Below are positions 1 to 64,000 of a DNA stretch of 64,000 nt, in pieces. The translations under genes were made by a program, and so were the position numbers. The notes below the pieces were generated by a model. It ran no database searches and was not told the DNA's origin. It was given only the letters and a program-made list of their open reading frames with translations. Numbering within the stretch: the first letter of the stretch is position 1; the number at the start of each line of letters is the position of its first letter. The DNA is from Eubacterium sp. (GTDB lineage Bacteria > Bacillota > Clostridia > Lachnospirales > Lachnospiraceae), in assembly GCA_021769425.1 (NCBI GenBank), contig JAETSX010000003.1, forward strand, positions 69,678 through 133,677. The letters run 5' to 3'.

Positions 1-143
1 ATAAGTTAAAATTGGATTTAACTTATATTGAAAACTATTCTTTTTGGCTGGATATGAAGCTGATGCTGATGACATTTAAAATTATCTTTCAGAAGGAAAA
101 CACAGAGGGCATTGATAAGAAGCAGAGAACAGCTGTAAAATAA
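1..143 (+). CDS. 3' end (last ~46 codons) of a bacterial sugar transferase (polyprenyl-phosphate sugar-1-phosphate transferase family); the 5' part lies outside the window
   Basis: Frame 3 reads KLKLDLTYIENYSFWLDMKLMLMTFKIIFQKENTEGIDKKQRTAVK, then TAA at 141-143. The YIxNxSxxLDxK tail is the conserved C-terminus of Bac_transf-type enzymes. Confidence 0.7.
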   Translation, partial: KLKLDLTYIENYSFWLDMKLMLMTFKIIFQKENTEGIDKKQRTAVK

Positions 144-154
144 GGAGAATCAGA

Positions 155-901
155 ATGGAAGATCAAGTAACCGTATCTGTGGTTATGCCGGCCTATAATG
201 CCGGAAAGTATATTGCACAGGCCATTGAGTCTGTGCTGTGTCAGGAGGTGCCTCTGGAGCTTCTGGTGATTGATGACTGTTCCGCTGACAATACGGCTGA
301 AATTGTAACCCGGTATGCACAGGATGAAAGAGTGGTATTAATCCGGAATAAGCAGAATCAGGGCGCTGCAAAGAGCCGGAATATAGGAATCCGCCGTGCC
401 CGGGGAACCTATCTTGCATTTCTGGATGCAGATGACTGGTGGCAGCAGGGCAAATTAAAGCTCCAGTGCCGGAAACTGCAGGAAACGGGTCTGGTGTTAT
501 GCTGTACCGGACGGGAGCTGATGAATGCAGACGGCTCGCCCAGAGGGAAAATCATAAGCGCGCCGGAAGTGATTACTTATGGGATGCTGCTCCGGACAAA
601 CAGCATTGCATGTTCTTCGGTTGTGATGCAGACCGAAGCGGCCAGGGAATTCTATATGAGCCATGACGAGCTGCATGAGGATTATATTTTATGGCTGAAG
701 GTTCTGAAAAAATACGGCAATGCCTGCGGAATTGCTGAGCCCATGCTGAAATCCAGAATGAGCCAGGGTGGCAAATCCAGAAATAAACTGAAATCGGCCC
801 GGATGCATTTTGGCGTATACCGCCTGATGGGGATTGGGCGGATTGCGTCCTGTTACTATTTTCTGATGTATATATTTCACGGCATCCGCAAATATATGTG
901 A
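155..901 (+). CDS. Family 2 glycosyltransferase
   Basis: VSVVMPAYNAGKYIAQAIESVLCQ...LLVIDDCSADNT...AFLDADDWW is the classic GT2 N-terminal fold with a DxD motif. GGAG lies upstream of the ATG. Confidence 0.85.
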   Translation: MEDQVTVSVVMPAYNAGKYIAQAIESVLCQEVPLELLVIDDCSADNTAEIVTRYAQDERVVLIRNKQNQGAAKSRNIGIRRARGTYLAFLDADDWWQQGKLKLQCRKLQETGLVLCCTGRELMNADGSPRGKIISAPEVITYGMLLRTNSIACSSVVMQTEAAREFYMSHDELHEDYILWLKVLKKYGNACGIAEPMLKSRMSQGGKSRNKLKSARMHFGVYRLMGIGRIASCYYFLMYIFHGIRKYM

Positions 902-988
902 AGGTTTAGGATCAGTGAGCAAAAAGATGCAGATGCGATCCGCAGTGAAACACGGACAGAACTGCAAATGGAAAGGTGAGGAGTATTT

Positions 989-1765
989 ATGAGAGAAAGA
1001 ATCAAGAACTTTTTCCGTTACCGTTTTCTGCTGGGAGAATTGGTAAAAAAAGGAATTAAACTGAAATACAGAAGATCCTATCTGGGAATTTTGTGGTCAT
1101 TGCTGGAGCCTTTGTTAACCACATGCGTACTGACAATTGTGTTCGGAACCCTTTTCGGCAACAGCGACCCTACGTTCCCGGTTTATATTTTAAGCGGGCG
1201 CCTGCTGTATTCCTTCTTTTCCCAGGGCACCACAGGGGCGCTGAAATCCATTCGGGCCAATGCGTCCATGATTAAGAAGGTGTATGTGCCGAAATATCTC
1301 TATCCTTTGTCCAGCGTCTTGTTTAATTATATTATATTTTTGATTTCCCTGGCAGTATTGATTGTGCTGGCTATGGCTTTTCGGGTGTTTCCGACCTTTT
1401 ATATCCTGTGGACGATCCCCTGTCTGCTGCTTTTGCTGCTGCTTTCTTATGGGGTGGGAATGATTCTGGCCACCATAGGAGTGTTTTTCAGGGATATGGA
1501 ATATCTTTGGAATGTATTGTTAATGCTGGTCATGTATACCTGCGCCATTTTTTATTTTCCGGAAAAGCTGTTAAAAAGCGGCTACGGCTGGATTTTAAAA
1601 TGGAATCCTCTGTACTGCATTATTGCCAATTTCAGGCATGCTGTATTCGGGGAACCAATGCACATGAAAATGTTTCTGTATGCCGCTGGATTCAGCGTTG
1701 CTTCCTTAATTTTGGGGCTGTTTGTCTTTTACAGGAAGCAGGATGAATTCATATTGCAGATATAG
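989..1765 (+). CDS. tagG: ABC-2 type polysaccharide/teichoic-acid export permease (TagG/Wzm-like)
   Basis: LGELVKKGIKLKYRRSYLGILWSLLEPLL opening, about 6 hydrophobic segments and an ATPase gene immediately downstream. The context includes tarIJ and TagF-family genes. Confidence 0.75.
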   Translation: MRERIKNFFRYRFLLGELVKKGIKLKYRRSYLGILWSLLEPLLTTCVLTIVFGTLFGNSDPTFPVYILSGRLLYSFFSQGTTGALKSIRANASMIKKVYVPKYLYPLSSVLFNYIIFLISLAVLIVLAMAFRVFPTFYILWTIPCLLLLLLLSYGVGMILATIGVFFRDMEYLWNVLLMLVMYTCAIFYFPEKLLKSGYGWILKWNPLYCIIANFRHAVFGEPMHMKMFLYAAGFSVASLILGLFVFYRKQDEFILQI

Positions 1766-1784
1766 AGGGAAAAGGAGAAAAAAA

Positions 1785-2522
1785 ATGGCGAAAGAAATAA
1801 TCCGGGCAGAGCATGTGGGCATGAAGTTCAACCTCAGCAAAGAAAAGGTGGACAGTCTGAAAGAATATGTAATCAAGTCCATAAAACGCCAGATGGAATA
1901 CAACGAATTCTGGGCCCTGAAGGATATTAATTTTACCCTGGAAAAAGGGGACCGTCTGGGGATTCTGGGCTTAAACGGGGCAGGAAAAAGCACCCTGCTG
2001 AAAGTGATTGCAGGAGTGTTTAAACCCACGGAAGGAAAAGTTTATAAAAAAGGGAAAATCGCCCCGCTGCTGGAATTGGGGGCAGGATTTGATATGCAGT
2101 ATACCGGTGCAGAAAATATTTATCTCTATGGAGCGGTACTGGGGTACAGCAAGAAATTTATAGATGAAAAATTTGATGAAATTGTAGCATTTTCGGAACT
2201 GAATAAGTTTATCGACGTTCCCCTGAAAAATTATTCCTCCGGCATGAAATCCAGGCTGGGATTTTCCATTGCCACGGTGGTGGCGCCGGAGATCCTGATA
2301 TTGGATGAAGTATTGTCGGTTGGAGACGCAAAGTTCCGAAAGAAAAGCGAAGGCAAAATCATGAGCATGTTTGACAAAGGCGTAACAGTGCTTTTTGTTT
2401 CCCATTCCCTGGAACAGGTCTGCCGTCTGTGCAATAAGGCGGTTATTCTGGATCACGGAACAATAAAATCCTTCGGCGGAATTGATGAGGTGGCGGAGGT
2501 TTACCGGAAGATGCTGGAGTAA
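1785..2522 (+). CDS. tagH: ABC transporter ATP-binding protein (TagH/Wzt-like, short form)
   Basis: Walker A GLNGAGKST, signature YSSGMKSRLGFS and Walker B ILILDEVLSVGD. The ORF is open from 1722, but ATG 1785 (MAKEII) follows GGAGA. Confidence 0.8.
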   Translation: MAKEIIRAEHVGMKFNLSKEKVDSLKEYVIKSIKRQMEYNEFWALKDINFTLEKGDRLGILGLNGAGKSTLLKVIAGVFKPTEGKVYKKGKIAPLLELGAGFDMQYTGAENIYLYGAVLGYSKKFIDEKFDEIVAFSELNKFIDVPLKNYSSGMKSRLGFSIATVVAPEILILDEVLSVGDAKFRKKSEGKIMSMFDKGVTVLFVSHSLEQVCRLCNKAVILDHGTIKSFGGIDEVAEVYRKMLE

Positions 2523-2574
2523 AGCGGCATTTGCAATAGGGCGTAAATTGTGATATATTGGTAAAAATTATGAA

Positions 2575-3615
2575 TTGACGATTACGGAGGAAGAAAAATT
2601 GAAGCTGATTATACAGATACCATGCTATAACGAGGCAGAAACACTGGAAATTGCCTTGAATGATCTGCCTAGGCAGATAGATGGAATCGACGAAATTGAA
2701 TATCTGATTATCAATGACGGCAGCAAGGACAACACCGTAGAGGTGGCAAGAAACTGGGGCGTAAACTATGTGGTGGATCTGAAACGGAATAAGGGGCTGG
2801 CCAAGGGATTTATGGCGGGACTGGACGCCTGCCTTAGAAATGGGGCGGACATTATCGTCAACACAGACGCCGATAACCAGTACTGCGCGGATGATATTGA
2901 GAAAATCGTCCGTCCCATACTGGAAGGGAAAACAGACATCGTCATTGGTGCAAGGCCGGTGGACGATACGGAGCACTGGTCTCCGTTAAAGAAAAAGCTG
3001 CAGCATTTCGGAAGCTGGGTGGTGCGCAAAGCCTCCCGCAGCGATATTCCCGATGCGCCCAGCGGTTTCAGGGCTTACAGCAGAGAAGCTGCCATGCGCC
3101 TGAATGTAGTCAATGAGTATACTTACACCTTAGAAACTATTGTTCAGGCCGGAAGAAGCAAGATTGCCATGGAATCCGTGCCCATCCGCACCAATGCGGA
3201 ACTGCGGCCTTCCCGGCTGTTCAGCAGCATGTTCGGCTATGTGAAGAAATCTATGCTCACAATTTTGAGGGCTTTTATGATGTACCGTCCCCTGATGGTC
3301 TTTTCCGTTATCGGCAGTATTATTTTTGCCGTGGGACTTGCCATCGGCATACGGTTTTTAGTATATTATTTCGGCGGAAACGGCGCAGGCCATATGCAGT
3401 CTTTGATTCTGGCCAGCACGCTGATGCTGTTGGGATTCCAGACCTTTATTGTAGGGCTTCTGGCAGATATTATCTCGGCTAACCGGAAAATATTGGAAGA
3501 TGTTCAATATCATGTCCGAAAACTGGATTTTGATCAAGCTGCGGAAAAAAAGAACGAGGCCAGGGACAGCGGGACTGCCCGGAAGCCGGATACAGATAAG
3601 AACATGGGAAAATAA
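2575..3615 (+). CDS. Membrane-anchored GT2, GtrB/CsbB/DPM1-like polyprenyl-phosphate glycosyltransferase
   Basis: IQIPCYNEAETL...LIINDGSKDNT...NTDADNQY catalytic domain, plus two C-terminal TM helices (LMVFSVIGSIIFAVGLAIGI, LILASTLMLLGFQTFIVGLLADII). The start is TTG and uncertain. Confidence 0.7.
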   Translation: MTITEEEKLKLIIQIPCYNEAETLEIALNDLPRQIDGIDEIEYLIINDGSKDNTVEVARNWGVNYVVDLKRNKGLAKGFMAGLDACLRNGADIIVNTDADNQYCADDIEKIVRPILEGKTDIVIGARPVDDTEHWSPLKKKLQHFGSWVVRKASRSDIPDAPSGFRAYSREAAMRLNVVNEYTYTLETIVQAGRSKIAMESVPIRTNAELRPSRLFSSMFGYVKKSMLTILRAFMMYRPLMVFSVIGSIIFAVGLAIGIRFLVYYFGGNGAGHMQSLILASTLMLLGFQTFIVGLLADIISANRKILEDVQYHVRKLDFDQAAEKKNEARDSGTARKPDTDKNMGK

Positions 3616-3782
3616 AGAAACGGCGCCGGGACTGCCGGAAGGCTGGATGCAGATAAGAACATGGAACAAGAATGAGGAAACGGCGCCGGGACTGCCGGAA
3701 GCCGGATGCAGATAGGAACATGGAACAAGAATGAGGAAACGGCGCCGGGACTGCCCGGAAGCCAGATGCAGAGATAGACACG
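3565..3782. repeat. Tandem repeat, about 3.5 copies of a 59-60 bp unit, starting inside the last codons of the GT2 gene
   Basis: The unit gaaacggcgccgggactgccggaagccggatgcagataagaacatggaacaagaatgag recurs at about 3617, 3677 and 3736. A diverged copy at 3565-3616 encodes the protein tail and stop. Confidence 0.9.
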
Positions 3783-3819
3783 AAAAATATAAGACAGAGA
3801 CAGTCAGGAGGGCTGAAAC

Positions 3820-4530
3820 ATGGTATACGGCGTAATTTTAGCAGGCGGCGTGGGCAGCCGCATGGGAAATGCAGAAAAGCCCAAGCAGTATCTCCAAATC
3901 GGCGAAAAGCCGATTATCATCCATACAGTGGAGAAAATGTATGTCCATCCGGAGATTGAAAAAGTTCTGGTATTATGTCCGGAACAGTGGGTATCCTATA
4001 CAAAAACCCTGTTGAAAAAGTACAGGCTTCCCACCGGGGAGATTGCTGTGCTCAAAGGCGGTTCCACCAGAAACGGAACTATAATGAATGCCATTTCCTA
4101 TATTGAGGAACAGGGAGATTTATCGGAGGATACGATTATTGTAACCCATGATTCAGTCAGGCCCTTTATCACTCACCGGATTATTTCAGAAAATGTGAAA
4201 TATGCCAGGAAATACGGGGCCTGCGATACAGTGATTTCCGCTACGGATACTATTGTGGAAAGCCGTGACGGAGAGGTGATCAGCGATATTCCGGATCGTT
4301 CCAAAATGTACCAGGGGCAGACTCCCCAGAGTTTTTGCGCACTCAAATTGAAAAACTTATATGAAAGCCTGAACGAAGAGGAAAGGAAAATTTTGACGGA
4401 TGCAGCCAAAATTTTTGCCATGAAAGGGGAAAAGGTTTATCTGGTTCAGGGGGAAGTTTCCAATATTAAAATCACCTATCCGTATGATCTGCGGGTAGCG
4501 GAAGCATTGATTAAAGAGGATAGAAAATAA
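3820..4530 (+). CDS. tarI: Ribitol-5-phosphate cytidylyltransferase (IspD/TarI family)
   Basis: VYGVILAGGVGSRMGNAEKPKQYLQIGEKPII cytidylyltransferase signature. It has a TAATG 1-nt overlap with a TarJ-like reductase gene. Confidence 0.8.
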   Translation: MVYGVILAGGVGSRMGNAEKPKQYLQIGEKPIIIHTVEKMYVHPEIEKVLVLCPEQWVSYTKTLLKKYRLPTGEIAVLKGGSTRNGTIMNAISYIEEQGDLSEDTIIVTHDSVRPFITHRIISENVKYARKYGACDTVISATDTIVESRDGEVISDIPDRSKMYQGQTPQSFCALKLKNLYESLNEEERKILTDAAKIFAMKGEKVYLVQGEVSNIKITYPYDLRVAEALIKEDRK

Positions 4531-5549
4531 TGTTAAATGCAGTGTATCGCTTAGTGGCGCCAAGAAGATTTGAAGTGGAATTTACGGAAATAGAATTGCG
4601 GAATGTGATCGTGCGGCCTACCCACCTGTCTATCTGCCGGGCAGATCAAAGATATTACCAGGGCACCCGTCCGGCGGAAGTTTTGGCAAAGAAACTGCCT
4701 ATGGCGCTGATTCATGAAGGAATCGGCCAGGTGGTCTATGATGAAACCGGAGAATATCAGACGGGCCAGCGGGTGGTAATGATCCCCAATACGCCCACAG
4801 AGCCGGATCCTGTCATTGCAGAAAATTATCTGCGCAGCAGCCGGTTCCGGGCCAGCGGGTTTGACGGATTTATGCAGGATTATGTGGAACTGGGACGGGA
4901 CAGGCTGGTGAGCCTTCCGACGGATATTGATTTACGGGTGGCGGCTTTTACAGAGCTGATTACGGTAAGCGTCCATGCCATCAGCAGATTTGACCGGATT
5001 GCCCACGGCAGACGCAGAAAGATAGGCATCTGGGGGGACGGCAACCTGGGATATATTACGGCTCTTTTATTCCATACCATGTTCCCGGACGTGAAGCTGT
5101 TTATTTTCGGCGTAGATGAAAATAAACTGGCGGATTTTGCTTTTGCAGAAGAAACCATTCTGGTCAAAGATATCCCAAAAGATCTGGAAGTGGACCATGC
5201 CTTTGAATGCGTAGGCGGAAACGGCGCCCAGATGGCCATCGATCAAATGATTGACCACATTGCGCCGGAAGGAACCATGGCCCTTTTGGGCGTGTCTGAG
5301 AATCATGTGCCAATCAATACCAGAATGGTGCTGGAAAAGGGCCTGCGCCTCTTTGGAAGCAGCAGAAGCGGCCGGGAGGATTTCGAACGGACCGTATCGC
5401 TGTTTGAGGAAAACCGGGAGTTGGTGGGCAATCTGCAGAACCTCATTGGAAGCGTTATTGAGGTGGGATCCATCGCTGATATGAAGGAAGCCTTTGAAAC
5501 GGATATCCGCAGGGCTTTTGGGAAGACAGTGATGGTCTGGAAGAACTAG
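4530..5549 (+). CDS. tarJ: Ribulose-5-phosphate reductase (Zn-dependent medium-chain dehydrogenase, TarJ-like)
   Basis: MLNAVYRLVAPRRFEV...RPTHLSICRADQRYYQGTR...LIHEGIG matches, from memory, the TarJ N-terminal pattern. The gene is coupled to tarI. Confidence 0.75.
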   Translation: MLNAVYRLVAPRRFEVEFTEIELRNVIVRPTHLSICRADQRYYQGTRPAEVLAKKLPMALIHEGIGQVVYDETGEYQTGQRVVMIPNTPTEPDPVIAENYLRSSRFRASGFDGFMQDYVELGRDRLVSLPTDIDLRVAAFTELITVSVHAISRFDRIAHGRRRKIGIWGDGNLGYITALLFHTMFPDVKLFIFGVDENKLADFAFAEETILVKDIPKDLEVDHAFECVGGNGAQMAIDQMIDHIAPEGTMALLGVSENHVPINTRMVLEKGLRLFGSSRSGREDFERTVSLFEENRELVGNLQNLIGSVIEVGSIADMKEAFETDIRRAFGKTVMVWKN

Positions 5550-5595
5550 TGGGGAGTAAGAATGCATAAGGATATAAGAAAAACAGCGTGAACAC

Positions 5596-6783
5596 ATGGA
5601 TAATAAAGCAGGAAAGAATATAATTCGGGGAATGATCAAGTTTTTGGTATACAAGGTTCTTTTTCCAGGCGTGTATGCCGCCGGAGCGCTTCGGAAAGTG
5701 AGAAAAGGAAAAACGATCTTCGTAGAACTTCACGGCAGTGCCTTAAGCGACAATTTTCGGCTTTTGAAAGAAGAGGCAGAGCAAAAACCAGGGTTTCAGA
5801 TCCGGGAATACTATCTGGATTTTCAGAAAGATTCTCTGTCTTATTACCGCAGATGCCTGGGGCTTTTGTGGGAGGCGTCAAATGCCCGGTATATTTTTCT
5901 CAATGATTCCTGCAATGTGCTGGGGGCTTTCAAAATGAGAAAAGGAAGCCGGATGATCCAGACCTGGCATGCCTGCGGCGCCTTTAAGAAGTGGGGATTC
6001 AGCGCAGCCGATCAGGAATACGGCGAGAGCCGTGAGGAACTTATGAAATATCCCTACCATCGGAATTATACTTTGGTGACTGTCAGCAGCCCGGAGGTGA
6101 TTTGGGCCTATCAGGATGCTTTTCAGGCGCCGGAGGCGGCAGTTCAGGCATTGGGAGTCAGCCGGACGGATGTTTATTTCCGCGAATCTTTCCGCCGGGA
6201 CGCTGAGCGGAAATATTTCAGACAGGTTCCCCAAGGGAACGGGAAAAAATGTATCCTGTATGTGCCCACATTCCGGGGAACCGGCGGGAAGGCAGACAGT
6301 CCGGGGATTTTGGACTATGCGTTTTTGAAACAGAAATTGGGACAGGATTATATCATCATTGAGAAACGCCATCCTTTTGTGAAAGAACCACTGAAATTGG
6401 AGGAATCCCTGAAAGATTTTGCCGTTGAGGACTGCGGATTGGAAATTGCAGAATTGCTCTGCATTGCGGATATCTGCGTAACAGATTATTCTTCTGTGGC
6501 GTTTGAATATTCATTGATGGAACGGCCGATGATATTTCTGGCCTATGATCTGGAAGAATATTTTGATAATCGGGGATTTTATTACGATTATCGGGAATTT
6601 GTGCCGGGTCCTGTGGTGAAAAACAGCGAAGAGCTTGCGGCGGCAGTCAGAAGCATCGGGGAGCAGCCGGAAGAAGCCAGGGAGAGAATTGCCGGGTTCC
6701 GGCAGAAATTTATGTCTTCCTGTGACGGACATGCCACAGAAAGAATCTGGCGGGAGATTGTGAAGCAGGACAACAGGAGCTGA
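5596..6783 (+). CDS. CDP-glycerol/CDP-ribitol polyol-phosphate transferase (TagB/TagF/TarL family)
   Basis: Motifs IQTWHACGAFKKWGF, LYVPTFRG, TDYSSVAFEY and CDGHATERI. Confidence 0.8.
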   Translation: MDNKAGKNIIRGMIKFLVYKVLFPGVYAAGALRKVRKGKTIFVELHGSALSDNFRLLKEEAEQKPGFQIREYYLDFQKDSLSYYRRCLGLLWEASNARYIFLNDSCNVLGAFKMRKGSRMIQTWHACGAFKKWGFSAADQEYGESREELMKYPYHRNYTLVTVSSPEVIWAYQDAFQAPEAAVQALGVSRTDVYFRESFRRDAERKYFRQVPQGNGKKCILYVPTFRGTGGKADSPGILDYAFLKQKLGQDYIIIEKRHPFVKEPLKLEESLKDFAVEDCGLEIAELLCIADICVTDYSSVAFEYSLMERPMIFLAYDLEEYFDNRGFYYDYREFVPGPVVKNSEELAAAVRSIGEQPEEARERIAGFRQKFMSSCDGHATERIWREIVKQDNRS

Positions 6784-6938
6784 ATGGCCGGCAGAATCCA
6801 TCGAATGACTGTCAGCAGGAATTGAATGGCCGGCAGAATCCATCGAATGACTGTCAGCAGGAATTGAATGGCCGGCAGAATCCATCGAATGACTGTCAGC
6901 AGGAATCGAATAGCCGGCAAAATCCATCGAATGTAAGG
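6781..6938. repeat. 42-bp tandem repeat: three perfect copies plus one degenerate partial copy, beginning exactly at the TGA stop of the upstream gene
   Basis: tgaatggccggcagaatccatcgaatgactgtcagcaggaat at 6781, 6823 and 6865, with a diverged copy at 6907-6938. Confidence 0.95.
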
Positions 6939-6951
6939 CAGGTTAGAAAGC

Positions 6952-8082
6952 ATGGGGAATAAGCTGAAAATAAGACAGGCATTGAAGGAATGCCTGAGAA
7001 AATTCATATTGCCTGTGGTATACCATATTTACTGCGTCCGGTATCCTGGCCCGGATCAGCGGCTTATCGTATTTGCCGACGCCCATCACAAGGAGTTTCC
7101 GGAGGATATGCGTCTGCTGAAAGAAGAAATGCAGCGGCGGGGGTACAAAGTTCAGGAACTGGTCCATGATTTTGCGGAAGTCAGCTTTGGGAAAAGCATA
7201 AAGGCGATGCTTTCCTTTCTAAAATATTACGCACAGGCAGGCCTGGTAGTGCTCTGTGATTACTACCTGCCTGTGATTTCCGTAAAAAAGCGGAAAGAAA
7301 CAAAAGTAATCCAGCTTTGGCATGCCTGCGGCGCCTATAAGAAATTTGGTTATGATGCCAGAGATGATTTGCTGTCAGTCAAGGATCAGAATATGTTCCG
7401 GAACTTTGATCTGGTTTCTGTCAGTTCTGAACACTGCAGAGTCGTGTATGCAGATGCCTTTCATCTTCCGTTGGAAAAAGTGCAGGCGTTGGGAGTCAGC
7501 CGGACGGATCGGTATTTTTCAGAATCATTTATGGAAGAATGCAGAAGCCGTTTTTTCAAAGAGTATCCTGAGGCGGCCGGCAGGAAAATTATCCTGTGGG
7601 CGCCTACCTTCCGTCACAATGCAGGGGAGGGAACGCTGTTTGGCGCAGAAGCCATAGACAGCCTTTGTGAAAAGCTTTCCGGGGAATGGTTTGTTATCCG
7701 GAAAGTTCATCCCCACCTGGAGAAAAAGATGGCGGCGTCTAACTGCAGAATTCCCACGGAACAGCTCTATGCGGCGGCGGATTTGCTGATTACCGATTAT
7801 TCTTCGGTAATTTTTGACTTTGCGCTGACAGGAAAGCCGATTCTGATTTATGCGCCGGATCGGACTCAATATGAAAAAGAACGGGGGTTTTACCTGGAGC
7901 TGGAGGAGCTTCCGGCACGGGTGGTCACAGATGGGGAGGAACTGGCAGAAGTAATTTCCCGGGGGGAATATAAAACGGCATCTGAGAAGTATGAGAAGTT
8001 TATAAAAAATCAGCTGCAGATGTGTGACGGACATGCCACCAGCCGGATTGCAGATTATATCGCAGATATGCAGGGCATGTGA
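6952..8082 (+). CDS. CDP-glycerol/ribitol polyol-phosphate transferase (TagF family)
   Basis: Motifs IQLWHACGAYKKFGY, LWAPTFRH, TDYSSVIFDF and CDGHATSRI. Confidence 0.8.
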   Translation: MGNKLKIRQALKECLRKFILPVVYHIYCVRYPGPDQRLIVFADAHHKEFPEDMRLLKEEMQRRGYKVQELVHDFAEVSFGKSIKAMLSFLKYYAQAGLVVLCDYYLPVISVKKRKETKVIQLWHACGAYKKFGYDARDDLLSVKDQNMFRNFDLVSVSSEHCRVVYADAFHLPLEKVQALGVSRTDRYFSESFMEECRSRFFKEYPEAAGRKIILWAPTFRHNAGEGTLFGAEAIDSLCEKLSGEWFVIRKVHPHLEKKMAASNCRIPTEQLYAAADLLITDYSSVIFDFALTGKPILIYAPDRTQYEKERGFYLELEELPARVVTDGEELAEVISRGEYKTASEKYEKFIKNQLQMCDGHATSRIADYIADMQGM

Positions 8083-8159
8083 AAACAGGAGAAGGAAACA
8101 GCTGCACGACCGGAATCGCATTTTTTACAGAAGCGGCGGCTGAGATGCAGGAGGAGAAA

Positions 8160-11100
8160 ATGTCAAAGGATAAAAAGAAACCGGGCCGGATTCCCACTCT
8201 TTCCATGATGAAAAAAATGAGATCAGGAACTTTAGAAGCTGAGGATCTGGAGTCCTTTCCGAAAAACAACAGATGGGCTTTTAATGCAGGAAGGACATTT
8301 GCAGGAAATCCCAAATATCTGTTCATCTACATCAATAAATACCGAAAGGATATTGACGCCTATTGGCTGTGCGACAATGAGGAAACCGTGGAATATATCC
8401 GAAAGCTGGGCTATAAAGCCTACACTTTTGTAGACGGGGAAGCACATCGGCTGGAAACCCAGACCGGTGTTTATGTAGTGGAACAGGTGAAGGAAAATAT
8501 TCCGGAGCGGATGTCAGAGGTAAAATATCTGAATCTGTATCATGGAGTGGGGTGCAAGTCCATAGAGCGGAGAGTGAATACTGGTTTTTTAAACGAGAGG
8601 ATTATCGGAAAATATATAAAATATAATCAGTTTTATAGTGACAGGCAACTATTTCTTGTGACATCTCCTTTGATGGAAAAGCACTTTATCTATCAGTGTG
8701 GTCTAAAAAAGAATCAGGTAGTTAGGGGGGGATATCCTCGCTGTATGTATCAGAAATATTGTGATAAAGTGGATACTTTTGATCATGATATCCGATCTAG
8801 AAAAGGACTTGAATCAGATACGAGGATTGTTGCTTATGTGCCGACTTATAGAGATAATGCGCCTCAAGGATTTATGAGTCTCGCAATTCCGAATATGGAA
8901 CGTTTGATTCAGAAGCTTGAGGAGAAAAATATGTTAATGATTTTCAAGATGCATCCCCTAATTCTGGAAGATTATGAGTATTTAAAGCTGAAGGAAAAAT
9001 ATCAGGATCATCCAAGGCTTTTGTTTTGGAATAACCAGGAAGATTTCTACGAGATATTTGAGGATATTGAGGTGGGAATTATAGATTATTCTTCTATTTT
9101 TTATGATATGCTGGCAGGAGGAACCAAATATTTTATTCGATATTTCTTTGATTATAAAGATGGAAAATCTTTTCGGGATATGGTATATGATTTAGAGGAA
9201 ATGACCTGCGGAAAAATGTGCAGAAATTTTGATTCTCTGTTAGAAGCGCTGGATTCCTACGAAGAGGATGACAAACAGGACAGAGAGAGAATTGAAAAAT
9301 TATTTTGGGAATATGACCATAAGGGCTCGATGGATGAGATTATCAATGCCGCCCTGGAATTTGAGCCGGAGCCGGAGCCGCTGCCCACTTTGTATACCTT
9401 TGATATTTTTGATACGTTAATTTCACGGAAGGTATTGGAGCCGGAAGGGATTTTCTACCAGGTAAAAGAGAGAATGGAAGTCTCTGAATTGGAGTTTCCA
9501 TCCTTTTTCATGCAGAATTATCCCCAGAAAAGGCAGGAGGCAGAGTCAAATGTCCGGGAATGGTACCGCAAAACCCTGGAACTGCGTCCGGATGCCAGAA
9601 GGGAAATCCATTTTGAAGAGATCTTTGAGCGGATGGCAAAAGTGTATCACCTGACAGAAGAACAGACGAATGCCCTGATGGAGTGGGAACTGGAGGCAGA
9701 GTATGAGAGCAGCATCCCCATTCCAAGGGCAGTTTCCTATGTAAAAGACTTGATACAGAAGAGAGAAACAGTCTGCCTGATCAGCGACATGTACCTGAGC
9801 CGGGAGTTTATACAGAAACTTCTTGTAAAAGCAGATCCGGCTCTGGGGGAACTTCCGTTGTTTCTGTCCAGTGAATACGGCGTACAGAAAAGCACGGGGT
9901 TATTGTACCTGGAAGTATACCGGAGTTTTGAGACCTATATGTTCGGCGCATGGATTCATCACGGAGATAACCGGAAGGCCGACGGGACTTTTGCAAAGAA
10001 ATTAAATATTACCACAGTGCTGAGAGAGCGTCCGGAATTTAATGAGTATGAATGGAAGCTTGCGTCCCAGATTGGAACCGGCGATGCCTTTAAGACAGCG
10101 GCGCTTTTGGCAAGATTCCGGGAAAGTAACGGAAAACGGAAAGACTATTATGCTTACGGACATATATCTATGTACTTTGTTCCCTATATCAGCTGGGTCC
10201 TGGGGCATGCCATAGAGCATGGGACGAAATGCCTGTATTTTATTTCCCGTGACGGCTATCAGCTGAAGCGGATTGCAGACAGAATTATAGAGAAGAAGAA
10301 TCTGCCTGTCCGGACCAAATATATCTACGGTTCCAGAAGGGCCTGGAGGATTCCTTCGCTGATTACAGAACTGGATAAGGAATTCTTCTCGAAATTCGGC
10401 AACTTTGTCAATATAAAATCTTATGATAAGATGCTGAATGCCCTTAATATGGAAGAAAAAGATTTCCAGCAGATTTTCCCTGATTTAGCCTATTTGAAAG
10501 ATGCAGGCGAGATCACGAAAGAAATCCGGGAGTCTTTGATTATCACATTTTCCAATTCAGAGCCTTATCGCCGGTATATTCTGGATAAGTCAGCCAGAGA
10601 TCGGGGGATTGTGTTGGACTATCTGCGGCAGGAAATTAATTTCGAAGAGAAATTTTCATTTGTGGAATATTGGGGCAGAGGGTATACCCAGGACTGTACC
10701 GCCCGTTTGCTGGAAGCGGCATGTGGGACGAAATGCCCGGCGCCTTTTTATTATATGAGAAGCATCTACAGCAGCGAGGAGAACCGGATTCGATATAATT
10801 TTACCACGGCGTCCAATTCTCTGATTTTTGTGGAGGCAATTTTTGCCAATATTCCCTACAAAAGCGTAGAGCGGTATCAGCCTGGGGAAAATGGAAAGAT
10901 TTTGCCGGTTCTTGAGCCTGCGGACTGCGATATGGAACTGTTTCATGCCATGGAACATCGGCTTTTGCAGTTCGTGGATGACTTTTACGGCCTTGAGCTT
11001 AAGGATGCGGAGAATCTGGAGAAAATGCTTCAGAAAGTGTCCGTTGAATATTTTGAGGAGCATCAGGAGGATGAGGTGTTTACCAGATGCCTTGCTCCGC

Positions 11101-12509
11101 TGATGGATTCCTATACCATGTATGACGCCAAAAGGGAGTATGCCCCGGCCTTTACCGACGAGATGGCGGACGGGCTGATCCGGGAGAATCCCAAGTCAGA
11201 TTATACCAGTTCCCTGGAAATGAGCCTGGCAAGATCGGAGAAGCGGTTGGCGGACAAGGTGAGATATATTGTGGAAGATGTGCCGGAACTTCGGCGGGAG
11301 GGGGATAAGAAAACGGCGAAAATTCTGGCAAGAAAGGAAGAAAACCTGCTGGCTCCCTATAAACTGCAGCGGCATAAATGGAAATCTCTGTATTTTCAGG
11401 CAACTTACCAGAAATATGCCATGCATCCCATAGAGAAAGGGAAAGTGATCATCTTTACCAACGATTCCCCCACGGATCGGGATGAGTACTGGAGTCTGGA
11501 ACAGGAATTGAAGAAGCTGGGGAACTTGAAGATTCTCCGGTATAAGAAAAGCGCTTTTTATGGAAAGGTTATCAAAGAGATGGCTACTGCAGAGTATGTT
11601 TTCATCAACCGCCATATTGAATTGATGAGCCTTTTAAAATTCCGAAAAGGCACCTATGTGGTTCAGTTGGGAGAGTATGCCTTTTCTCTGGAATGTTTCG
11701 GCAGGGGCATGCATTTCCCGGGATATTTGAAGGATTCCAGAGATTGGAATGACCGATTAATGAGAAACGATTATGATTTGATCTGCGCTGCTTCAGAGGC
11801 CATGAAGAAGATCTATGGGGCGTCATTTACTGTAAAAAGAAAGGGAATGGTTCAGGCAGTGGGAAGCTGCTGTACCGATATTTATTTTTCAGAAGAATTT
11901 CGGGAAGAAGCCAGAAAAAGCCTGGAGGAATTGTTTCCAGCGGCCAGGGGTAAGAAAATCATTGTGTATCTGCCCCAATACCGGCATCGGGTGAAGGGAT
12001 GCCGGGTGTTGGAATTTCTGGATATCCGGAAGCTGGAGAAGGCCCTTGGAAAAGAATATGTGATGGTGACGGATTACCGGACGCCTGTAGGAATGGACAG
12101 TTATCCCATGTCAGAGGATTTGCGGGAATTTTTCTGTGACGCAACCAATGAGATGAGCATCCGCCGGCTGATTGCAGCAGGAGATGTTTTTGTGGGAGAT
12201 TACAGGAATACTTTCTTCGAGTCATTTTTGCGGAGGAAGCCGGTGTTTCTAACGGCCGATGACTATGAGGAATACACCAGGGAGCGTGATTATAATTTTG
12301 CTTATGAAGAGATCTTATCGGCTCCGGTGATTGGGGACGCGGAAGATTTGATCTGGCAGCTCCGACATCTGGAAACTTATGATTACGGGCGCTTGGAACA
12401 GTTCTGTGAAAAGTATTTAGGCGCCTGCGACGGTCATGCGGCAGAACGTGTGCTGGGATTAAAAGAGGGATTAATGAGACAGAGGAAGAGATATGGATTG
12501 GAAGTTTAG
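8160..12509 (+). CDS. Giant multidomain protein: TagF-like module, HAD-like hydrolase module, about 450 aa unassigned, then a second (degenerate) TagF-like module
   Basis: N-terminal module: YLNLYHGVGCKSIE, AYVPTYRD, IDYSSIFYDM. Middle: TLYTFDIFDTLISRK (HAD DxDxT). C-terminal module: VVQLGEYAFSLECFG, VYLPQYRH, VGDYRNTFFE, CDGHAAERV. The ORF is open from GTG 8079; ATG 8145 or 8160 follows AGGAGGAG. Confidence 0.7.
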   Translation: MSKDKKKPGRIPTLSMMKKMRSGTLEAEDLESFPKNNRWAFNAGRTFAGNPKYLFIYINKYRKDIDAYWLCDNEETVEYIRKLGYKAYTFVDGEAHRLETQTGVYVVEQVKENIPERMSEVKYLNLYHGVGCKSIERRVNTGFLNERIIGKYIKYNQFYSDRQLFLVTSPLMEKHFIYQCGLKKNQVVRGGYPRCMYQKYCDKVDTFDHDIRSRKGLESDTRIVAYVPTYRDNAPQGFMSLAIPNMERLIQKLEEKNMLMIFKMHPLILEDYEYLKLKEKYQDHPRLLFWNNQEDFYEIFEDIEVGIIDYSSIFYDMLAGGTKYFIRYFFDYKDGKSFRDMVYDLEEMTCGKMCRNFDSLLEALDSYEEDDKQDRERIEKLFWEYDHKGSMDEIINAALEFEPEPEPLPTLYTFDIFDTLISRKVLEPEGIFYQVKERMEVSELEFPSFFMQNYPQKRQEAESNVREWYRKTLELRPDARREIHFEEIFERMAKVYHLTEEQTNALMEWELEAEYESSIPIPRAVSYVKDLIQKRETVCLISDMYLSREFIQKLLVKADPALGELPLFLSSEYGVQKSTGLLYLEVYRSFETYMFGAWIHHGDNRKADGTFAKKLNITTVLRERPEFNEYEWKLASQIGTGDAFKTAALLARFRESNGKRKDYYAYGHISMYFVPYISWVLGHAIEHGTKCLYFISRDGYQLKRIADRIIEKKNLPVRTKYIYGSRRAWRIPSLITELDKEFFSKFGNFVNIKSYDKMLNALNMEEKDFQQIFPDLAYLKDAGEITKEIRESLIITFSNSEPYRRYILDKSARDRGIVLDYLRQEINFEEKFSFVEYWGRGYTQDCTARLLEAACGTKCPAPFYYMRSIYSSEENRIRYNFTTASNSLIFVEAIFANIPYKSVERYQPGENGKILPVLEPADCDMELFHAMEHRLLQFVDDFYGLELKDAENLEKMLQKVSVEYFEEHQEDEVFTRCLAPLMDSYTMYDAKREYAPAFTDEMADGLIRENPKSDYTSSLEMSLARSEKRLADKVRYIVEDVPELRREGDKKTAKILARKEENLLAPYKLQRHKWKSLYFQATYQKYAMHPIEKGKVIIFTNDSPTDRDEYWSLEQELKKLGNLKILRYKKSAFYGKVIKEMATAEYVFINRHIELMSLLKFRKGTYVVQLGEYAFSLECFGRGMHFPGYLKDSRDWNDRLMRNDYDLICAASEAMKKIYGASFTVKRKGMVQAVGSCCTDIYFSEEFREEARKSLEELFPAARGKKIIVYLPQYRHRVKGCRVLEFLDIRKLEKALGKEYVMVTDYRTPVGMDSYPMSEDLREFFCDATNEMSIRRLIAAGDVFVGDYRNTFFESFLRRKPVFLTADDYEEYTRERDYNFAYEEILSAPVIGDAEDLIWQLRHLETYDYGRLEQFCEKYLGACDGHAAERVLGLKEGLMRQRKRYGLEV

Positions 12510-14259
12510 GTTAGAGGAAGCAAGAATTGAGGATTATATGCTGGTGTTGGGGGTGGCGGCGGAAGGCCCTTACGATGTAAAAGTACGCTCGCCCAAGGTG
12601 GTGGCAGTACTCAGGAAAACAGGGGATAACCGTAGATTTCCCATCAGTGTGAATTCGTATTTTCCGCTGGAGGATATGGATACCTGCATGGTGTATGCGG
12701 AGTATCCGGTGAATATAAGAAGCATATTTGTGGGAGGAACCAGGGAAGATATTGTGATCAGCTTTGATTTTATTTATGGGGATACGCATATCTGCAATAT
12801 TCCCCTGGAGCTGTCCCGTGCGCCTGAGGCGCTGGAGGCACAGGGGCTGTCATTCCGGCAGGACACGTCGGAACTGGTTCTTAAGGGGAAAGGAAGCGGG
12901 TCTGAATTTTTACAGAAAGCTTGGAAAACCTGCCAGGCAATCCTTGGGCCCATCCATCAGTTATTGACCCATGTGATAGCGGCGCTGCTGCTTCCCTGGT
13001 TTTTTCTGGATGCGGTGGCCTCCATTTTGTTTGATGTCAGTAAAACATATCCCAGGAATATGGGAAGCCAGTTCCACCGTTTTTTTGCCCATATCAGCTG
13101 GTACCATTCCAGATTCTGTAAATATGAATTTGGGTTGACCGGAATTAAGATGGGATTTGTGAAATTCTTTTTCCTTCTGGGGCATCTTTTACCCGTCAAA
13201 AAGAACCGGGTGTTCTTTTTGTCCAGCCGGCGGGATGATATGACAGGTAATTTTTCTTTTCTGTATGATAAGATGAAAAAGGAGCCTGTGGCGGATATGA
13301 AATGGGTATTGGAGCCCAGGGAAATTGCGGCTATGCCGTTAAAAAGCATGGCCAGAATCGGTTATTATGCAGCCACTTCCAGAGTAATTCTCATTGACGA
13401 CTACACACCGGTAATTTCCAGGCTGAAGCTTCGGAAAAGATCGAAGCTTATCCAGCTCTGGCATGCCTGCGGGGCTTTTAAGACTTTCGGATTCTCCCGT
13501 ACCGGCAAGCGGGGCGGCCCGAAACAGGACAGCCTGGATCACAGGGATTATGATTATGCCATTGTAAGCTCCTCGGAGATCCGGCAGTTCTATGCAGAAG
13601 GGTTCGGGATTGCCCTGGATAAGGTGGTTGCCACCGGGGTTCCCCGGACGGATGTGTTTTTTGACAAACAATATAAAAAAGATATTGTGGAGAAGCTGCA
13701 GCAGCAGTATCCTGTCATAAAGGGCAAGAAAGTGATTTTATTTGCGCCCACTTTCCGGGGATACGGGAAGCTGTCAGCCGACTATCCCAAAAGCCAGTTT
13801 GATCCGGTGGAATTTATGGAGCAGATTCCGGAGGATTATGTGCTGATTATCAAGCACCATCCCTTTGTGGCAATGGAATATGAGATTGAAAAAAAGTGGC
13901 GGGATCGGATTCTGGATTTGTCCGCAGAGTCGGAAATCAACGATCTGCTGTTTGTGACGGATCTTCTGATTACCGATTATTCTTCTGTGGTATTTGAAGC
14001 GGCATTGCTCAATATTCCGATGCTGATGTATGCCTTTGATTTAAGGCAGTACATTGCGGGCAGGGATTTTTATTATGATTATGAATTTTTTGTGCCGGGC
14101 AAAATTGTGGAAAGCTTTCCGGCCCTGGTGGAAGCGGTGTGCAAAGAAGATTATGAAGCGGAGAAGCTGGCGCAGTTTCGGACTAGATTTTTCGATGATT
14201 TAGACGGAAAGTCCACGGAAAGAGTAGTGAAATTGATTTATGGCCTGATTCAGTCTTAG
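12493..14259 (+). CDS. TagF-family polyol-phosphate transferase with an extra ~300-aa N-terminal region containing hydrophobic segments
   Basis: Motifs IQLWHACGAFKTFGF, LFAPTFRG and TDYSSVVFEA. It overlaps the upstream gene by 17 nt. Confidence 0.75.
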   Translation: MDWKFRLEEARIEDYMLVLGVAAEGPYDVKVRSPKVVAVLRKTGDNRRFPISVNSYFPLEDMDTCMVYAEYPVNIRSIFVGGTREDIVISFDFIYGDTHICNIPLELSRAPEALEAQGLSFRQDTSELVLKGKGSGSEFLQKAWKTCQAILGPIHQLLTHVIAALLLPWFFLDAVASILFDVSKTYPRNMGSQFHRFFAHISWYHSRFCKYEFGLTGIKMGFVKFFFLLGHLLPVKKNRVFFLSSRRDDMTGNFSFLYDKMKKEPVADMKWVLEPREIAAMPLKSMARIGYYAATSRVILIDDYTPVISRLKLRKRSKLIQLWHACGAFKTFGFSRTGKRGGPKQDSLDHRDYDYAIVSSSEIRQFYAEGFGIALDKVVATGVPRTDVFFDKQYKKDIVEKLQQQYPVIKGKKVILFAPTFRGYGKLSADYPKSQFDPVEFMEQIPEDYVLIIKHHPFVAMEYEIEKKWRDRILDLSAESEINDLLFVTDLLITDYSSVVFEAALLNIPMLMYAFDLRQYIAGRDFYYDYEFFVPGKIVESFPALVEAVCKEDYEAEKLAQFRTRFFDDLDGKSTERVVKLIYGLIQS

Positions 14260-14280
14260 GCCGATGGAGGATATAAAACC

Positions 14281-16146
14281 ATGGAACGTGTGAGAGAAAT
14301 TTTTTCTTCCGATAAATATAACAGAATTATTTTATTTGTGGTATTGCTGCTGGGATTTTTGGTTCTGGGGCTTCCGCTGACAGTGACTTATATTACAGAC
14401 GAAACAGGGACGATGGCCAATGCCGCTTTTCTGGCTGGGATGGATTGGTCAGTGTTTATCGACAAGACGGGGGGATACTATTATAAATACGGGCAGGCGC
14501 TTTTCTGGTATCCCATTTTTGCATTGGTGAAGGATTCTTTTCTCATATACAAATTGATTATGGCGGAGAACGCCGTTTTTCTGAGCCTGGAGGGGGTGTG
14601 CATTTATCAGATCCTCCGGAAACACTTGAAGGTGGAGAGCAAGGTTCAGTGTATGCTGGCATCCGCGGTTACGGCGATTACTCCTGCGGCAGCGCTGTAC
14701 AGCCTTTTTGCCCGGGCGGATGTTGTGCTGGTGGCATTTTCTGTCTATGTGCTGTATTTTCTGATGGAAGCCTGGAGCAGCCGGAATGATCGGAAGAAAC
14801 ATGCAGTCAATACTTTTTTGTCTGTGCTGTGTACGGTGTATATCTCCATGTGCCACAGCAGAGGCATTGTATGGGTGATTGCAGTGACCATGGTAGTTTT
14901 GGTGATGCATTTCTTTACCAGGGAAAAGATGGTGAATTACTGGGTTTACGGCGGTTCTTTGATTGGATTGATGGGAATTGACCGGATTTTAACCAGGTTT
15001 TTTAAGTCAAATATCTGGGGGGATAATATCAGGCATGCTACGGCAGAGAGTTTTGATTTCGAGAAATTGGGCGGAATTTTTACCGGGGACGGCATTAAGA
15101 CCATGGTGAAGCTGGGAATGGGATGGATTTTTAATTTCATGACCAGTTCCATGGGGCTGGCAATTGCGGGAATATTTGCCGCTCTGGCAGTTATCCTGCT
15201 GTTTGTACGAAGGAAAACAGAGATAAAGCCGGAAGAAGCAATTCTGTGCGGCTATGGTTTTTTGATATTTGCAGGTTCTATGGCGCTGGGCATGCTCTTT
15301 TTCTTTCCCCATGTTTTCAAGAATTACTATGAGGGCTCTGCGTCCCGGGTGGATCGGCTGGTGTACGACAGGTATCTGGCCGGCAGCATTGGGATTGCAG
15401 TTTTAATGGGTATTTATTTTTTTGTTTACCGGAAAGATATTTTTCAGAAAGTAAGCCGTATTGTTTTGGCGGCGCTGGCAGTGTTTGTTTTATTTTTCTA
15501 TAAAAAATTTATCAGTATTTATATGGATCATAAGGAATTTTCTATCCGCAACAGCATTGCATCCAATCTATTTGTGGATAACGGCTTTCCCGGGAATGAT
15601 GCGTCGAAATATGACAATATGTCGGGGGGCCTGTTTTATGGCGGTCTGTTTGCGGCGGCCGTATTGATTCTGTTTCTTTTTGCAGCCTACCTGTCCTGGC
15701 GGGAGTGTGCTCTGGCGGGAATGTGCGCAGTGTTTGCCGTAAGCCTTGGGGTGAATTATGCAAAGATGCGCCTGGCCTGTGATATCAACGTAAGGGCGAA
15801 GGTTCAGGATTTGCAGGATTATGTGCCGCAGATTCGGGAGGCGCCGGAAGAATTCCGCTATGTCTATGTGGATAATAGCGCAAAACGGATGAAGCCTCTG
15901 CAGTTGATTTTTAAAGAGTTTCAGGTGTATGTCCGTAACAGTTTTCCGGAGGGGGAGGCAGGAAACTATTTTATAATCTCTCTGCCGGATGAATTCAATA
16001 AGAAGATAGACAGAAGCGATTGCTACCAGTTTGCAGATTTTGATTATCTCAATGCGAAGTATTATGTGATTTATGTAAAAGGAGAAAAACTGCGTCGGGA
16101 ACTGGAACAAATGGGCCTGGAGTTGGTGAAATTAGGAACAGGCTGA
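14281..16146 (+). CDS. Large polytopic membrane protein, possibly a GT-C-type (ArnT/PMT/YfhO-like) extracytoplasmic glycosyltransferase
   Basis: More than 10 hydrophobic segments, an acidic motif YITDETG just after TM1, and a soluble C-terminal ~130 aa. No family motif recognised with certainty. Confidence 0.35.
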   Translation: MERVREIFSSDKYNRIILFVVLLLGFLVLGLPLTVTYITDETGTMANAAFLAGMDWSVFIDKTGGYYYKYGQALFWYPIFALVKDSFLIYKLIMAENAVFLSLEGVCIYQILRKHLKVESKVQCMLASAVTAITPAAALYSLFARADVVLVAFSVYVLYFLMEAWSSRNDRKKHAVNTFLSVLCTVYISMCHSRGIVWVIAVTMVVLVMHFFTREKMVNYWVYGGSLIGLMGIDRILTRFFKSNIWGDNIRHATAESFDFEKLGGIFTGDGIKTMVKLGMGWIFNFMTSSMGLAIAGIFAALAVILLFVRRKTEIKPEEAILCGYGFLIFAGSMALGMLFFFPHVFKNYYEGSASRVDRLVYDRYLAGSIGIAVLMGIYFFVYRKDIFQKVSRIVLAALAVFVLFFYKKFISIYMDHKEFSIRNSIASNLFVDNGFPGNDASKYDNMSGGLFYGGLFAAAVLILFLFAAYLSWRECALAGMCAVFAVSLGVNYAKMRLACDINVRAKVQDLQDYVPQIREAPEEFRYVYVDNSAKRMKPLQLIFKEFQVYVRNSFPEGEAGNYFIISLPDEFNKKIDRSDCYQFADFDYLNAKYYVIYVKGEKLRRELEQMGLELVKLGTG

Positions 16147-16181
16147 TAGAAAAACAAAGGAGTTACGAAAGGAGAACCGTT

Positions 16182-19100
16182 ATGAAAAGGAAAATGGCAC
16201 TGCTTTTGCTCGCAGTTTTTATGGGGACAAGTGCCATAGAGCCATCCCTGGCTCTGTATGGGGCTGATATGCAGGATGGGAGAATAGCTTCAGAAGATGC
16301 CGGGCGTTTGGCGCTGCCTGGAAGAGAGGAGACAGAGGATTTCGGGAACTTGGAACAAGCTGGGGAAGAGAGTATAGGGGAGACCGGGAGTTTGGAACAA
16401 CCAGGAAAAGAGGGAGCGGAGGAAACCGGGAGCCTGGAACAAGCAGGGAAAGAGAATACAGGGAAGACCGGGAGTTTGGAACAACCAGGAAAAGAGGGAG
16501 CGGAGGAAACCGGGAACTTGAGACTGACAGAGGAGACAGCAGGGGAAAAAGTTCTGGAATTGGAACAGAAGGAAGAAAAAGCTGCGGCGCCCACCACAAT
16601 TACCATCGGCGCCAATGGATATGAAGCCAGCAGAGCAGGGCTACAGAAAGCCTTTGATTTTATCCAGGAACAGAATAAGAAGGGGAACAAGTCCATCTAT
16701 ACCGTGTCTGTTCCCGCCGGTACATATAACATTGATTCCCCGTTATATCTTTACAGCAATACCCATCTTGCCCTTGCGCCTGGAGCCGTGATGAAAAATA
16801 CCGGGGTCGGAACATCACTGCTGCGGCTGGGGAGGAATGGGGAAGTTTATTCCGGCGCCAGCGGATTTATGAATATCACCATTGAAGGCGGTACTTGGAC
16901 AGCGGAGTTAAGGGATGGTTCTTCCCTGCTCCGTATGGCCCATGCCAGAAATGTGGTGATTAAAAATGCAGTGTTCCAGGATGTGAAAAATGAGCACCAT
17001 ATCGAAGTGGCAGGAATTGATGGGTTTACTGTGACAGGCTGCACTTTCAGCGGTTATGTAAAGACGATAGAAAGCGATGAACTGCTGATGGAGGCGCTGG
17101 AAATTGATATTTTGGGGGGAGAAAAATTCTTCCCGGGATATGAGAAGTATGATTATACTCCTATGAAAAATGTCACCGTTTCCAACAATGTGTTCAAGAA
17201 TCTGTTTCGGGGCGTTGGAACTCATTCCCTGGTACGGGGCAGTTATTTTGAGAATATAAAAATACAGAACAACCGGTTTGAGAATATTGCGGATTATGCT
17301 GTGCTGGCCACAAATTATCGTAACAGTTCCATTGCGGGAAATACTATGGTAAATGTGGGGGCCGGAATTTACTTTTGCAATATCCAGACCCTGGGCCGGA
17401 TGGTAACGCCTACGCCGGCGCTGAAGTTTAATACGGATACCCAATCCAGGATAGAGAAAAATGCCATTACTTTAAAAGCCGTGAATCAGACTGTCAACCG
17501 ATGCGGGATCCGCGCAGAGGGAGACGAAGGAAATTATATAATCCGCAACCTTACCATAACCGGCAATACCGTTAATGCGGCCACCGGGGGCCATGGAATT
17601 CTTGGAAATTATATGAAAGACTGTACCATAACCGGCAATGGGGTAACCGGAGGAAATACTCTGTCCAAAGATTACAAAGGAATCCGGATTACTAATTCTG
17701 CAAATGTTCCGATTAGCGGCAACACCGTAAAAAATATGTCGGATCACGGAATCACAGTTACCGATAAAAGTCCAAACTGCCCGATTGAGAAAAATATTGT
17801 TTCCGGCAATAAAGGGGCTGGAATTATCGTTACGGAGGGCAGCAGCGGATGTCCGATCAGCGGAAACCAAAGCAGCAGCAATAAAGGAGCCGGGATTTCT
17901 GTTTCAGGGGGCGGCGGATGCCCGATCAGCGGAAACCAAAGCAGCAGCAATAAGGGAGCCGGGATTTCCGTTGCAGCCAGCGACGGGTGCCCGATCAGCG
18001 GAAATCAGAGCAGCAGCAATAAAGGAACCGGAATTTCCGTTACAGGGAGCAACGGATGTTCAATCAGCGGGAACCGGGTCAGCGCAAATAAGGGGAGCGG
18101 AATATCCGCCAGCGGAAGCTCTGTTCCTATGGCAGTCAGCAAAAATACCGTGGAGAAGAACAGCAAGTACGGAATTTCCATTGGAAAAGGGAACGGATAT
18201 TCTGTTGCAGACAATGGCAGGGTTTCCGAAAACGGCAAACATGGTATCTATTTTTCGAAATGTTCTAATGTGGAGGCAGTGAGAAATAAGGTAACCTCCA
18301 ATAAGAAAAGCGGGATTGTCATGTCAGGCGTAACAGGCGGCAGAGTGGAATCTAATTCTGCTGTCAACAGCAATAAGGAAAGCGGAATTATCATGACCGG
18401 CATAACCGGAGGCAAAGTGGCGTCTAATGCCAGTATCAGCAGCAATAAGGAAAACGGGATCACCATAAGCAAGAGTTCTGATATTGAAGTCAGCGGCAAT
18501 GCCAAAATAAAAGGCAATCAGCGGGTGGGAATTTCCGTGACGGGAAAAAGCGTTAAAAATATTGTGGTTTCGGGGAACAAAGTTTCTGCCAGCGGCATTC
18601 ACGGGCTTACCGTGAGCGGGGAATCCACAGCGCAGATCGCCGGCAATTCCATTGGCAGCAACAAGAAGTACGGCATCAGCATCAGTGAAAAGAGCGTGAA
18701 CTGCCGTATTACTGGCAATACCATCAATAAGAACCGGAAAGGCGGTATTCTGATTGCCGGAAAATGCAGCAGCAATCAGGTTGAGAAGAATACGGTGAAA
18801 TACAATAAAGGCCATGGAATTGCCGTAAGTTCTTCCAACAAAGTTAAAATTGCAGAGAATATTGCCGTCAGCCATAATCAGGGCAATGGAATTCTTTTGA
18901 GCGGTGCGTCCAACAATGCCAAAATCAGTAAAAATATTGTCTCTGTCAATAAAGAGCACGGGATTAACCTGTATGACAAATCCGTGAAAGCTGAAATTAT
19001 GGAAAATACCCTCCGCAAGAATGGGAAAAACGGTATTTTTATCTGCGGAAAATCCAAGGCAAGTGTTCTGAAGAAAAATAATTTTACAGCGAATAAAGGA

Positions 19101-19382
19101 ATTAATATCCAGATTGAAACGGGCAGCCGGGCTCCGGTAAAAGATATGGGGCATCTGACCGTGGGAAAGCTTACCTCTAAGGAAACACAGCTTACTGGGA
19201 AAGGAACCAGGGAACTTAAGATTGTAGTGAAGGTTAAGGGGAAAAATATCGGCAAGGGGACAGTGAAGAAAGATGAGACTTACAGCATTAAGATCAAGAA
19301 GCAGAAAAAGGGTACGGCTGTAACAGTGATTATGGTGGATAAGCAGAAGAATCAGATGCAGAAAGAGATAAAGGTGAAGTGA
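16182..19382 (+). CDS. Secreted right-handed parallel beta-helix (PbH1/CASH) repeat protein with an acidic N-terminal repeat region and a basic Ig-like C-terminus
   Basis: Signal peptide MKRKMALLLLAVFMGTSA, then TGSLEQPGKEGAEETG repeats. About 30 repeats of 22-23 aa follow, of the type ISGNxxSSNKGAGISV. No LPXTG, SLH or choline-binding motif seen. Confidence 0.7.
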   Translation: MKRKMALLLLAVFMGTSAIEPSLALYGADMQDGRIASEDAGRLALPGREETEDFGNLEQAGEESIGETGSLEQPGKEGAEETGSLEQAGKENTGKTGSLEQPGKEGAEETGNLRLTEETAGEKVLELEQKEEKAAAPTTITIGANGYEASRAGLQKAFDFIQEQNKKGNKSIYTVSVPAGTYNIDSPLYLYSNTHLALAPGAVMKNTGVGTSLLRLGRNGEVYSGASGFMNITIEGGTWTAELRDGSSLLRMAHARNVVIKNAVFQDVKNEHHIEVAGIDGFTVTGCTFSGYVKTIESDELLMEALEIDILGGEKFFPGYEKYDYTPMKNVTVSNNVFKNLFRGVGTHSLVRGSYFENIKIQNNRFENIADYAVLATNYRNSSIAGNTMVNVGAGIYFCNIQTLGRMVTPTPALKFNTDTQSRIEKNAITLKAVNQTVNRCGIRAEGDEGNYIIRNLTITGNTVNAATGGHGILGNYMKDCTITGNGVTGGNTLSKDYKGIRITNSANVPISGNTVKNMSDHGITVTDKSPNCPIEKNIVSGNKGAGIIVTEGSSGCPISGNQSSSNKGAGISVSGGGGCPISGNQSSSNKGAGISVAASDGCPISGNQSSSNKGTGISVTGSNGCSISGNRVSANKGSGISASGSSVPMAVSKNTVEKNSKYGISIGKGNGYSVADNGRVSENGKHGIYFSKCSNVEAVRNKVTSNKKSGIVMSGVTGGRVESNSAVNSNKESGIIMTGITGGKVASNASISSNKENGITISKSSDIEVSGNAKIKGNQRVGISVTGKSVKNIVVSGNKVSASGIHGLTVSGESTAQIAGNSIGSNKKYGISISEKSVNCRITGNTINKNRKGGILIAGKCSSNQVEKNTVKYNKGHGIAVSSSNKVKIAENIAVSHNQGNGILLSGASNNAKISKNIVSVNKEHGINLYDKSVKAEIMENTLRKNGKNGIFICGKSKASVLKKNNFTANKGINIQIETGSRAPVKDMGHLTVGKLTSKETQLTGKGTRELKIVVKVKGKNIGKGTVKKDETYSIKIKKQKKGTAVTVIMVDKQKNQMQKEIKVK
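16381..16515 (+). repeat. In-frame 84-bp-period duplication (51 bp identical) inside the beta-helix gene
   Basis: agaccgggagtttggaacaaccaggaaaagagggagcggaggaaaccggga occurs at 16381 and 16465. Confidence 0.9.
17853..18128 (+). repeat. In-frame 69-bp tandem repeats (3 near-identical copies plus degenerate copies) inside the beta-helix gene
   Basis: ccgatcagcggaaaccaaagcagcagcaataaaggagccgggatttc recurs at 17853, 17922 and 17991. The period is 69 bp, equal to 23 aa or one helix rung. Confidence 0.9.
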
Positions 19383-19395
19383 CTTTAGAAACGAT

Positions 19396-19447
19396 AATCC
19401 CCCGATTGTAGCAAGATACAGTCGGGGGATTGGCTGTTTCTTTATTC
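19396..19447 (+). terminator. Rho-independent terminator of the beta-helix gene
   Basis: 10-bp stem aatcccccga/tcgggggatt (19396-19431) followed by a T-rich tail. Confidence 0.7.
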
Positions 19448-19715
19448 AGTTCCTAAAGGTAAAATTTTTTCAGCCGCGGAGGAAGGATTTATCAGTGAGA
19501 TGCATGAAAATTTATGTTGCTTGGAAACACTGTCAGCATATGGTCTGTTCGGAGGTACGCGATTGAGCGTGTCCTTGCTGGGACACACTCTGGCATAAAA
19601 AGGTTCCTATTGAAAAAGGATGATCACAACAACTTACATTGGCTCAATACTTTAACATAGAGGCTTTTGGGTGAATCAACTTTTGAAAATGGGGAAACTC
19701 AAAGGAAATTGCATA

Positions 19716-19744
19716 TTGCAAAGAAAATCCGCATATGCTATAAT
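19716..19744 (+). promoter_or_regulatory. Sigma-A-type promoter for the candidate antitoxin sRNA
   Basis: TTGCAA (19716-19721), a 17-nt spacer, then TATAAT (19739-19744). Confidence 0.65.
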
Positions 19745-19750
19745 TGCCGT

Positions 19751-19840
19751 AGGCAAAAAGTTATAGCGTTCCAATATGAACGAAGAAACGAATCCCCGAA
19801 CCGTAGTAGCGTACAGTCCGGGGATTCTTCTTTTCTTTTA
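19751..19840 (+). ncRNA. Candidate type I antitoxin sRNA (RNA II-like), about 90 nt
   Basis: It runs from the promoter above to hairpin 19790-19827 plus ttcttttctttt. Its 5' segment 19755-19781 is complementary to the toxin mRNA start region. Confidence 0.55.
19790..19840. terminator. Bidirectional terminator shared by the convergent toxin mRNA and sRNA
   Basis: 9-bp GC-rich stem gaatccccg/cggggattc, with T-runs after it on the + strand and a gtttcttcgtt run on the - strand. Confidence 0.6.
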
Positions 19841-19865
19841 TACTGGCAAAGCGCCCAGTAGGTTA

Positions 19866-19961
19866 TTAGTTGTCCTTGTGGTCACTGTCTAACCATTTGA
19901 TGATGTAGTGGCAGGCTACACCAGCCGCAACAGCGACTAAAAAAGTTATAACGTATTCCAA
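19866..19961 (-). CDS. 31-aa hydrophobic peptide, candidate Fst/PepA1-like type I toxin (absent from the ORF track)
   Basis: TTG start 8 nt after GAGGAGG. The product is MEYVITFLVAVAAGVACHYIIKWLDSDHKDN, followed by TAA TAA: a single TM helix with a charged acidic tail. Confidence 0.6.
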   Translation of the reverse strand: MEYVITFLVAVAAGVACHYIIKWLDSDHKDN

Positions 19962-20008
19962 TATAAACACCTCCTCCCGTTGCCGGGTATCGGTTGGACA
20001 ACATGAAC

Positions 20009-20037
20009 ATTATATCTCATTTTCAGAGTGTCAGCAA
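20009..20037 (-). promoter_or_regulatory. Sigma-A-type promoter for the toxin mRNA
   Basis: On the minus strand, TTGCTG (20037-20032), a 17-nt spacer, then TATAAT (20014-20009). Confidence 0.6.
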
Positions 20038-20124
20038 TAATTGACATTCTTTTTTATGTTCTGCAGCAAAATTAAATAAAAAATAGGAAAAGTACCTTTC
20101 AAAGCTATTCTTTATTTCCTCCGG

Positions 20125-20153
20125 TTGCCAAGTATAATATTTCGTGCTATAAT
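20125..20153 (+). promoter_or_regulatory. Sigma-A-type promoter for the 20181 operon
   Basis: TTGCCA (20125-20130), a 17-nt spacer, then TATAAT (20148-20153), 27 nt before the ATG. Confidence 0.65.
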
Positions 20154-20180
20154 CCAAAATATGTTTGTGAGGAAAATACC

Positions 20181-22256
20181 ATGAAATGGATTAAAATATT
20201 AAAAAAGAAATTTTCCCTGAAAGCAGCCGCAGTATTGCTGTGCGGAATCATCTTTTCCTTGTCCTGCGGCGCGATGTGGGTCAGCAGGTCCTTCAATCTG
20301 GATTGTTTTTATGATATTGGGAAGGTATATGATATTGGTTACTTGCCGTGTATTACACCGGAGCTGGGAGCGGTTTACCAGGGAGAAGGGAGAAAGGTAG
20401 GAATTACAGAAGATATGGCCTGCAAGACTTTTGTAATAGAAGGCGCTGTGCAGCAATGGAGGACATTGGTTCTGGAATTAGAGGATATGAATCAAGAGGG
20501 TATGGAGTGGCAGTTGGAATTTTACGATAATGCAGGCGCTCTAATGGGAACTCAGCGGGCCGTTCTTACTCCTGGGAGGAATATTGTAGGACTTGGAGAG
20601 CAAACATTCAGCCAGATGAAGGTTTGGATTTATAACTGCGCAGGGAGTACGTTTTCAATTCAGAAAATGCAGTTTCTGGAAGGTACTCAGGTGACAGACG
20701 CCAGTGAGTACCGAAAAGTGGTATTGCTTTTTTTCCTGATTTATCTCATTTTGATCGGGGTAGCAGTAAAGTTATGCAAAAGATATGGTGGACAAAGAAC
20801 AAATAATTATATCCTCATTTCCAAGCTGCAGGATATTTACCTTAAAATTGGAAATTTAATACCGGGGTTGGAACAGATTCCGGGCAAATATCTTTCAGCA
20901 GGCAGGAGATTGCTGTTTTTGGGTATGCTTTATTATATGCTGGTAATTAATAATAAAGATACTTACTTCAAAACAAGCTATTTTCCCAGGCACATCCTGG
21001 TGTTTGGCCTGTTTCTTTTGGGCATTGCTGTTTTGTCCAAAGAAGGAAAATTGCGGAAACAGAATTGGCGTTTGCCTTATATGAAAATCTGGGCAGTGCT
21101 TTGGATTATGATATGCGTTTCGGATTTTATAGTGAAAAAACGTTTTACCGGATGGGGCTGGCTGATGTTGCTTGCGGCAGGATTTCTCTTTTTTATCTGG
21201 CAGAATATGAACAATCCCAAAGTACTTTTTCTGGATTTGCTCAGAGCTATTGAATATTTTTCACTGCTGAACCTGATTTTTTGCTTTATAGCCAGGCCGA
21301 AGCTGGAATGGTATTCTTATTGCGGAATTGCCTGGAACCCGAATATTTATATTCAATATTTGATGCCCATGTGCGTAGTGTCTCTGGCGGAAATTCTGGA
21401 ATGGATTGAGAAGGACAAACGGGGAAAAGGCTGGCTCTTTCATCTTACCATGGTAATTGCTGCCTGCTATTTGGATTGGCTGTCCCAGTCCCGGACGGGA
21501 TTAGCGGCAATTGCAGTTGTACTTTTGTTCTTTTTGGTCACAGTTCTGTTTTTGCTGGGGCAGAAGAAGCATAGGAAGAAATGTTGGAAAGCTATTGTGG
21601 CCTGTACCATCCTGGTAGTGCCGATTTCTTTTGCGTGCGGTTGGGCTATCCAGAATATCCCCCAGAAGCTGGGGACACAGGTGATCTTTCCGAGGGATGA
21701 TTACAAACTGGAAGTGAAAATGCCCTCGTTAACATTGAAAGCGGAAGCAGGCATTTTAGAGAATATCAAAAACAGCCGAGCGGTGAGAAAAATCCTGACT
21801 TCCAGCGATATAGAAACGTTTACCAATGGAAGAAATCTCTACTGGGACGCTTACCTTCGGAATATGAATCTATGGGGGCATCCGTATCAGTTGGAAATCT
21901 GGGGAGGTGGAAGAGGGGAACACAGCGGATTTATTATTATTGCGTACCGGTATGGCGTATTTACCCTTGTGCCGTATCTTCTGTATCTTGGTTTAACGTT
22001 TTGGTATGCCTGGAAATATTTAAGATATAAGGGAAAAGAACAGATTTACCGGTTTTATCCCATTGGAATTACAGTGGGGATGCTGTGCATGCTGTTGGTG
22101 GAAAACGTAGAACGGCCCTTTTATTCGGTAAGCTGCCTGGCCTTTTATCTGCTTCCCGGCGTGTTTATGCTGGGGCAGCAATGGAAAGAGGAAACGAAAC
22201 CGGAATGTACTGAAACCGGAATGTGTGGAACACCAAAAGATTTCCTGAAAGATTAG
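20181..22256 (+). CDS. Polytopic membrane protein, O-antigen ligase/polymerase-like (Wzy_C-type), with an N-terminal anchored extracytoplasmic domain of ~150 aa
   Basis: TM1, a soluble segment and more than 10 TMs. The loop SQSRTGLAAIAVVLLFFL resembles the Wzy_C core. It is a paralogue of the next gene. Confidence 0.5.
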   Translation: MKWIKILKKKFSLKAAAVLLCGIIFSLSCGAMWVSRSFNLDCFYDIGKVYDIGYLPCITPELGAVYQGEGRKVGITEDMACKTFVIEGAVQQWRTLVLELEDMNQEGMEWQLEFYDNAGALMGTQRAVLTPGRNIVGLGEQTFSQMKVWIYNCAGSTFSIQKMQFLEGTQVTDASEYRKVVLLFFLIYLILIGVAVKLCKRYGGQRTNNYILISKLQDIYLKIGNLIPGLEQIPGKYLSAGRRLLFLGMLYYMLVINNKDTYFKTSYFPRHILVFGLFLLGIAVLSKEGKLRKQNWRLPYMKIWAVLWIMICVSDFIVKKRFTGWGWLMLLAAGFLFFIWQNMNNPKVLFLDLLRAIEYFSLLNLIFCFIARPKLEWYSYCGIAWNPNIYIQYLMPMCVVSLAEILEWIEKDKRGKGWLFHLTMVIAACYLDWLSQSRTGLAAIAVVLLFFLVTVLFLLGQKKHRKKCWKAIVACTILVVPISFACGWAIQNIPQKLGTQVIFPRDDYKLEVKMPSLTLKAEAGILENIKNSRAVRKILTSSDIETFTNGRNLYWDAYLRNMNLWGHPYQLEIWGGGRGEHSGFIIIAYRYGVFTLVPYLLYLGLTFWYAWKYLRYKGKEQIYRFYPIGITVGMLCMLLVENVERPFYSVSCLAFYLLPGVFMLGQQWKEETKPECTETGMCGTPKDFLKD

Positions 22257-22269
22257 CAGCAGGACAGGA

Positions 22270-24396
22270 ATGATTGGAAGAGGCAGGAGAAAAGCAGGAA
22301 TTGAAATGCAGGAAGAGAATAATAGAACTACCAGCTACAAAAGAATAAAGGTGTTTACCATACTGCTGACCGGCCTTCTGCTTTGTTATTCAGCAGTGAT
22401 GATGCATATCGGCGGCTCTTTTAATATCCGTGAATTGCTGTCATCCGGCAGGGTTTATGACTTTACCAGAGAAGATTTGCAGTCTTCCAGTCCAAACTGG
22501 CAGTACAGCGAGGAAGAGCAGGGCTATCGGATCCAGAAAAATAAAGCCCTGAAGAAATGGAAAATTGGGAAAAAATCGGTAGGATGGGAGTTTCTCTATC
22601 TGACCGTGAGAGAAATGTCAGCAGAAACCATGGATATCCGTATTATTTACTATAATAAAGCGGGGCAAAAGGTGACAGAACAGCCCCATATGCTGACAGA
22701 AGGAGAGAATATTATTATCCTCCAATATCCCGGCGAAGAGCTGTACCGTATGGGAATCCGGATTTACGGAGCCAAAGGTCAGTTTCTCTCCATACAGTCT
22801 ATGCAGCTTCGGGAAAATGCCCTGGGATTCTCGATCCGGAGATTTGGGAAACTGATGGCAGTTTCCTATCTGGGGTTTCTGGCAGTTCTGGCAGTTTTCT
22901 GGCGGATCCGGAAGCGATATTTGGATATATTCATAAGCGCTGACGGAACTGTGAAGCAAAAACAGCATAATAAGGAAAATTGTGCTAAGACTCTGCAGGG
23001 AAGAGATCTTTCCGTTTATCAAGAGAAGAAGAATAGGGGAAATTGTACAGAAGCGCTGCAGGAAATCTATCAAATCTTAATCGAAGATGTCTGCAGATGG
23101 GTGCACCAAAGGACCGTGCCAAGGGGCCGTGAAGTCAGCCGGAAACTATTGTGGTGTTTCCTGTTTCTATGGATGACAGCGGCCAATGTCCTGGGATGGT
23201 GCACCGATGGACAGGCGCATCGGTATTATATGCTGTCTCTCAGCCTGATTTTTCTGATGATAGCGGTATTGGCCTGGGAACGTCCCCTTTGCTGTCTGAA
23301 CTGGAGCAATCCCCTGTGTTTGGCCTGGCTGTGGCTGTGGGTTGGGACACTGCTGTCTGATGTGTTTGTGGTTTCCAATTATAAATGGCATGGAATACCC
23401 ATGCTCTTGGCCTGCGGGATACTGATATTCATATGGAATAATATGAAGTATCCGGAAAAATTAATGGATGAGATGCTGTGGGCGCTGGAAATAGATTTCG
23501 GAATTGCTATACTGTTTTGCATGCTGTTCCGCACCAAAAAGCTGGCGGTCCGCTATAACGGAATTTTCCCGGATTCTCAGCAGTTTTCTATGTATGCGGC
23601 CATGATGCTTGCAGTTTTTCTGGCGGAAATCGGAAAGCTGCCGGGGCAAAAGAATTTGTTCAGAAAAAGTATTCCCAAGGTCACAGGAGCGGCGCTTTCT
23701 CTGTTTTTTTTGCAGCGGGCAGGCAGCAGAAGCGGTTTTGCAGCGGCGGCAGTATTGCTGAGTATTTTTGTAATCTGGAATATTTACAATCGAAAAAACT
23801 GGCTCAACCAATGGAAAATTTTGGCAGCTTGCGGCTGTAAGGCGGGAATCATTGCAGTTTTATGTGTCTGTATTGTGCATGTGTCTACAAAATATCTGCC
23901 GGGCACGTTGGGGACAGAATTGAATTTTGAGCAGGAACATCTGGTCAGCAGCCTGGAGCCAGAACAGATGGCAGAGTTTAACGCATTGCAGCCAGGTTTG
24001 ATGGATGGGGTTCATTCTGTGAAAGATATAGATTACGGCATGTATTGGAAGAATTATATCCGGCGCTTTGGGCTTACCGGAAGCAGCCAAAAGATTAAGC
24101 TGCGCCAGGAAGCCATTCCTTCTGATAATACGTACATTCAGATGATGTACCGGTACGGAATATTCATCCTGATTCCTTTTTTACTCCTGCAGATGTGCCT
24201 GATCTGGAATGGAGCGAAGCGTCTCAAAAGGGGAACCGGGGAAGATGTCTGGATGTTTATGACGGGAGCCGTTTTTCTCTGTTTTTGCTTTGCGGCAGAC
24301 GCAGATGTGCCGGCAGGCCATCCTCTGTGGTTTTGCTATTACGCAGGCATGGGATATTGGTTCGGCAGTTTTGAGAAAGCGCTGGGAATGTATTAG
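22270..24396 (+). CDS. Paralogous O-antigen ligase/polymerase-like membrane protein
   Basis: Same architecture as the previous gene, with QRAGSRSGFAAAAVLLSIFVIW in the equivalent loop. An alternative start is ATG 22306. Confidence 0.5.
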   Translation: MIGRGRRKAGIEMQEENNRTTSYKRIKVFTILLTGLLLCYSAVMMHIGGSFNIRELLSSGRVYDFTREDLQSSSPNWQYSEEEQGYRIQKNKALKKWKIGKKSVGWEFLYLTVREMSAETMDIRIIYYNKAGQKVTEQPHMLTEGENIIILQYPGEELYRMGIRIYGAKGQFLSIQSMQLRENALGFSIRRFGKLMAVSYLGFLAVLAVFWRIRKRYLDIFISADGTVKQKQHNKENCAKTLQGRDLSVYQEKKNRGNCTEALQEIYQILIEDVCRWVHQRTVPRGREVSRKLLWCFLFLWMTAANVLGWCTDGQAHRYYMLSLSLIFLMIAVLAWERPLCCLNWSNPLCLAWLWLWVGTLLSDVFVVSNYKWHGIPMLLACGILIFIWNNMKYPEKLMDEMLWALEIDFGIAILFCMLFRTKKLAVRYNGIFPDSQQFSMYAAMMLAVFLAEIGKLPGQKNLFRKSIPKVTGAALSLFFLQRAGSRSGFAAAAVLLSIFVIWNIYNRKNWLNQWKILAACGCKAGIIAVLCVCIVHVSTKYLPGTLGTELNFEQEHLVSSLEPEQMAEFNALQPGLMDGVHSVKDIDYGMYWKNYIRRFGLTGSSQKIKLRQEAIPSDNTYIQMMYRYGIFILIPFLLLQMCLIWNGAKRLKRGTGEDVWMFMTGAVFLCFCFAADADVPAGHPLWFCYYAGMGYWFGSFEKALGMY

Positions 24397-24615
24397 TTCA
24401 GCCTGGGATTTTGCACTTGCTGCAAAGTCCGTGAGAATGTGTAGATTGAGCCAGGAATCCAGCCCCTTGCTGAAAGCAAACGTTAGACGGGCTGGATTCG
24501 GTAACAGTAAGGTGAAAGCTGAACTGCTGCCAGGGAATAAGCAGAACATTACGGAAGCCTTGTCATTTCGCAGCAGCGGACAGACAGAGCTGGGAAGAGT
24601 GAAAGGGAAGCAGAT

Positions 24616-25551
24616 ATGCAGAAACAATCAATGGAACGAATGAAGAAAGCGGGAAAAATCATTGGAAAAGTTATTTCCATATTGTCAATTGTATTTATTA
24701 TTTATGCCATATGGAAGCTGGGGTTTGACTTTCAATCCATCCAAAACTGGTATTCGTTTCTTGCAGTGTCGCTGGTCTGCGTTATTGTAAAATGCGCGAC
24801 GGTGTATCTCTCCGGCATGGCATGGGCCCGCTGGCTTCGTTTTTTTGCCGGCAGAACCATTAATCGGCGGGAGGCGGTCTGTGTTTACGCAAAAGCGAAT
24901 ATCGGTAAATATCTGCCCGGAAATGTGATGCATTATGTAGAGCGGAATCTTTTTGCCACAAATCTTGGCATCAGCCAGAAAAAACTGGCTGTAAGCACCA
25001 TATGCGAAGTGATTGGCCTGGTGTTGGTGGCGTTTCTGCTGGCGGTCAGCGTGTCAGCCGGGCAGCTTGCAGAATCCATTCGGCTGATTTTCGGAGAATC
25101 TTATGCCCGTCTGATTTTGAGTGCGATAGCAGTTGGAATTGTGCTGGTTCTGGCGGCGTTTTTTGTTCTGCGGAAAAAAATTGCAGCCCAGCTTAAAGAA
25201 TACAGCCTGAAAGAATTTGGCAAAACCCTGGCAGAAACAATGGTGTTGTATGGGATCGTGTTGGTTGCCCTGGGTCTGATTATGGTGGCGCTTTATGCCT
25301 ACATGGGCGGAGAAATCACCTGGCAGAACGGCTCTTTGATAGTATCCGGATATGTGATTGCCTGGGTGCTGGGATTTGTAATTCCCGGGGCTTCCGGCGG
25401 AATCGGCGTCCGGGAGCTGGTGATTACAGTGCTTCTGGGCAGCGTGGTGGGGGCGGAGACAGTCCTGACATTATCTGTCATACATCGATTAATTACGATT
25501 GTGGGAGATTTTTTGGCATATTTGGTTATGCTTATAATAAGAAAGGTTTAA
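24616..25551 (+). CDS. Flippase-like membrane protein (UPF0104 / LPG-synthase TM-domain family)
   Basis: 8 TM segments, NIGKYLPGNVMHYVERN, and PGASGGIGVRE, which is typical of this family. Confidence 0.6.
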   Translation: MQKQSMERMKKAGKIIGKVISILSIVFIIYAIWKLGFDFQSIQNWYSFLAVSLVCVIVKCATVYLSGMAWARWLRFFAGRTINRREAVCVYAKANIGKYLPGNVMHYVERNLFATNLGISQKKLAVSTICEVIGLVLVAFLLAVSVSAGQLAESIRLIFGESYARLILSAIAVGIVLVLAAFFVLRKKIAAQLKEYSLKEFGKTLAETMVLYGIVLVALGLIMVALYAYMGGEITWQNGSLIVSGYVIAWVLGFVIPGASGGIGVRELVITVLLGSVVGAETVLTLSVIHRLITIVGDFLAYLVMLIIRKV

Positions 25552-25588
25552 AGAAAAGGCCAGCCTGTTTACTCAGGGAACGCACAGA

Positions 25589-27886
25589 ATGGAGGAAAGT
25601 ATGAGAGATCTGGTAATTGCTGTAACAGCAGCAAGCTACAGCGGAAATAAAGGCGCGGCTGCCATGCTGCAAAGCTCCATCAGCCAGTTGCAGGAAAGAT
25701 ATGGAGAGCGGCTGAATATAAATTTGATGTCAGTGTATCCGGGGGAAGACAGAAAACAGGTTCCCTATGATTTTGTGAAAATTGTGCCTGCAAAGCCGGA
25801 GCAGCTTGTATTTTTTGCCTTTCCTATGGCAATTCTGCACCGGATGTTCCGTTGGTGCGGACCCATTCGCAAATTGCTGGAAAAAAATAAAATCATCAAA
25901 GCCTACCGGAATACGGATCTGGTCATTGACGAGGCAGGAATTTCCTTTGTGGACAGCCGGGGATTTGTGATGAACACTTATGCATTTATCTGCGCGGCGG
26001 TGCCCCTTCTGGTGGGAACTCCGGTGGTAAAGTATTCCCAGGCTATGGGAACTTTCCATAATCCCTGGAATCGGTTCCTGGCAAAATGGATTTTGCCCAA
26101 GTTAAAACTGATTTGCGCCCGGGGCCAGGGCACCTATGACAATCTGAAAGAAATTGGAATTACAGAAAATGTAAAATTATGTGCGGACGGCGCATTTACC
26201 ATGAAAGATGACCAGGCATGTCAGGAAAAAGTCAGGGAGAGATGCGGGAAAGATCCATTTTTCCAGAAAGATGTGGTGGGTCTGTCCATCAGTTCTGTTG
26301 TACTGAAAAAATGCACCAAAATGGGCATTGATTATCAGAAAATCATGGTGGATTTTATTGCGTATCTGAATCAGAAGGGATATGGGGTTCTGATGATTGC
26401 CAATGCAGCCAGAATCAACAGCGAAAAGCCCAGAAATAATGATTTGATGATTGGTGACGCTATTTTTGGAAGCCTTTCCGATCAGACAAAGGTTCGGTGG
26501 TATCATGAAGAGATGGACGCCGAGGAGATTCGGGAGTATATCAGCCATTGTAAATATCTGGTGGCTTCCCGGTTCCATGCCATGATTGGCGCTTTGGAGA
26601 AAAAAGTGCCGGTGCTTCTGATTGGCTGGAGCCATAAATATCAGGAAGTGCTGGATATGTTTGAACTGGGCCAGTATGCGGCGGATTTCTCCAATCTGAA
26701 TATGGACAGCCTGAAGGAGAGTTTTGAGAATTTTGAAAAGGATGAAGCAGTGATTCGGGAGAAGCTAGAGAAAAACCATCGGCAGGTGATGGAAAGCTCC
26801 CGCCGGAATATTCAGTATATCGGAGAAGTGATAGATGAGATATTAAAACGGCCCCGTCGGACGCCAAAGCTGTTGGACTATAATAATCCGGAGTATTATG
26901 TGGGAGAATATGTTGCTTTGCGTAAGGGATATGCCAAAGAACAGGGAATTCGTGATTATGCAGCTTCCGGCGGTATGGTGACCGCTTTATTGTGCAATAT
27001 GCTGAAGCATGGAGATATTGACGGCGCCTGGGTCACCCGGACCGATTTTGTCAATGACGAATTGACTTATAAAACTTATATTGCCACAACGGAGCAGGAA
27101 ATCCGGGAGGCGTCTTCCAGCGTATATATGTCCATTCCGCTGCTAAAGCATATCGATCTTCTGGAGCAGTTTCCAGGAAAGGCAGCAGTTGTGATGACAC
27201 CCTGCATGATGCATGGACTGGAACAGATCCTGCGGAAACGGCCGGAATTAAGAGAAAAGGTGGTTTTAAAACTGGGGCTGTACTGCAGCGGAGGACACGA
27301 TAAAAGAGCTACGACCCTTTCCATGGAAAAAGCGGGCGTCAGCCCAAAAGGCGCCAAACGATTGTATTACAGAAGGGGCCACTGGCGGGGCATGTCTTCC
27401 GTGGTATATCAAAATGGAGAAGAAAAAACATTTTCTTATGCCAAATTAGTCTGTGCCTATAAAAATGCCTATTTCTTCGAAAGAGCCAGCTGTATGCGCT
27501 GTCATGACCATTTTGCAAAGAGTGCGGACATCAGTTTTGGAGATATCTGGCTGAAAGAGATGAAAAAAGTGAGCATTAAGCATACCAGCTGTGTGATCCG
27601 CAATCAGAAGGCACTGGAATACTTTAATCAGGCTGTGGCGGACGGGGCGCTGGAGGCTTCCCATATCAGCGGAAAAGATATGGTCAGAAGCCAGAAACGT
27701 GCACTGGTCTTTAAATACCGCTGTGCCGAAACGTCAGGAAAACGGAAATGGAACCATAAGCTGGCATATTACCTTGCGGAAAAGAACCGGAAGTTCTCGA
27801 TGGAGAAGCCGGAGAAACTGGAGAAAGCGCCTTCCTGGTTTATTTATTATTATATGTGCTTTATCCGGGTTCTGCTGAGCTTTTAG
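25589..27886 (+). CDS. Fusion protein: polysaccharide pyruvyl transferase (WcaK/CsaB-like) N-terminal domain plus FrhB/FdhB-like (coenzyme F420 hydrogenase beta C-terminal family) domain
   Basis: N-terminal domain: SYSGNKGAAAML...ASRFHAMIGALEKKVPVLLIGWSHK. C-terminal domain: ASGGMVTALLCNMLKHGDIDGAWV...CMRCHDHFAKSADISFGDIW. Confidence 0.6.
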   Translation: MEESMRDLVIAVTAASYSGNKGAAAMLQSSISQLQERYGERLNINLMSVYPGEDRKQVPYDFVKIVPAKPEQLVFFAFPMAILHRMFRWCGPIRKLLEKNKIIKAYRNTDLVIDEAGISFVDSRGFVMNTYAFICAAVPLLVGTPVVKYSQAMGTFHNPWNRFLAKWILPKLKLICARGQGTYDNLKEIGITENVKLCADGAFTMKDDQACQEKVRERCGKDPFFQKDVVGLSISSVVLKKCTKMGIDYQKIMVDFIAYLNQKGYGVLMIANAARINSEKPRNNDLMIGDAIFGSLSDQTKVRWYHEEMDAEEIREYISHCKYLVASRFHAMIGALEKKVPVLLIGWSHKYQEVLDMFELGQYAADFSNLNMDSLKESFENFEKDEAVIREKLEKNHRQVMESSRRNIQYIGEVIDEILKRPRRTPKLLDYNNPEYYVGEYVALRKGYAKEQGIRDYAASGGMVTALLCNMLKHGDIDGAWVTRTDFVNDELTYKTYIATTEQEIREASSSVYMSIPLLKHIDLLEQFPGKAAVVMTPCMMHGLEQILRKRPELREKVVLKLGLYCSGGHDKRATTLSMEKAGVSPKGAKRLYYRRGHWRGMSSVVYQNGEEKTFSYAKLVCAYKNAYFFERASCMRCHDHFAKSADISFGDIWLKEMKKVSIKHTSCVIRNQKALEYFNQAVADGALEASHISGKDMVRSQKRALVFKYRCAETSGKRKWNHKLAYYLAEKNRKFSMEKPEKLEKAPSWFIYYYMCFIRVLLSF

Positions 27887-27975
27887 CGGAAGTGAGTTCG
27901 TTACCGTTGGCAGCCAGTCAGGCTGGGGACTGTAACAAACTGTGGCTTTTGCGGTATCAGTAAGTGGCTTTGGGC

Positions 27976-28004
27976 TTGCGAATCCTTATCATTTGGGCTA
28001 TAAT
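27976..28004 (+). promoter_or_regulatory. Sigma-A-type promoter with a ~230-nt leader before ugd
   Basis: TTGCGA (27976-27981), a 17-nt spacer, then TATAAT (27999-28004). Confidence 0.6.
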
Positions 28005-28239
28005 ATGGAAAGCGTGTAGAATTTTAGCAGAAAAAGACAAGTCTGATTTCCAGCCGGATGGAGAACTTGGAATTCGGAAAAAGATAAAAAAGACAGCAGG
28101 TTGTGCGATTTTACGATAGGCACAGCTATACCCGTGAGCGAAATCATTTGCCGACAGATCTTTCACAGCTTTGAGAAAAAAGCAAATGAGTATGCTCGTG
28201 AGTATAAAACAGGGATGAAATACAATTGGAGGAAAAATA

Positions 28240-29424
28240 ATGAAAATTGCAGTAGCAGGGACCGGTTACGTAGGATTATCCATGGCAGTATTGTTGTCAC
28301 AGCATCACGAGGTGTACGCAGTGGATATTGTGCCGGAAAAAGTAGAGATGCTGAATCATAAAAAATCTCCTATCGTAGATAAGGAGATAGAAGAATACCT
28401 GTCAGGCAAAGAACTGAGCCTGACAGCTACATTGGATGGGGAGGAAGCTTACCGCAAGGCGGAATTTGTGATCATTTCCACTCCCACTAATTATGATCCC
28501 AGGAAAAATTATTTTGACACATCTTCTGTGGAAAAAGTTATAGAATTGGTATTGAAAGTAAATCCTGACTGTACTATGGTGGTGAAATCTACCGTTCCCG
28601 TAGGATTTACAAAATCTATGCAGGACAGGTATCAGACAAAAAACATCCTGTTTTCACCGGAATTTCTGCGGGAAGGAAGAGCCTTGTATGACAATTTGTA
28701 TCCTTCCAGGATTATCGTAGGTTCTCCGGCGGGGGATGAAGCTATGGCAGAGAAAGCCAGGATTTTTGCGGGACTGTTAAAAGAAGGGGCTATCAAAGAA
28801 GAAATTCCCACTCTTTTTACCAATCTGACAGAAGCAGAAGCGATTAAACTGTTTGCCAATACCTATCTGGCGCTGCGTGTAGCGTATTTCAACGAGTTAG
28901 ACACATATGCAGAAATGAGGGGCCTGGATTCCAAACAGATTATTGAAGGCGTGGGTTTGGACCCGAGAATTGGAAATCACTATAACAATCCATCCTTTGG
29001 GTACGGCGGTTACTGTCTGCCCAAAGACACCAAGCAGCTTCTGGCCAATTATGACCATGTGCCGAATAATATTATCGGAGCAATCGTAGATGCCAACCGG
29101 ACCCGAAAAGACTTTATTGCAGAACGCATTATGGAGCGTAATCCCAGAACAGTTGGGGTATACCGTCTGACTATGAAATCGGATTCCGATAATTTCCGCC
29201 AGTCCTCCATTCAGGGGGTTATGAAGCGGCTGAAAGCAAAAGGTGTGGAAGTAATTGTATATGAACCCACCATGAAAGAAGAAGAATTCTTCCGCAGCAA
29301 AGTGTACCGGGATTTGCAGGAATTTAAGCAGAAAAGCGATGTCATCATTGTAAATCGTTGGGACGATAAGCTGGAAGATGTGAAAGAAAAAGTATATACC
29401 CGAGATTTGTGGGGAAGGGATTAG
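28240..29424 (+). CDS. ugd: UDP-glucose 6-dehydrogenase
   Basis: [19 protein letters not shown] Rossmann start, the catalytic region [11 protein letters not shown], and a 394-aa HasB-type length. Confidence 0.85.
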
Positions 29425-29505
29425 AGAATTTGTGGGGAAAGTGGATTATACTTTAAAGTATATACCCGAGAATTGTAAGGATGAAAGTAGAAAGAGGACA
29501 AAAGT

Positions 29506-31359
29506 GTGAGAACAATAGTAGACAGCAATCAGATTCTGATAAAAAGGATATTTCTGATTCTTTATGATATCATAGCGGTAGTAGTCGCCAGCCTGATGGC
29601 GCTGTTCATTCGTTTTGAAGGAAACTATGCCTCAATTCCGCGGGGTTACATTACCCAGAGTTTGAAATACGTTCCGGTGGTGATTGTGGCAACTCTGATT
29701 ATATTTTACTGTTTCCGGCTCTACAGCAGCCTGTGGACTTTTGCCGGAGCGCCGGAACTAATTAATATTACCTTTGCCTGCGGATTATCCGCAGTAGTCC
29801 AGATGGCTGTAGTTGTGCTTTTTTCCATAAATATGCCCAGAAGTTTTTATTTTCTATATGGGGTTTCTCTGTGGATTCTGGTATTTTTAAGCCGGTTTTC
29901 CTATCGTGGAATCCGTACCCTGATCAAACGGCAGGCAAGCGGAGCGGCAACATCCAGAGTGATGATTGTAGGGGCAGGAGCGGCAGGTAACCTGCTGGTG
30001 AAAGAGATACGCAACAGCAACCATGTGAGCAAACGGGTGATTTGTATTGTGGATGATGATAAGTCCAAGGAGGGCAGTTACCTTCACGGTGTGAAAGTCA
30101 TGGGGAACCGGCAGAATATTCCGGAATTGGTAAAGAGGTATCGGATAGACGAGATTATTATTGCCATGCCTTCTGCCCCTGCTAAATCTATCAAGGCTGT
30201 TCTGGACGTCTGCAAAGAGACGGGATGCGATCTGAAGCGTCTGCCCGGAGTGTATCAGCTGGTAAACGGCGAGGTAGGCATCAGCAAATTAAAGGAAGTA
30301 GACGTGAACGATTTGCTGGGCCGGGAGCCTGTGAAAGTCAATCTGTCCACAATTATGGATTATGTGTCTGGCAAAGTGGTGTTGGTAACTGGCGGAGGCG
30401 GCTCCATCGGAAGCGAGATCTGCCGGCAGGTGGCGGAGCATCATCCGAAAATGCTGGTGCTGGTGGATATTTATGAGAATACCACATATGATATTCAAAA
30501 TGAGCTGAAAAATAAGTATCCGGAATTGAATCTGGTGGTATTAATTGCTTCTGTCCGTAATACCAAACGAATGGATATGATATTTGAGACCTACCGGCCG
30601 GATATTGTATATCATGCCGCTGCTCATAAACATGTGCCTCTGATGGAGGACAGCCCTAACGAGGCAGTGAAAAATAATGTCCTGGGCACCTGGAAGGTAG
30701 TGCAGGCAGCAGATGAGTGGAAGGTAAAACGGTTTGTGATGATTTCCACAGACAAAGCGGTTAATCCTACCAATATCATGGGAGCCACCAAGCGGATCTG
30801 CGAGATGATTATTCAGACTTATAATAACCGATCCCGCACAGAATTTGTGGCAGTGCGTTTTGGAAATGTGTTAGGAAGCAACGGCAGCGTGATCCCCTTA
30901 TTCAAAAAACAAATCGAGCAGGGAGGGCCTGTTACGGTGACGCATCCGGATATCATCCGATATTTTATGACTATTCCTGAGGCAGTTTCCCTGGTGCTTC
31001 AGGCAGGAGCCTATGCCAAAGGCGGAGAGATTTTCGTGCTGGATATGGGAGAGCCTGTGAAGATTGCGGATTTGGCCAGGAACTTGATTCTGTTGTCCGG
31101 CCATAAGCCGGGAGAGGATATTCAGATTGTTTATACTGGTCTGCGGCCGGGAGAGAAGCTTTATGAAGAAATGCTGATGCATGAGGAAGGGCTGCAGGAG
31201 ACGGCAAATAAGTTGATTCATATTGGAAAGCCCATCAAAATGGATGAAGATAATTTCCTGATGCAGCTGGAGAATCTGAAGGATTATGTTGTGCAGGAGC
31301 CGGACGATATCCGGAAATGGGTGCAGGAGATTGTGCCTACGTATCATCCGAAGGAATAG
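29506..31359 (+). CDS. Membrane-anchored nucleotide-sugar 4,6-dehydratase (CapD/PglF/WbpM family)
   Basis: 4 N-terminal TMs, two Rossmann motifs (VMIVGAGAAGN, VLVTGGGGSIGSE) and ISTDKAVNPTNIMGATKR. GTG start. Confidence 0.8.
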   Translation: MRTIVDSNQILIKRIFLILYDIIAVVVASLMALFIRFEGNYASIPRGYITQSLKYVPVVIVATLIIFYCFRLYSSLWTFAGAPELINITFACGLSAVVQMAVVVLFSINMPRSFYFLYGVSLWILVFLSRFSYRGIRTLIKRQASGAATSRVMIVGAGAAGNLLVKEIRNSNHVSKRVICIVDDDKSKEGSYLHGVKVMGNRQNIPELVKRYRIDEIIIAMPSAPAKSIKAVLDVCKETGCDLKRLPGVYQLVNGEVGISKLKEVDVNDLLGREPVKVNLSTIMDYVSGKVVLVTGGGGSIGSEICRQVAEHHPKMLVLVDIYENTTYDIQNELKNKYPELNLVVLIASVRNTKRMDMIFETYRPDIVYHAAAHKHVPLMEDSPNEAVKNNVLGTWKVVQAADEWKVKRFVMISTDKAVNPTNIMGATKRICEMIIQTYNNRSRTEFVAVRFGNVLGSNGSVIPLFKKQIEQGGPVTVTHPDIIRYFMTIPEAVSLVLQAGAYAKGGEIFVLDMGEPVKIADLARNLILLSGHKPGEDIQIVYTGLRPGEKLYEEMLMHEEGLQETANKLIHIGKPIKMDEDNFLMQLENLKDYVVQEPDDIRKWVQEIVPTYHPKE

Positions 31360-31380
31360 TATGAATTCTGAAATATGAAA

Positions 31381-31476
31381 GGGGCTGTCGGAAATGAGAT
31401 TTACAAACAATATATAGTCTGAATCCCAAAAATTTCAGCTATATATTGTGGAAAATTTCCATTTCCTGACAGTTCC
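31381..31476. repeat. Nested imperfect palindrome immediately after the dehydratase gene, at the left edge of the island
   Basis: Inner arms caatatatagtctgaa (31408-31423) and ttcagctatatattg (31434-31448). Outer arms ggctgtcggaaatgagattt and aaatttccatttcctgacagttcc. Confidence 0.6.
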
Positions 31477-31592
31477 TTTGTCATATAGTCAATTTATAAT
31501 TAGGAGTTTATTATACAGCATGTATTGTGTATGATGGGAGTAAAATGACATCCTGAAACGATATATTGAAAGAAACGGAGGTGGAGTGACGT

Positions 31593-33200
31593 ATGAAGCC
31601 ATTGCCAATTGGGGTAGATGATTTTGAAAAGCTTATCACAAAAAATTATTATTATGTTGATAAGACATTGTTTATAAAAGAATTGTTGGATAAACGCGGC
31701 ACGGTGAATTTGTTTACCCGTCCAAGACGTTTTGGAAAGACGTTGAATTTAAGCATGCTTCGCTATTATTTTGAAAATACAGGAGTTGAGGAAAAGAACC
31801 GGAAGAATAGGGAACTTTTCTCAGGTCTTGCTATCGAAAAAGCAGGAGAAGCATACATGAAAGAAGTGTGCTGTTATCCAGTTATTATGGTAACCCTTAC
31901 ATCTGCAAAGCAGAGAGTATATCAAGAGGCTATGGTCTGTCTGCAAGAAGCATTGGCAGAGGAATATGCCAGACATGAAAAACAGGTGGAGGGAAAACTT
32001 AAAAATCAAGGAGATTGGCAAAAGTATATGCGTATCCGAGAACAGTGCGGGGAAGATACAGATTATCTGACCAGCCTTGCGTTCCTGTCTAAATGTTTGT
32101 ATCAGGTGTATCAAAAGAAAATCATTATATTGATTGATGAGTATGACGTTCCTTTGGAAAATGCATATTTTGCGGGATTTTATGAAGAAATGGTGAGTTT
32201 CATTCGTTCCCTGTTTGAATCAGCGTTAAAAACGAATCCCTATCTTGAATTTGCAGTGGCAACCGGTTGTCTGAGAGTATCCAAAGAATATATTTTTACC
32301 GGGCTGAATAATCTGAGGGTTTATTCTGTTTTAAATGAGAATTATCAGGAATATTTTGGGTTTACAAAGGGAGAGGTTCAGGATATGCTGGAATATTATG
32401 GTCGGGTGAAAAATCTTCCAGTTATACAGGAATGGTACGACGGATATTGTTTTGGAAGTGCAGAGGTTTATAATCCATGGAGTATTTTGAATCATATGGA
32501 GGATATTCTTACAAATCAGGAGGCGTTTCCCGTACCGTATTGGGCCAATACCAGTTCCAATAGTGTAGTGCGGGATTTGGTGGAAAAATTAGGCGATGAT
32601 ACAGGAATGCTTCAGGAACAATTGGAATGTCTGATGAATGGCGGAACCATTGAAAAGGCGGTTCGTGAAGATATCACATATGACGCCGTATACGATCATG
32701 AGGATAATCTGTGGAATTTCCTGTTTTTTACCGGGTATTTGAAGAAAGTATCGGTTCGGCAGGAAGGAAATGTCCCATACGTCACTCTGGCAGTTCCCAA
32801 CCGGGAAGTCTCGTATATTTATCAGTATTCTATCCATAGCTGGTTTGATAAGAAGCAAAAGAATTTTGATATGCTGCCTTTTTATACGGCTCTGGAAGAG
32901 GGTGACACGGATAAAATGGAAGAAGAAATTTCCGGATTCCTGGAGCAGACGATCAGCTATTTTGACTATGGGGAAAGCTATTATCATGGATTTTTGGCAG
33001 GATTGCTGCAGCGGAATGGAAAATACCGTATTCTTTCTAACCGGGAGGCCGGATTGGGCCGGGCGGATCTGATCTTGAAAACGCCCAGAATCCGCAAAGG
33101 GCGGGCGGTGATACTGGAATTAAAAGCTGTAAAAAGGTTCCAGGACATGGAAAAAGGCTGCCGGGAGGCGCTTATGCAGATAGAAAAAAAAGAAATTTAA
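31593..33200 (+). CDS. P-loop ATPase (predicted AAA-ATPase, PF09820-type) fused to a PD-(D/E)XK nuclease-like domain; the C-terminus is cut short at an A8 tract
   Basis: MKPLPIGVDDFEKLITKNYYYVDKTLFIKELL...RPRRFGKT (Walker A), ILIDEYD (Walker B) and the C-terminal GRADLIL...VILELK. The -1 frame after A8 (33184-33191) continues with EELQQEGYENIMGYGLCFYRKECIV. Confidence 0.75.
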   Translation: MKPLPIGVDDFEKLITKNYYYVDKTLFIKELLDKRGTVNLFTRPRRFGKTLNLSMLRYYFENTGVEEKNRKNRELFSGLAIEKAGEAYMKEVCCYPVIMVTLTSAKQRVYQEAMVCLQEALAEEYARHEKQVEGKLKNQGDWQKYMRIREQCGEDTDYLTSLAFLSKCLYQVYQKKIIILIDEYDVPLENAYFAGFYEEMVSFIRSLFESALKTNPYLEFAVATGCLRVSKEYIFTGLNNLRVYSVLNENYQEYFGFTKGEVQDMLEYYGRVKNLPVIQEWYDGYCFGSAEVYNPWSILNHMEDILTNQEAFPVPYWANTSSNSVVRDLVEKLGDDTGMLQEQLECLMNGGTIEKAVREDITYDAVYDHEDNLWNFLFFTGYLKKVSVRQEGNVPYVTLAVPNREVSYIYQYSIHSWFDKKQKNFDMLPFYTALEEGDTDKMEEEISGFLEQTISYFDYGESYYHGFLAGLLQRNGKYRILSNREAGLGRADLILKTPRIRKGRAVILELKAVKRFQDMEKGCREALMQIEKKEI

Positions 33201-33280
33201 AGAGGAACTGCAGCAGGAAGGGTATGAGAATATTATGGGGTATGGATTGTGTTTTTACCGGAAGGAGTGTATAGTTAGAA

Positions 33281-34390
33281 ATGGGGAGACTCAATAAAAA
33301 TAATTTTCAAGAAAATTTATCGCGCTTTACAGAGTTAGGAGATTCCATACATGGCAATTCTATGGAGGAAATGGAACAAAAGCTCAATGAAATGGAAAGT
33401 GTCTTTCAGCAGTATGCTGGAGAATGGGAGATAATGGATAAATTTCCAATAGAGAAAATGGCCGATGGCATGTGCAAACTGGGGCAGAAATATTATAAAT
33501 CAGAACGGTATTGGGATGCGCTGTTTTGGTGTAGGCAGGCAGGGGTGTATTATAATATGGCATTTGGGCAGCAATCGTTTGCAGCTGCTGAATGTAACGT
33601 ATGGCTTGGAATGATATGCTATGAGTTGGGAAATTACACAGAGTCTCTAAAATGGTGTATGGATGCCCTGCTTATGAGAGAAAATCTGCAAAACAGCGGG
33701 TTTCAGGATAATTTGCAGATTTATTTTACAATAGCCAGAAATTATATCATGAAAGGATATTATATGGCAGCGGAAGAGCTGTTCATGAGAATATATGAGA
33801 ATACAGAGGATAAAGATTACCACTCAGAAATTTTCCGGAATATGGGAATTCTCTGTGATAAGCAGGGGGACAATCGGAATGCACTGACCTGGTTTATGAA
33901 GGCGGTAAAAATCAAAGAGGAATTATATGGGCAGGGAAGTTTAGAGGCTGCTGGATTGTACAACAGCTTAGGGATTATTTATTGCAATATAAAAAAGTAT
34001 GCGGAAGCAGAAGAGTATTTGATGCGTTCTTTGGAGATTAAGGAAGAACAGCTTTCGTCAAATAGCATTTCATTGTCCAACACCTATCATCAGTTGGGGA
34101 ATCTGGAAGCATCCAGAGAACAATTTGCCAAAGCATTGGAATGGCATGAAAAATCATTAAACATTCGCATATCGGCGCTGGATGCCGGGCATCCCCTGAT
34201 TGCAGATACTTTTTTGTCAATAGGCGGAATTTATATCAGAGCGGGAGATTATGTGAAAGCGCTGGATTATAATAAAAGATCCTTGGAGATCTACATACAG
34301 AGTCTTGGAAGAGATCATAAACATACAAAATCGGTGATGAATAATGTGAAAATGCTGGAAATGCAGCTGCAAATAGATAAGGGGGAATAA
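33281..34390 (+). CDS. Tetratricopeptide (TPR_12-like) repeat protein
   Basis: About 7 repeats of the type AxxYxxLGxxYxxxGxYxxAxxYxxxxLxI, for example NTYHQLGNLEASREQFAKALEWHEKSLNI. Confidence 0.75.
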   Translation: MGRLNKNNFQENLSRFTELGDSIHGNSMEEMEQKLNEMESVFQQYAGEWEIMDKFPIEKMADGMCKLGQKYYKSERYWDALFWCRQAGVYYNMAFGQQSFAAAECNVWLGMICYELGNYTESLKWCMDALLMRENLQNSGFQDNLQIYFTIARNYIMKGYYMAAEELFMRIYENTEDKDYHSEIFRNMGILCDKQGDNRNALTWFMKAVKIKEELYGQGSLEAAGLYNSLGIIYCNIKKYAEAEEYLMRSLEIKEEQLSSNSISLSNTYHQLGNLEASREQFAKALEWHEKSLNIRISALDAGHPLIADTFLSIGGIYIRAGDYVKALDYNKRSLEIYIQSLGRDHKHTKSVMNNVKMLEMQLQIDKGE

Positions 34391-34391
34391 T

Positions 34392-34727
34392 ATGAAAACA
34401 AATATGGTTTTGTCATTTTGCAATTTACAGGATGAAAGCGAATTAGAATCAGCGTTGGATGAATTGGAAGGAATCAATTACGAGAAAATCAACTCAAAGG
34501 GTTTTGACGGGGTGGAAATGATTATGTATGTTTTATCAATTGGAGGAGGCGTAGTCGTTACACAGCTTGCAAAGATTATCATTACCCTGATCAAGAAAAA
34601 TGATAATCTGCGGATAAAAATCGGAGATGTGGAAATAAGCGGCTATTCGCCTGATGTAATTCCAAAAATATTAGATTCCGCCATTGAATATCACAGGAAG
34701 AAGATGGAAATTGAAAATGACGGTTGA
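34392..34727 (+). CDS. Small (111 aa) protein with a Gly-rich hydrophobic core; resembles effector-associated constant-component (EACC1-like) proteins
   Basis: ESELESALDEL helix, GFDGVEMIMYVLSIGGGVVVTQLAKIIITLI, then LRIKIGDVEISGYSPDVIPKIL. It starts 1 nt after the TPR gene stop. The resemblance is from memory only. Confidence 0.4.
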   Translation: MKTNMVLSFCNLQDESELESALDELEGINYEKINSKGFDGVEMIMYVLSIGGGVVVTQLAKIIITLIKKNDNLRIKIGDVEISGYSPDVIPKILDSAIEYHRKKMEIENDG

Positions 34728-35826
34728 TTCTTATTTGAAAATTACAAGGGATAAGTTTACATATGCGGAAGAACAGATGAAGCCGATGTTTGAGAATTTA
34801 GCGAGACAGTTAGGGCTTAAGGTAGTCTGTGTTGCGATTAAGAGCAGTAAGGCAAGGATAGAATTTATAGAGTTGGACGGGTGCTTTTATATTATCTGGG
34901 ATTTGAATTATTGGAAGGTATTTGAACGTCATTTGCGCTACAGACGCAAATTGGATGCTAAAGATATGGATGATGAACAGGCAAAGGGAATCTTGTGGGA
35001 TATGGCGTTAAATTTATTTGATTTTTTCAGAAAATATTTTCCTACGGTTGGCAATGCAAGCTATAAGTTTTCCCGTACCTGTTGGATCAATGGTTACGTA
35101 GAGCCAGAAGAATATGATTATTCGGACACAGTGCTGAATGAAACTCTTTTTATTTGCAAGATGTATACGTTTGTACATGAGATACATCATCTGTATTTTG
35201 TTTTAAATTCAGAAGCCAGAAGAAACGTGGAAGAAAATATACGGCATGCATTGAGAAAATGTGAAGAACAGGTTTATAAGGAAGCCGTCAGCTGGAGGGA
35301 GCATTTCAGCACTTACCATACGCAGAAAGAAGTTGAGGAAGCGCTTCACCAGTTAATATGGGGAGATGCTCCAATTTATGACGAACTGTTATCAGATGCA
35401 GCTGCTTTTTATCAGACTTGTTATATTTATTTCACGGGTTCCGGGAAGGATGCGGAGAGTGATTGGGGAATGTTTGTTCCGAAAGTCAGAAATAGTATTT
35501 TTGAGATTCGATCTTATAGCCTTATGCTGAAAACATTGATTCAGGTTGTCAGTGATTTGGAGAACCGATCAGATGTATCAACTGAGACTGTCATAAAAGA
35601 GCACCATGAACATTCCAGGCGCATTCTTTTGCGGGAGTTTGCAATGAAGTTTATCGAAATTGATCAATTGCGCTTAATACTTTCAACTTTAGATTTGGAG
35701 CAGGTTTTGGCTGCTTATAATTTGGATATTGTTCCGCCTTTCAGGAAAAGTTATTATGAGTTTGTTCTGCCTTATTTTGAGAAATTTGCAAATGAGGTTA
35801 TGATTCCGATTTTGTACAGTGTATAG
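34717..35826 (+). CDS. Hypothetical protein with a single HExxH motif (putative Zn-metallopeptidase-like effector)
   Basis: FVHEIHHLYF at about residue 160. It overlaps the small ORF by 11 nt. The ORF is open from 34684. No other family recognised. Confidence 0.4.
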   Translation: MTVDSYLKITRDKFTYAEEQMKPMFENLARQLGLKVVCVAIKSSKARIEFIELDGCFYIIWDLNYWKVFERHLRYRRKLDAKDMDDEQAKGILWDMALNLFDFFRKYFPTVGNASYKFSRTCWINGYVEPEEYDYSDTVLNETLFICKMYTFVHEIHHLYFVLNSEARRNVEENIRHALRKCEEQVYKEAVSWREHFSTYHTQKEVEEALHQLIWGDAPIYDELLSDAAAFYQTCYIYFTGSGKDAESDWGMFVPKVRNSIFEIRSYSLMLKTLIQVVSDLENRSDVSTETVIKEHHEHSRRILLREFAMKFIEIDQLRLILSTLDLEQVLAAYNLDIVPPFRKSYYEFVLPYFEKFANEVMIPILYSV

Positions 35827-35844
35827 GAAATTTTTAATTAGCAT

Positions 35845-35873
35845 TTGCATTTCCTGAGAAATTGTAGTACAAT
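35845..35873 (+). promoter_or_regulatory. Sigma-A-type promoter for the downstream glycan operon
   Basis: TTGCAT (35845-35850), a 17-nt spacer, then TACAAT (35868-35873). Confidence 0.55.
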
Positions 35874-35923
35874 AGGAAACAATGTATAAGTCTATAGAGT
35901 ATCTTGCATGACAGGAGGAGAAT

Positions 35924-37114
35924 ATGAAACAGCATATTTTTCTTTCCTCGCCCCACATGAGCGAAGAAGGATATGAACAGAAATATATCAAGGAAGCATT
36001 TGACACCAACTGGATTGCGCCTCTTGGCAAGAATGTAACAGAATTTGAAAAAGAAATGACAGCGAAGCTTGGAGCAGGAAAGGCAGTAGCCCTTTCCTCG
36101 GGAACGGCCGCTATACATATGGCGTTAAAAGCAATCGGAGTAAGTCAGGGCGATATCGTATTTTGCCAGTCCCTGACTTTTTCTGCTACCGCAAATCCGA
36201 TTGTTTATGAGAAGGCAATGCCGGTGTTTATAGACAGTGACAATGAAACCTGGAATATGGATCCGAAAGCATTAGAGCTTGCGTTTGAGAAATATGAGAA
36301 GCAGGGAAAGCGTCCGAAAGCAGTTATGGTGGTGCACCTCTATGGTATTTGCGCCCATATTGATGAAATTTCAGAGATATGCCGGAACCATCAGGTACCC
36401 CTCATTGAAGATGCTGCGGAAAGCCTGGGAACTACATATCATGGAAAATATACAGGAACTTTCGGGGATTATGGAATTATCAGCTTTAATGGGAATAAAA
36501 TTATAACAAGTTCCGGCGGAGGCATGCTGCTGGTGAATACACAGGATGCGGAAGAGAAAGCAAAGAAAGTCCTTTACTGGGCTACCCAGGCGCGGGAGCC
36601 TGCCCGCTGGTATCAACATACGGAAATTGGATATAATTATCGTATGAGCAATATTGTAGCAGGTATCGGCAGAGGGCAGTTAAAAGTTTTGGATCAGCGT
36701 GTGGAGAAGAAGCGCTACATTTATGAATATTATCGGAAACATCTTGGCGATTTGCCGGGAATTCATTTTATGCCTATGATGGAAAATACCAGAAGCAACT
36801 GTTGGCTTACGTCTGTCCAGTTGGATGCGGACTGCAAGGTGAAGCCGCTTGATATCATGTTGGCTTTAGAGGAAGATGATGTGGAGAGCCGGCCGATTTG
36901 GAAGCCAATGCATTTGCAGCCTGTGTTTGCAGAGTGTGATTTTGTTACGTTGGTGGAAGAACTGCAAGTGGTAGACGAAAAAACAGGAGCAGATAACAGT
37001 GTCAGCGGGCAGATTTTTGAACATGGGGTTTGCATGCCAAGTGACAGCAAGATGAAGGATGAGGATTTAGAACGGGTATGTAGTGTGGTTAAAAAACAGT
37101 GGGAGCGGAAATGA
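35924..37114 (+). CDS. DegT/DnrJ/EryC1/StrS-family sugar aminotransferase (PglE-like)
   Basis: MKQHIFLSSPHMSEEGYEQKYIKEAFDTNWIAPLG..., and the PLP-lysine region ISFNGNKIITSSGGGML. Confidence 0.8.
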   Translation: MKQHIFLSSPHMSEEGYEQKYIKEAFDTNWIAPLGKNVTEFEKEMTAKLGAGKAVALSSGTAAIHMALKAIGVSQGDIVFCQSLTFSATANPIVYEKAMPVFIDSDNETWNMDPKALELAFEKYEKQGKRPKAVMVVHLYGICAHIDEISEICRNHQVPLIEDAAESLGTTYHGKYTGTFGDYGIISFNGNKIITSSGGGMLLVNTQDAEEKAKKVLYWATQAREPARWYQHTEIGYNYRMSNIVAGIGRGQLKVLDQRVEKKRYIYEYYRKHLGDLPGIHFMPMMENTRSNCWLTSVQLDADCKVKPLDIMLALEEDDVESRPIWKPMHLQPVFAECDFVTLVEELQVVDEKTGADNSVSGQIFEHGVCMPSDSKMKDEDLERVCSVVKKQWERK

Positions 37115-38373
37115 AGAAAATTCTAATATTTGGTGCCGGAGGAGTTGGTAGAGAAGTACAGTGGCTGATAGAACGTATTAATCAGAAAAGTCCTGTTTGG
37201 CAGATAGAAGGATATTTGGATGATGGTGCAGAGTCTGGAACAGAAGTAAATGGTTATAAAGTTCTGGGAGGGATTGATGAACTTAGAAAATATGATAATT
37301 CTATATCAGTGGTTTGTGCAGTTGGTTCTTCAAGAGTAAGAGAAAAAATAATAGCAAAGATAAAGCAGATAGGACAATATCAATTCCCAAATTTGATTGA
37401 TCCAGATGTACAGAATTCTCAGTTTTTATCTATGGGAGAAGGAAACATAGTATGTGCAGGTAATATTCTTACGGTGAATATTACAATGGAAGATTTTGTG
37501 TTTTTGAATTTGTCATGTACAGTAGGACATGATGCAGTTTTGGAGTCCTTTGTAACAGTTTATCCAGGAGTAAATATTTCAGGATGTACGTTGATAAAAA
37601 AAGGTGTAGAGCTTGGGGCAGGAAGTAAAATTATCCAAGGAAAAGTAATTGGAGAGAATGCGATTGTAGGAGCAGGGGCGGTGGTAGTGCGTGATTTGCC
37701 GCCAGATTGTACTGCTGTTGGTATGCCGGCAAAACCTGTAAAATTTTTTGGGGGATATAAAACACTCTTTATAGTGGGAGCAAGCGGACATGGAAAAGTG
37801 GTTTTAGATCTTGCTCAGAAAATTGGAATTTATAGCGATATCTGTTTTTTGGATGATAATCAAGCTTTAATTGAAAAGCACAAGTTAGTGATTGGAACGA
37901 GTGATTTTCCATTCGAATTTAATAGAAAAGCTGATGTAATTGTTGCTACTGGAGATTCAAATGTTAGAAAGAAAATTCAGGAGAAATATGAAAAAAGTAA
38001 GGTGAATCTTGTAACGTTGATTCATCCGGAAGCCGTGCTTCCAGACGAATTGCTTCAGATTGGAAAAGGTTCTGTAATTATGGCAGGAGCGGTTATTCAA
38101 ACAGGTACTGAGATCGGAAAGGGTGTAATTGTAAATACATCGGCTTCTATAGATCATGAGTGTAAAATCGGTAATTTTTCACATATTTCAGTAGGTAGCC
38201 ATCTGGCGGGCAATGTAGAAATTGGTGAAAATACCTGGATTGGAATTGGTGCGATAGTGAATAATAATGTACATATTTGTGAAAATGTGATAGTTGGGGC
38301 TGGAACAGTAGTTGTGAAAGATATAGTAGAAAGCGGTACGTATGTAGGAGTGCCAGCTAAAAGAATAAAATAA
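37111..38373 (+). CDS. Tandem fusion of two complete NeuD/PglD-type sugar N-acetyltransferase modules
   Basis: Module 1: KILIFGAGGVGREV...GYLDD...TVGHDAVL plus hexapeptide repeats. Module 2: LFIVGASGHGKVV...FLDDN...SIDHECKI plus hexapeptide repeats. ATGA overlap with the aminotransferase gene. Confidence 0.75.
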   Translation: MKKILIFGAGGVGREVQWLIERINQKSPVWQIEGYLDDGAESGTEVNGYKVLGGIDELRKYDNSISVVCAVGSSRVREKIIAKIKQIGQYQFPNLIDPDVQNSQFLSMGEGNIVCAGNILTVNITMEDFVFLNLSCTVGHDAVLESFVTVYPGVNISGCTLIKKGVELGAGSKIIQGKVIGENAIVGAGAVVVRDLPPDCTAVGMPAKPVKFFGGYKTLFIVGASGHGKVVLDLAQKIGIYSDICFLDDNQALIEKHKLVIGTSDFPFEFNRKADVIVATGDSNVRKKIQEKYEKSKVNLVTLIHPEAVLPDELLQIGKGSVIMAGAVIQTGTEIGKGVIVNTSASIDHECKIGNFSHISVGSHLAGNVEIGENTWIGIGAIVNNNVHICENVIVGAGTVVVKDIVESGTYVGVPAKRIK

Positions 38374-38393
38374 TATAGAAAATGGGAAAACAT

Positions 38394-38999
38394 ATGTATA
38401 GAAAAATTTTTAAACGTTGGGTGGATTTTATTTTATCTTTATTTGCAATTATAATTTTGAGTCCTGTCTTATTAGTTTTGAGCATTTTGGTAGAAAGAAA
38501 ATTGGGCAGACCGGTTTTATTCAAACAAGAGCGTCCGGGAAAAAATGAAAGAATTTTTAAAATGTATAAATTCCGTACTATGACAAACACAAGAGATAAA
38601 AAAGGAAATCTTTTGCCGGATGAGAAGAGACTTACCACTTTTGGTAAGAAATTGAGAAGTACAAGTTTGGATGAATTACCAGAGTTAATTAATATATTAA
38701 AAGGTGACATGAGTATTGTGGGACCCAGGCCGTTATTGGTAAAATATTTACCACTGTATAATAAAAAGCAGAAAAGGCGCCACGAGGTTCGGCCGGGAAT
38801 TACTGGGTTGGCCCAAATAAACGGACGTAATGCAATAAGTTGGGAACAGAAATTTGAGTGGGATGTGAAGTATGTGGAAAATATTACTTTTTTAGGAGAC
38901 TTAAAGATAATTTTGGATACGGTTAAGACAGTATTGAGACATGAAGGGATCAATAGTGAAGATTCTGCTACTATGGAAGAATTTCGGGGAACTCTATAA
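38394..38999 (+). CDS. Small monotopic phosphoglycosyl transferase (PglC/WbaP C-terminal type), the initiating enzyme
   Basis: [27 protein letters not shown]...[21 protein letters not shown]...[21 protein letters not shown]. The ORF is open from 38382. Confidence 0.85.
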
Positions 39000-39062
39000 T
39001 TTATCAAAATATACGTTAAGATAACGGAAAACGAATAATAGAAATAGATTGGGGATAAATTA

Positions 39063-40151
39063 ATGCGTATTTTAGTGCTTGCAAATTCTGACATTGGTTT
39101 ATATAAATTTCGAAAAGAATTATTGAAAAGATTACTTTTAAAACATGAACTCTATATTGCGTTACCAGAGGGGGAATATATAGAGAAGATGAAAGAAATG
39201 GGTGCGGTTTTTTATCCCGTCATAATGAACCGGAGAGGTAAAAATATTTTTCAAGAGTTCAATGTAGTTAGCAGGTATTTTAGTGTGATTCGAAAGGTAA
39301 AGCCGGATATGGTTTTAACATATACAGTAAAACCTAATATATATGGTGGGTGGATTTGTCAGTTGTTGCATGTTCCATATATTGCTAATATTACAGGGTT
39401 AGGAACAGCAATAGAAAATGAAAATATCCTTAGTAAAATATTGGTGTTTTGTTATAAATGGGCATTGAAAAAAGCAGTATGTATATTCTTTCAAAATACA
39501 AGTAATAGAAGTTTTTTCGCACGTAATGGATTAAAAAAATCAAATATTAAGATTCTCCCTGGATCGGGAGTAAATTTAAAAGAGTATTGTTATGAGGATT
39601 ATCCTGATCCGGAGGATGAAACTGTTTTTTTGTTTATTGGACGAATTATGCGTGATAAAGGTGTTGTAGAATTAGTGGAGGCAGTAAAAAGATTACAGAA
39701 ACGGTATAACAATATAAAAGTTCAGTTGGTAGGATTTTGTGAAGAGGATTTTAAAAATGAATTAGAGAGAATAAATGTAACGAAATACGTGGAACTTTGC
39801 GGACAACAGGAAGATGTTCGTTCTTTTATTAAGAAAAGCCATGTGATTGTTTTGCCAAGTTATCATGAGGGTATGGCGAATGTGTTGCTAGAAGGAGCTG
39901 CTTGTGGTAGGCCTATTTTAGCGTCAAATGTGCCTGGATGTAAAGAAACTTTTGATGAGGGAATTTCAGGATTTGGATTTAAAGCTAAAAATTCTAAAGA
40001 TTTAGAGAAAGTCATGGAAAAATTTATAAATCTAGATTATGAGAAAAAAGTTGAAATGGGTAAGGCAGGAAGAAAAAAAATGGAAAGAGAATTTAATAGG
40101 GATATTGTAGTAAAGATGTATGAGAAGGAAATAGAGCGCTTTACACATTAA
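39063..40151 (+). CDS. GT4 (GT-B fold) glycosyltransferase, PglA-like
   Basis: [21 protein letters not shown] opening, and the EX7E region [25 protein letters not shown]. Confidence 0.75.
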
Positions 40152-40173
40152 TAGGTCGAATGGAGGTATAAGT

Positions 40174-41484
40174 GTGTCATTATATGAACAGATTATAAAT
40201 CAAGAAGAAAGAATTTCGCTAGTAGGTTTAGGGTATGTGGGAATGCCTATCGCAGTGGCCTTTTCAAAAAAGGCAGATGTCATAGGATTTGACCTAAATA
40301 AAGAAAAGATAAAGCTATATCAAGAAGGAGTCGATCCTACAAAAGAGGTGGGGGATGAAGAAATAAAAAAGTGTACAGTGAAGTTTACTGCAGACGAAAA
40401 GATGCTTCAGGAGGCCAAGTTCCATATTGTGGCCGTCCCTACACCAGTGAAAAGTGATCATACACCTGATTTATCTCCCGTAGAAGGCGCCAGCAGAATT
40501 TTGGGCAGAAACCTTACAAAGGGTTCTATTGTTGTATATGAATCAACAGTGTATCCGGGAGTAACAGAAGAAATCTGTGTACCGATATTAGAAGAAGAGT
40601 CTGGGTTAATCTGTGGAAAGGATTTTAAAATTGGTTATTCCCCTGAGAGGATTAATCCGGGAGATAAAGTACACAGGTTAGAAACAATTACTAAGATTGT
40701 GTCCGGAATGGATGCAGAAACTTTGAATGAAATTGCTAATGTTTATCGGCTTGTGGTTGAAGCAGGAGTATATGAAGCAGAGAGTATAAAAGTTGCAGAA
40801 GCGGCGAAAGTTATTGAAAATAGCCAAAGAGATATTAATATTGCATTTATGAACGAGTTATCTATTATTTTCAATAAGATGGGAATTGATACGAAATCTG
40901 TTTTAAAAGCTGCCGGTACAAAGTGGAATTTTTTGAATTTTCAGCCGGGGTTGGTAGGAGGACATTGTATTGGCGTTGATCCTTATTATTTGACATATAA
41001 AGCAGAACAATTAGGATATCATAGCCAAATTATTCTGTCAGGGCGTCGTATCAATGATGATATGGGCAAATATGTTGCAGAGAATTTGGTAAAGAGTCTG
41101 ATTAAACAAGATAAGAATGTAAAAAATGCAAAGGTTGCAATTCTAGGTTTTACATTTAAAGAGAATTGTCCAGATACAAGAAATACGAAAGTGATCGACA
41201 TTGTAAATGAATTGAAAGAATATGGAATAGGGCCTCTTGTAGTAGATCCGCAGGCAGATGCAGCAGAAGCCGATAGTTTATACGGTATCCAGTTCGAAGA
41301 ACTAGAAGATTTACATGATTTGGATGCAATTATTCTTGCAGTTGCACATAAGGAATTTGAAGAATTGCCTTTAGCTAAGTTAAATAGTCTGTATACGAAT
41401 GAAAAAAGAATACTTTTAGATATAAAAGGAATTCTGGAACGTAAAAAATTTGAAGAAGCAGGTTATATTTATTGGAGGTTGTAA
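40174..41484 (+). CDS. UDP-N-acetyl-hexosamine 6-dehydrogenase (TviB/WbpO-like nucleotide-sugar dehydrogenase)
   Basis: [26 protein letters not shown] and [18 protein letters not shown] start after GGAGGT. An epimerase gene follows. Confidence 0.75.
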
Positions 41485-41485
41485 G

Positions 41486-42460
41486 ATGAGTTATAGTAAT
41501 ATAGAATTTCCTGAAGGAAGTTTGTTTTTAGTCACAGGCGGAGCAGGATTTATTGGTTCTAATCTCTGTGAGGCAATTTTGTCCATGGGTTATAAAGTAA
41601 GATGTCTGGATAATCTTTCCACTGGAAAACAGGAGAATGTGGATTTATTTATAGGAAATCCGGATTATTCCTTTATTAAAGGAGATATCACGGAGCTTGA
41701 GACTTGCATGGAGGCCTGTAAAGGTGTAGATTTCGTACTAAATCAGGCAGCTTGGGGAAGTGTTCCTAGAAGTATAGAGATGCCGTTATATTATGAAGAA
41801 GTAAATATTAAAGGGACACTTAATATGATGGAGGCAGCGAGACAAAATAATGTGAAAAAATTTGTATATGCGTCCAGTTCTTCTGTGTATGGGGATCATC
41901 CGGTTCTGCCTAAAAAAGAGGGGCAAGAAGGGAATTTACTGTCTCCGTATGCCTTAACAAAGCGTGTAGGGGAGGAGTATGGAAAACTTTATTATAAGTT
42001 ATATGGTTTAGATACCTATGGCATGCGCTATTTTAATGTTTTTGGCAGAAGGCAGGATCCAGATGGCGCTTATGCAGCTGTGATACCGAAATTCTTGAAA
42101 TTATTATTAAATGATGAATCGCCGACCATTAATGGCGATGGAAAACAGTCGCGGGATTTTACCTATATTGATAATGTGATAGAAGCTAATTTGAAGGCAT
42201 GCAAGGCATCTCATGAGGCAGGTGGACAGGCATTTAATATTGCTTACGGCGGAAGGGAATATCTGATAGATTTATATTATGATATGTGTGATATATTAGG
42301 AAAAAAAATTGAACCTAAATTTGGACCTGATCGAGCAGGGGATATTAAGCATTCTAATGCGGATATATCGAAAGCAAGAGAATTGCTTGGGTATGATCCT
42401 AAATATAATTTTGCAGAAGGACTTCAATTGGCGATTGAATGGTATAAGGAAAATCTTTAA
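41486..42460 (+). CDS. UDP-GlcNAc(A) 4-epimerase (TviC/WbpP-like SDR)
   Basis: LFLVTGGAGFIGSNLCEA, the catalytic SPYALTKRV (YxxxK), and ATG 41486 after GGAGG. The ORF is open from 41450. Confidence 0.75.
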   Translation: MSYSNIEFPEGSLFLVTGGAGFIGSNLCEAILSMGYKVRCLDNLSTGKQENVDLFIGNPDYSFIKGDITELETCMEACKGVDFVLNQAAWGSVPRSIEMPLYYEEVNIKGTLNMMEAARQNNVKKFVYASSSSVYGDHPVLPKKEGQEGNLLSPYALTKRVGEEYGKLYYKLYGLDTYGMRYFNVFGRRQDPDGAYAAVIPKFLKLLLNDESPTINGDGKQSRDFTYIDNVIEANLKACKASHEAGGQAFNIAYGGREYLIDLYYDMCDILGKKIEPKFGPDRAGDIKHSNADISKARELLGYDPKYNFAEGLQLAIEWYKENL

Positions 42461-42570
42461 AATTTTATTGAGAATTTTAAAGATTATTTTTGTTAGAGTC
42501 ATTACTTAGAAGGTTTGGTGAATATATTGGAGAATTACAAAAAATAGAAAATTCTGAAAGGTGGATTTAT

Positions 42571-43500
42571 ATGGAAATCGACAAGAGTAAAATATGTTTT
42601 GTTAGTGCTAAAGCGAAAAATGATGAGTATTTTGACGGAGTAGCTAAAATGGGATATCATATCCTTATTCCATACAAAGATTGGAATATTGTAATGCGTT
42701 GTTTACGTGAAGCATGGTTTAGATTAAAATTACCTAAAAGATCAATATGGTATAATTCGAAAATTTCTAAAATTGATGCGGATATGTTTATAGTTAAAGA
42801 TCCTCTTATAGTACCAGAGTTTTTAGTCTGGATGAAAAGGAATCATCCTCAAAGCAGGATTATTTTAAATTATAACAATAGGGCGGCTATGTCGATTAAT
42901 CCAGATAAAATTAGTAATAAAGTAGCTGAAAAGTGGTCATATGATAAAGATGATTGCGAAAAATATGATATGAATTTAAAACATGGATCATATATGGATA
43001 TATATAGGATAAAAAAATTAGGCCGTCCGGTCATAGATGTTTTATATTTGGGCAGAGATAAAGGGCGTGCAAATATGCTATTTGATTTAAAAAGTCAGCT
43101 TGAACATATGGGATTGAAAACATATTTTCATATATGTGCTGATAGAAAATTTCTGCGATATAAAAAACCATATTATAAGCCGCTCTTACCGTATAAAGAT
43201 TATCTTAGACTAATGAGAAAAAGCAAAGCGATTTTAAATATAGTTCAACCGGGTCAGACAAGCATTACAATGAGAGAGTATGAAGCGGTATTTAATAATG
43301 TTAAATGTATTACAAACAATCCGGCTATTAAAGAATTTGAATTATATCATCCTAGTAGGTATTTTATTTTAGGTATTGATGATATGAAGCAAATACATGA
43401 ATTTTTTAAAACAGAATTTGTGCCAGTAGAAGAAGAAAAATTAGCAGAGTATAAATTTGATGCGATGGTTGTGCAATTTTTGAATGGAGAGACGAGTTAA
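42571..43500 (+). CDS. Hypothetical protein, possibly a GT-B-like glycosyltransferase
   Basis: The only hint is the C-terminal TMREYEAVFNNVKCITNN, which resembles the GT-B nucleotide-binding helix. ATG 42571 follows AAAGGTGG. Confidence 0.25.
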   Translation: MEIDKSKICFVSAKAKNDEYFDGVAKMGYHILIPYKDWNIVMRCLREAWFRLKLPKRSIWYNSKISKIDADMFIVKDPLIVPEFLVWMKRNHPQSRIILNYNNRAAMSINPDKISNKVAEKWSYDKDDCEKYDMNLKHGSYMDIYRIKKLGRPVIDVLYLGRDKGRANMLFDLKSQLEHMGLKTYFHICADRKFLRYKKPYYKPLLPYKDYLRLMRKSKAILNIVQPGQTSITMREYEAVFNNVKCITNNPAIKEFELYHPSRYFILGIDDMKQIHEFFKTEFVPVEEEKLAEYKFDAMVVQFLNGETS

Positions 43501-43529
43501 CTAAAGATTGTAATAAGCAAGGGATAATT

Positions 43530-44636
43530 ATGGGTTTTTTAATAATAATTTTTTTGTGTGTTTTAGCATGTTTAAATCCAAGATCGAAAATTGTATCATG
43601 TATGATTTTGGCATTTATGTGGATTCTTTACGGATTTAATACGTATTCAGGAGATTTTATGGCATATGAGAATGTCTATAATAATCTATGGAATATCGGG
43701 TTAATGCACTATGAACCAGGATTTTCTATAATAATGGCTGTATGTAGAAACTTAGGCATGTCATTTATTATGTTTCGCGTTGTATTGGCACTAATTTTTG
43801 TTTGTCTTTTATATGTTGTGATAAAAAAATATACACAATATTGTGCTTTGGCATTAGCGCTTTATTTAGTTTTTCCGTTTCCTTATTTTATATCGGTCTT
43901 GCGAGGAGGAATGGCATCGCTAATAATTTTATATTCAATTGATTTTTTGCGTGAAGGGAATCAAAGAAGAGGCATCTTTAAATTTATATTGGGTGTGATG
44001 GTTGCAACATTATTTCATTATACTTCTATATTTTATCTGATTCTTTTATTTGCCAGGAAAGAAATAGATGTGAAAAAAATAGGTTGTATGTTAGGTATAG
44101 TATTTTTTGTAACCTTGTTGTGGAGTCGGCTAGATATTAACGGCATACTTGCTTTTTTTATTGATAGGGAGAAAACATTACAGTGGTTTTCTCAGCAGAC
44201 TTTTGTAAACAACATGCTAAATGTAAAGGGGGTTTTAAGTAATTTTTTAATAATTTTTGGTAATATCTATTTTTCCAGGATAATTAAGGAAAATAATATA
44301 ATGCAAAGGGAAGTTTGTGAATTTGGGGATATATGGTTATCAGAATTTGCATATAATAGTAATGTTTTAATGTTGTTGTTAACACCATTTTTATTTTTTC
44401 GAAATGTGGTTCTTAGGTTCATATGGGAATTGCAGGCTATCAATATTATAGCAGCTGTAAATGCAATTAAGATGTTAGATGAGAGTCGAAAAATAAAAAA
44501 AGGAAGAGTTGTATCAATTATAGGGCTTATTTCTGCTGAATGGATCATCGGCTTGTTTTTTTATATCGTTGGACTAGCAGGTACAGATAATTCAATGTTG
44601 GAATTATTAAAGAATAATCTCTTTCATTTAATTTAA
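43530..44636 (+). CDS. EpsG-family polysaccharide polymerase (Wzy-type)
   Basis: About 10 TMs and the FMAYENVYNN...HYEPGF pattern typical of EpsG/Wzy proteins. Confidence 0.6.
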   Translation: MGFLIIIFLCVLACLNPRSKIVSCMILAFMWILYGFNTYSGDFMAYENVYNNLWNIGLMHYEPGFSIIMAVCRNLGMSFIMFRVVLALIFVCLLYVVIKKYTQYCALALALYLVFPFPYFISVLRGGMASLIILYSIDFLREGNQRRGIFKFILGVMVATLFHYTSIFYLILLFARKEIDVKKIGCMLGIVFFVTLLWSRLDINGILAFFIDREKTLQWFSQQTFVNNMLNVKGVLSNFLIIFGNIYFSRIIKENNIMQREVCEFGDIWLSEFAYNSNVLMLLLTPFLFFRNVVLRFIWELQAINIIAAVNAIKMLDESRKIKKGRVVSIIGLISAEWIIGLFFYIVGLAGTDNSMLELLKNNLFHLI

Positions 44637-44655
44637 ACATTAAGAGGTTTAGAGT

Positions 44656-46134
44656 ATGGTAAAAGTTACTAAAAAAGAATTTATTAATAGTTCTTTATGG
44701 AAGATAATCGAACAGTTTTCTACAAAGGGGATATCGCTACTCTTTTCTATTATTCTTACTAGATTGTTATCACCTAGTTCGTATGGTTTGATTGCATTAA
44801 CAGCTGTGTTTACAAATCTTTCTGATATTTTAATAGATGGTGGGTTTAGCACTGCTTTAATCAGAAAAAAAGAAGTGGATGATTGTGATTTTTCATGTGT
44901 TTTGGTTGTTAGTCTTTCAATCGCTACAGTTTTATATATTGTAATGTTTATTTTGGCACCGACAATTTCTGTGTATTATAAAGAACCTCAGCTTACATCT
45001 GTCTTGCGGATCATAGGCCTGATGCTTTTTATTCAGGCGTTTTCAGCAGTAAGAACAGCAATAGTGAATCGTAATATGCAGTTTAAATTGTTATTTCGTT
45101 GCAACCTTCTTGGTACTGTGGTATCGGGAATTATCGGTGTGATTGCAGCTAGCTTGGGATTAGGTGTTTGGGCTTTGGTATTACAACGGTTATTGCAACT
45201 GGCATTATCAATTTTATTTTTGGCCCTGAAAATGAACTTTAAAATAAAATTTCATTTTGATTTTATACGCTTGAAGGAAATAATGAAATTTAGTATAGGA
45301 GTGGTAGGAGCATCGTTAATTAACTATTTAAGCAGCAGTTTTTATAGTTTGTTAGTTGGAAAAAAGTATTCGGTAATTGATTTAGGATATTCCGATAAGG
45401 GTGCCCAATTACCGACACAGGTGTCTTTATATACGTTTGGAGCAATGTCCAGCGTTTTACTGCCAACTTTGGCATCTTATCAATCAGATATTCCTACAGT
45501 AAAAAAGGTAGTGCGGAAAGTGTTTCAAATGACAAGCTATTTGATAGCTCCAATGATGGTAGGTCTTGCACTTGTTTCAGAGGAAGTAATTGTCATTTTA
45601 TTTACAGATAATTGGCTTCCGGCTGTTCCGATTATGCAGGCAAATTGTTTGTACTATTTAGCGACGCCATTTATGCTGATTAGTGTACAGGTTTTTTATG
45701 CCTTAGGGTATAGCAGGTCGAGAGTGAAAACCGAATTGGTACGTATGGTATTTCAGGTAGTTGGGGTAACTACTTTTGGACTTATAATCGGTTGTAATAT
45801 TGGACAGTTGGCCTGGGTTATTGCGGTTGTAGCTGTACTATCGGCTATAGTAACTTTTTTAGAAGTTAGGACAATGATTGGATATAAAATAGTTGAATGT
45901 TTAAATGATATATATTTGCCAATTCTAGCAGCGATCGGAATGGGAATAGTAATAATCGTAATCGACAGGGAAATCATAACGAGATTTTCTTTTGAGTCTA
46001 ATATCTTGTCCCTGTTGCTTAAAGCAACATGTGGAGGTATAACTTATTTGATCCTTTCTATTATTTTTAAAATTAATGGATTCGATGAGATGAAATATAT
46101 ATTTGACAACGTAAAAAGGAGAAAAAATGAGTAA
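44656..46134 (+). CDS. wzx: Wzx-type oligosaccharide flippase (Polysacc_synt / MOP family)
   Basis: FSTKGISLLFSIILTRLLSPSSYGLIALT opening and about 12-14 TMs. Confidence 0.75.
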   Translation: MVKVTKKEFINSSLWKIIEQFSTKGISLLFSIILTRLLSPSSYGLIALTAVFTNLSDILIDGGFSTALIRKKEVDDCDFSCVLVVSLSIATVLYIVMFILAPTISVYYKEPQLTSVLRIIGLMLFIQAFSAVRTAIVNRNMQFKLLFRCNLLGTVVSGIIGVIAASLGLGVWALVLQRLLQLALSILFLALKMNFKIKFHFDFIRLKEIMKFSIGVVGASLINYLSSSFYSLLVGKKYSVIDLGYSDKGAQLPTQVSLYTFGAMSSVLLPTLASYQSDIPTVKKVVRKVFQMTSYLIAPMMVGLALVSEEVIVILFTDNWLPAVPIMQANCLYYLATPFMLISVQVFYALGYSRSRVKTELVRMVFQVVGVTTFGLIIGCNIGQLAWVIAVVAVLSAIVTFLEVRTMIGYKIVECLNDIYLPILAAIGMGIVIIVIDREIITRFSFESNILSLLLKATCGGITYLILSIIFKINGFDEMKYIFDNVKRRKNE

Positions 46135-47284
46135 CATCTTATGCGTATATGAAGAGGAAATGATAACTGTTAGTATTTTGAGAGAAATATTTGAAAAAAT
46201 GTTCTCTGAAACGTCTATAAGATATGATTTTAAGGCTGGAAGATCAATTTTACCAGAAGATATAGACGAGGCAAATGTATTGTTTTTAATTCGTTCTCAA
46301 GATTTTCTTTCGCGAAAATTAGTGGAGAAAGCCCAAAAGAGTGGTTGTTTTGTTGCTTTATTTATCGATGATGACCTGTTTTCTTTGCCTAAGGATATGC
46401 CGTCTATACCATGGAGAAAGAAAGTATTACAGAAAAATTTGGAGCATGCAGATATGTTACTATCTTCTAGTCCTTATATATGTAAATTATATGAAGAAAA
46501 AACAAGACAAAGGCGAAGTGCAAATCTTCCGACGATTGTATCAGAAGAGGAACTTGCCCTTGCTTTAAGGAAACGTGAAAAAAAGGATTGTGTAAAATTG
46601 GTATATGCAGCAGGAAAGGGGCATGAGGAGTTTTTCATGAAGCATATTTATCCTATACTTCCAGAGCTAGACAGAAAATATGGGAAACAAATATCGATAA
46701 CTTTTGTAGGGGTACGTCCTGAAATATGTCAGGAAGATTATCTATTCGAGGTAAATTATATTAAATGTATGCCTCTGAAAAAATACAGGCAGTTTATGAG
46801 AGAGATGAATTATGATATAGGCCTTGCCCCTCTGGAAAATAATTCTTTTAACAAATGTAAATATTTTAACAAATATATTGAATATTCCTTGGTAGGGGTT
46901 ATAGGGATTTATAGCAAGTGCAAGCCATATACTTACGTGATTAAAGAGGAGAAAAATGGTTTTTTTGCTGATGATAATGAGGAAAGCTGGCTAAATGCAA
47001 TTTGTAAAGCCATAGATTCTGAAGAGTTAAGAAAGCGTTGTTTGGTAAATGCCATAAATCAGTTGCGGTCAGAGTTTAATCCTCTAAAGGTTCGAGAAGA
47101 TTTTTTACGTAATATGCCGGAAGTATTTAGAAAAAAGGAAAGTGGTTGGAGATGTAATACTCTGTTTAGAGCTCATGTTGTGAATAAATTATACCGATTG
47201 GCTGATACAATTTATCTATTTATGTTTTACTTGAGGCGGATAGGAATAATTGGTGTTTTCAAAAGGCTACAAGAGTGCAAATAA
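46127..47284 (+). CDS. Putative glycosyltransferase, tandem paralogue 1
   Basis: NKCKYFNKYIEYSLVGVIGIYSK...EEKNGFFADDNEESWLNAICKAID resembles a GT-B C-terminal domain. It has a hydrophobic C-terminal helix. Confidence 0.35.
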   Translation: MSNILCVYEEEMITVSILREIFEKMFSETSIRYDFKAGRSILPEDIDEANVLFLIRSQDFLSRKLVEKAQKSGCFVALFIDDDLFSLPKDMPSIPWRKKVLQKNLEHADMLLSSSPYICKLYEEKTRQRRSANLPTIVSEEELALALRKREKKDCVKLVYAAGKGHEEFFMKHIYPILPELDRKYGKQISITFVGVRPEICQEDYLFEVNYIKCMPLKKYRQFMREMNYDIGLAPLENNSFNKCKYFNKYIEYSLVGVIGIYSKCKPYTYVIKEEKNGFFADDNEESWLNAICKAIDSEELRKRCLVNAINQLRSEFNPLKVREDFLRNMPEVFRKKESGWRCNTLFRAHVVNKLYRLADTIYLFMFYLRRIGIIGVFKRLQECK

Positions 47285-47353
47285 AAATATAGTGTGAAAG
47301 GAATTTACTTTTAGTGGGTTTAAATGTTTTAATCTTAAAGGTAGGGATAAAAA

Positions 47354-48544
47354 ATGAGCAATTTGTTATGTATCTATAAAAGAGAAATTCCAAGTGTTGG
47401 CATTTTAAGGAATATGTTTCAAGAGTTATTTGTATCAACTTCAGTAAAGTGTATTTTTAAGATGAGCAAAGCGGTTATGCGGAAGGATGTGGATAAGGCA
47501 GATGTTTTATTGCTAATAAGGCCTCAAGATGTACTTTCACTGAAAATTGCTGAAAAAGCAAAAAAAGTTGGCTGTTTTGTTATCTTTTATATGGATGATG
47601 ATATTTTTTTATTACCTGAAACATTACCTTCTATTCCTTGGAGAATAAAGGCATTGAAATATAGCTTAGACCTGTCTGATATAATTTTATCTTCCAGTCC
47701 ACGTATTTGTGCCAAATATAAAAGGATGACAAGAGAAAATCGCAGTGGGATTCTCCATACAGTTGTTTCTGAGGAAGAGTTAGCGCTTGTCCCGGAAAAG
47801 GAACAAGGCTGTAAATGTGTGAAATTAGTTTATGCAGCGGGCAGTAGCCATGAAGAACTTTTTATGAAATATATTTTTCCCATTTTATCTATCTTAGATA
47901 AGAAATATGGCAGGCAGATATCATTATCTTTTGTCGGGATACATCCGCAAATAGATTTGGATGAGTTTTCTTTTGAAGTGAATTTTTACAAGGGTTTGCC
48001 CTTGATGGAATACAGAAAGTTTATGAGGGAAAAAAACTTTGATATAGGACTGTCTCCCATAAAAAATGATTCTTTTAGCAAATGTAAATATTTTAATAAA
48101 TATATAGAGTATACGTTGGTTGGTATTACAGGAGTTTATAGTAATTGTGAACCGTATACGTATGTGATAAAAGATGGTGAAAATGGTTTTCTGGCTGATG
48201 CGACGGAAGAAAGCTGGCTCAATGCAATATGTAAGGCGATAGATCAAGAGAAAGTAAGAAATCAATGTTTAAAGAATGCACTATATCAATTAAAGTCGGA
48301 GTTTAATGATGATAAAATCAGGGATGAGCTTTTACAGAATGTTCCGGAACTAAAGAAAAAAAGTAAAAAAGAGAGTAGATGTTCATCGTTATTTTTTGCG
48401 CATGTTTTGTATCATATTTTTAGTTTAGCAGATATAATTTATTTAGGGGTATTTTATATGATGCGAATTGGCTGGAGCGGGGTAGTGCAAAAAGTAAAAG
48501 ATCATATACTTGATAATAAAATTAATCAAAAAATTTCTATATAA
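47354..48544 (+). CDS. Putative glycosyltransferase, tandem paralogue 2
   Basis: Collinear with the previous ORF: MSNLLCIYKREIPSVGILRNMF vs MSNILCVYEEEMITVSILREIF, and SKCKYFNKYIEYTLVGITGVYS. Confidence 0.35.
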   Translation: MSNLLCIYKREIPSVGILRNMFQELFVSTSVKCIFKMSKAVMRKDVDKADVLLLIRPQDVLSLKIAEKAKKVGCFVIFYMDDDIFLLPETLPSIPWRIKALKYSLDLSDIILSSSPRICAKYKRMTRENRSGILHTVVSEEELALVPEKEQGCKCVKLVYAAGSSHEELFMKYIFPILSILDKKYGRQISLSFVGIHPQIDLDEFSFEVNFYKGLPLMEYRKFMREKNFDIGLSPIKNDSFSKCKYFNKYIEYTLVGITGVYSNCEPYTYVIKDGENGFLADATEESWLNAICKAIDQEKVRNQCLKNALYQLKSEFNDDKIRDELLQNVPELKKKSKKESRCSSLFFAHVLYHIFSLADIIYLGVFYMMRIGWSGVVQKVKDHILDNKINQKISI

Positions 48545-48553
48545 TCAAAAAGT

Positions 48554-48583
48554 TGCTGCTTGCTAGAAATTAGGCAAGCAGCA
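48554..48583. terminator. Hairpin between convergent operons (bidirectional terminator candidate)
   Basis: 10-bp perfect stem tgctgcttgc/gcaagcagca with a 10-nt loop. Confidence 0.55.
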
Positions 48584-48609
48584 GTATTAATTAAACAATA
48601 CAGCGTTAG

Positions 48610-50013
48610 TTAAACAAAAACAATGAATCCCAGTACATTACTATTCTGTTCATTAGCCAAAGTTAATTCATTAGCTATCTCTTCATAAATAGACTGTCCT
48701 TTTTGTTCGATGAAAAGAAGGTTTCCAATTTCTGTTCCCTCCTTCAGAGATTCCACATTATAATATATACTTTCTCCATCTTTTACTTTTACATTTTGAT
48801 TGGATAATTCTTGTTTCAAAATGTTTAATGTTTCTGTATCTGCATTCTCATATTCACTACCTGTCATATAAATATTTTCAATTCCCTGTTGTTTGCAGGA
48901 AAGAGCAATATTTGCGGCTGCTACACTTATTTGTTGTTTTGGCGTTAAGTACTTTTTTTTGCGGTTTTTTAGGGATAATAATTTATCATCTATTACGGAC
49001 AAAAAGGCTCTCTTTTTGGGTGGAATATACACTTCTCCAAAAAGACGTGCTTTATAGATTGTACGAATTTCTTCTGAATTCTGGAGTTTTGATGCAAACA
49101 TCATTTTGCAGGCTATCCAGATACACAGAATAATAATACCCAAAAAAGCCCCCATAATTACATATTTCAAATTTAATCCTGGTTTTAAGATTTGTAAATC
49201 AGCTGTATTAGCATTCGATTTCTGCTCTTCTTCTAAATAAGCCAATTGCTGTTCATTCATATTTGCTTTCAAATTATTAAGTTGAGCAGCAAATGTTGCA
49301 ATATTTCCGGAAATCTGATTTTTTCTGTCTATCAATGTATTATCTACAATTACTTTTTGTGACTCCATCAACAATTTTAATTTATGTGCGCCTATCTCCT
49401 GAAATTCAGTTTCTTTTTTTTGAAGTTGCTTTTTAATAATTTTTGTTATGGAGCTTATTTTCTTTTCGTCTGGATAGGTTACCCTGATTAAAATGGAATT
49501 TTGACTTTGAGTGACTGACCATAATTCGTTAAGGCTTGCCTGGTTTACCGATAATTTTCCTTCTTCTATAACTATACTGCTTAATTCTCCGCTCTGAATA
49601 TAATTACAGTACATTGTAATTAAGTCGTTAGAATAATCATTTTTGTTTTCTTCTGTAAAGTTAAAGGTATAATCGGAATCTACATAGTACTGTAATTCTG
49701 TTATTGGCTTTTCATAAAGATTCATTTGCATCAAAGGAGAGGATGATAGATAATTTTTGTATTCGTCTATGCGGGCCATCAAAATTTTTACATTGTTTAT
49801 TTGCTGCATTTCAGTTTCAGACAGTTCTATGTCTTTTTCTAAATTAACATTTTTAGCTTCACGATATTTTCGGTTGTCACTTAAATATTTTATGCCGCTG
49901 AGTATCAAAGCAAATATTATGCCAAAGCATAATATTTGACGCCAGCTCAAAAGGATTTTCCAGAACAATTCTATTAGATTCATTTCATCGTTTTTCATCG
50001 GATGTGTTTCCAT
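48610..50013 (-). CDS. Wzz/chain-length-determinant-like protein with a C-terminal cytoplasmic domain lacking a P-loop
   Basis: MNLIELFWKILLSWRQILCFGIIFALILSG (Wzz N-terminus), a coiled periplasmic-type segment, and a second TM YVIMGAFLGIIILCIWIACKMMF. A ~150-aa tail follows. ATG 50013 follows GGAGGT. Confidence 0.55.
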   Translation of the reverse strand: METHPMKNDEMNLIELFWKILLSWRQILCFGIIFALILSGIKYLSDNRKYREAKNVNLEKDIELSETEMQQINNVKILMARIDEYKNYLSSSPLMQMNLYEKPITELQYYVDSDYTFNFTEENKNDYSNDLITMYCNYIQSGELSSIVIEEGKLSVNQASLNELWSVTQSQNSILIRVTYPDEKKISSITKIIKKQLQKKETEFQEIGAHKLKLLMESQKVIVDNTLIDRKNQISGNIATFAAQLNNLKANMNEQQLAYLEEEQKSNANTADLQILKPGLNLKYVIMGAFLGIIILCIWIACKMMFASKLQNSEEIRTIYKARLFGEVYIPPKKRAFLSVIDDKLLSLKNRKKKYLTPKQQISVAAANIALSCKQQGIENIYMTGSEYENADTETLNILKQELSNQNVKVKDGESIYYNVESLKEGTEIGNLLFIEQKGQSIYEEIANELTLANEQNSNVLGFIVFV

Positions 50014-50073
50014 TAATATTACCTCCATACATGTCATATTTAGTGTTTGTATCTAATATTTGTTTATAAATAT

Positions 50074-50245
50074 AATCACACAAACGTTACATCACGCATT
50101 AAGCAACATTTGTGTGATTGCTATATTTACTTTCTTTTGTATTTGATACTAATTTTAGAGATACAAAAGAAACAGCAAGTGATTTTGTTGTTTGTGCAAC
50201 AATTTATTAGTTTATAAGAAATCTCTAACAAACTAATAAATTGTT
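50074..50245. promoter_or_regulatory. Three consecutive perfect stem-loops in the GNAT-to-Wzz-like intergenic region
   Basis: Stems of 11 bp (50074-84/50109-19), 12 bp (50131-42/50161-72) and 16 bp (50198-213/50230-45). Confidence 0.6.
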
Positions 50246-50253
50246 AAATAGTT

Positions 50254-50766
50254 TCAATCTAAACATAGTGAATTACGGGTTATTTCTATATTGAACATAT
50301 CGTCTTGCTCGCCAACGATGGAAAAGCCTACGCGCTGATCCACCTTGATAATTCTTCCATTAGATTTTAATATTTCTCCTTTAATTTTATTTAGCTTTAA
50401 TACTTCAAAGCCAAATAGGCAAACTGCTTTCGTGGCTTCCGTTCCAATTCCTTTTTCAGGAGCTTTTTCCTTATCAACGACAACTCTCCCAAATTCTGAA
50501 ATTTTGTTCTCCCAATCAATATCGTATAGAGCTATTGCGCCAATAAATTCTTTTGGCTTATCTTTTTTCACAATTTTAAACATAATGTCGTTTTCTTTTT
50601 TTAAATATGACTCAAACCATATGTCTTGATCTTCTTTTTTGATTTCCTGGTGGGTTGCAAAATATTCTTTTTCTTGGTTTCGAAGCAAACGAAGAAGTTC
50701 AATATCTTCTTTTTCTAATGGTTTTAGGCGAATTCTTTTAAAATCGAACTCAAATTCATGTTTCAT
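50254..50766 (-). CDS. GNAT-family N-acyltransferase (RimJ/RimL-like)
   Basis: IGAIALYDIDWENKISEFGRVVVDKEKAPEKGIGTEATKAVCLFGFEVLKLNKI is a GNAT core. Confidence 0.65.
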   Translation of the reverse strand: MKHEFEFDFKRIRLKPLEKEDIELLRLLRNQEKEYFATHQEIKKEDQDIWFESYLKKENDIMFKIVKKDKPKEFIGAIALYDIDWENKISEFGRVVVDKEKAPEKGIGTEATKAVCLFGFEVLKLNKIKGEILKSNGRIIKVDQRVGFSIVGEQDDMFNIEITRNSLCLD

Positions 50767-50788
50767 TTTATATTTACCTTTCTAACAT

Positions 50789-51181
50789 TTAAGGCAGCTT
50801 TACTAGTGCTTCGCCCTCAATAACAATTCCATTTTTTGTACTTTTAATTGTTGTTAATAATTTAGCCTTATTGTTTTCTAATAGTTCTACTAATTCAACA
50901 CGGATTTTTAAGTATTCTCCTATATAAACTGGCCGTTTAAATTTTAAATTTTGCTGCATATATATTGTTCCGTTTCCTGGAAATTTTGTTCCGATGATTG
51001 TTGAAATATAAGAAGCACTTAACATTCCATGGGCGATTCTTTGCCCAAAGATACTTTCCTTTGCATAGGTATTGTCCATATGCAAGGGGTTATAATCACC
51101 TGAAAGTTCTGCAAATTTTTCAATATCATCAGAACTTATCTGTTTGTCCATTTCAAAATATTGACCTATTTGAAATCCCAT
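50789..51181 (-). CDS. MaoC-like hot-dog (R)-specific enoyl-CoA hydratase
   Basis: The hydratase motif GDYNPLHMDNTYAKESIFGQRIAHGML. Confidence 0.7.
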   Translation of the reverse strand: MGFQIGQYFEMDKQISSDDIEKFAELSGDYNPLHMDNTYAKESIFGQRIAHGMLSASYISTIIGTKFPGNGTIYMQQNLKFKRPVYIGEYLKIRVELVELLENNKAKLLTTIKSTKNGIVIEGEALVKLP

Positions 51182-51213
51182 TTCTTACTCCTTGTAACAA
51201 ATTATTATATTAT

Positions 51214-52350
51214 TTAATTTTTCTCAATAAATTTTATTACTTCATCACAGATTTTTTGTATATCTTCATATGTTAAATAAAGATTCATTGGTAGAGAAAG
51301 GGTGTGTTCACTTACATAATCAGAAAATGGGCATGTACCTTTTGCGTAATTATACATAGCGTAATTGATATTACTTGAATAGTGAACTCCTGGGAATATT
51401 TCCGCAGCATTTAAAGCAAGCATTAATTCATTACGATTTTCTACGCAAATCTGAAATAAATGATAAGAACTTTCACAACCGTTTTCAATTGGAACTAATT
51501 TTATTTTTTCTTTATATTTTTCAAATCTTTCTGTGTACCAATGTGCTAACTGGCGTCTATACGCATTGTCACGGTCTAAATATTTTAATTGCACTAACCC
51601 AATTGCAGCCATAATTGAGTTTCCATGGCCCTTTTCACCGACATATTCAACATCATATTTCCATTTATAATTTCCCATATTCTGTGTACGTGCATAAGTA
51701 TCCTTATTAATTCCTAACCATGCTTTTTTACGAACAATTTCATCAAATTTTCCATTTTTAAAACAGATCATCCCGCTATCAGCAGTTGGAAGATTCTTTA
51801 CAGCTTGAAAAGAATATACAACCACTTCTGCATCACCTCCAGGAATTTCTCCTTTGTATCGGGTTCCTGCCATATGTGCAGCGTCTAAAATTAATTTTAA
51901 ATTATTTTGTTTACAAATATTAACAATTTCATGATAATGTCCCATATTACCTCCAAGGCCTACATACATCACAGCACGGGTTCTATCTGTGATATGGGCT
52001 GATACGGATTCAGGAGTTAAGCACATAGTTTCATCAATATCTGCGAATACAGCTTTCATATGGGACTTCAAAATGGCGTGGTTAGAAGACACAAAAGTAA
52101 TTGGTGTAGTAATGATCTCATCTTCATCTGCCCAATTATATTGTTCTTTTAGAATGTCTATTGCCATATACAGTCCTATGGTAGAAGAATTTAAATAATG
52201 TGCAAAGGGAAGTCCCGTATATGCTTTCCAAGCATTTTCGAATTCAATTGTTTTAAACCCCAATCCAGTCCAACCGACCTCTAAACATTCTTTAATCTGT
52301 TCTAAACATTCATCAACCTCATACTTTGCTTTAAATAATTGAATTGCCAT
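51214..52350 (-). CDS. DegT/DnrJ/EryC1/StrS-family nucleotide-sugar aminotransferase
   Basis: The PLP-lysine region VVYSFQAVKNLPTADSGM, and DAAHMAGTRYKG. Confidence 0.75.
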   Translation of the reverse strand: MAIQLFKAKYEVDECLEQIKECLEVGWTGLGFKTIEFENAWKAYTGLPFAHYLNSSTIGLYMAIDILKEQYNWADEDEIITTPITFVSSNHAILKSHMKAVFADIDETMCLTPESVSAHITDRTRAVMYVGLGGNMGHYHEIVNICKQNNLKLILDAAHMAGTRYKGEIPGGDAEVVVYSFQAVKNLPTADSGMICFKNGKFDEIVRKKAWLGINKDTYARTQNMGNYKWKYDVEYVGEKGHGNSIMAAIGLVQLKYLDRDNAYRRQLAHWYTERFEKYKEKIKLVPIENGCESSYHLFQICVENRNELMLALNAAEIFPGVHYSSNINYAMYNYAKGTCPFSDYVSEHTLSLPMNLYLTYEDIQKICDEVIKFIEKN

Positions 52351-52377
52351 TTTTATTCCTCCTAGTAAAAGTTTTCA

Positions 52378-53265
52378 TTAATATATAAGTTTACCATTAG
52401 CCACATTTAACAAATGTTGACCATATGGTGATTTTCCATATCTATGAGCCGATAACAATAAATTTTCTTTATCAATCCAACCCTTTTGGTAGGCAATTTC
52501 TTCCGGTGCTGAGATCTTAATCCCTTGACGTTTTTCGATCATTTGAACAAAATTTGATGCTCCGATTAAACTATCCATTGTTCCTGTATCAAGCCAGGCA
52601 AATCCACGCCCTAAGACAATGCCTTTTAATGCGCCATGCTGCAAATATAAGTCATTGAGTGTAGTGATTTCTAATTCTCCACGGGCAGATGGTTTTACTT
52701 GCTTTGCAAAATTTGTTACCCGGTTATCATAAAAATATAACCCAGTAATACAATAATTGCTTTTAGGATATTTGGGTTTCTCTTCCACAGATACAACTTG
52801 ATTTGTTTTTTCATTAAATTCCATAATTCCAAATCGTTCTGGGTCATTGACATAATAACCAAATATAGTTGCATTTCCTTTTTCTGCGTTTTGGACGGCT
52901 TTTAGAAGTTTGTCTTTTAATCCGCTGCCATAGAAGATATTGTCACCTAAAATTAATGAACAAGTGTCATTTCCTATGAAATTCTCCCCTAATAAGAATG
53001 CTTGAGCCAAGCCATCAGGAGAAGGCTGCGCTTTATAGGATAGAGAGATGCCATATTGGTTACCGTCACCTAACAAATTTTGAAAGTTAGGAAGATCTGT
53101 TGGTGTTGAGATTATTAAAATATCTTTTATGCCTGCTAACATTAATGTTGACAAAGGATAGTAGATCATTGGTTTGTCATATACCGGTAAAAGTTGTTTT
53201 GAAGTTACCATTGTCAATGGATAAAGCCTTGTACCTGCTCCACCAGCTAAAATAATTCCTTTCAT
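52378..53265 (-). CDS. rmlA: Glucose-1-phosphate thymidylyltransferase
   Basis: [46 protein letters not shown] is near-canonical RmlA. Confidence 0.9.
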
Positions 53266-53538
53266 CTAAAACCTCCTTATTTCCTAAATTAAGTCCTTTA
53301 AATCACGACATCGTTTGAATTTTGGTGTTATTTAAAAATTAGGCCAAATTATATAAAATTATCTTATTTATGAAGTTGTAATGAAATCTATTATTTCTTA
53401 ATACTACCATTTTCCATAGAACAAATCAAGTGATTTTTATTTCATATTAAATGTTGCATTGCAAGCAGTTTAAAGAAAAAATAAATTTATTAAAAATATT
53501 TAAAAGTAATTACACAGTATTATAGGGATATGTTAAAG

Positions 53539-55238
53539 TGTACCCTTTGTCAAGTACAAAAAGTTTTTGTATTGGTCAATACTGCCATGTTCACATGCTA
53601 GTGCTGCTTGCAGCTCTTAACTACCCGTTTGTATATCCGGCAGGTGGTGTCAAAGCCACCGCAGGTGAGGCAAAGTTGGTGCCTTAACACCGCCTGCCGG
53701 ATATGCCATCTAATCGTTGTTTGATGGCAGCTATTGGGGCTGGTTCCTCTATTACTTCCAAAGGATATTCACTTGCCATAATATAAATGTAATACTCATT
53801 TGATGACAGCCTAGCAAGCTGCCATTGGTAACGGTTATTGCTATAGCACTCTATCCAATCATCAATGACTGCCTTTACATTAGGGAAATCCCTGCTCCCA
53901 GACAGGTCAACCTCATCTTTTATGTGGTCGAAAAAACTCTCCTGCGGTGCATTGTCCCAGCAGTTGCCTTTCCTGGACATGGACTGCCTGAGCTGTGTAT
54001 TCCTAACAATCTGTATGAACTGGCAGCTTGTGTAATGGTATTCCTGGTCGCTGTGGATGATGGTTTCCGCACTGAGTAATATCCCATGCTCCCGAACCAG
54101 GGCATGCACATTCTCCAGGACAAAATCTATTTCAAGCGACTCGCTGACCCCTGTATGCAAGGACCTACTTCGTGAAAGCATCCAGGATGGTAGACAGATA
54201 GCAGAATGTGCCATGATACGGAACATAGGTAATGTTTGTCAGGAGTGCTTTTCTTGCACAGTGTGCCTCAAACTCCCTGTTCAGCAGGTTTCCGGCAACA
54301 TTGTTCGTCTGAAGTGCCTTCGCCATCCTGCGGTAAGGGTTTGCTTTCCTAATTGGACAGAACAGCCTATATTTGTCCATAAGGTGCCGTATTTTTTTAC
54401 GTTCATCCGCACGGGCGGATCGCTCTGGAGGAGACGCATATAAATGCTCCTTGCTTCTTTCTGATAGCCGCGGAAACAGTATGCTTCCAGCACCAGTGCA
54501 AAATCCGCCCTGTCTTTTTTCTTACGTGCCTGCTTGGCTTCTTCCACTTTTAGCCAGCTGTAGTACCCTGATCTGGATATCGCGGCGATCTCACAGAGAA
54601 GCGAAACGCTCAACTCATTTTCATGCTGGGAAATCACTTTTCGTATAACCTCGAATTTTACGCCTGTTTTTCCCATGACTACATCCCCCGTTTTGGCAAA
54701 CTGCCCGTATTCATAATTTTTTACAAACTCCATTTTCTGCCGGAGGTAAAGCAGCCCATGCTGCATCAGTTCCACTGCCTGATCCTTTGGGATTGAGGAG
54801 TAGTGTGTGAAATGGGGCCTGCGTTTCCTACTGGGCGCATTGCCCTCATGCAGCCCTTCGGGGGATCCTTCCTCTTTTCTGATATGGTCCCGTATGGCCT
54901 GCACACACCGTTTCCTGAGCGCATCAACATCTTACCCAAGATCCGTAAGGCTCCTTGGCGGGTACTGGACTGCCTGGTAGCGTTTCCAGAACTCTTTTTT
55001 GAATTCCAGCGTAAAACGTATTGTACTTTCAGAAATTCTGTATGTGTAAGGGTTTAATTGAAAAATGTTTATCTGCTGTTTGGTAAACTTGCTATGGTTG
55101 CGTGTCACTGCGGTTGTCCCTCCATATTAACTAAATGCAAAGTCACTGTCTAATATTTAGGATTCCCATAAATCTTCTGTCTATTACTTGGGAGTTCCTA
55201 TGATTTACACAAACTTTGTGTCAAGTTTTATGGGTACG
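53539..55238 (-). mobile_element. IS3-family insertion sequence, decayed copy; boundaries approximate
   Basis: Imperfect terminal inverted repeats: TGTACCCTTTGTCAAGTACAAAAAGTTT at 53539, and the reverse complement of aaactttgtgtcaagttttatgggtac ending at about 55237. OrfA/orfB-type genes lie inside. Confidence 0.55.
53684..55108 (-). pseudogene. IS3-family transposase orfA/orfB, inactivated
   Basis: DDE core HSDQEYHYTS...SMSRKGNCWDNAPQESFF and an A7 slippery run at 54392-54398, which is expected for the family. Lesions: in-frame TAA at 54932-54934, in-frame TAG at 54165-54167, and a likely 1-nt insertion in the cccc run at 54148-54151. Confidence 0.7.
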
Positions 55239-55420
55239 TTTTATGTAAATTATCTATATACTAGAGTCGAATCAGGTTAAATTTTAGTATTTTATATAGA
55301 TAATTTTATGATAGATGATTGAACCATACAAGGGGCTTTTAAATATAATTCCAAAAGTCAATGAAATTATACTTCATCCAAGTTTAAAAAATTATGTTTA
55401 CCTGAAGTTAACAATTTTTC

Positions 55421-55450
55421 TTGACAAAGTAAGGGGGGGGGGGGTAAACT
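55421..55450 (+). promoter_or_regulatory. Promoter whose -35/-10 spacer consists mostly of a G12 tract
   Basis: TTGACA (55421-55426), an 18-nt spacer aagtaa+G12, then TAAACT (55445-55450). GGGAGG and ATG 55474 lie downstream. Confidence 0.6.
55433..55444. repeat. Homopolymeric G12 tract
   Basis: 12 consecutive G read directly, in an otherwise AT-rich region. Confidence 0.95.
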
Positions 55451-55473
55451 AATAAAAAATCTAGGGAGGTAGT

Positions 55474-55731
55474 ATGGTGTATTTTTTTAGAGGCGTTATG
55501 CAAGATATTCTTGTGAAGAAAAAAACGAATGAAGAAGCAAGCGTCAGGAGGAATAAATGGGAGTGTTTTAGAAATGTTTTAGCGGCATCTTCAAAAAAAA
55601 ATATTGTTTGGCTTATGTTATTTTCTTTGCTGCTGTCTACTTGTTTTTTTACCTATATAAATGCATTCATAAATAAAATTATGCCCAGAGACGAACTTAT
55701 GGTTACAAAACAGGGAAGAGTGGAATTATGA
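55474..55731 (+). CDS. Small membrane-anchored protein (85 aa); possibly the detached N-terminus of the next gene
   Basis: A single TM (IVWLMLFSLLLSTCFFTYINAFI), with an RBS upstream. No homology recognised. Confidence 0.35.
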   Translation: MVYFFRGVMQDILVKKKTNEEASVRRNKWECFRNVLAASSKKNIVWLMLFSLLLSTCFFTYINAFINKIMPRDELMVTKQGRVEL

Positions 55732-55744
55732 GAATAATGTAATT

Positions 55745-57469
55745 TTGGGCAAAACTAAGGGAAGTTCGATTGCGATACCAATAGTGAGGGCTCCCAATGG
55801 GGGGATCAGCGTTTGGTGTCAGGCATCTTCAGGGGAAATAAATGTTGGCGTGGGCGGAGAAGTAAAACATTATGAACTGTATTCAGAAGAGGGAGCCTAT
55901 ATACAGATTACGCCCTTTGAAGACAGTTTTATTTCCGTATTGGTTACAATAGTGGTCTATTCTATTCTGGCATGCCTTGTAATGATTTTACTGATTCTTG
56001 GGGTAAGTTTTTTTCAATATATATGTGTTAATTTTAAGGAGCCTCAATATGAATATTGGATGTTGGTGCTGGTGTTATTCATAGGTACTTATTTATTTGA
56101 TGTTATTTGGTATAGGAGAGGGATTGTGAATTTTAATGCCTTTGGGGATCAGCCATATTATTGGGAGAAGGGAGGAGCGTTTGCTCAGATAGGCATCACC
56201 AGGGAAATGATTGTTGAGGAATTGAAATCAATTGCATGTTTTAGAGGATACGGTAATTTTTTGCCAAGTTTTATTGCACAGTTTATTGGAAATAGGTTTC
56301 ATGTGGATGCTTATATTATTTATTTTCTGTTTCCGTCTTTAACGAATGCTGTGTTGTTTGGCTATATCCTTCCAAAGATTTATGAAATCTTTCATGGAAA
56401 AAAGGTTTTTAGGTGGCAGATTTTAATGGCGCTATGCGGTTTTATGATTTTGTATAAAGGGCAATTGGTAGGTCTATTAGGAGATTTTTATGGCTTAACT
56501 CTTTATTTGGCGGGAACGTTATATGCAATATTGATTTTTAGAACGGGAGATAGGAAATATGCTGTTGTCAGCGGTGCATGTTTCTCATTATGTTTAACGA
56601 TACGGACTAGTTATTTAATAGGAGTTGTGTTGTTTATAGTTTTAATGGTGATTATGACAGTGCTAAATTTCACGGGAAAATTACAGCGTAATAATATTTA
56701 TATGATGGGTGAAATGTCAGGAAAATGTGCTGCAGGAATAATTGCTGCGTTTACGGCATCGTTCTTGTGTGTATGTATCCCTCAGGTGTATATTAATGGA
56801 CTGCAGGGGCATAGAGGGCTTTTTGCTTATGATAAAGATGGGGCATATGGAACACAATCTACCACATTGTTGGAGCAGTCGGCGGATTATGCTTTAAGAG
56901 GATATCTAGCAGGCTATCCCTATAGCATCTATGATAAACAAATCCATTCTATCAGACAGGAGGCAGGATATCGGGATGATAAAGAAATGACGATGGCGCA
57001 GTGTTTTGATGCATATGCCAAAAGCCCGGTAGATACATTGGCGGCTATATTAAAAAGGGCTTTTGCAATGGTGGATGCCAAAACTAATATAATATTACCT
57101 GATGAAAGATGGTATACGCACACAAAATACTATATATTTAGCACCATAAATTATGTTTTTATTGCAGCAGCGTTATTTACTTTTTTAAATAAACGATTAA
57201 GACGGTTATTGTATAAAAAAGCGGAACTACTTTTTTGGGGAGTGATTCTAATAGGGCCTATAGCTCCGCTATTGGCGGCAAAGGTGGAGTGGAGAGAAGC
57301 GATAGTTGGATATCTTTTTTATATAAGCTATGTGTGCGCGTTTTGTTTTACGGGAAGTATTTATGATGAAGAGAAGAAAAGGGCAATAAGAGAGAGTAAT
57401 TTTCTTCCGTTTTTAACATGTACAGTATTAATCTTTCATACAGTTTCGCTTACTATGTATCATTATTAA
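55745..57469 (+). CDS. Large polytopic membrane protein, candidate GT-C-type transferase of the decoration module
   Basis: More than 12 hydrophobic segments. The only available start is TTG or another non-ATG codon before the first TM. Its position is equivalent to ArnT/GtrC-type genes. Confidence 0.35.
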   Translation: MGKTKGSSIAIPIVRAPNGGISVWCQASSGEINVGVGGEVKHYELYSEEGAYIQITPFEDSFISVLVTIVVYSILACLVMILLILGVSFFQYICVNFKEPQYEYWMLVLVLFIGTYLFDVIWYRRGIVNFNAFGDQPYYWEKGGAFAQIGITREMIVEELKSIACFRGYGNFLPSFIAQFIGNRFHVDAYIIYFLFPSLTNAVLFGYILPKIYEIFHGKKVFRWQILMALCGFMILYKGQLVGLLGDFYGLTLYLAGTLYAILIFRTGDRKYAVVSGACFSLCLTIRTSYLIGVVLFIVLMVIMTVLNFTGKLQRNNIYMMGEMSGKCAAGIIAAFTASFLCVCIPQVYINGLQGHRGLFAYDKDGAYGTQSTTLLEQSADYALRGYLAGYPYSIYDKQIHSIRQEAGYRDDKEMTMAQCFDAYAKSPVDTLAAILKRAFAMVDAKTNIILPDERWYTHTKYYIFSTINYVFIAAALFTFLNKRLRRLLYKKAELLFWGVILIGPIAPLLAAKVEWREAIVGYLFYISYVCAFCFTGSIYDEEKKRAIRESNFLPFLTCTVLIFHTVSLTMYHY

Positions 57470-57527
57470 ATGAAAAAGTTTGACGGATTTTAAATATTGC
57501 CATCTTATCAGAGAAGGAGAAAGAGGA

Positions 57528-58655
57528 ATGGTTCCATTTAATGTACCGCCCTATTTGGGGTCTGAATTAGATTATATAAAGGATGTTGTGAGGGAGCGCA
57601 AGATATGCGGGGATGGCGCCTATACGAAAAAGTGCAATGCCTGGTTGGAAGAGCATACTGGGACGAAAAAGGCTTTGCTTACCACTTCTTGTACACATGC
57701 CACGGAGATGGCTGCGTTACTCTGCAAAGTTGGGCCGGGAGATGAAGTCATAATGCCATCGTATACCTTCGTGTCTACGGCAGATGCATTTGTCCTTCGG
57801 GGAGCAACGGTGGTTTTTGTGGACATCAGGCCAGATACGATGAATATTGACGAAACATTGATAGAAGCTGCCATTACAGATAAAACTAAGGCGATTGTGC
57901 CAGTTCATTATGCAGGTGTGTCATGCGAGATGGATGTTATTATGAAAATTGCAGAACGATATCATTTATTTGTAATCGAAGACGCTGCGCAGGGGCTCAT
58001 GAGCACATATAAAGGAAAAGCGCTTGGCGCTATAGGAGATTTTGGCTGCTACAGCTTTCATGAAACGAAAAACCTTTCTATGGGGGAAGGCGGGGCGTTG
58101 CTTATAAAAAATGAAAAGGATATTGAAACGGCGGAAATTATACGCGAAAAGGGAACGAATCGCAGTAAATTTTTTCGAGGGCAAATTGATAAGTATACAT
58201 GGGTGGAACAGGGCTCATCGTATTTGCCAAGCGAGCTTAATGCGGCATATCTTTATGCTCAGCTGGAAAGAGGAAATGAAATGATTAATAACCGAGTTGC
58301 AAGCTGGAACAATTACTATGAGGAACTGAAACCATTGGCGGATGCAGGGAAAATAGATCTTCCAACGATACCTAAGGAGTGTACCCATAATGGGCATATG
58401 TTTTATATTAAAACAAAGAATCTTAAGGAACGTTCCGAGTTTCTTTCATTCATGAGGGAGAATAATGTTGGATGCGTATTCCATTACATACCGCTTCACA
58501 CATCGCCGGCGGGTAAAAGATATGGGCGATTTGTGGGTGAGGACAAGTATACCACAAAAGAAAGTGAACGTCTTGTAAGATTGCCTATGTACTATGGATT
58601 AAAAAAAGAAGATTGCCAGAAAGTGTGTGAGAAAGTGAAGGATTTTTATAAGTAG
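57528..58655 (+). CDS. wecE: dTDP-4-amino-4,6-dideoxygalactose transaminase
   Basis: MVPFNVPPYLGSELDYI...GDEVIMPSYTFVSTADAFVLRGATVVFVDIRPDTMNIDETLIEAAITDKTKAIVPVHYAGV...IIREKGTNRSKFFRGQIDKYTW is nearly collinear with E. coli WecE as I recall it. Confidence 0.8.
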   Translation: MVPFNVPPYLGSELDYIKDVVRERKICGDGAYTKKCNAWLEEHTGTKKALLTTSCTHATEMAALLCKVGPGDEVIMPSYTFVSTADAFVLRGATVVFVDIRPDTMNIDETLIEAAITDKTKAIVPVHYAGVSCEMDVIMKIAERYHLFVIEDAAQGLMSTYKGKALGAIGDFGCYSFHETKNLSMGEGGALLIKNEKDIETAEIIREKGTNRSKFFRGQIDKYTWVEQGSSYLPSELNAAYLYAQLERGNEMINNRVASWNNYYEELKPLADAGKIDLPTIPKECTHNGHMFYIKTKNLKERSEFLSFMRENNVGCVFHYIPLHTSPAGKRYGRFVGEDKYTTKESERLVRLPMYYGLKKEDCQKVCEKVKDFYK

Positions 58656-59009
58656 ATGATGAAACAAGAGAGGATAAAAGTGTACATTGAATTGCACATA
58701 TTGCTCTTGATTTATTCTTTAGGTGCAGTATGTTCGAAATATGCGGGGCAAAATGAATTTTTGTCCGGCGGGTTTATATTTTATTATGGATTAGTGCTGC
58801 TCGACTTAGCCATATATGCAATTGCTTGGCAGCAGATATTGAAAAAACTGCCTTTAGTAACAGCTTATGCAAATAAGGCTGTTACAATTATCTGGGGGTT
58901 ACTGTGGGGAACGTTGATTTTTAAAGAGAAAGTGACTGTTTGGAATATTATTGGAGCAATTATAATAGTAGTTGGGATATATCTGGTGGTGATGGAAGAT
59001 GCGGGATGA
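58656..59009 (+). CDS. Small 4-TM EamA/SMR-like protein (ArnE-like flippase subunit)
   Basis: 117 aa with 4 hydrophobic segments. It is paired with a second gene of similar size that overlaps it by 11 nt. Confidence 0.55.
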   Translation: MMKQERIKVYIELHILLLIYSLGAVCSKYAGQNEFLSGGFIFYYGLVLLDLAIYAIAWQQILKKLPLVTAYANKAVTIIWGLLWGTLIFKEKVTVWNIIGAIIIVVGIYLVVMEDAG

Positions 59010-59346
59010 TTTGGGATATGTGGTTATATTTCTGGCAGCAGTTTTAATGTCATCTATATCACAAATTTTATTAAAAAAAAGTGCGGAACAAGAATGTGAA
59101 AGTAGGATAAAAGAATATCTGAATATTCCTGTTATCGTAGCGTATGGATTGTTATTCTGTTCATCGCTTGTTATAGTTCTGGCTTATAGAGGGGTTCCAT
59201 TGAATATGGGACCCGTATTGGAAGCGACAGGATATATATGGGTTTCGATTTTAGGTGTGATATTTTTAAAAGAACATATTAAAGGGAAGAAAATATTGGG
59301 TTTAATAGTAATTATAATAGGAATATTTATTTTTAATATATCATAG
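58999..59346 (+). CDS. Small 4-TM EamA/SMR-like protein (ArnF-like flippase subunit)
   Basis: 115 aa with 4 hydrophobic segments, overlapping the previous gene. Confidence 0.55.
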   Translation: MRDDLGYVVIFLAAVLMSSISQILLKKSAEQECESRIKEYLNIPVIVAYGLLFCSSLVIVLAYRGVPLNMGPVLEATGYIWVSILGVIFLKEHIKGKKILGLIVIIIGIFIFNIS

Positions 59347-59355
59347 GAGAAAAGG

Positions 59356-60291
59356 ATGAAATTACTAAGTTTTGTTATACCTTGTTATAGAAGTGAAAAA
59401 ACGATAGAAAAAGTTATTGATGAAATTATTTTTGTTGTTGGAAAAAGGGCAGAGTATGATTATGAAATAATAGCAGTAAACGATTGCTCGCCGGACAATG
59501 TATATGAAGTGCTTAAGAATTGCGCCTTGCAAAACTCCAAGATTAAAATTGTTAATTTAGCAAGAAATGTTGGAAAGCATGCTGCGGTTATGGCTGGATA
59601 CGCATTTGTTAATGGTGAGTATATTATTAATTTAGATGATGATTTTCAATGTCCTGTATATGAGCTATGGAATCTTCTCGCTCCCCTTTTAGCGAATGAT
59701 GCAGATATTGCTACTGCGGAATATAAAATAAAGAAAGAATCAATATTGAAACGTTTTGGCAGTAATGTGAACCTTTGGTTTTCAGAACGGATGTTGGATA
59801 AGCCTAAAGGCATTCGTTTTGAAAATTTTAGTGCTATGAAAAGGTTTGTTTGTGAAGAAGTTAAGAATTATAAAAATCCATATCCTTATTTAGAGGGGCT
59901 TTTAATGGGGGTTTCTAAGCAAATTGTTACTGTGCCTATGGAAAATCGAAAACGAGCGGATGACAATATTTCAGGATTTACTATGATTAAATCAATATCG
60001 TTGTTTGTAAATGGATTGACAACATTTTCAACTAAGCCTCTTAGAATAGCCTCTTTTATAGGGTTTTTATTTGCTGTTATAGGATTTGTTTATGGTGTAG
60101 CTATTGTTATTCAAAAATTAGTAAATCCGGATGTGCTTTTAGGGTACAGTTCTATTATGGCAGTTATTATTTTTTCTAGTGGAATTATGATGATGATACT
60201 TGGGATGATTGGGGAGTATGTGGGGCGTATCTATATAAGCCTTAATAATTCACCGCCCCAATATGTGATTAAAGAAAAGATTAATTTATAA
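59356..60291 (+). CDS. ArnC/GtrB-like GT2 polyprenyl-phosphate sugar transferase
   Basis: LSFVIPCYRSEKTIEKVI...IIAVNDCSPDN...NLARNVGKHAAVMAGYAFVNGEYIINLDDDFQCP, plus two C-terminal TMs. Confidence 0.7.
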   Translation: MKLLSFVIPCYRSEKTIEKVIDEIIFVVGKRAEYDYEIIAVNDCSPDNVYEVLKNCALQNSKIKIVNLARNVGKHAAVMAGYAFVNGEYIINLDDDFQCPVYELWNLLAPLLANDADIATAEYKIKKESILKRFGSNVNLWFSERMLDKPKGIRFENFSAMKRFVCEEVKNYKNPYPYLEGLLMGVSKQIVTVPMENRKRADDNISGFTMIKSISLFVNGLTTFSTKPLRIASFIGFLFAVIGFVYGVAIVIQKLVNPDVLLGYSSIMAVIIFSSGIMMMILGMIGEYVGRIYISLNNSPPQYVIKEKINL

Positions 60292-60484
60292 TGGTTTCAA
60301 TAAAGGGAAAATAGAAATTTGATTATCTTGCGATATGGTGTTTTTTGACATTTTCAATGGATATAGATTGAAAAGGAATTTTGTCGTTGGAGAATAAAAT
60401 AATATGCAAAATCATTATGTTGTAGGAAATGAGTTTTCAGAAAACGAAGGTGTATATTTAAAAACGGAATAGGAGAAAGCGGAT

Positions 60485-61405
60485 ATGAATGTTACGTCAT
60501 TTGTGGATAATAATTATAGATATATCAGGAGTTTTATAAATAGGGATTATGGTGTTTTGGCAGAGCAGATAAAGAAAGAAAAAAATATTTTATCTTATTA
60601 TGAGGAAAAGGATGATTTGTTAGTAGGATATAGAATTGAAAAAAATAATTCAGTGAGCAATATATATGGATTTGATTGTTATGTAGTCAGGTTCTATTTT
60701 GCGAACGTATCTACATTGCACAATGAATATCAGGAAATGCTATATCAGAATTTGCTAAAGAATTTAAAGAAAGAAATGGAAAAGAGGAATGGATACTATA
60801 ACTTGCGGATTCCTACTCATATGGTTGATATGGTAAAAGCGTTTAATGGGGTGTTTGAAAAACCTATTTTTTGTGGAGGAACAGTTGAAGAATTTATATT
60901 TAATAAACAGGTTGGTCAGAGTAATAGAAACCAATTAAATATATTTGAAGCGGAGCGAAGATATTTACAGAACAATAAAGAATTATTACTTAAGATGACG
61001 TATGAGTCATTTGCGACTTACCAAGGTCAATATCATATTTCAGGCGTGACAGAATATCAGGCTGGAAAAATATATGAGAACTGGATTAACGATAGTCTGA
61101 GTGGCGAATCAGGGGATAAGATTATTGTGGCAGAATTTGAGAACCGACCAATCGGCTTTGTAACCATTGGGGAAGATGATTTTTCAGTTGAAGGGATATT
61201 GTCTGCCGTTTCTAGTGAGAATAGGCAATTAGGGGCATATAGGTCAATGATTACGTATATTATAAATTATGCGTATTTAAGAGGAAAAGCATTTATTACA
61301 AGTACACAGTTCGATAATTTTATCGTACAGGGAACTTGGAATTCATTAGGATTACGGCCTTTTTACTCCATATATAATATGCATTTAGATTATCGAAAAA
61401 TTTGA
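60485..61405 (+). CDS. GNAT-fold acyltransferase with an N-terminal extension, possibly a WecD-like dTDP-fucosamine acetyltransferase
   Basis: C-terminal IIVAEFENRPIGFVTIGEDD...RQLGAYRSMITYIINYAYLRGKAFITSTQ is a GNAT core. The gene sits in a wecE context. Confidence 0.4.
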   Translation: MNVTSFVDNNYRYIRSFINRDYGVLAEQIKKEKNILSYYEEKDDLLVGYRIEKNNSVSNIYGFDCYVVRFYFANVSTLHNEYQEMLYQNLLKNLKKEMEKRNGYYNLRIPTHMVDMVKAFNGVFEKPIFCGGTVEEFIFNKQVGQSNRNQLNIFEAERRYLQNNKELLLKMTYESFATYQGQYHISGVTEYQAGKIYENWINDSLSGESGDKIIVAEFENRPIGFVTIGEDDFSVEGILSAVSSENRQLGAYRSMITYIINYAYLRGKAFITSTQFDNFIVQGTWNSLGLRPFYSIYNMHLDYRKI

Positions 61406-61540
61406 TGATCATAGAGTCCCTTTTTAAAGTAAGCGTAAAATAAACTGACGGAGGAGACTGTAAAAAATTTTGTATCTATGAATTTTAGACTTTTCCGATA
61501 AGAAGTTAGTAAGCGCTTAATAAAATAGCGGATATGCAAA

Positions 61541-61595
61541 ATCTCGCAGTTCCTATACAATAGTGATAAGAACTGCGAGATATTTCTATTTTATA
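61541..61595 (+). terminator. Hairpin plus T-rich tail, a terminator candidate (may belong to the IS66 end region)
   Basis: 12-bp perfect stem atctcgcagttc/gaactgcgagat (61541-61581), then atttctatttta. Confidence 0.5.
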
Positions 61596-61624
61596 CTTGC
61601 CAGATGCAAGCGTTTTACTCTATA

Positions 61625-63247
61625 TTACATTGTGCCAGAACAATTCACAATAACATTCGGATCCCAAGGGGCTAACTTTGCAAGTGCGGTATCCGTCATT
61701 TTAGTGCATGGCAGATTTTGTAATAGATATTTCAAATACTTGTAAATGTTCAGGTTATGTGCTTTGGCCATTTCAACCATTGTATATACCGTCGCACTTG
61801 CTTCCGCTCCTTTCGGCGTATCACTAAACAGCCAATTCTTACGGCCTAAAGTAAAGGGGCGGATGGAATTCTCTGACAGGTTATTAGAAAAACTACAACG
61901 TCCATCTTCTAAATATGTCATGGACAGTTCTTTATGATTTTGGGCATAGTTCACCGCTTTCTCAAAGCGCGTTCCTTTTTTAGGAGTCTGCTGTGGGAGC
62001 CATGTCCAAAAAGCATCCAGCACGGGTTTCTCTTTTTGGAGCCGGTATTCCTTCAGCTGTTCATAGGCATGTCCTTTCTGCTGTGACTGCATTTCATATT
62101 CGAACAGTCTGTTACAGCACTGGACTGCCTGGGCTGCCGGATTGCTGTAATCCAGTTCTTTCACTTTGGGGACTGTTTCCACAAAATATCTGCGCAGATG
62201 CGCTGGGCAGCAGCAACGTTTGATATCTGGCAGATTATTATATCCCTGATAACCATCTGTCTCAAGGTAGCCTTTAAATCCTCTCAAGAATTCCTCAGCA
62301 TTAAATTTTGCCCTGGTTTCCGTATACTTATAGAGAAGAATCGGAGGCAGCCCATCTTCTCCTGTATGGAAAAGCCACATATATGAGTCCGTTTCCGCTT
62401 TACGCCCTGGCTCTTTTAAAACCTGGACCCTGGTCTCATCGGCCATAAGGAACTGGCATTTCAAAAGTTCCCGATGGAAATGATCATACAGCGGGCTGAG
62501 ATAATTTCAGGAACAGTGGATGCTCCAGTTTGCCAGTGTTGCCCTTGAGAGGGTGATGCCCATCTGTTTCCAGTCCTGTTCCTGACGGTATAATGGCATG
62601 GCATTGGCATATTTTTGATACATCATCCATGCAACCACGGAGGCTGACGCGTAACTATGGGGAATCAGCGCCTCCGGTACATTCGCTTTTACAAACTGGA
62701 TGTTCCGGGCCATAGCAGACGCAGTGGAGCATTTCGGACATTTTGCTGTTTCCCGGTAGATATTGACGACTTCCCCTTTCGCCGGAGTAAAACGGAACTC
62801 CAGACGGACGAATTCCTTCCCAATGACTTTCATTTCAGTGCCGCAATCTGGGCAATGTTTCTGCTCTTCAGAAAGCGGGAGCGCCTCATCCCTGGATGGG
62901 ACTCCTTTGAAAATTTCATCACCGGTACGTTTGGCATGGCGTGTATGTTCTTTGACAATGGCCGTTTCTGATCCTTGTGACTCATCCATCGGCTGCGCTT
63001 CCTGTTCCGCTTCATTAAACAGGCTTAACTGCCCTTTGTTATTCTTTGATTTTTCGCTGGAAGTGCCGAAGAGCTTCCCTGTAAGATACTCTACCTGCTC
63101 ACGAAGTCCCGTAATTGTAGAATTGCATTCTTCTACTGTGCCACGAAGAGACATGATCAGTTCGTTCTGGCTGCTTATCATCATATTTAATTGGCTGATC
63201 ATATCTTTCTGCTCCATGATCTTGGAGTCTTTTGCATCCTTCGCCAT
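61625..63247 (-). pseudogene. tnpC: IS66 transposase TnpC interrupted by one in-frame TGA
   Basis: The two ORFs (62507-63247 and 61625-62464) are in the same frame: ...ANWSIHCS TGA NYLSPLYDHFHRELLKCQFLMADETRVQVL. Zn-finger CPDCG...CPKCS and a DDE_Tnp_IS66 core are present. Confidence 0.8.
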
Positions 63248-63366
63248 ATGTTTTCTGCCCCTTTTCTGATACTTCTATTTTACCATAAAACGCTCTTGAA
63301 AAGAAGCAGAAAACGCAGTGTTTTCAAGGATTGCAGCAATGTTTGGCTAACCTCTGCCAAAGCATT

Positions 63367-63744
63367 TTATGTAGCTTGTTCTGAAGGACTGTCATCTGCA
63401 ACATCGGAAATCCGGAATGCTTTTGGCTGTTCAATCTCAAGTCCTGACATCAGCCAGTCGAATTGCTGCCAGGTAAGTGACCTTACCTCTTCGGAATTCC
63501 GGGGCCAGCGGAACCGGCCCGGTACCTCCATCCGTTTATAGAGAAGTAAAAAACCATCTCCCTCCCAGAGAAGTGCCTTGATCCTGTCGCATCTTTTCCC
63601 ACAGAACAGATATAGGGCACTGCGCCTTGGGTCCATATGGAGCTTATCCTGCACAATAGCGCAAAGACCATCAATTGCACGTCTCATATCTGTATAGCCA
63701 CAGACGATATTGATTTCATCCGCAGCGGTAATGTCGCCTAACAT
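63367..63744 (-). CDS. tnpB: IS66 Orf2 (TnpB)
   Basis: INIVCGYTDMRRAIDGLCAIVQDKL...LYLFCGKRCDRIKALLWEGDGFLLLYKRME is the canonical IS66 TnpB. Confidence 0.9.
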   Translation of the reverse strand: MLGDITAADEINIVCGYTDMRRAIDGLCAIVQDKLHMDPRRSALYLFCGKRCDRIKALLWEGDGFLLLYKRMEVPGRFRWPRNSEEVRSLTWQQFDWLMSGLEIEQPKAFRISDVADDSPSEQAT

Positions 63745-63956
63745 AATGTTCTCCCCAGGGTTCGGAGCACTTGTTCAAGAAAACGGGCATCTGTTCCCTG
63801 CGGTATCCGGATGGTAACTCCTGACATAAACAGTTCGATTACTGGAATCCCAGATAAAACTGAAGCAGAATAAGGAATGGATTCAGAAATGGATTCAGCT
63901 TCCAACCTGGGAGCCGATGGCTCCTGGAAATTAATTTTCACAATCTCCTGTTTCAT
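63738..63956 (-). CDS. tnpA: IS66 Orf1 (TnpA)
   Basis: 72 aa, overlaps tnpB by 7 nt, with the typical C-terminal VTIRIPQGTDARFLEQVLRTL. Confidence 0.7.
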   Translation of the reverse strand: MKQEIVKINFQEPSAPRLEAESISESIPYSASVLSGIPVIELFMSGVTIRIPQGTDARFLEQVLRTLGRTLC

Positions 63957-64000
63957 AGGATTCCTGCCATGAACAGCAGAAGGGATATCGGAACCTCCTT

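Follow-up and report, generated by a model that had tools for sequence, protein, structure and literature searches.

In the Gram-positive systems CsbB/GtcA/YfhO, GtlA/GtlB, GacI-L, L. lactis Csd and S. mutans PgfS, cell-wall polymers are decorated outside the membrane by a GT-A enzyme that charges C55-P, a flippase and a GT-C glycosyltransferase. These systems take UDP-Glc, UDP-Gal or UDP-GlcNAc as donors, and extracellular carbohydrate-binding domains are common on the larger of their GT-Cs (PMC8035078). The scheme has also been adapted to unconventional donors, as in the pentofuranose three-component systems, which use accessory tailoring enzymes and swappable GT-Cs and in which the donor is built from PRPP on the lipid and is not a nucleotide amino sugar (Kelly et al., 2024, PMC11127046). 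In the Arn pathway of lipid A Ara4N modification (ArnB, ArnC, ArnA, ArnD, ArnT and ArnE/F), amination by a DegT-family 4-aminotransferase and N-acylation of the amino sugar nucleotide come first. A GT2 with two C-terminal transmembrane (TM) segments then charges undecaprenyl phosphate with the sugar, a pentose from UDP-GlcA, which an SMR-like heterodimer of 4-TM proteins flips and a GT-C enzyme transfers. In enterobacterial common antigen synthesis, WecE and a two-domain GNAT (WecD) make dTDP-Fuc4NAc, which WecF transfers in the cytoplasm onto Und-PP-linked lipid II.

The closest precedent for the cassette described here appears to be wxcK-O of Xanthomonas campestris (wxc region 3), which encodes an aminotransferase (WxcK), a GT2 (WxcL), WxcM, a small membrane protein (WxcN) and a 750-aa integral membrane protein (WxcO) (PMC4878081, PMC2238763, PMC13133917). 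Mutation of either wxcK or wxcN abolishes the FucNAc side branch (PMC4878081), and FucNAc from a dTDP sugar is added after main-chain synthesis by a mechanism that is putative (PMC4878081, PMC2238763, PMC13133917).

Our cassette lies in a 64-kb stretch of gut Lachnospiraceae DNA (the window, by which the whole stretch is meant). As judged from sequence and gene context, it probably joins three-component (Gtr/Arn-type) extracytoplasmic glycosylation to a dTDP-amino-sugar pathway, with undecaprenyl-phosphate-Fuc4NAc derived from a dTDP sugar as the likely donor. The cassette and its surroundings comprise the following features:

52378-53265, minus strand: RmlA, glucose-1-phosphate thymidylyltransferase, divergent from the module (457 bits against a cut-off of 361)
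53438-55302, no strand given: IS3-family remnant between rmlA and the module promoter (weak rve_3 match on a 180-aa ORF)
55421-55450, plus strand: promoter-like site from a promoter scan (TTGACA at 55421-55426, 18-nt spacer, TAAACT at 55445-55450)
55474-57469, plus strand: putative GT-C glycosyltransferase pseudogene, 703 aa if intact (11 hydrophobic segments; AF2 fold search)
57528-58655, plus strand: WecE orthologue, dTDP-4-keto-6-deoxy-D-glucose 4-aminotransferase
58656-59009, plus strand: SMR/EamA-like membrane protein 1, 117 aa, putative flippase subunit (EamA 30.6 bits; ArnE 29 bits, cut-off 92)
58999-59346, plus strand: SMR/EamA-like protein 2, 115 aa, 4 TM, putative second flippase subunit (EamA 27.5, EbrA 27 and ArnE 25 bits)
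59356-60291, plus strand: GT2 polyprenyl-phosphate glycosyltransferase of GtrB/ArnC/PgfS architecture (PF00535; GT-A domain and two C-terminal TM segments)
60485-61405, plus strand: two-domain GNAT, 306 aa, WecD-like in structure, putative dTDP-Fuc4N N-acetyltransferase
61625-63956, minus strand: IS66-family element (tnpA/tnpB and a split tnpC), the right bound of the module, from ORFs and matches in contig L001 (DDE_Tnp_IS66, LZ_Tnp_IS66, zf-IS66 and TnpB_IS66)

Every gene that the initial annotation had listed for the module was found on the plus strand at the positions above, including its near-canonical WecE, two overlapping 4-TM proteins, GT2 of ArnC/GtrB architecture and GNAT of WecD-like layout. 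Its "small TM protein" and "574-aa polytopic protein", however, are not two genes but the halves of a single 703-aa gene. Its Arn/Gtr-like architecture stands as regards the GtrB/ArnC-type GT2, the SMR-like pair, the GT-C-like polytopic protein, WecE and the WecD-like GNAT, but not as the Arn pathway proper, which was rejected: all Arn equivalog models remain under cut-off (ArnB, ArnC, ArnE and ArnF far below), and ArnA, ArnD and ArnT are absent.

In the pathway that we propose, dTDP-4-keto-6-deoxy-glucose would be supplied by the adjacent RmlA together with an RmlB encoded elsewhere, aminated by WecE to dTDP-Fuc4N and N-acetylated by the WecD-like GNAT. The membrane-anchored GT2 would then load this sugar, whose identity and configuration we infer, onto undecaprenyl phosphate, the two SMR-like 4-TM proteins may act as a heterodimeric flippase, and the 703-aa polytopic protein, a presumed GT-C with an N-terminal extracellular beta domain, would attach the sugar to an already completed surface glycan, which is probably made by the neighbouring Wzx/Wzy locus.

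The gene set follows the same logic as that of Xanthomonas when the two are compared by description rather than by sequence, each having an aminotransferase, a GT2, a small membrane protein and a large hypervariable integral membrane protein. The Xanthomonas system differs in being Gram-negative, in modifying the LPS O-antigen and in its sugar, the 3-amino isomer Fuc3NAc, for which an isomerase is needed; its small membrane protein is GtrA-like, whereas the cassette has an SMR pair. The cassette departs from Arn in that a dTDP precursor is predicted to yield a 6-deoxyhexose instead of a pentose, and lipid A is not its acceptor, the organism being a monoderm Lachnospiraceae. The Gram-positive systems, among which S. 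mutans PgfS is the best curated match of the cassette GT2, are not linked to WecE/WecD-type genes and have GtrA or Wzx in place of the SMR/EamA pair; unlike theirs, the cassette GT-C comes from an unannotated family. Enterobacterial common antigen shares the same aminotransferase and a structurally similar GNAT, but the cassette has no WecF-type enzyme and carries the polyprenyl-phosphate GT2 in WecF's place.

The aminotransferase scores 639 bits on NCBIfam NF008687 and TIGR02379 (cut-offs 375 and 435), is 63.5% identical to E. coli WecE (PDB 4piw), keeps the SFHETKN lysine motif and probably starts at ATG 57528 (375 aa) rather than at TTG 57480, from which the ORF is open. It reaches 546-550 bits against E. 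coli WecE versus 155 bits against ArnB, and on models 199 bits for ArnB (cut-off 631) and 208 bits for PseC (cut-off 423.5). Both this distance from the ArnB and PseC models and the identity to E. coli WecE speak against an Arn-like chemistry in which the enzyme would aminate a UDP-4-keto sugar (e.g., UDP-4-keto-6-deoxy-GlcNAc or UDP-4-keto-pentose) and thereby provide the GT2 with a conventional UDP donor. Such a route could draw on the substrate shifts that are possible among DegT-family enzymes, on the PglF/CapD-like UDP-GlcNAc 4,6-dehydratase (29506-31359) and TviB/TviC-like enzymes of the window, and on the local lack of rmlB. Nevertheless, we consider it improbable, since the nucleotidyltransferase next to the cassette is RmlA in three lineages (L013, L016 and L019) and an ArnA-type decarboxylase/formyltransferase is absent from the cassette.

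The supply of dTDP-glucose matches what was initially annotated, with the sole rmlA on the opposite strand across the IS3 remnant and no rmlB in the window. The remnant is absent from the closest relative, L013: collinearity with it ends at window position 53437 and returns at 55303, and its rmlA abuts the GT-C promoter region directly. A search for rmlB found none in the 64-kb window or at any locus examined; the sole candidate (41450-42460) was rejected as TviC-like (299 bits, versus 156 bits on the rmlB model with its cut-off of 365).

The GT2 aligns end to end with PgfS (146 bits), ArnC (125 bits) and GtrB, both model scores being full length and under cut-off, and its two C-terminal TM segments occupy residues 234-252 and 267-285. 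Against structures it scores 121 bits with GtrB (5ekp) and 101-108 bits with ArnC, and it is 28-29% identical to phage GtrB. The donors of PgfS and GtrB, which are its best curated matches, are UDP-sugars, and we know of no GtrB/ArnC-type enzyme that uses a dTDP donor. The entry of a dTDP donor into such a route, which had been called unusual at the outset, is indeed unusual but not without precedent, as the genetics of X. campestris points to the same logic, a dTDP-linked amino sugar being channelled into a Gtr-like route.

Computationally, the synteny that ties the GT2 to WecE across lineages is the best support to be had for a dTDP-derived donor. The order GT-C, WecE, SMR, SMR, GT2 is found in L004-L009 and L013-L015, from several Clostridia lineages, and GT-C, WecE and GT2 are kept in L016, the GT-Cs of these loci being 42-84% identical to the intact form of ours. 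All GT2 relatives examined (44-93% identity) have a WecE orthologue no more than about 5 kb away and, except at one locus, no more than three genes away. This includes those reached by other routes (L010 and L017-L020; GT2 44-65% and WecE 54-72% identical), with WecE within three genes in L010 and L017-L019 and the intervening genes unmapped in L020. Because several divergent genomes share the gene order, the arrangement is not due to chance. The linkage bears on another explanation, namely that two unrelated pathways are co-located, WecE and the GNAT making dTDP-Fuc4NAc for a soluble glycosyltransferase in the cytoplasm that belongs to the neighbouring EPS locus, and the other genes (GT2, SMR pair, polytopic protein) constituting a separate UDP-Glc/UDP-GlcNAc side-chain system. 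The UDP-sugars used by PgfS, GtrB and the characterised Gram-positive systems would suit this, as would the several GT4 and other glycosyltransferases upstream in the window. However, WecE is embedded in the cassette, with the GT-C gene on one side, the flippase genes on the other and gaps of 0-58 nt, its linkage persists in about ten lineages despite very different neighbours (in L018, for instance, a pilus/T2SS cluster, and in L016 a glycan locus with an ABC transporter), and none of the GT2 relatives examined is without it, which makes co-location of separate pathways unlikely, although less so than a UDP-4-keto substrate.

A Foldseek search of the PDB with the AF2 model of the GNAT (pLDDT 90) ranks E. 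coli WecD (2fs5) first (E 1.1e-12, target TM-score 0.73), whereas the WecD sequence model gives only 19 bits (cut-off 219). A homologue adjoins WecE and GT2 in L010-L012. Gene maps, which cover all cassettes except L015 and L020, show some N-acyltransferase gene in each, though of varying type. The two SMR-like genes overlap by 11 nt, encode proteins with 3-4 hydrophobic segments each, and match EamA/SMR families and, far under the cut-offs, ArnE/ArnF. Protein 1 adjoins WecE in L004-L009, L013-L015 and L017, but the pair was not detected at the L010, L016 and L019 loci and L018 has a single EamA gene; the flippase assignment is thus not universal.

The polytopic protein founds what on sequence grounds is a small, Pfam-less and unannotated family, with 167 cluster representatives among 1.84 billion proteins. 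It has no Pfam or NCBIfam match, and its sequence profile none in the PDB. Its AF2 model (pLDDT 69; residues 480-580 left out) most likely has a GT-C fold: the top 16 PDB matches are all GT-C enzymes (DPY19, EmbA/B/C, ALG3, AftA and STT3), although the scores themselves are low (best E 2.6e-3, TM-scores 0.17-0.34). The alternative fold raised initially, a transporter, ranks below the GT-C enzymes with a probability of at most 0.12, a value that no Wzy, WaaL or MFS protein exceeded in this search. Pfam PMT_2 is matched by 6 of 67 family members and every other Pfam family by two at most. An invariant Asp (FGD; D254 in P0002 numbering) follows a TM helix and precedes two short helices, a placement that GT-C enzymes show in their first external loop, and the conserved Asp and Arg pattern fits a GT-C. 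These observations leave little room for the protein being a polymerase, ligase or transporter, with the lipid-linked sugar used otherwise (as a primer, or in protein glycosylation by another enzyme), for which the missing family matches, the low TM-scores and the partners at other WecE-GT2 loci, which show no detectable homology to this protein, could be cited.

In the window the GT-C gene is split by a 116-bp deletion at 55708|55709 into an 85-aa N-terminal fragment with one TM segment (55474-55731) and a 574-aa remainder (55745-57469) with a TTG start and no Shine-Dalgarno sequence. The extra 116 bp are present in contigs L001 and L002, both 100% identical to the window on either side, and the segment occurs in 15 of 15 GT-C homologues and in both paralogues of L013. 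The intact form is found in four Logan (metagenomic) contigs and the split form only in the one NCBI contig, and a faulty assembly of the source genome could have produced the deletion. As it shifts the frame, the final transfer step is most likely non-functional in this genome, while in relatives the cassette is intact.

Expression would probably start from the promoter-like site, which is followed by a GGGAGG ribosome-binding site and ATG 55474. Its spacer holds a G12 tract (55433-55444), the only G/C run of at least 8 in the window. The tract has 12 G residues in both the window and L001 and 11 in L002, which is otherwise identical; upstream of both L013 GT-C paralogues it has 10, in a spacer of 19. 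Such length variation between near-identical contigs suggests that the tract is hypermutable and that expression of the cassette may be phase-variable.

The amino-sugar cassette at 55474–61405 comprises six genes, listed here in order:

55474–57469, + strand: putative GT-C gene, encoding a polytopic protein of 703 aa when intact
57480–58655, + strand: WecE, a 4-aminotransferase
58656–59009, + strand: first small SMR/EamA-like membrane protein
58999–59346, + strand: second small SMR/EamA-like membrane protein, overlapping the first
59356–60291, + strand: GT2, a polyprenyl-phosphate glycosyltransferase
60485–61405, + strand: GNAT, a 306-aa acyltransferase

The aminotransferase is, as the initial annotation had it, a near-canonical WecE, scoring 639 bits against NCBIfam cut-offs of 375 and 435, while the ArnB model reaches 199 bits for a cut-off of 631. 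Its closest PDB sequences are the WecE entries 6blg and 4piw (546–550 bits; ArnB, 155 bits), and it is 63.5% identical to the Escherichia coli enzyme (4piw) over 367 columns, with the SFHETKN PLP-lysine motif conserved. Residue 17 is where both the alignments to the models and the genes called on identical contigs begin, so that translation probably starts at ATG 57528. The ArnC/GtrB architecture ascribed to the GT2 is likewise borne out by a PF00535 domain, an end-to-end alignment to ArnC, PgfS and GtrB, and two C-terminal TM segments. This protein matches the GtrB structure 5ekp with 121 bits and ArnC structures with 101–108 bits, is 28–29% identical to the GtrB proteins of phages SfII and SfV, and scores below the curated cut-offs (146 bits vs 500 for PgfS, 125 vs 529 for ArnC), which on sequence grounds makes it a superfamily member only and not a GtrB or PgfS equivalog. 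The two genes in between had been described as overlapping 4-TM proteins of about 115 aa; the overlap and the hydrophobic nature hold, with three to four hydrophobic segments in each. They match EamA/SMR models, and weakly ArnE and ArnF, at 18–29 bits vs cut-offs of 92–99 (ArnE 29 and 25 bits vs 92; ArnF 18 vs 99). The GNAT could be placed by fold search alone, since its sequence gives no useful match in the PDB and scores 18–19 bits with GNAT and WecD models, so that sequence membership in WecD (NF008212, cut-off 219) fails. Its confident AF2 model (pLDDT 90) has a two-domain fold, an N-terminal domain followed by a C-terminal GNAT domain, and finds E. coli WecD 2fs5 as the best PDB match (E 1.1e-12, TM-score on target 0.73), in agreement with the WecD-like layout proposed earlier. 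Other tandem GNATs follow close behind 2fs5, so the WecD match does not fix substrate specificity.

The linkage of these genes extends well beyond the window. The order GT-C, WecE, SMR, SMR, GT2 is found again in several groups of related loci, and a search for related loci with the closer of two alignments found only four species genomes. Each GT2 relative that was reached independently also has a WecE orthologue (54–72% identical) within about 5 kb, at most three genes away except at L020, where the intervening genes are unmapped.

Table. Loci related to the cassette of the window (locus; gene order or how reached; identity to the window protein; remarks)
L004–L006; full order kept; GT-C 62%; inside a Wzx/Wzy locus
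L007–L009 and L014; full order kept; GT-C 49%
L015, Hungatella; full order kept; GT-C 50%
L013, Lachnospiraceae MGBC000170 (closest genome); full order kept; GT-C 81–84%
L016, Butyrivibrio; GT-C, WecE and GT2 kept; GT-C 42%; SMR pair not detectable
L010–L012; reached via GNAT homologues; GT2 45%
L017, L018, L019; three long-contig matches picked from the GT2 search; GT2 62–65%
L020; unverified fecal "bacteriophage" contig; GT2 46%

Around the WecE and GT2 genes, the other components vary. Nor is the SMR pair detectable in L010 or L019, and L018 carries one EamA gene in its place. The polytopic partners in L010 (536 aa), L018 (714 aa) and L019 (462 aa) have ten TM segments each and no Pfam match, and hhalign against a 67-member profile of the window's GT-C family gives at most 14% probability; these comparisons detect no link to that family. 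Swapped polytopic partners are the pattern expected if the GT-C protein sets acceptor specificity. The acyl-tailoring genes differ as well: a WecD-like GNAT in the window, L013 and L010 (with MaoC added in L010), an LbH acyltransferase with an ATP-grasp enzyme in L004–L006 (the ATP-grasp block being common to L017), Acetyltransf_3 in L007–L009, and an ACP/LuxCE/FabA set in L019. An acyl-building set of this last kind lies beside the WecE-GT2 core at 7950–14936 of L019 and 1–10001 of L007, and consists of an AMP-binding enzyme, LuxE, LuxC, a 78–80-aa ACP-like protein, two FabA-like dehydratases and a TPP enzyme, with NeuB in addition in L007; it suggests elaborate N-acyl substituents. RmlA directly adjoins the cassette in L013, L016 and L019; in L013 no IS intervenes between rmlA and the module, and the IS3 remnant of the window (53438–55302) is an insertion.

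Two of these loci have neighbours of other kinds. In L018 (1–14963, from a 3.17-Mb genome), the 714-aa polytopic protein, GT2, GNAT, EamA and WecE genes lie within a type IV pilus/T2SS cluster that also has pilin-like N_methyl genes and a sigma-54 activator. This location hints at glycosylation of pilins, in place of polysaccharides, by some such cassettes. In Butyrivibrio sp. INlla16 (L016, 1695–3736), TIR-domain and ThsB-like (Thoeris-type) genes occur just upstream of the RmlA/GT-C cassette.

The polytopic protein itself has no Pfam or NCBIfam match in its 703-aa form and belongs to a rare family: a word-indexed search gives 16 clusters, and a profile search of 1.84 billion proteins gives 167 representatives at E ≤1e-3. 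Among 67 diverse members, Pfam PMT_2 is matched by six (best E 4.7e-5) and every other Pfam family by at most two, and the profile of these members has no meaningful match among PDB sequences. Whether the protein models as a transporter, which would have spoken against a glycosyltransferase, was examined with the AF2 model of P0002, an 88% identical homologue (pLDDT 69, residues 480–580 poorly modelled). In this model an N-terminal TM helix is followed by a beta-sandwich-like domain (61–175) and that by a helical bundle. In the Foldseek search of the PDB, ranks 1–16 are all GT-C enzymes (DPY19 C-mannosyltransferase, EmbA/B/C, ALG3, AftA, STT3), with PMT, ALG9 and ArnT further down, and transporters appear from rank 17 only, with probabilities of at most 0.12; the GT-C scores are weak in absolute terms (best E 2.6e-3, TM-scores 0.17–0.34). 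The protein thus does not model as a transporter, and GT-C is its best-supported, though not proven, fold. D254, Y258, P329, P465, Q466 and R636 (P0002 numbering) are invariant in the 67 members, and R286, D366, R406 and E634 nearly so. The predicted secondary structure places D254, part of an FGD motif, between a preceding TM helix and a following pair of short helices, an arrangement like that in the first external loop of GT-C enzymes. A search of 50,697 phage records found nothing that matches the family, and hence no sign of phage-borne seroconversion. Its N-terminal TM helix and beta domain (profile about 10–200) also occur in stand-alone proteins of 180–260 aa (e.g., P0121–P0163) and fused to other proteins, and resemble an extracellular module that is mobile and may bind glycans.

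In the genome of the window, this gene appears to be broken. All seven ORFs listed in the initial annotation are present, and the first two, the small TM protein and the 574-aa protein, are not two genes but the halves of one. On two near-identical metagenomic (Logan) contigs, L001 and L002, the sequence agrees with the window at 100% identity over 2.7 kb to the left and 8.3 kb to the right, and 116 bp that the window lacks stand between its positions 55708 and 55709; with this segment restored, the 85-aa and 574-aa ORFs become a single 703-aa gene. The segment is present in 15 of 15 homologues (637–696 aa), invariant Trp and Ile positions included, and each of the two GT-C paralogues of L013 has about 121 nt at the deletion point. 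Four Logan contigs in the protein collection encode the 703-aa form, and a single NCBI contig is the only one with the 85-aa and 574-aa forms. The deletion removes part of the extracellular beta domain and shifts the reading frame, and the 574-aa remainder would need a TTG start without a Shine-Dalgarno sequence and would be without the N-terminal signal-anchor; for these reasons, the GT-C gene is taken to be a pseudogene in the genome of the window, barring an assembly error at the deletion. The window copy of the pathway is thus probably inactive at its last step. The 85-aa ORF was also considered as an independent small membrane protein (a GacJ-like activator) and rejected, because its sequence is that of the intact 703-aa protein from the N-terminus as far as the deletion. 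L013 carries tandem GT-C paralogues (7382–9463 and 10001–12082, 87.6% identical) where the window has one copy. The promoter side of the window gene aligns about equally upstream of both and its rmlA-side synteny is that of copy 1, while its body is closer to copy 2; these features are compatible with a recombination or deletion event in the lineage of the window as well as with a duplication in L013.

The putative promoter of this gene contains a homopolymer. Upstream of ATG 55474 stand TTGACA, an 18-nt spacer with a G12 tract inside it, and TAAACT; G12 is the sole G or C run of at least 8 in the 64-kb window. The tract is G12 in the window and L001 and G11 in the otherwise identical L002, where the spacer becomes 17 nt, and each of the two L013 paralogues has its own TTGACA-G10-TAAACT promoter with a 19-nt spacer. 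Intragenic tracts (G6–G12) occur in L004–L006 at about 8134, 12685, 15274 and 18746 and in L007 at 12307. Between L004 and L006, one substitution and three indels separate 22,085 bp, and all three indels fall in poly-G tracts. In this lineage (L004–L006), tracts vary in length in the GT4, WecE (G7 in L004, G9 in L005, G6 in L006), LbH-acyltransferase and Acyl_transf_3 genes, and length differences among near-identical contigs coincide with intact vs split gene calls. Such differences are a signature of slipped-strand phase variation, with the caveat of homopolymer sequencing error, and suggest that phase variation acts on several glycan-tailoring genes in Lachnospiraceae. A literature search for poly-G phase variation in this family found nothing specific.

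The family assignments and gene linkage of the cassette are direct observations; we infer the donor nucleotide, the galacto configuration, a flippase role for the SMR-like pair and the acceptor in the following pathway. RmlA and a distally encoded RmlB would supply dTDP-4-keto-6-deoxyglucose, from which WecE would form dTDP-Fuc4N and the WecD-like GNAT dTDP-Fuc4NAc. The GT2 would then load this sugar to give Und-P-Fuc4NAc, the SMR-like pair would flip it across the membrane, and the GT-C protein would attach the sugar to a surface glycan, which the adjacent Wzx/Wzy locus (29.5–48.5 kb) probably produces. Adding the N-acyl group ahead of lipid loading would have its counterpart in the Arn pathway, where formylation takes that place. 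The reported absence of rmlB from the window stands, as the only SDR candidate, at 41450–42460, is TviC-like and was rejected as rmlB.

The Arn/Gtr-like reading of this module is largely supported in its architecture and linkage, and fails as membership of the Arn pathway: the cassette has no ArnA, ArnD or ArnT genes, and all equivalogs (ArnB, ArnC and ArnE/F) fall below cut-off. It shares its working scheme with the Gtr, Arn and Gram-positive multi-component systems (reviewed in PMC8035078). The donors of the characterised Gram-positive systems are UDP-Glc, UDP-Gal or UDP-GlcNAc, and the term dTDP is absent from that review. The nearest precedent, judged by literature descriptions, is wxc region 3 of Xanthomonas campestris, where WxcK, an aminotransferase, and WxcN, a small membrane protein, are on genetic evidence both needed for a FucNAc side branch made from a dTDP sugar; the region also encodes the GT2 WxcL and a 750-aa, horizontally variable membrane protein, WxcO (PMC4878081; PMC2238763; PMC13133917). 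Three-component systems do accept unconventional donors (Kelly et al., 2024; PMC11127046). No description of Und-P-Fuc4NAc, of a dTDP donor with a GT-C enzyme or of a WecE-linked system in Firmicutes was found in the literature.

A broader reading, to which we give somewhat less than even chances, is that the WecE-linked GT2 clade comprises widespread, unrecognised polyprenyl-phosphate transferases of dTDP-N-acyl-4-amino-4,6-dideoxyhexoses, and that gut Clostridia swap GT-C families and N-acyl genes around them while poly-G tracts switch individual steps. As part of the same tentative proposal, the GT-C families would set acceptor and linkage, and the N-acyl groups would be acetyl, hydroxyacyl or ATP-grasp-ligated. 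If true, this would amount to a combinatorial, phase-variable system of surface-glycan decoration in commensals. The pathway proposed for the cassette, if correct, would show abundant gut Lachnospiraceae varying their surface glycans by swappable, poly-G phase-variable cassettes, which matters for phage receptors and for how the immune system recognises commensals. In that case the donor range of three-component systems would widen to dTDP-derived N-acyl amino-deoxyhexoses, so far hinted at only genetically, in Xanthomonas, and a GtrB/ArnC-type enzyme acting on a thymidine nucleotide donor would represent a new specificity class. A Pfam-less membrane-protein family would also gain a GT-C function, as would several unannotated polytopic partners of WecE-GT2 pairs.

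The surroundings of the cassette hold a second amino-sugar block on the minus strand (48610–53265), with RmlA, a DegT aminotransferase, a MaoC-type hydratase, an Acetyltransf_3 GNAT and a 2-TM Wzz-like protein. The pairing of MaoC with an acyltransferase suggests an N-(hydroxyacyl) amino sugar, and the gene content is similar to that of the anthrose operon of Bacillus anthracis. The Butyrivibrio cassette (L016) is accompanied by a GNAT and a DegT protein 80% identical to that of this block. Predicted AAA-ATPases fused to a PD-(D/E)XK nuclease (PF09820, PF08011) are encoded at 31593–33200 of the window and 16972–21256 of L007, and such fusion genes recur next to glycan loci of the kind described here in unrelated genomes. 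The IS66 element bounding the module is probably defective, because its transposase gene tnpC (61625–63247) is split into 246-aa and 279-aa ORFs. The G+C content is 31–42% at about 32–62 kb vs 42–49% in the first 30 kb of the window.
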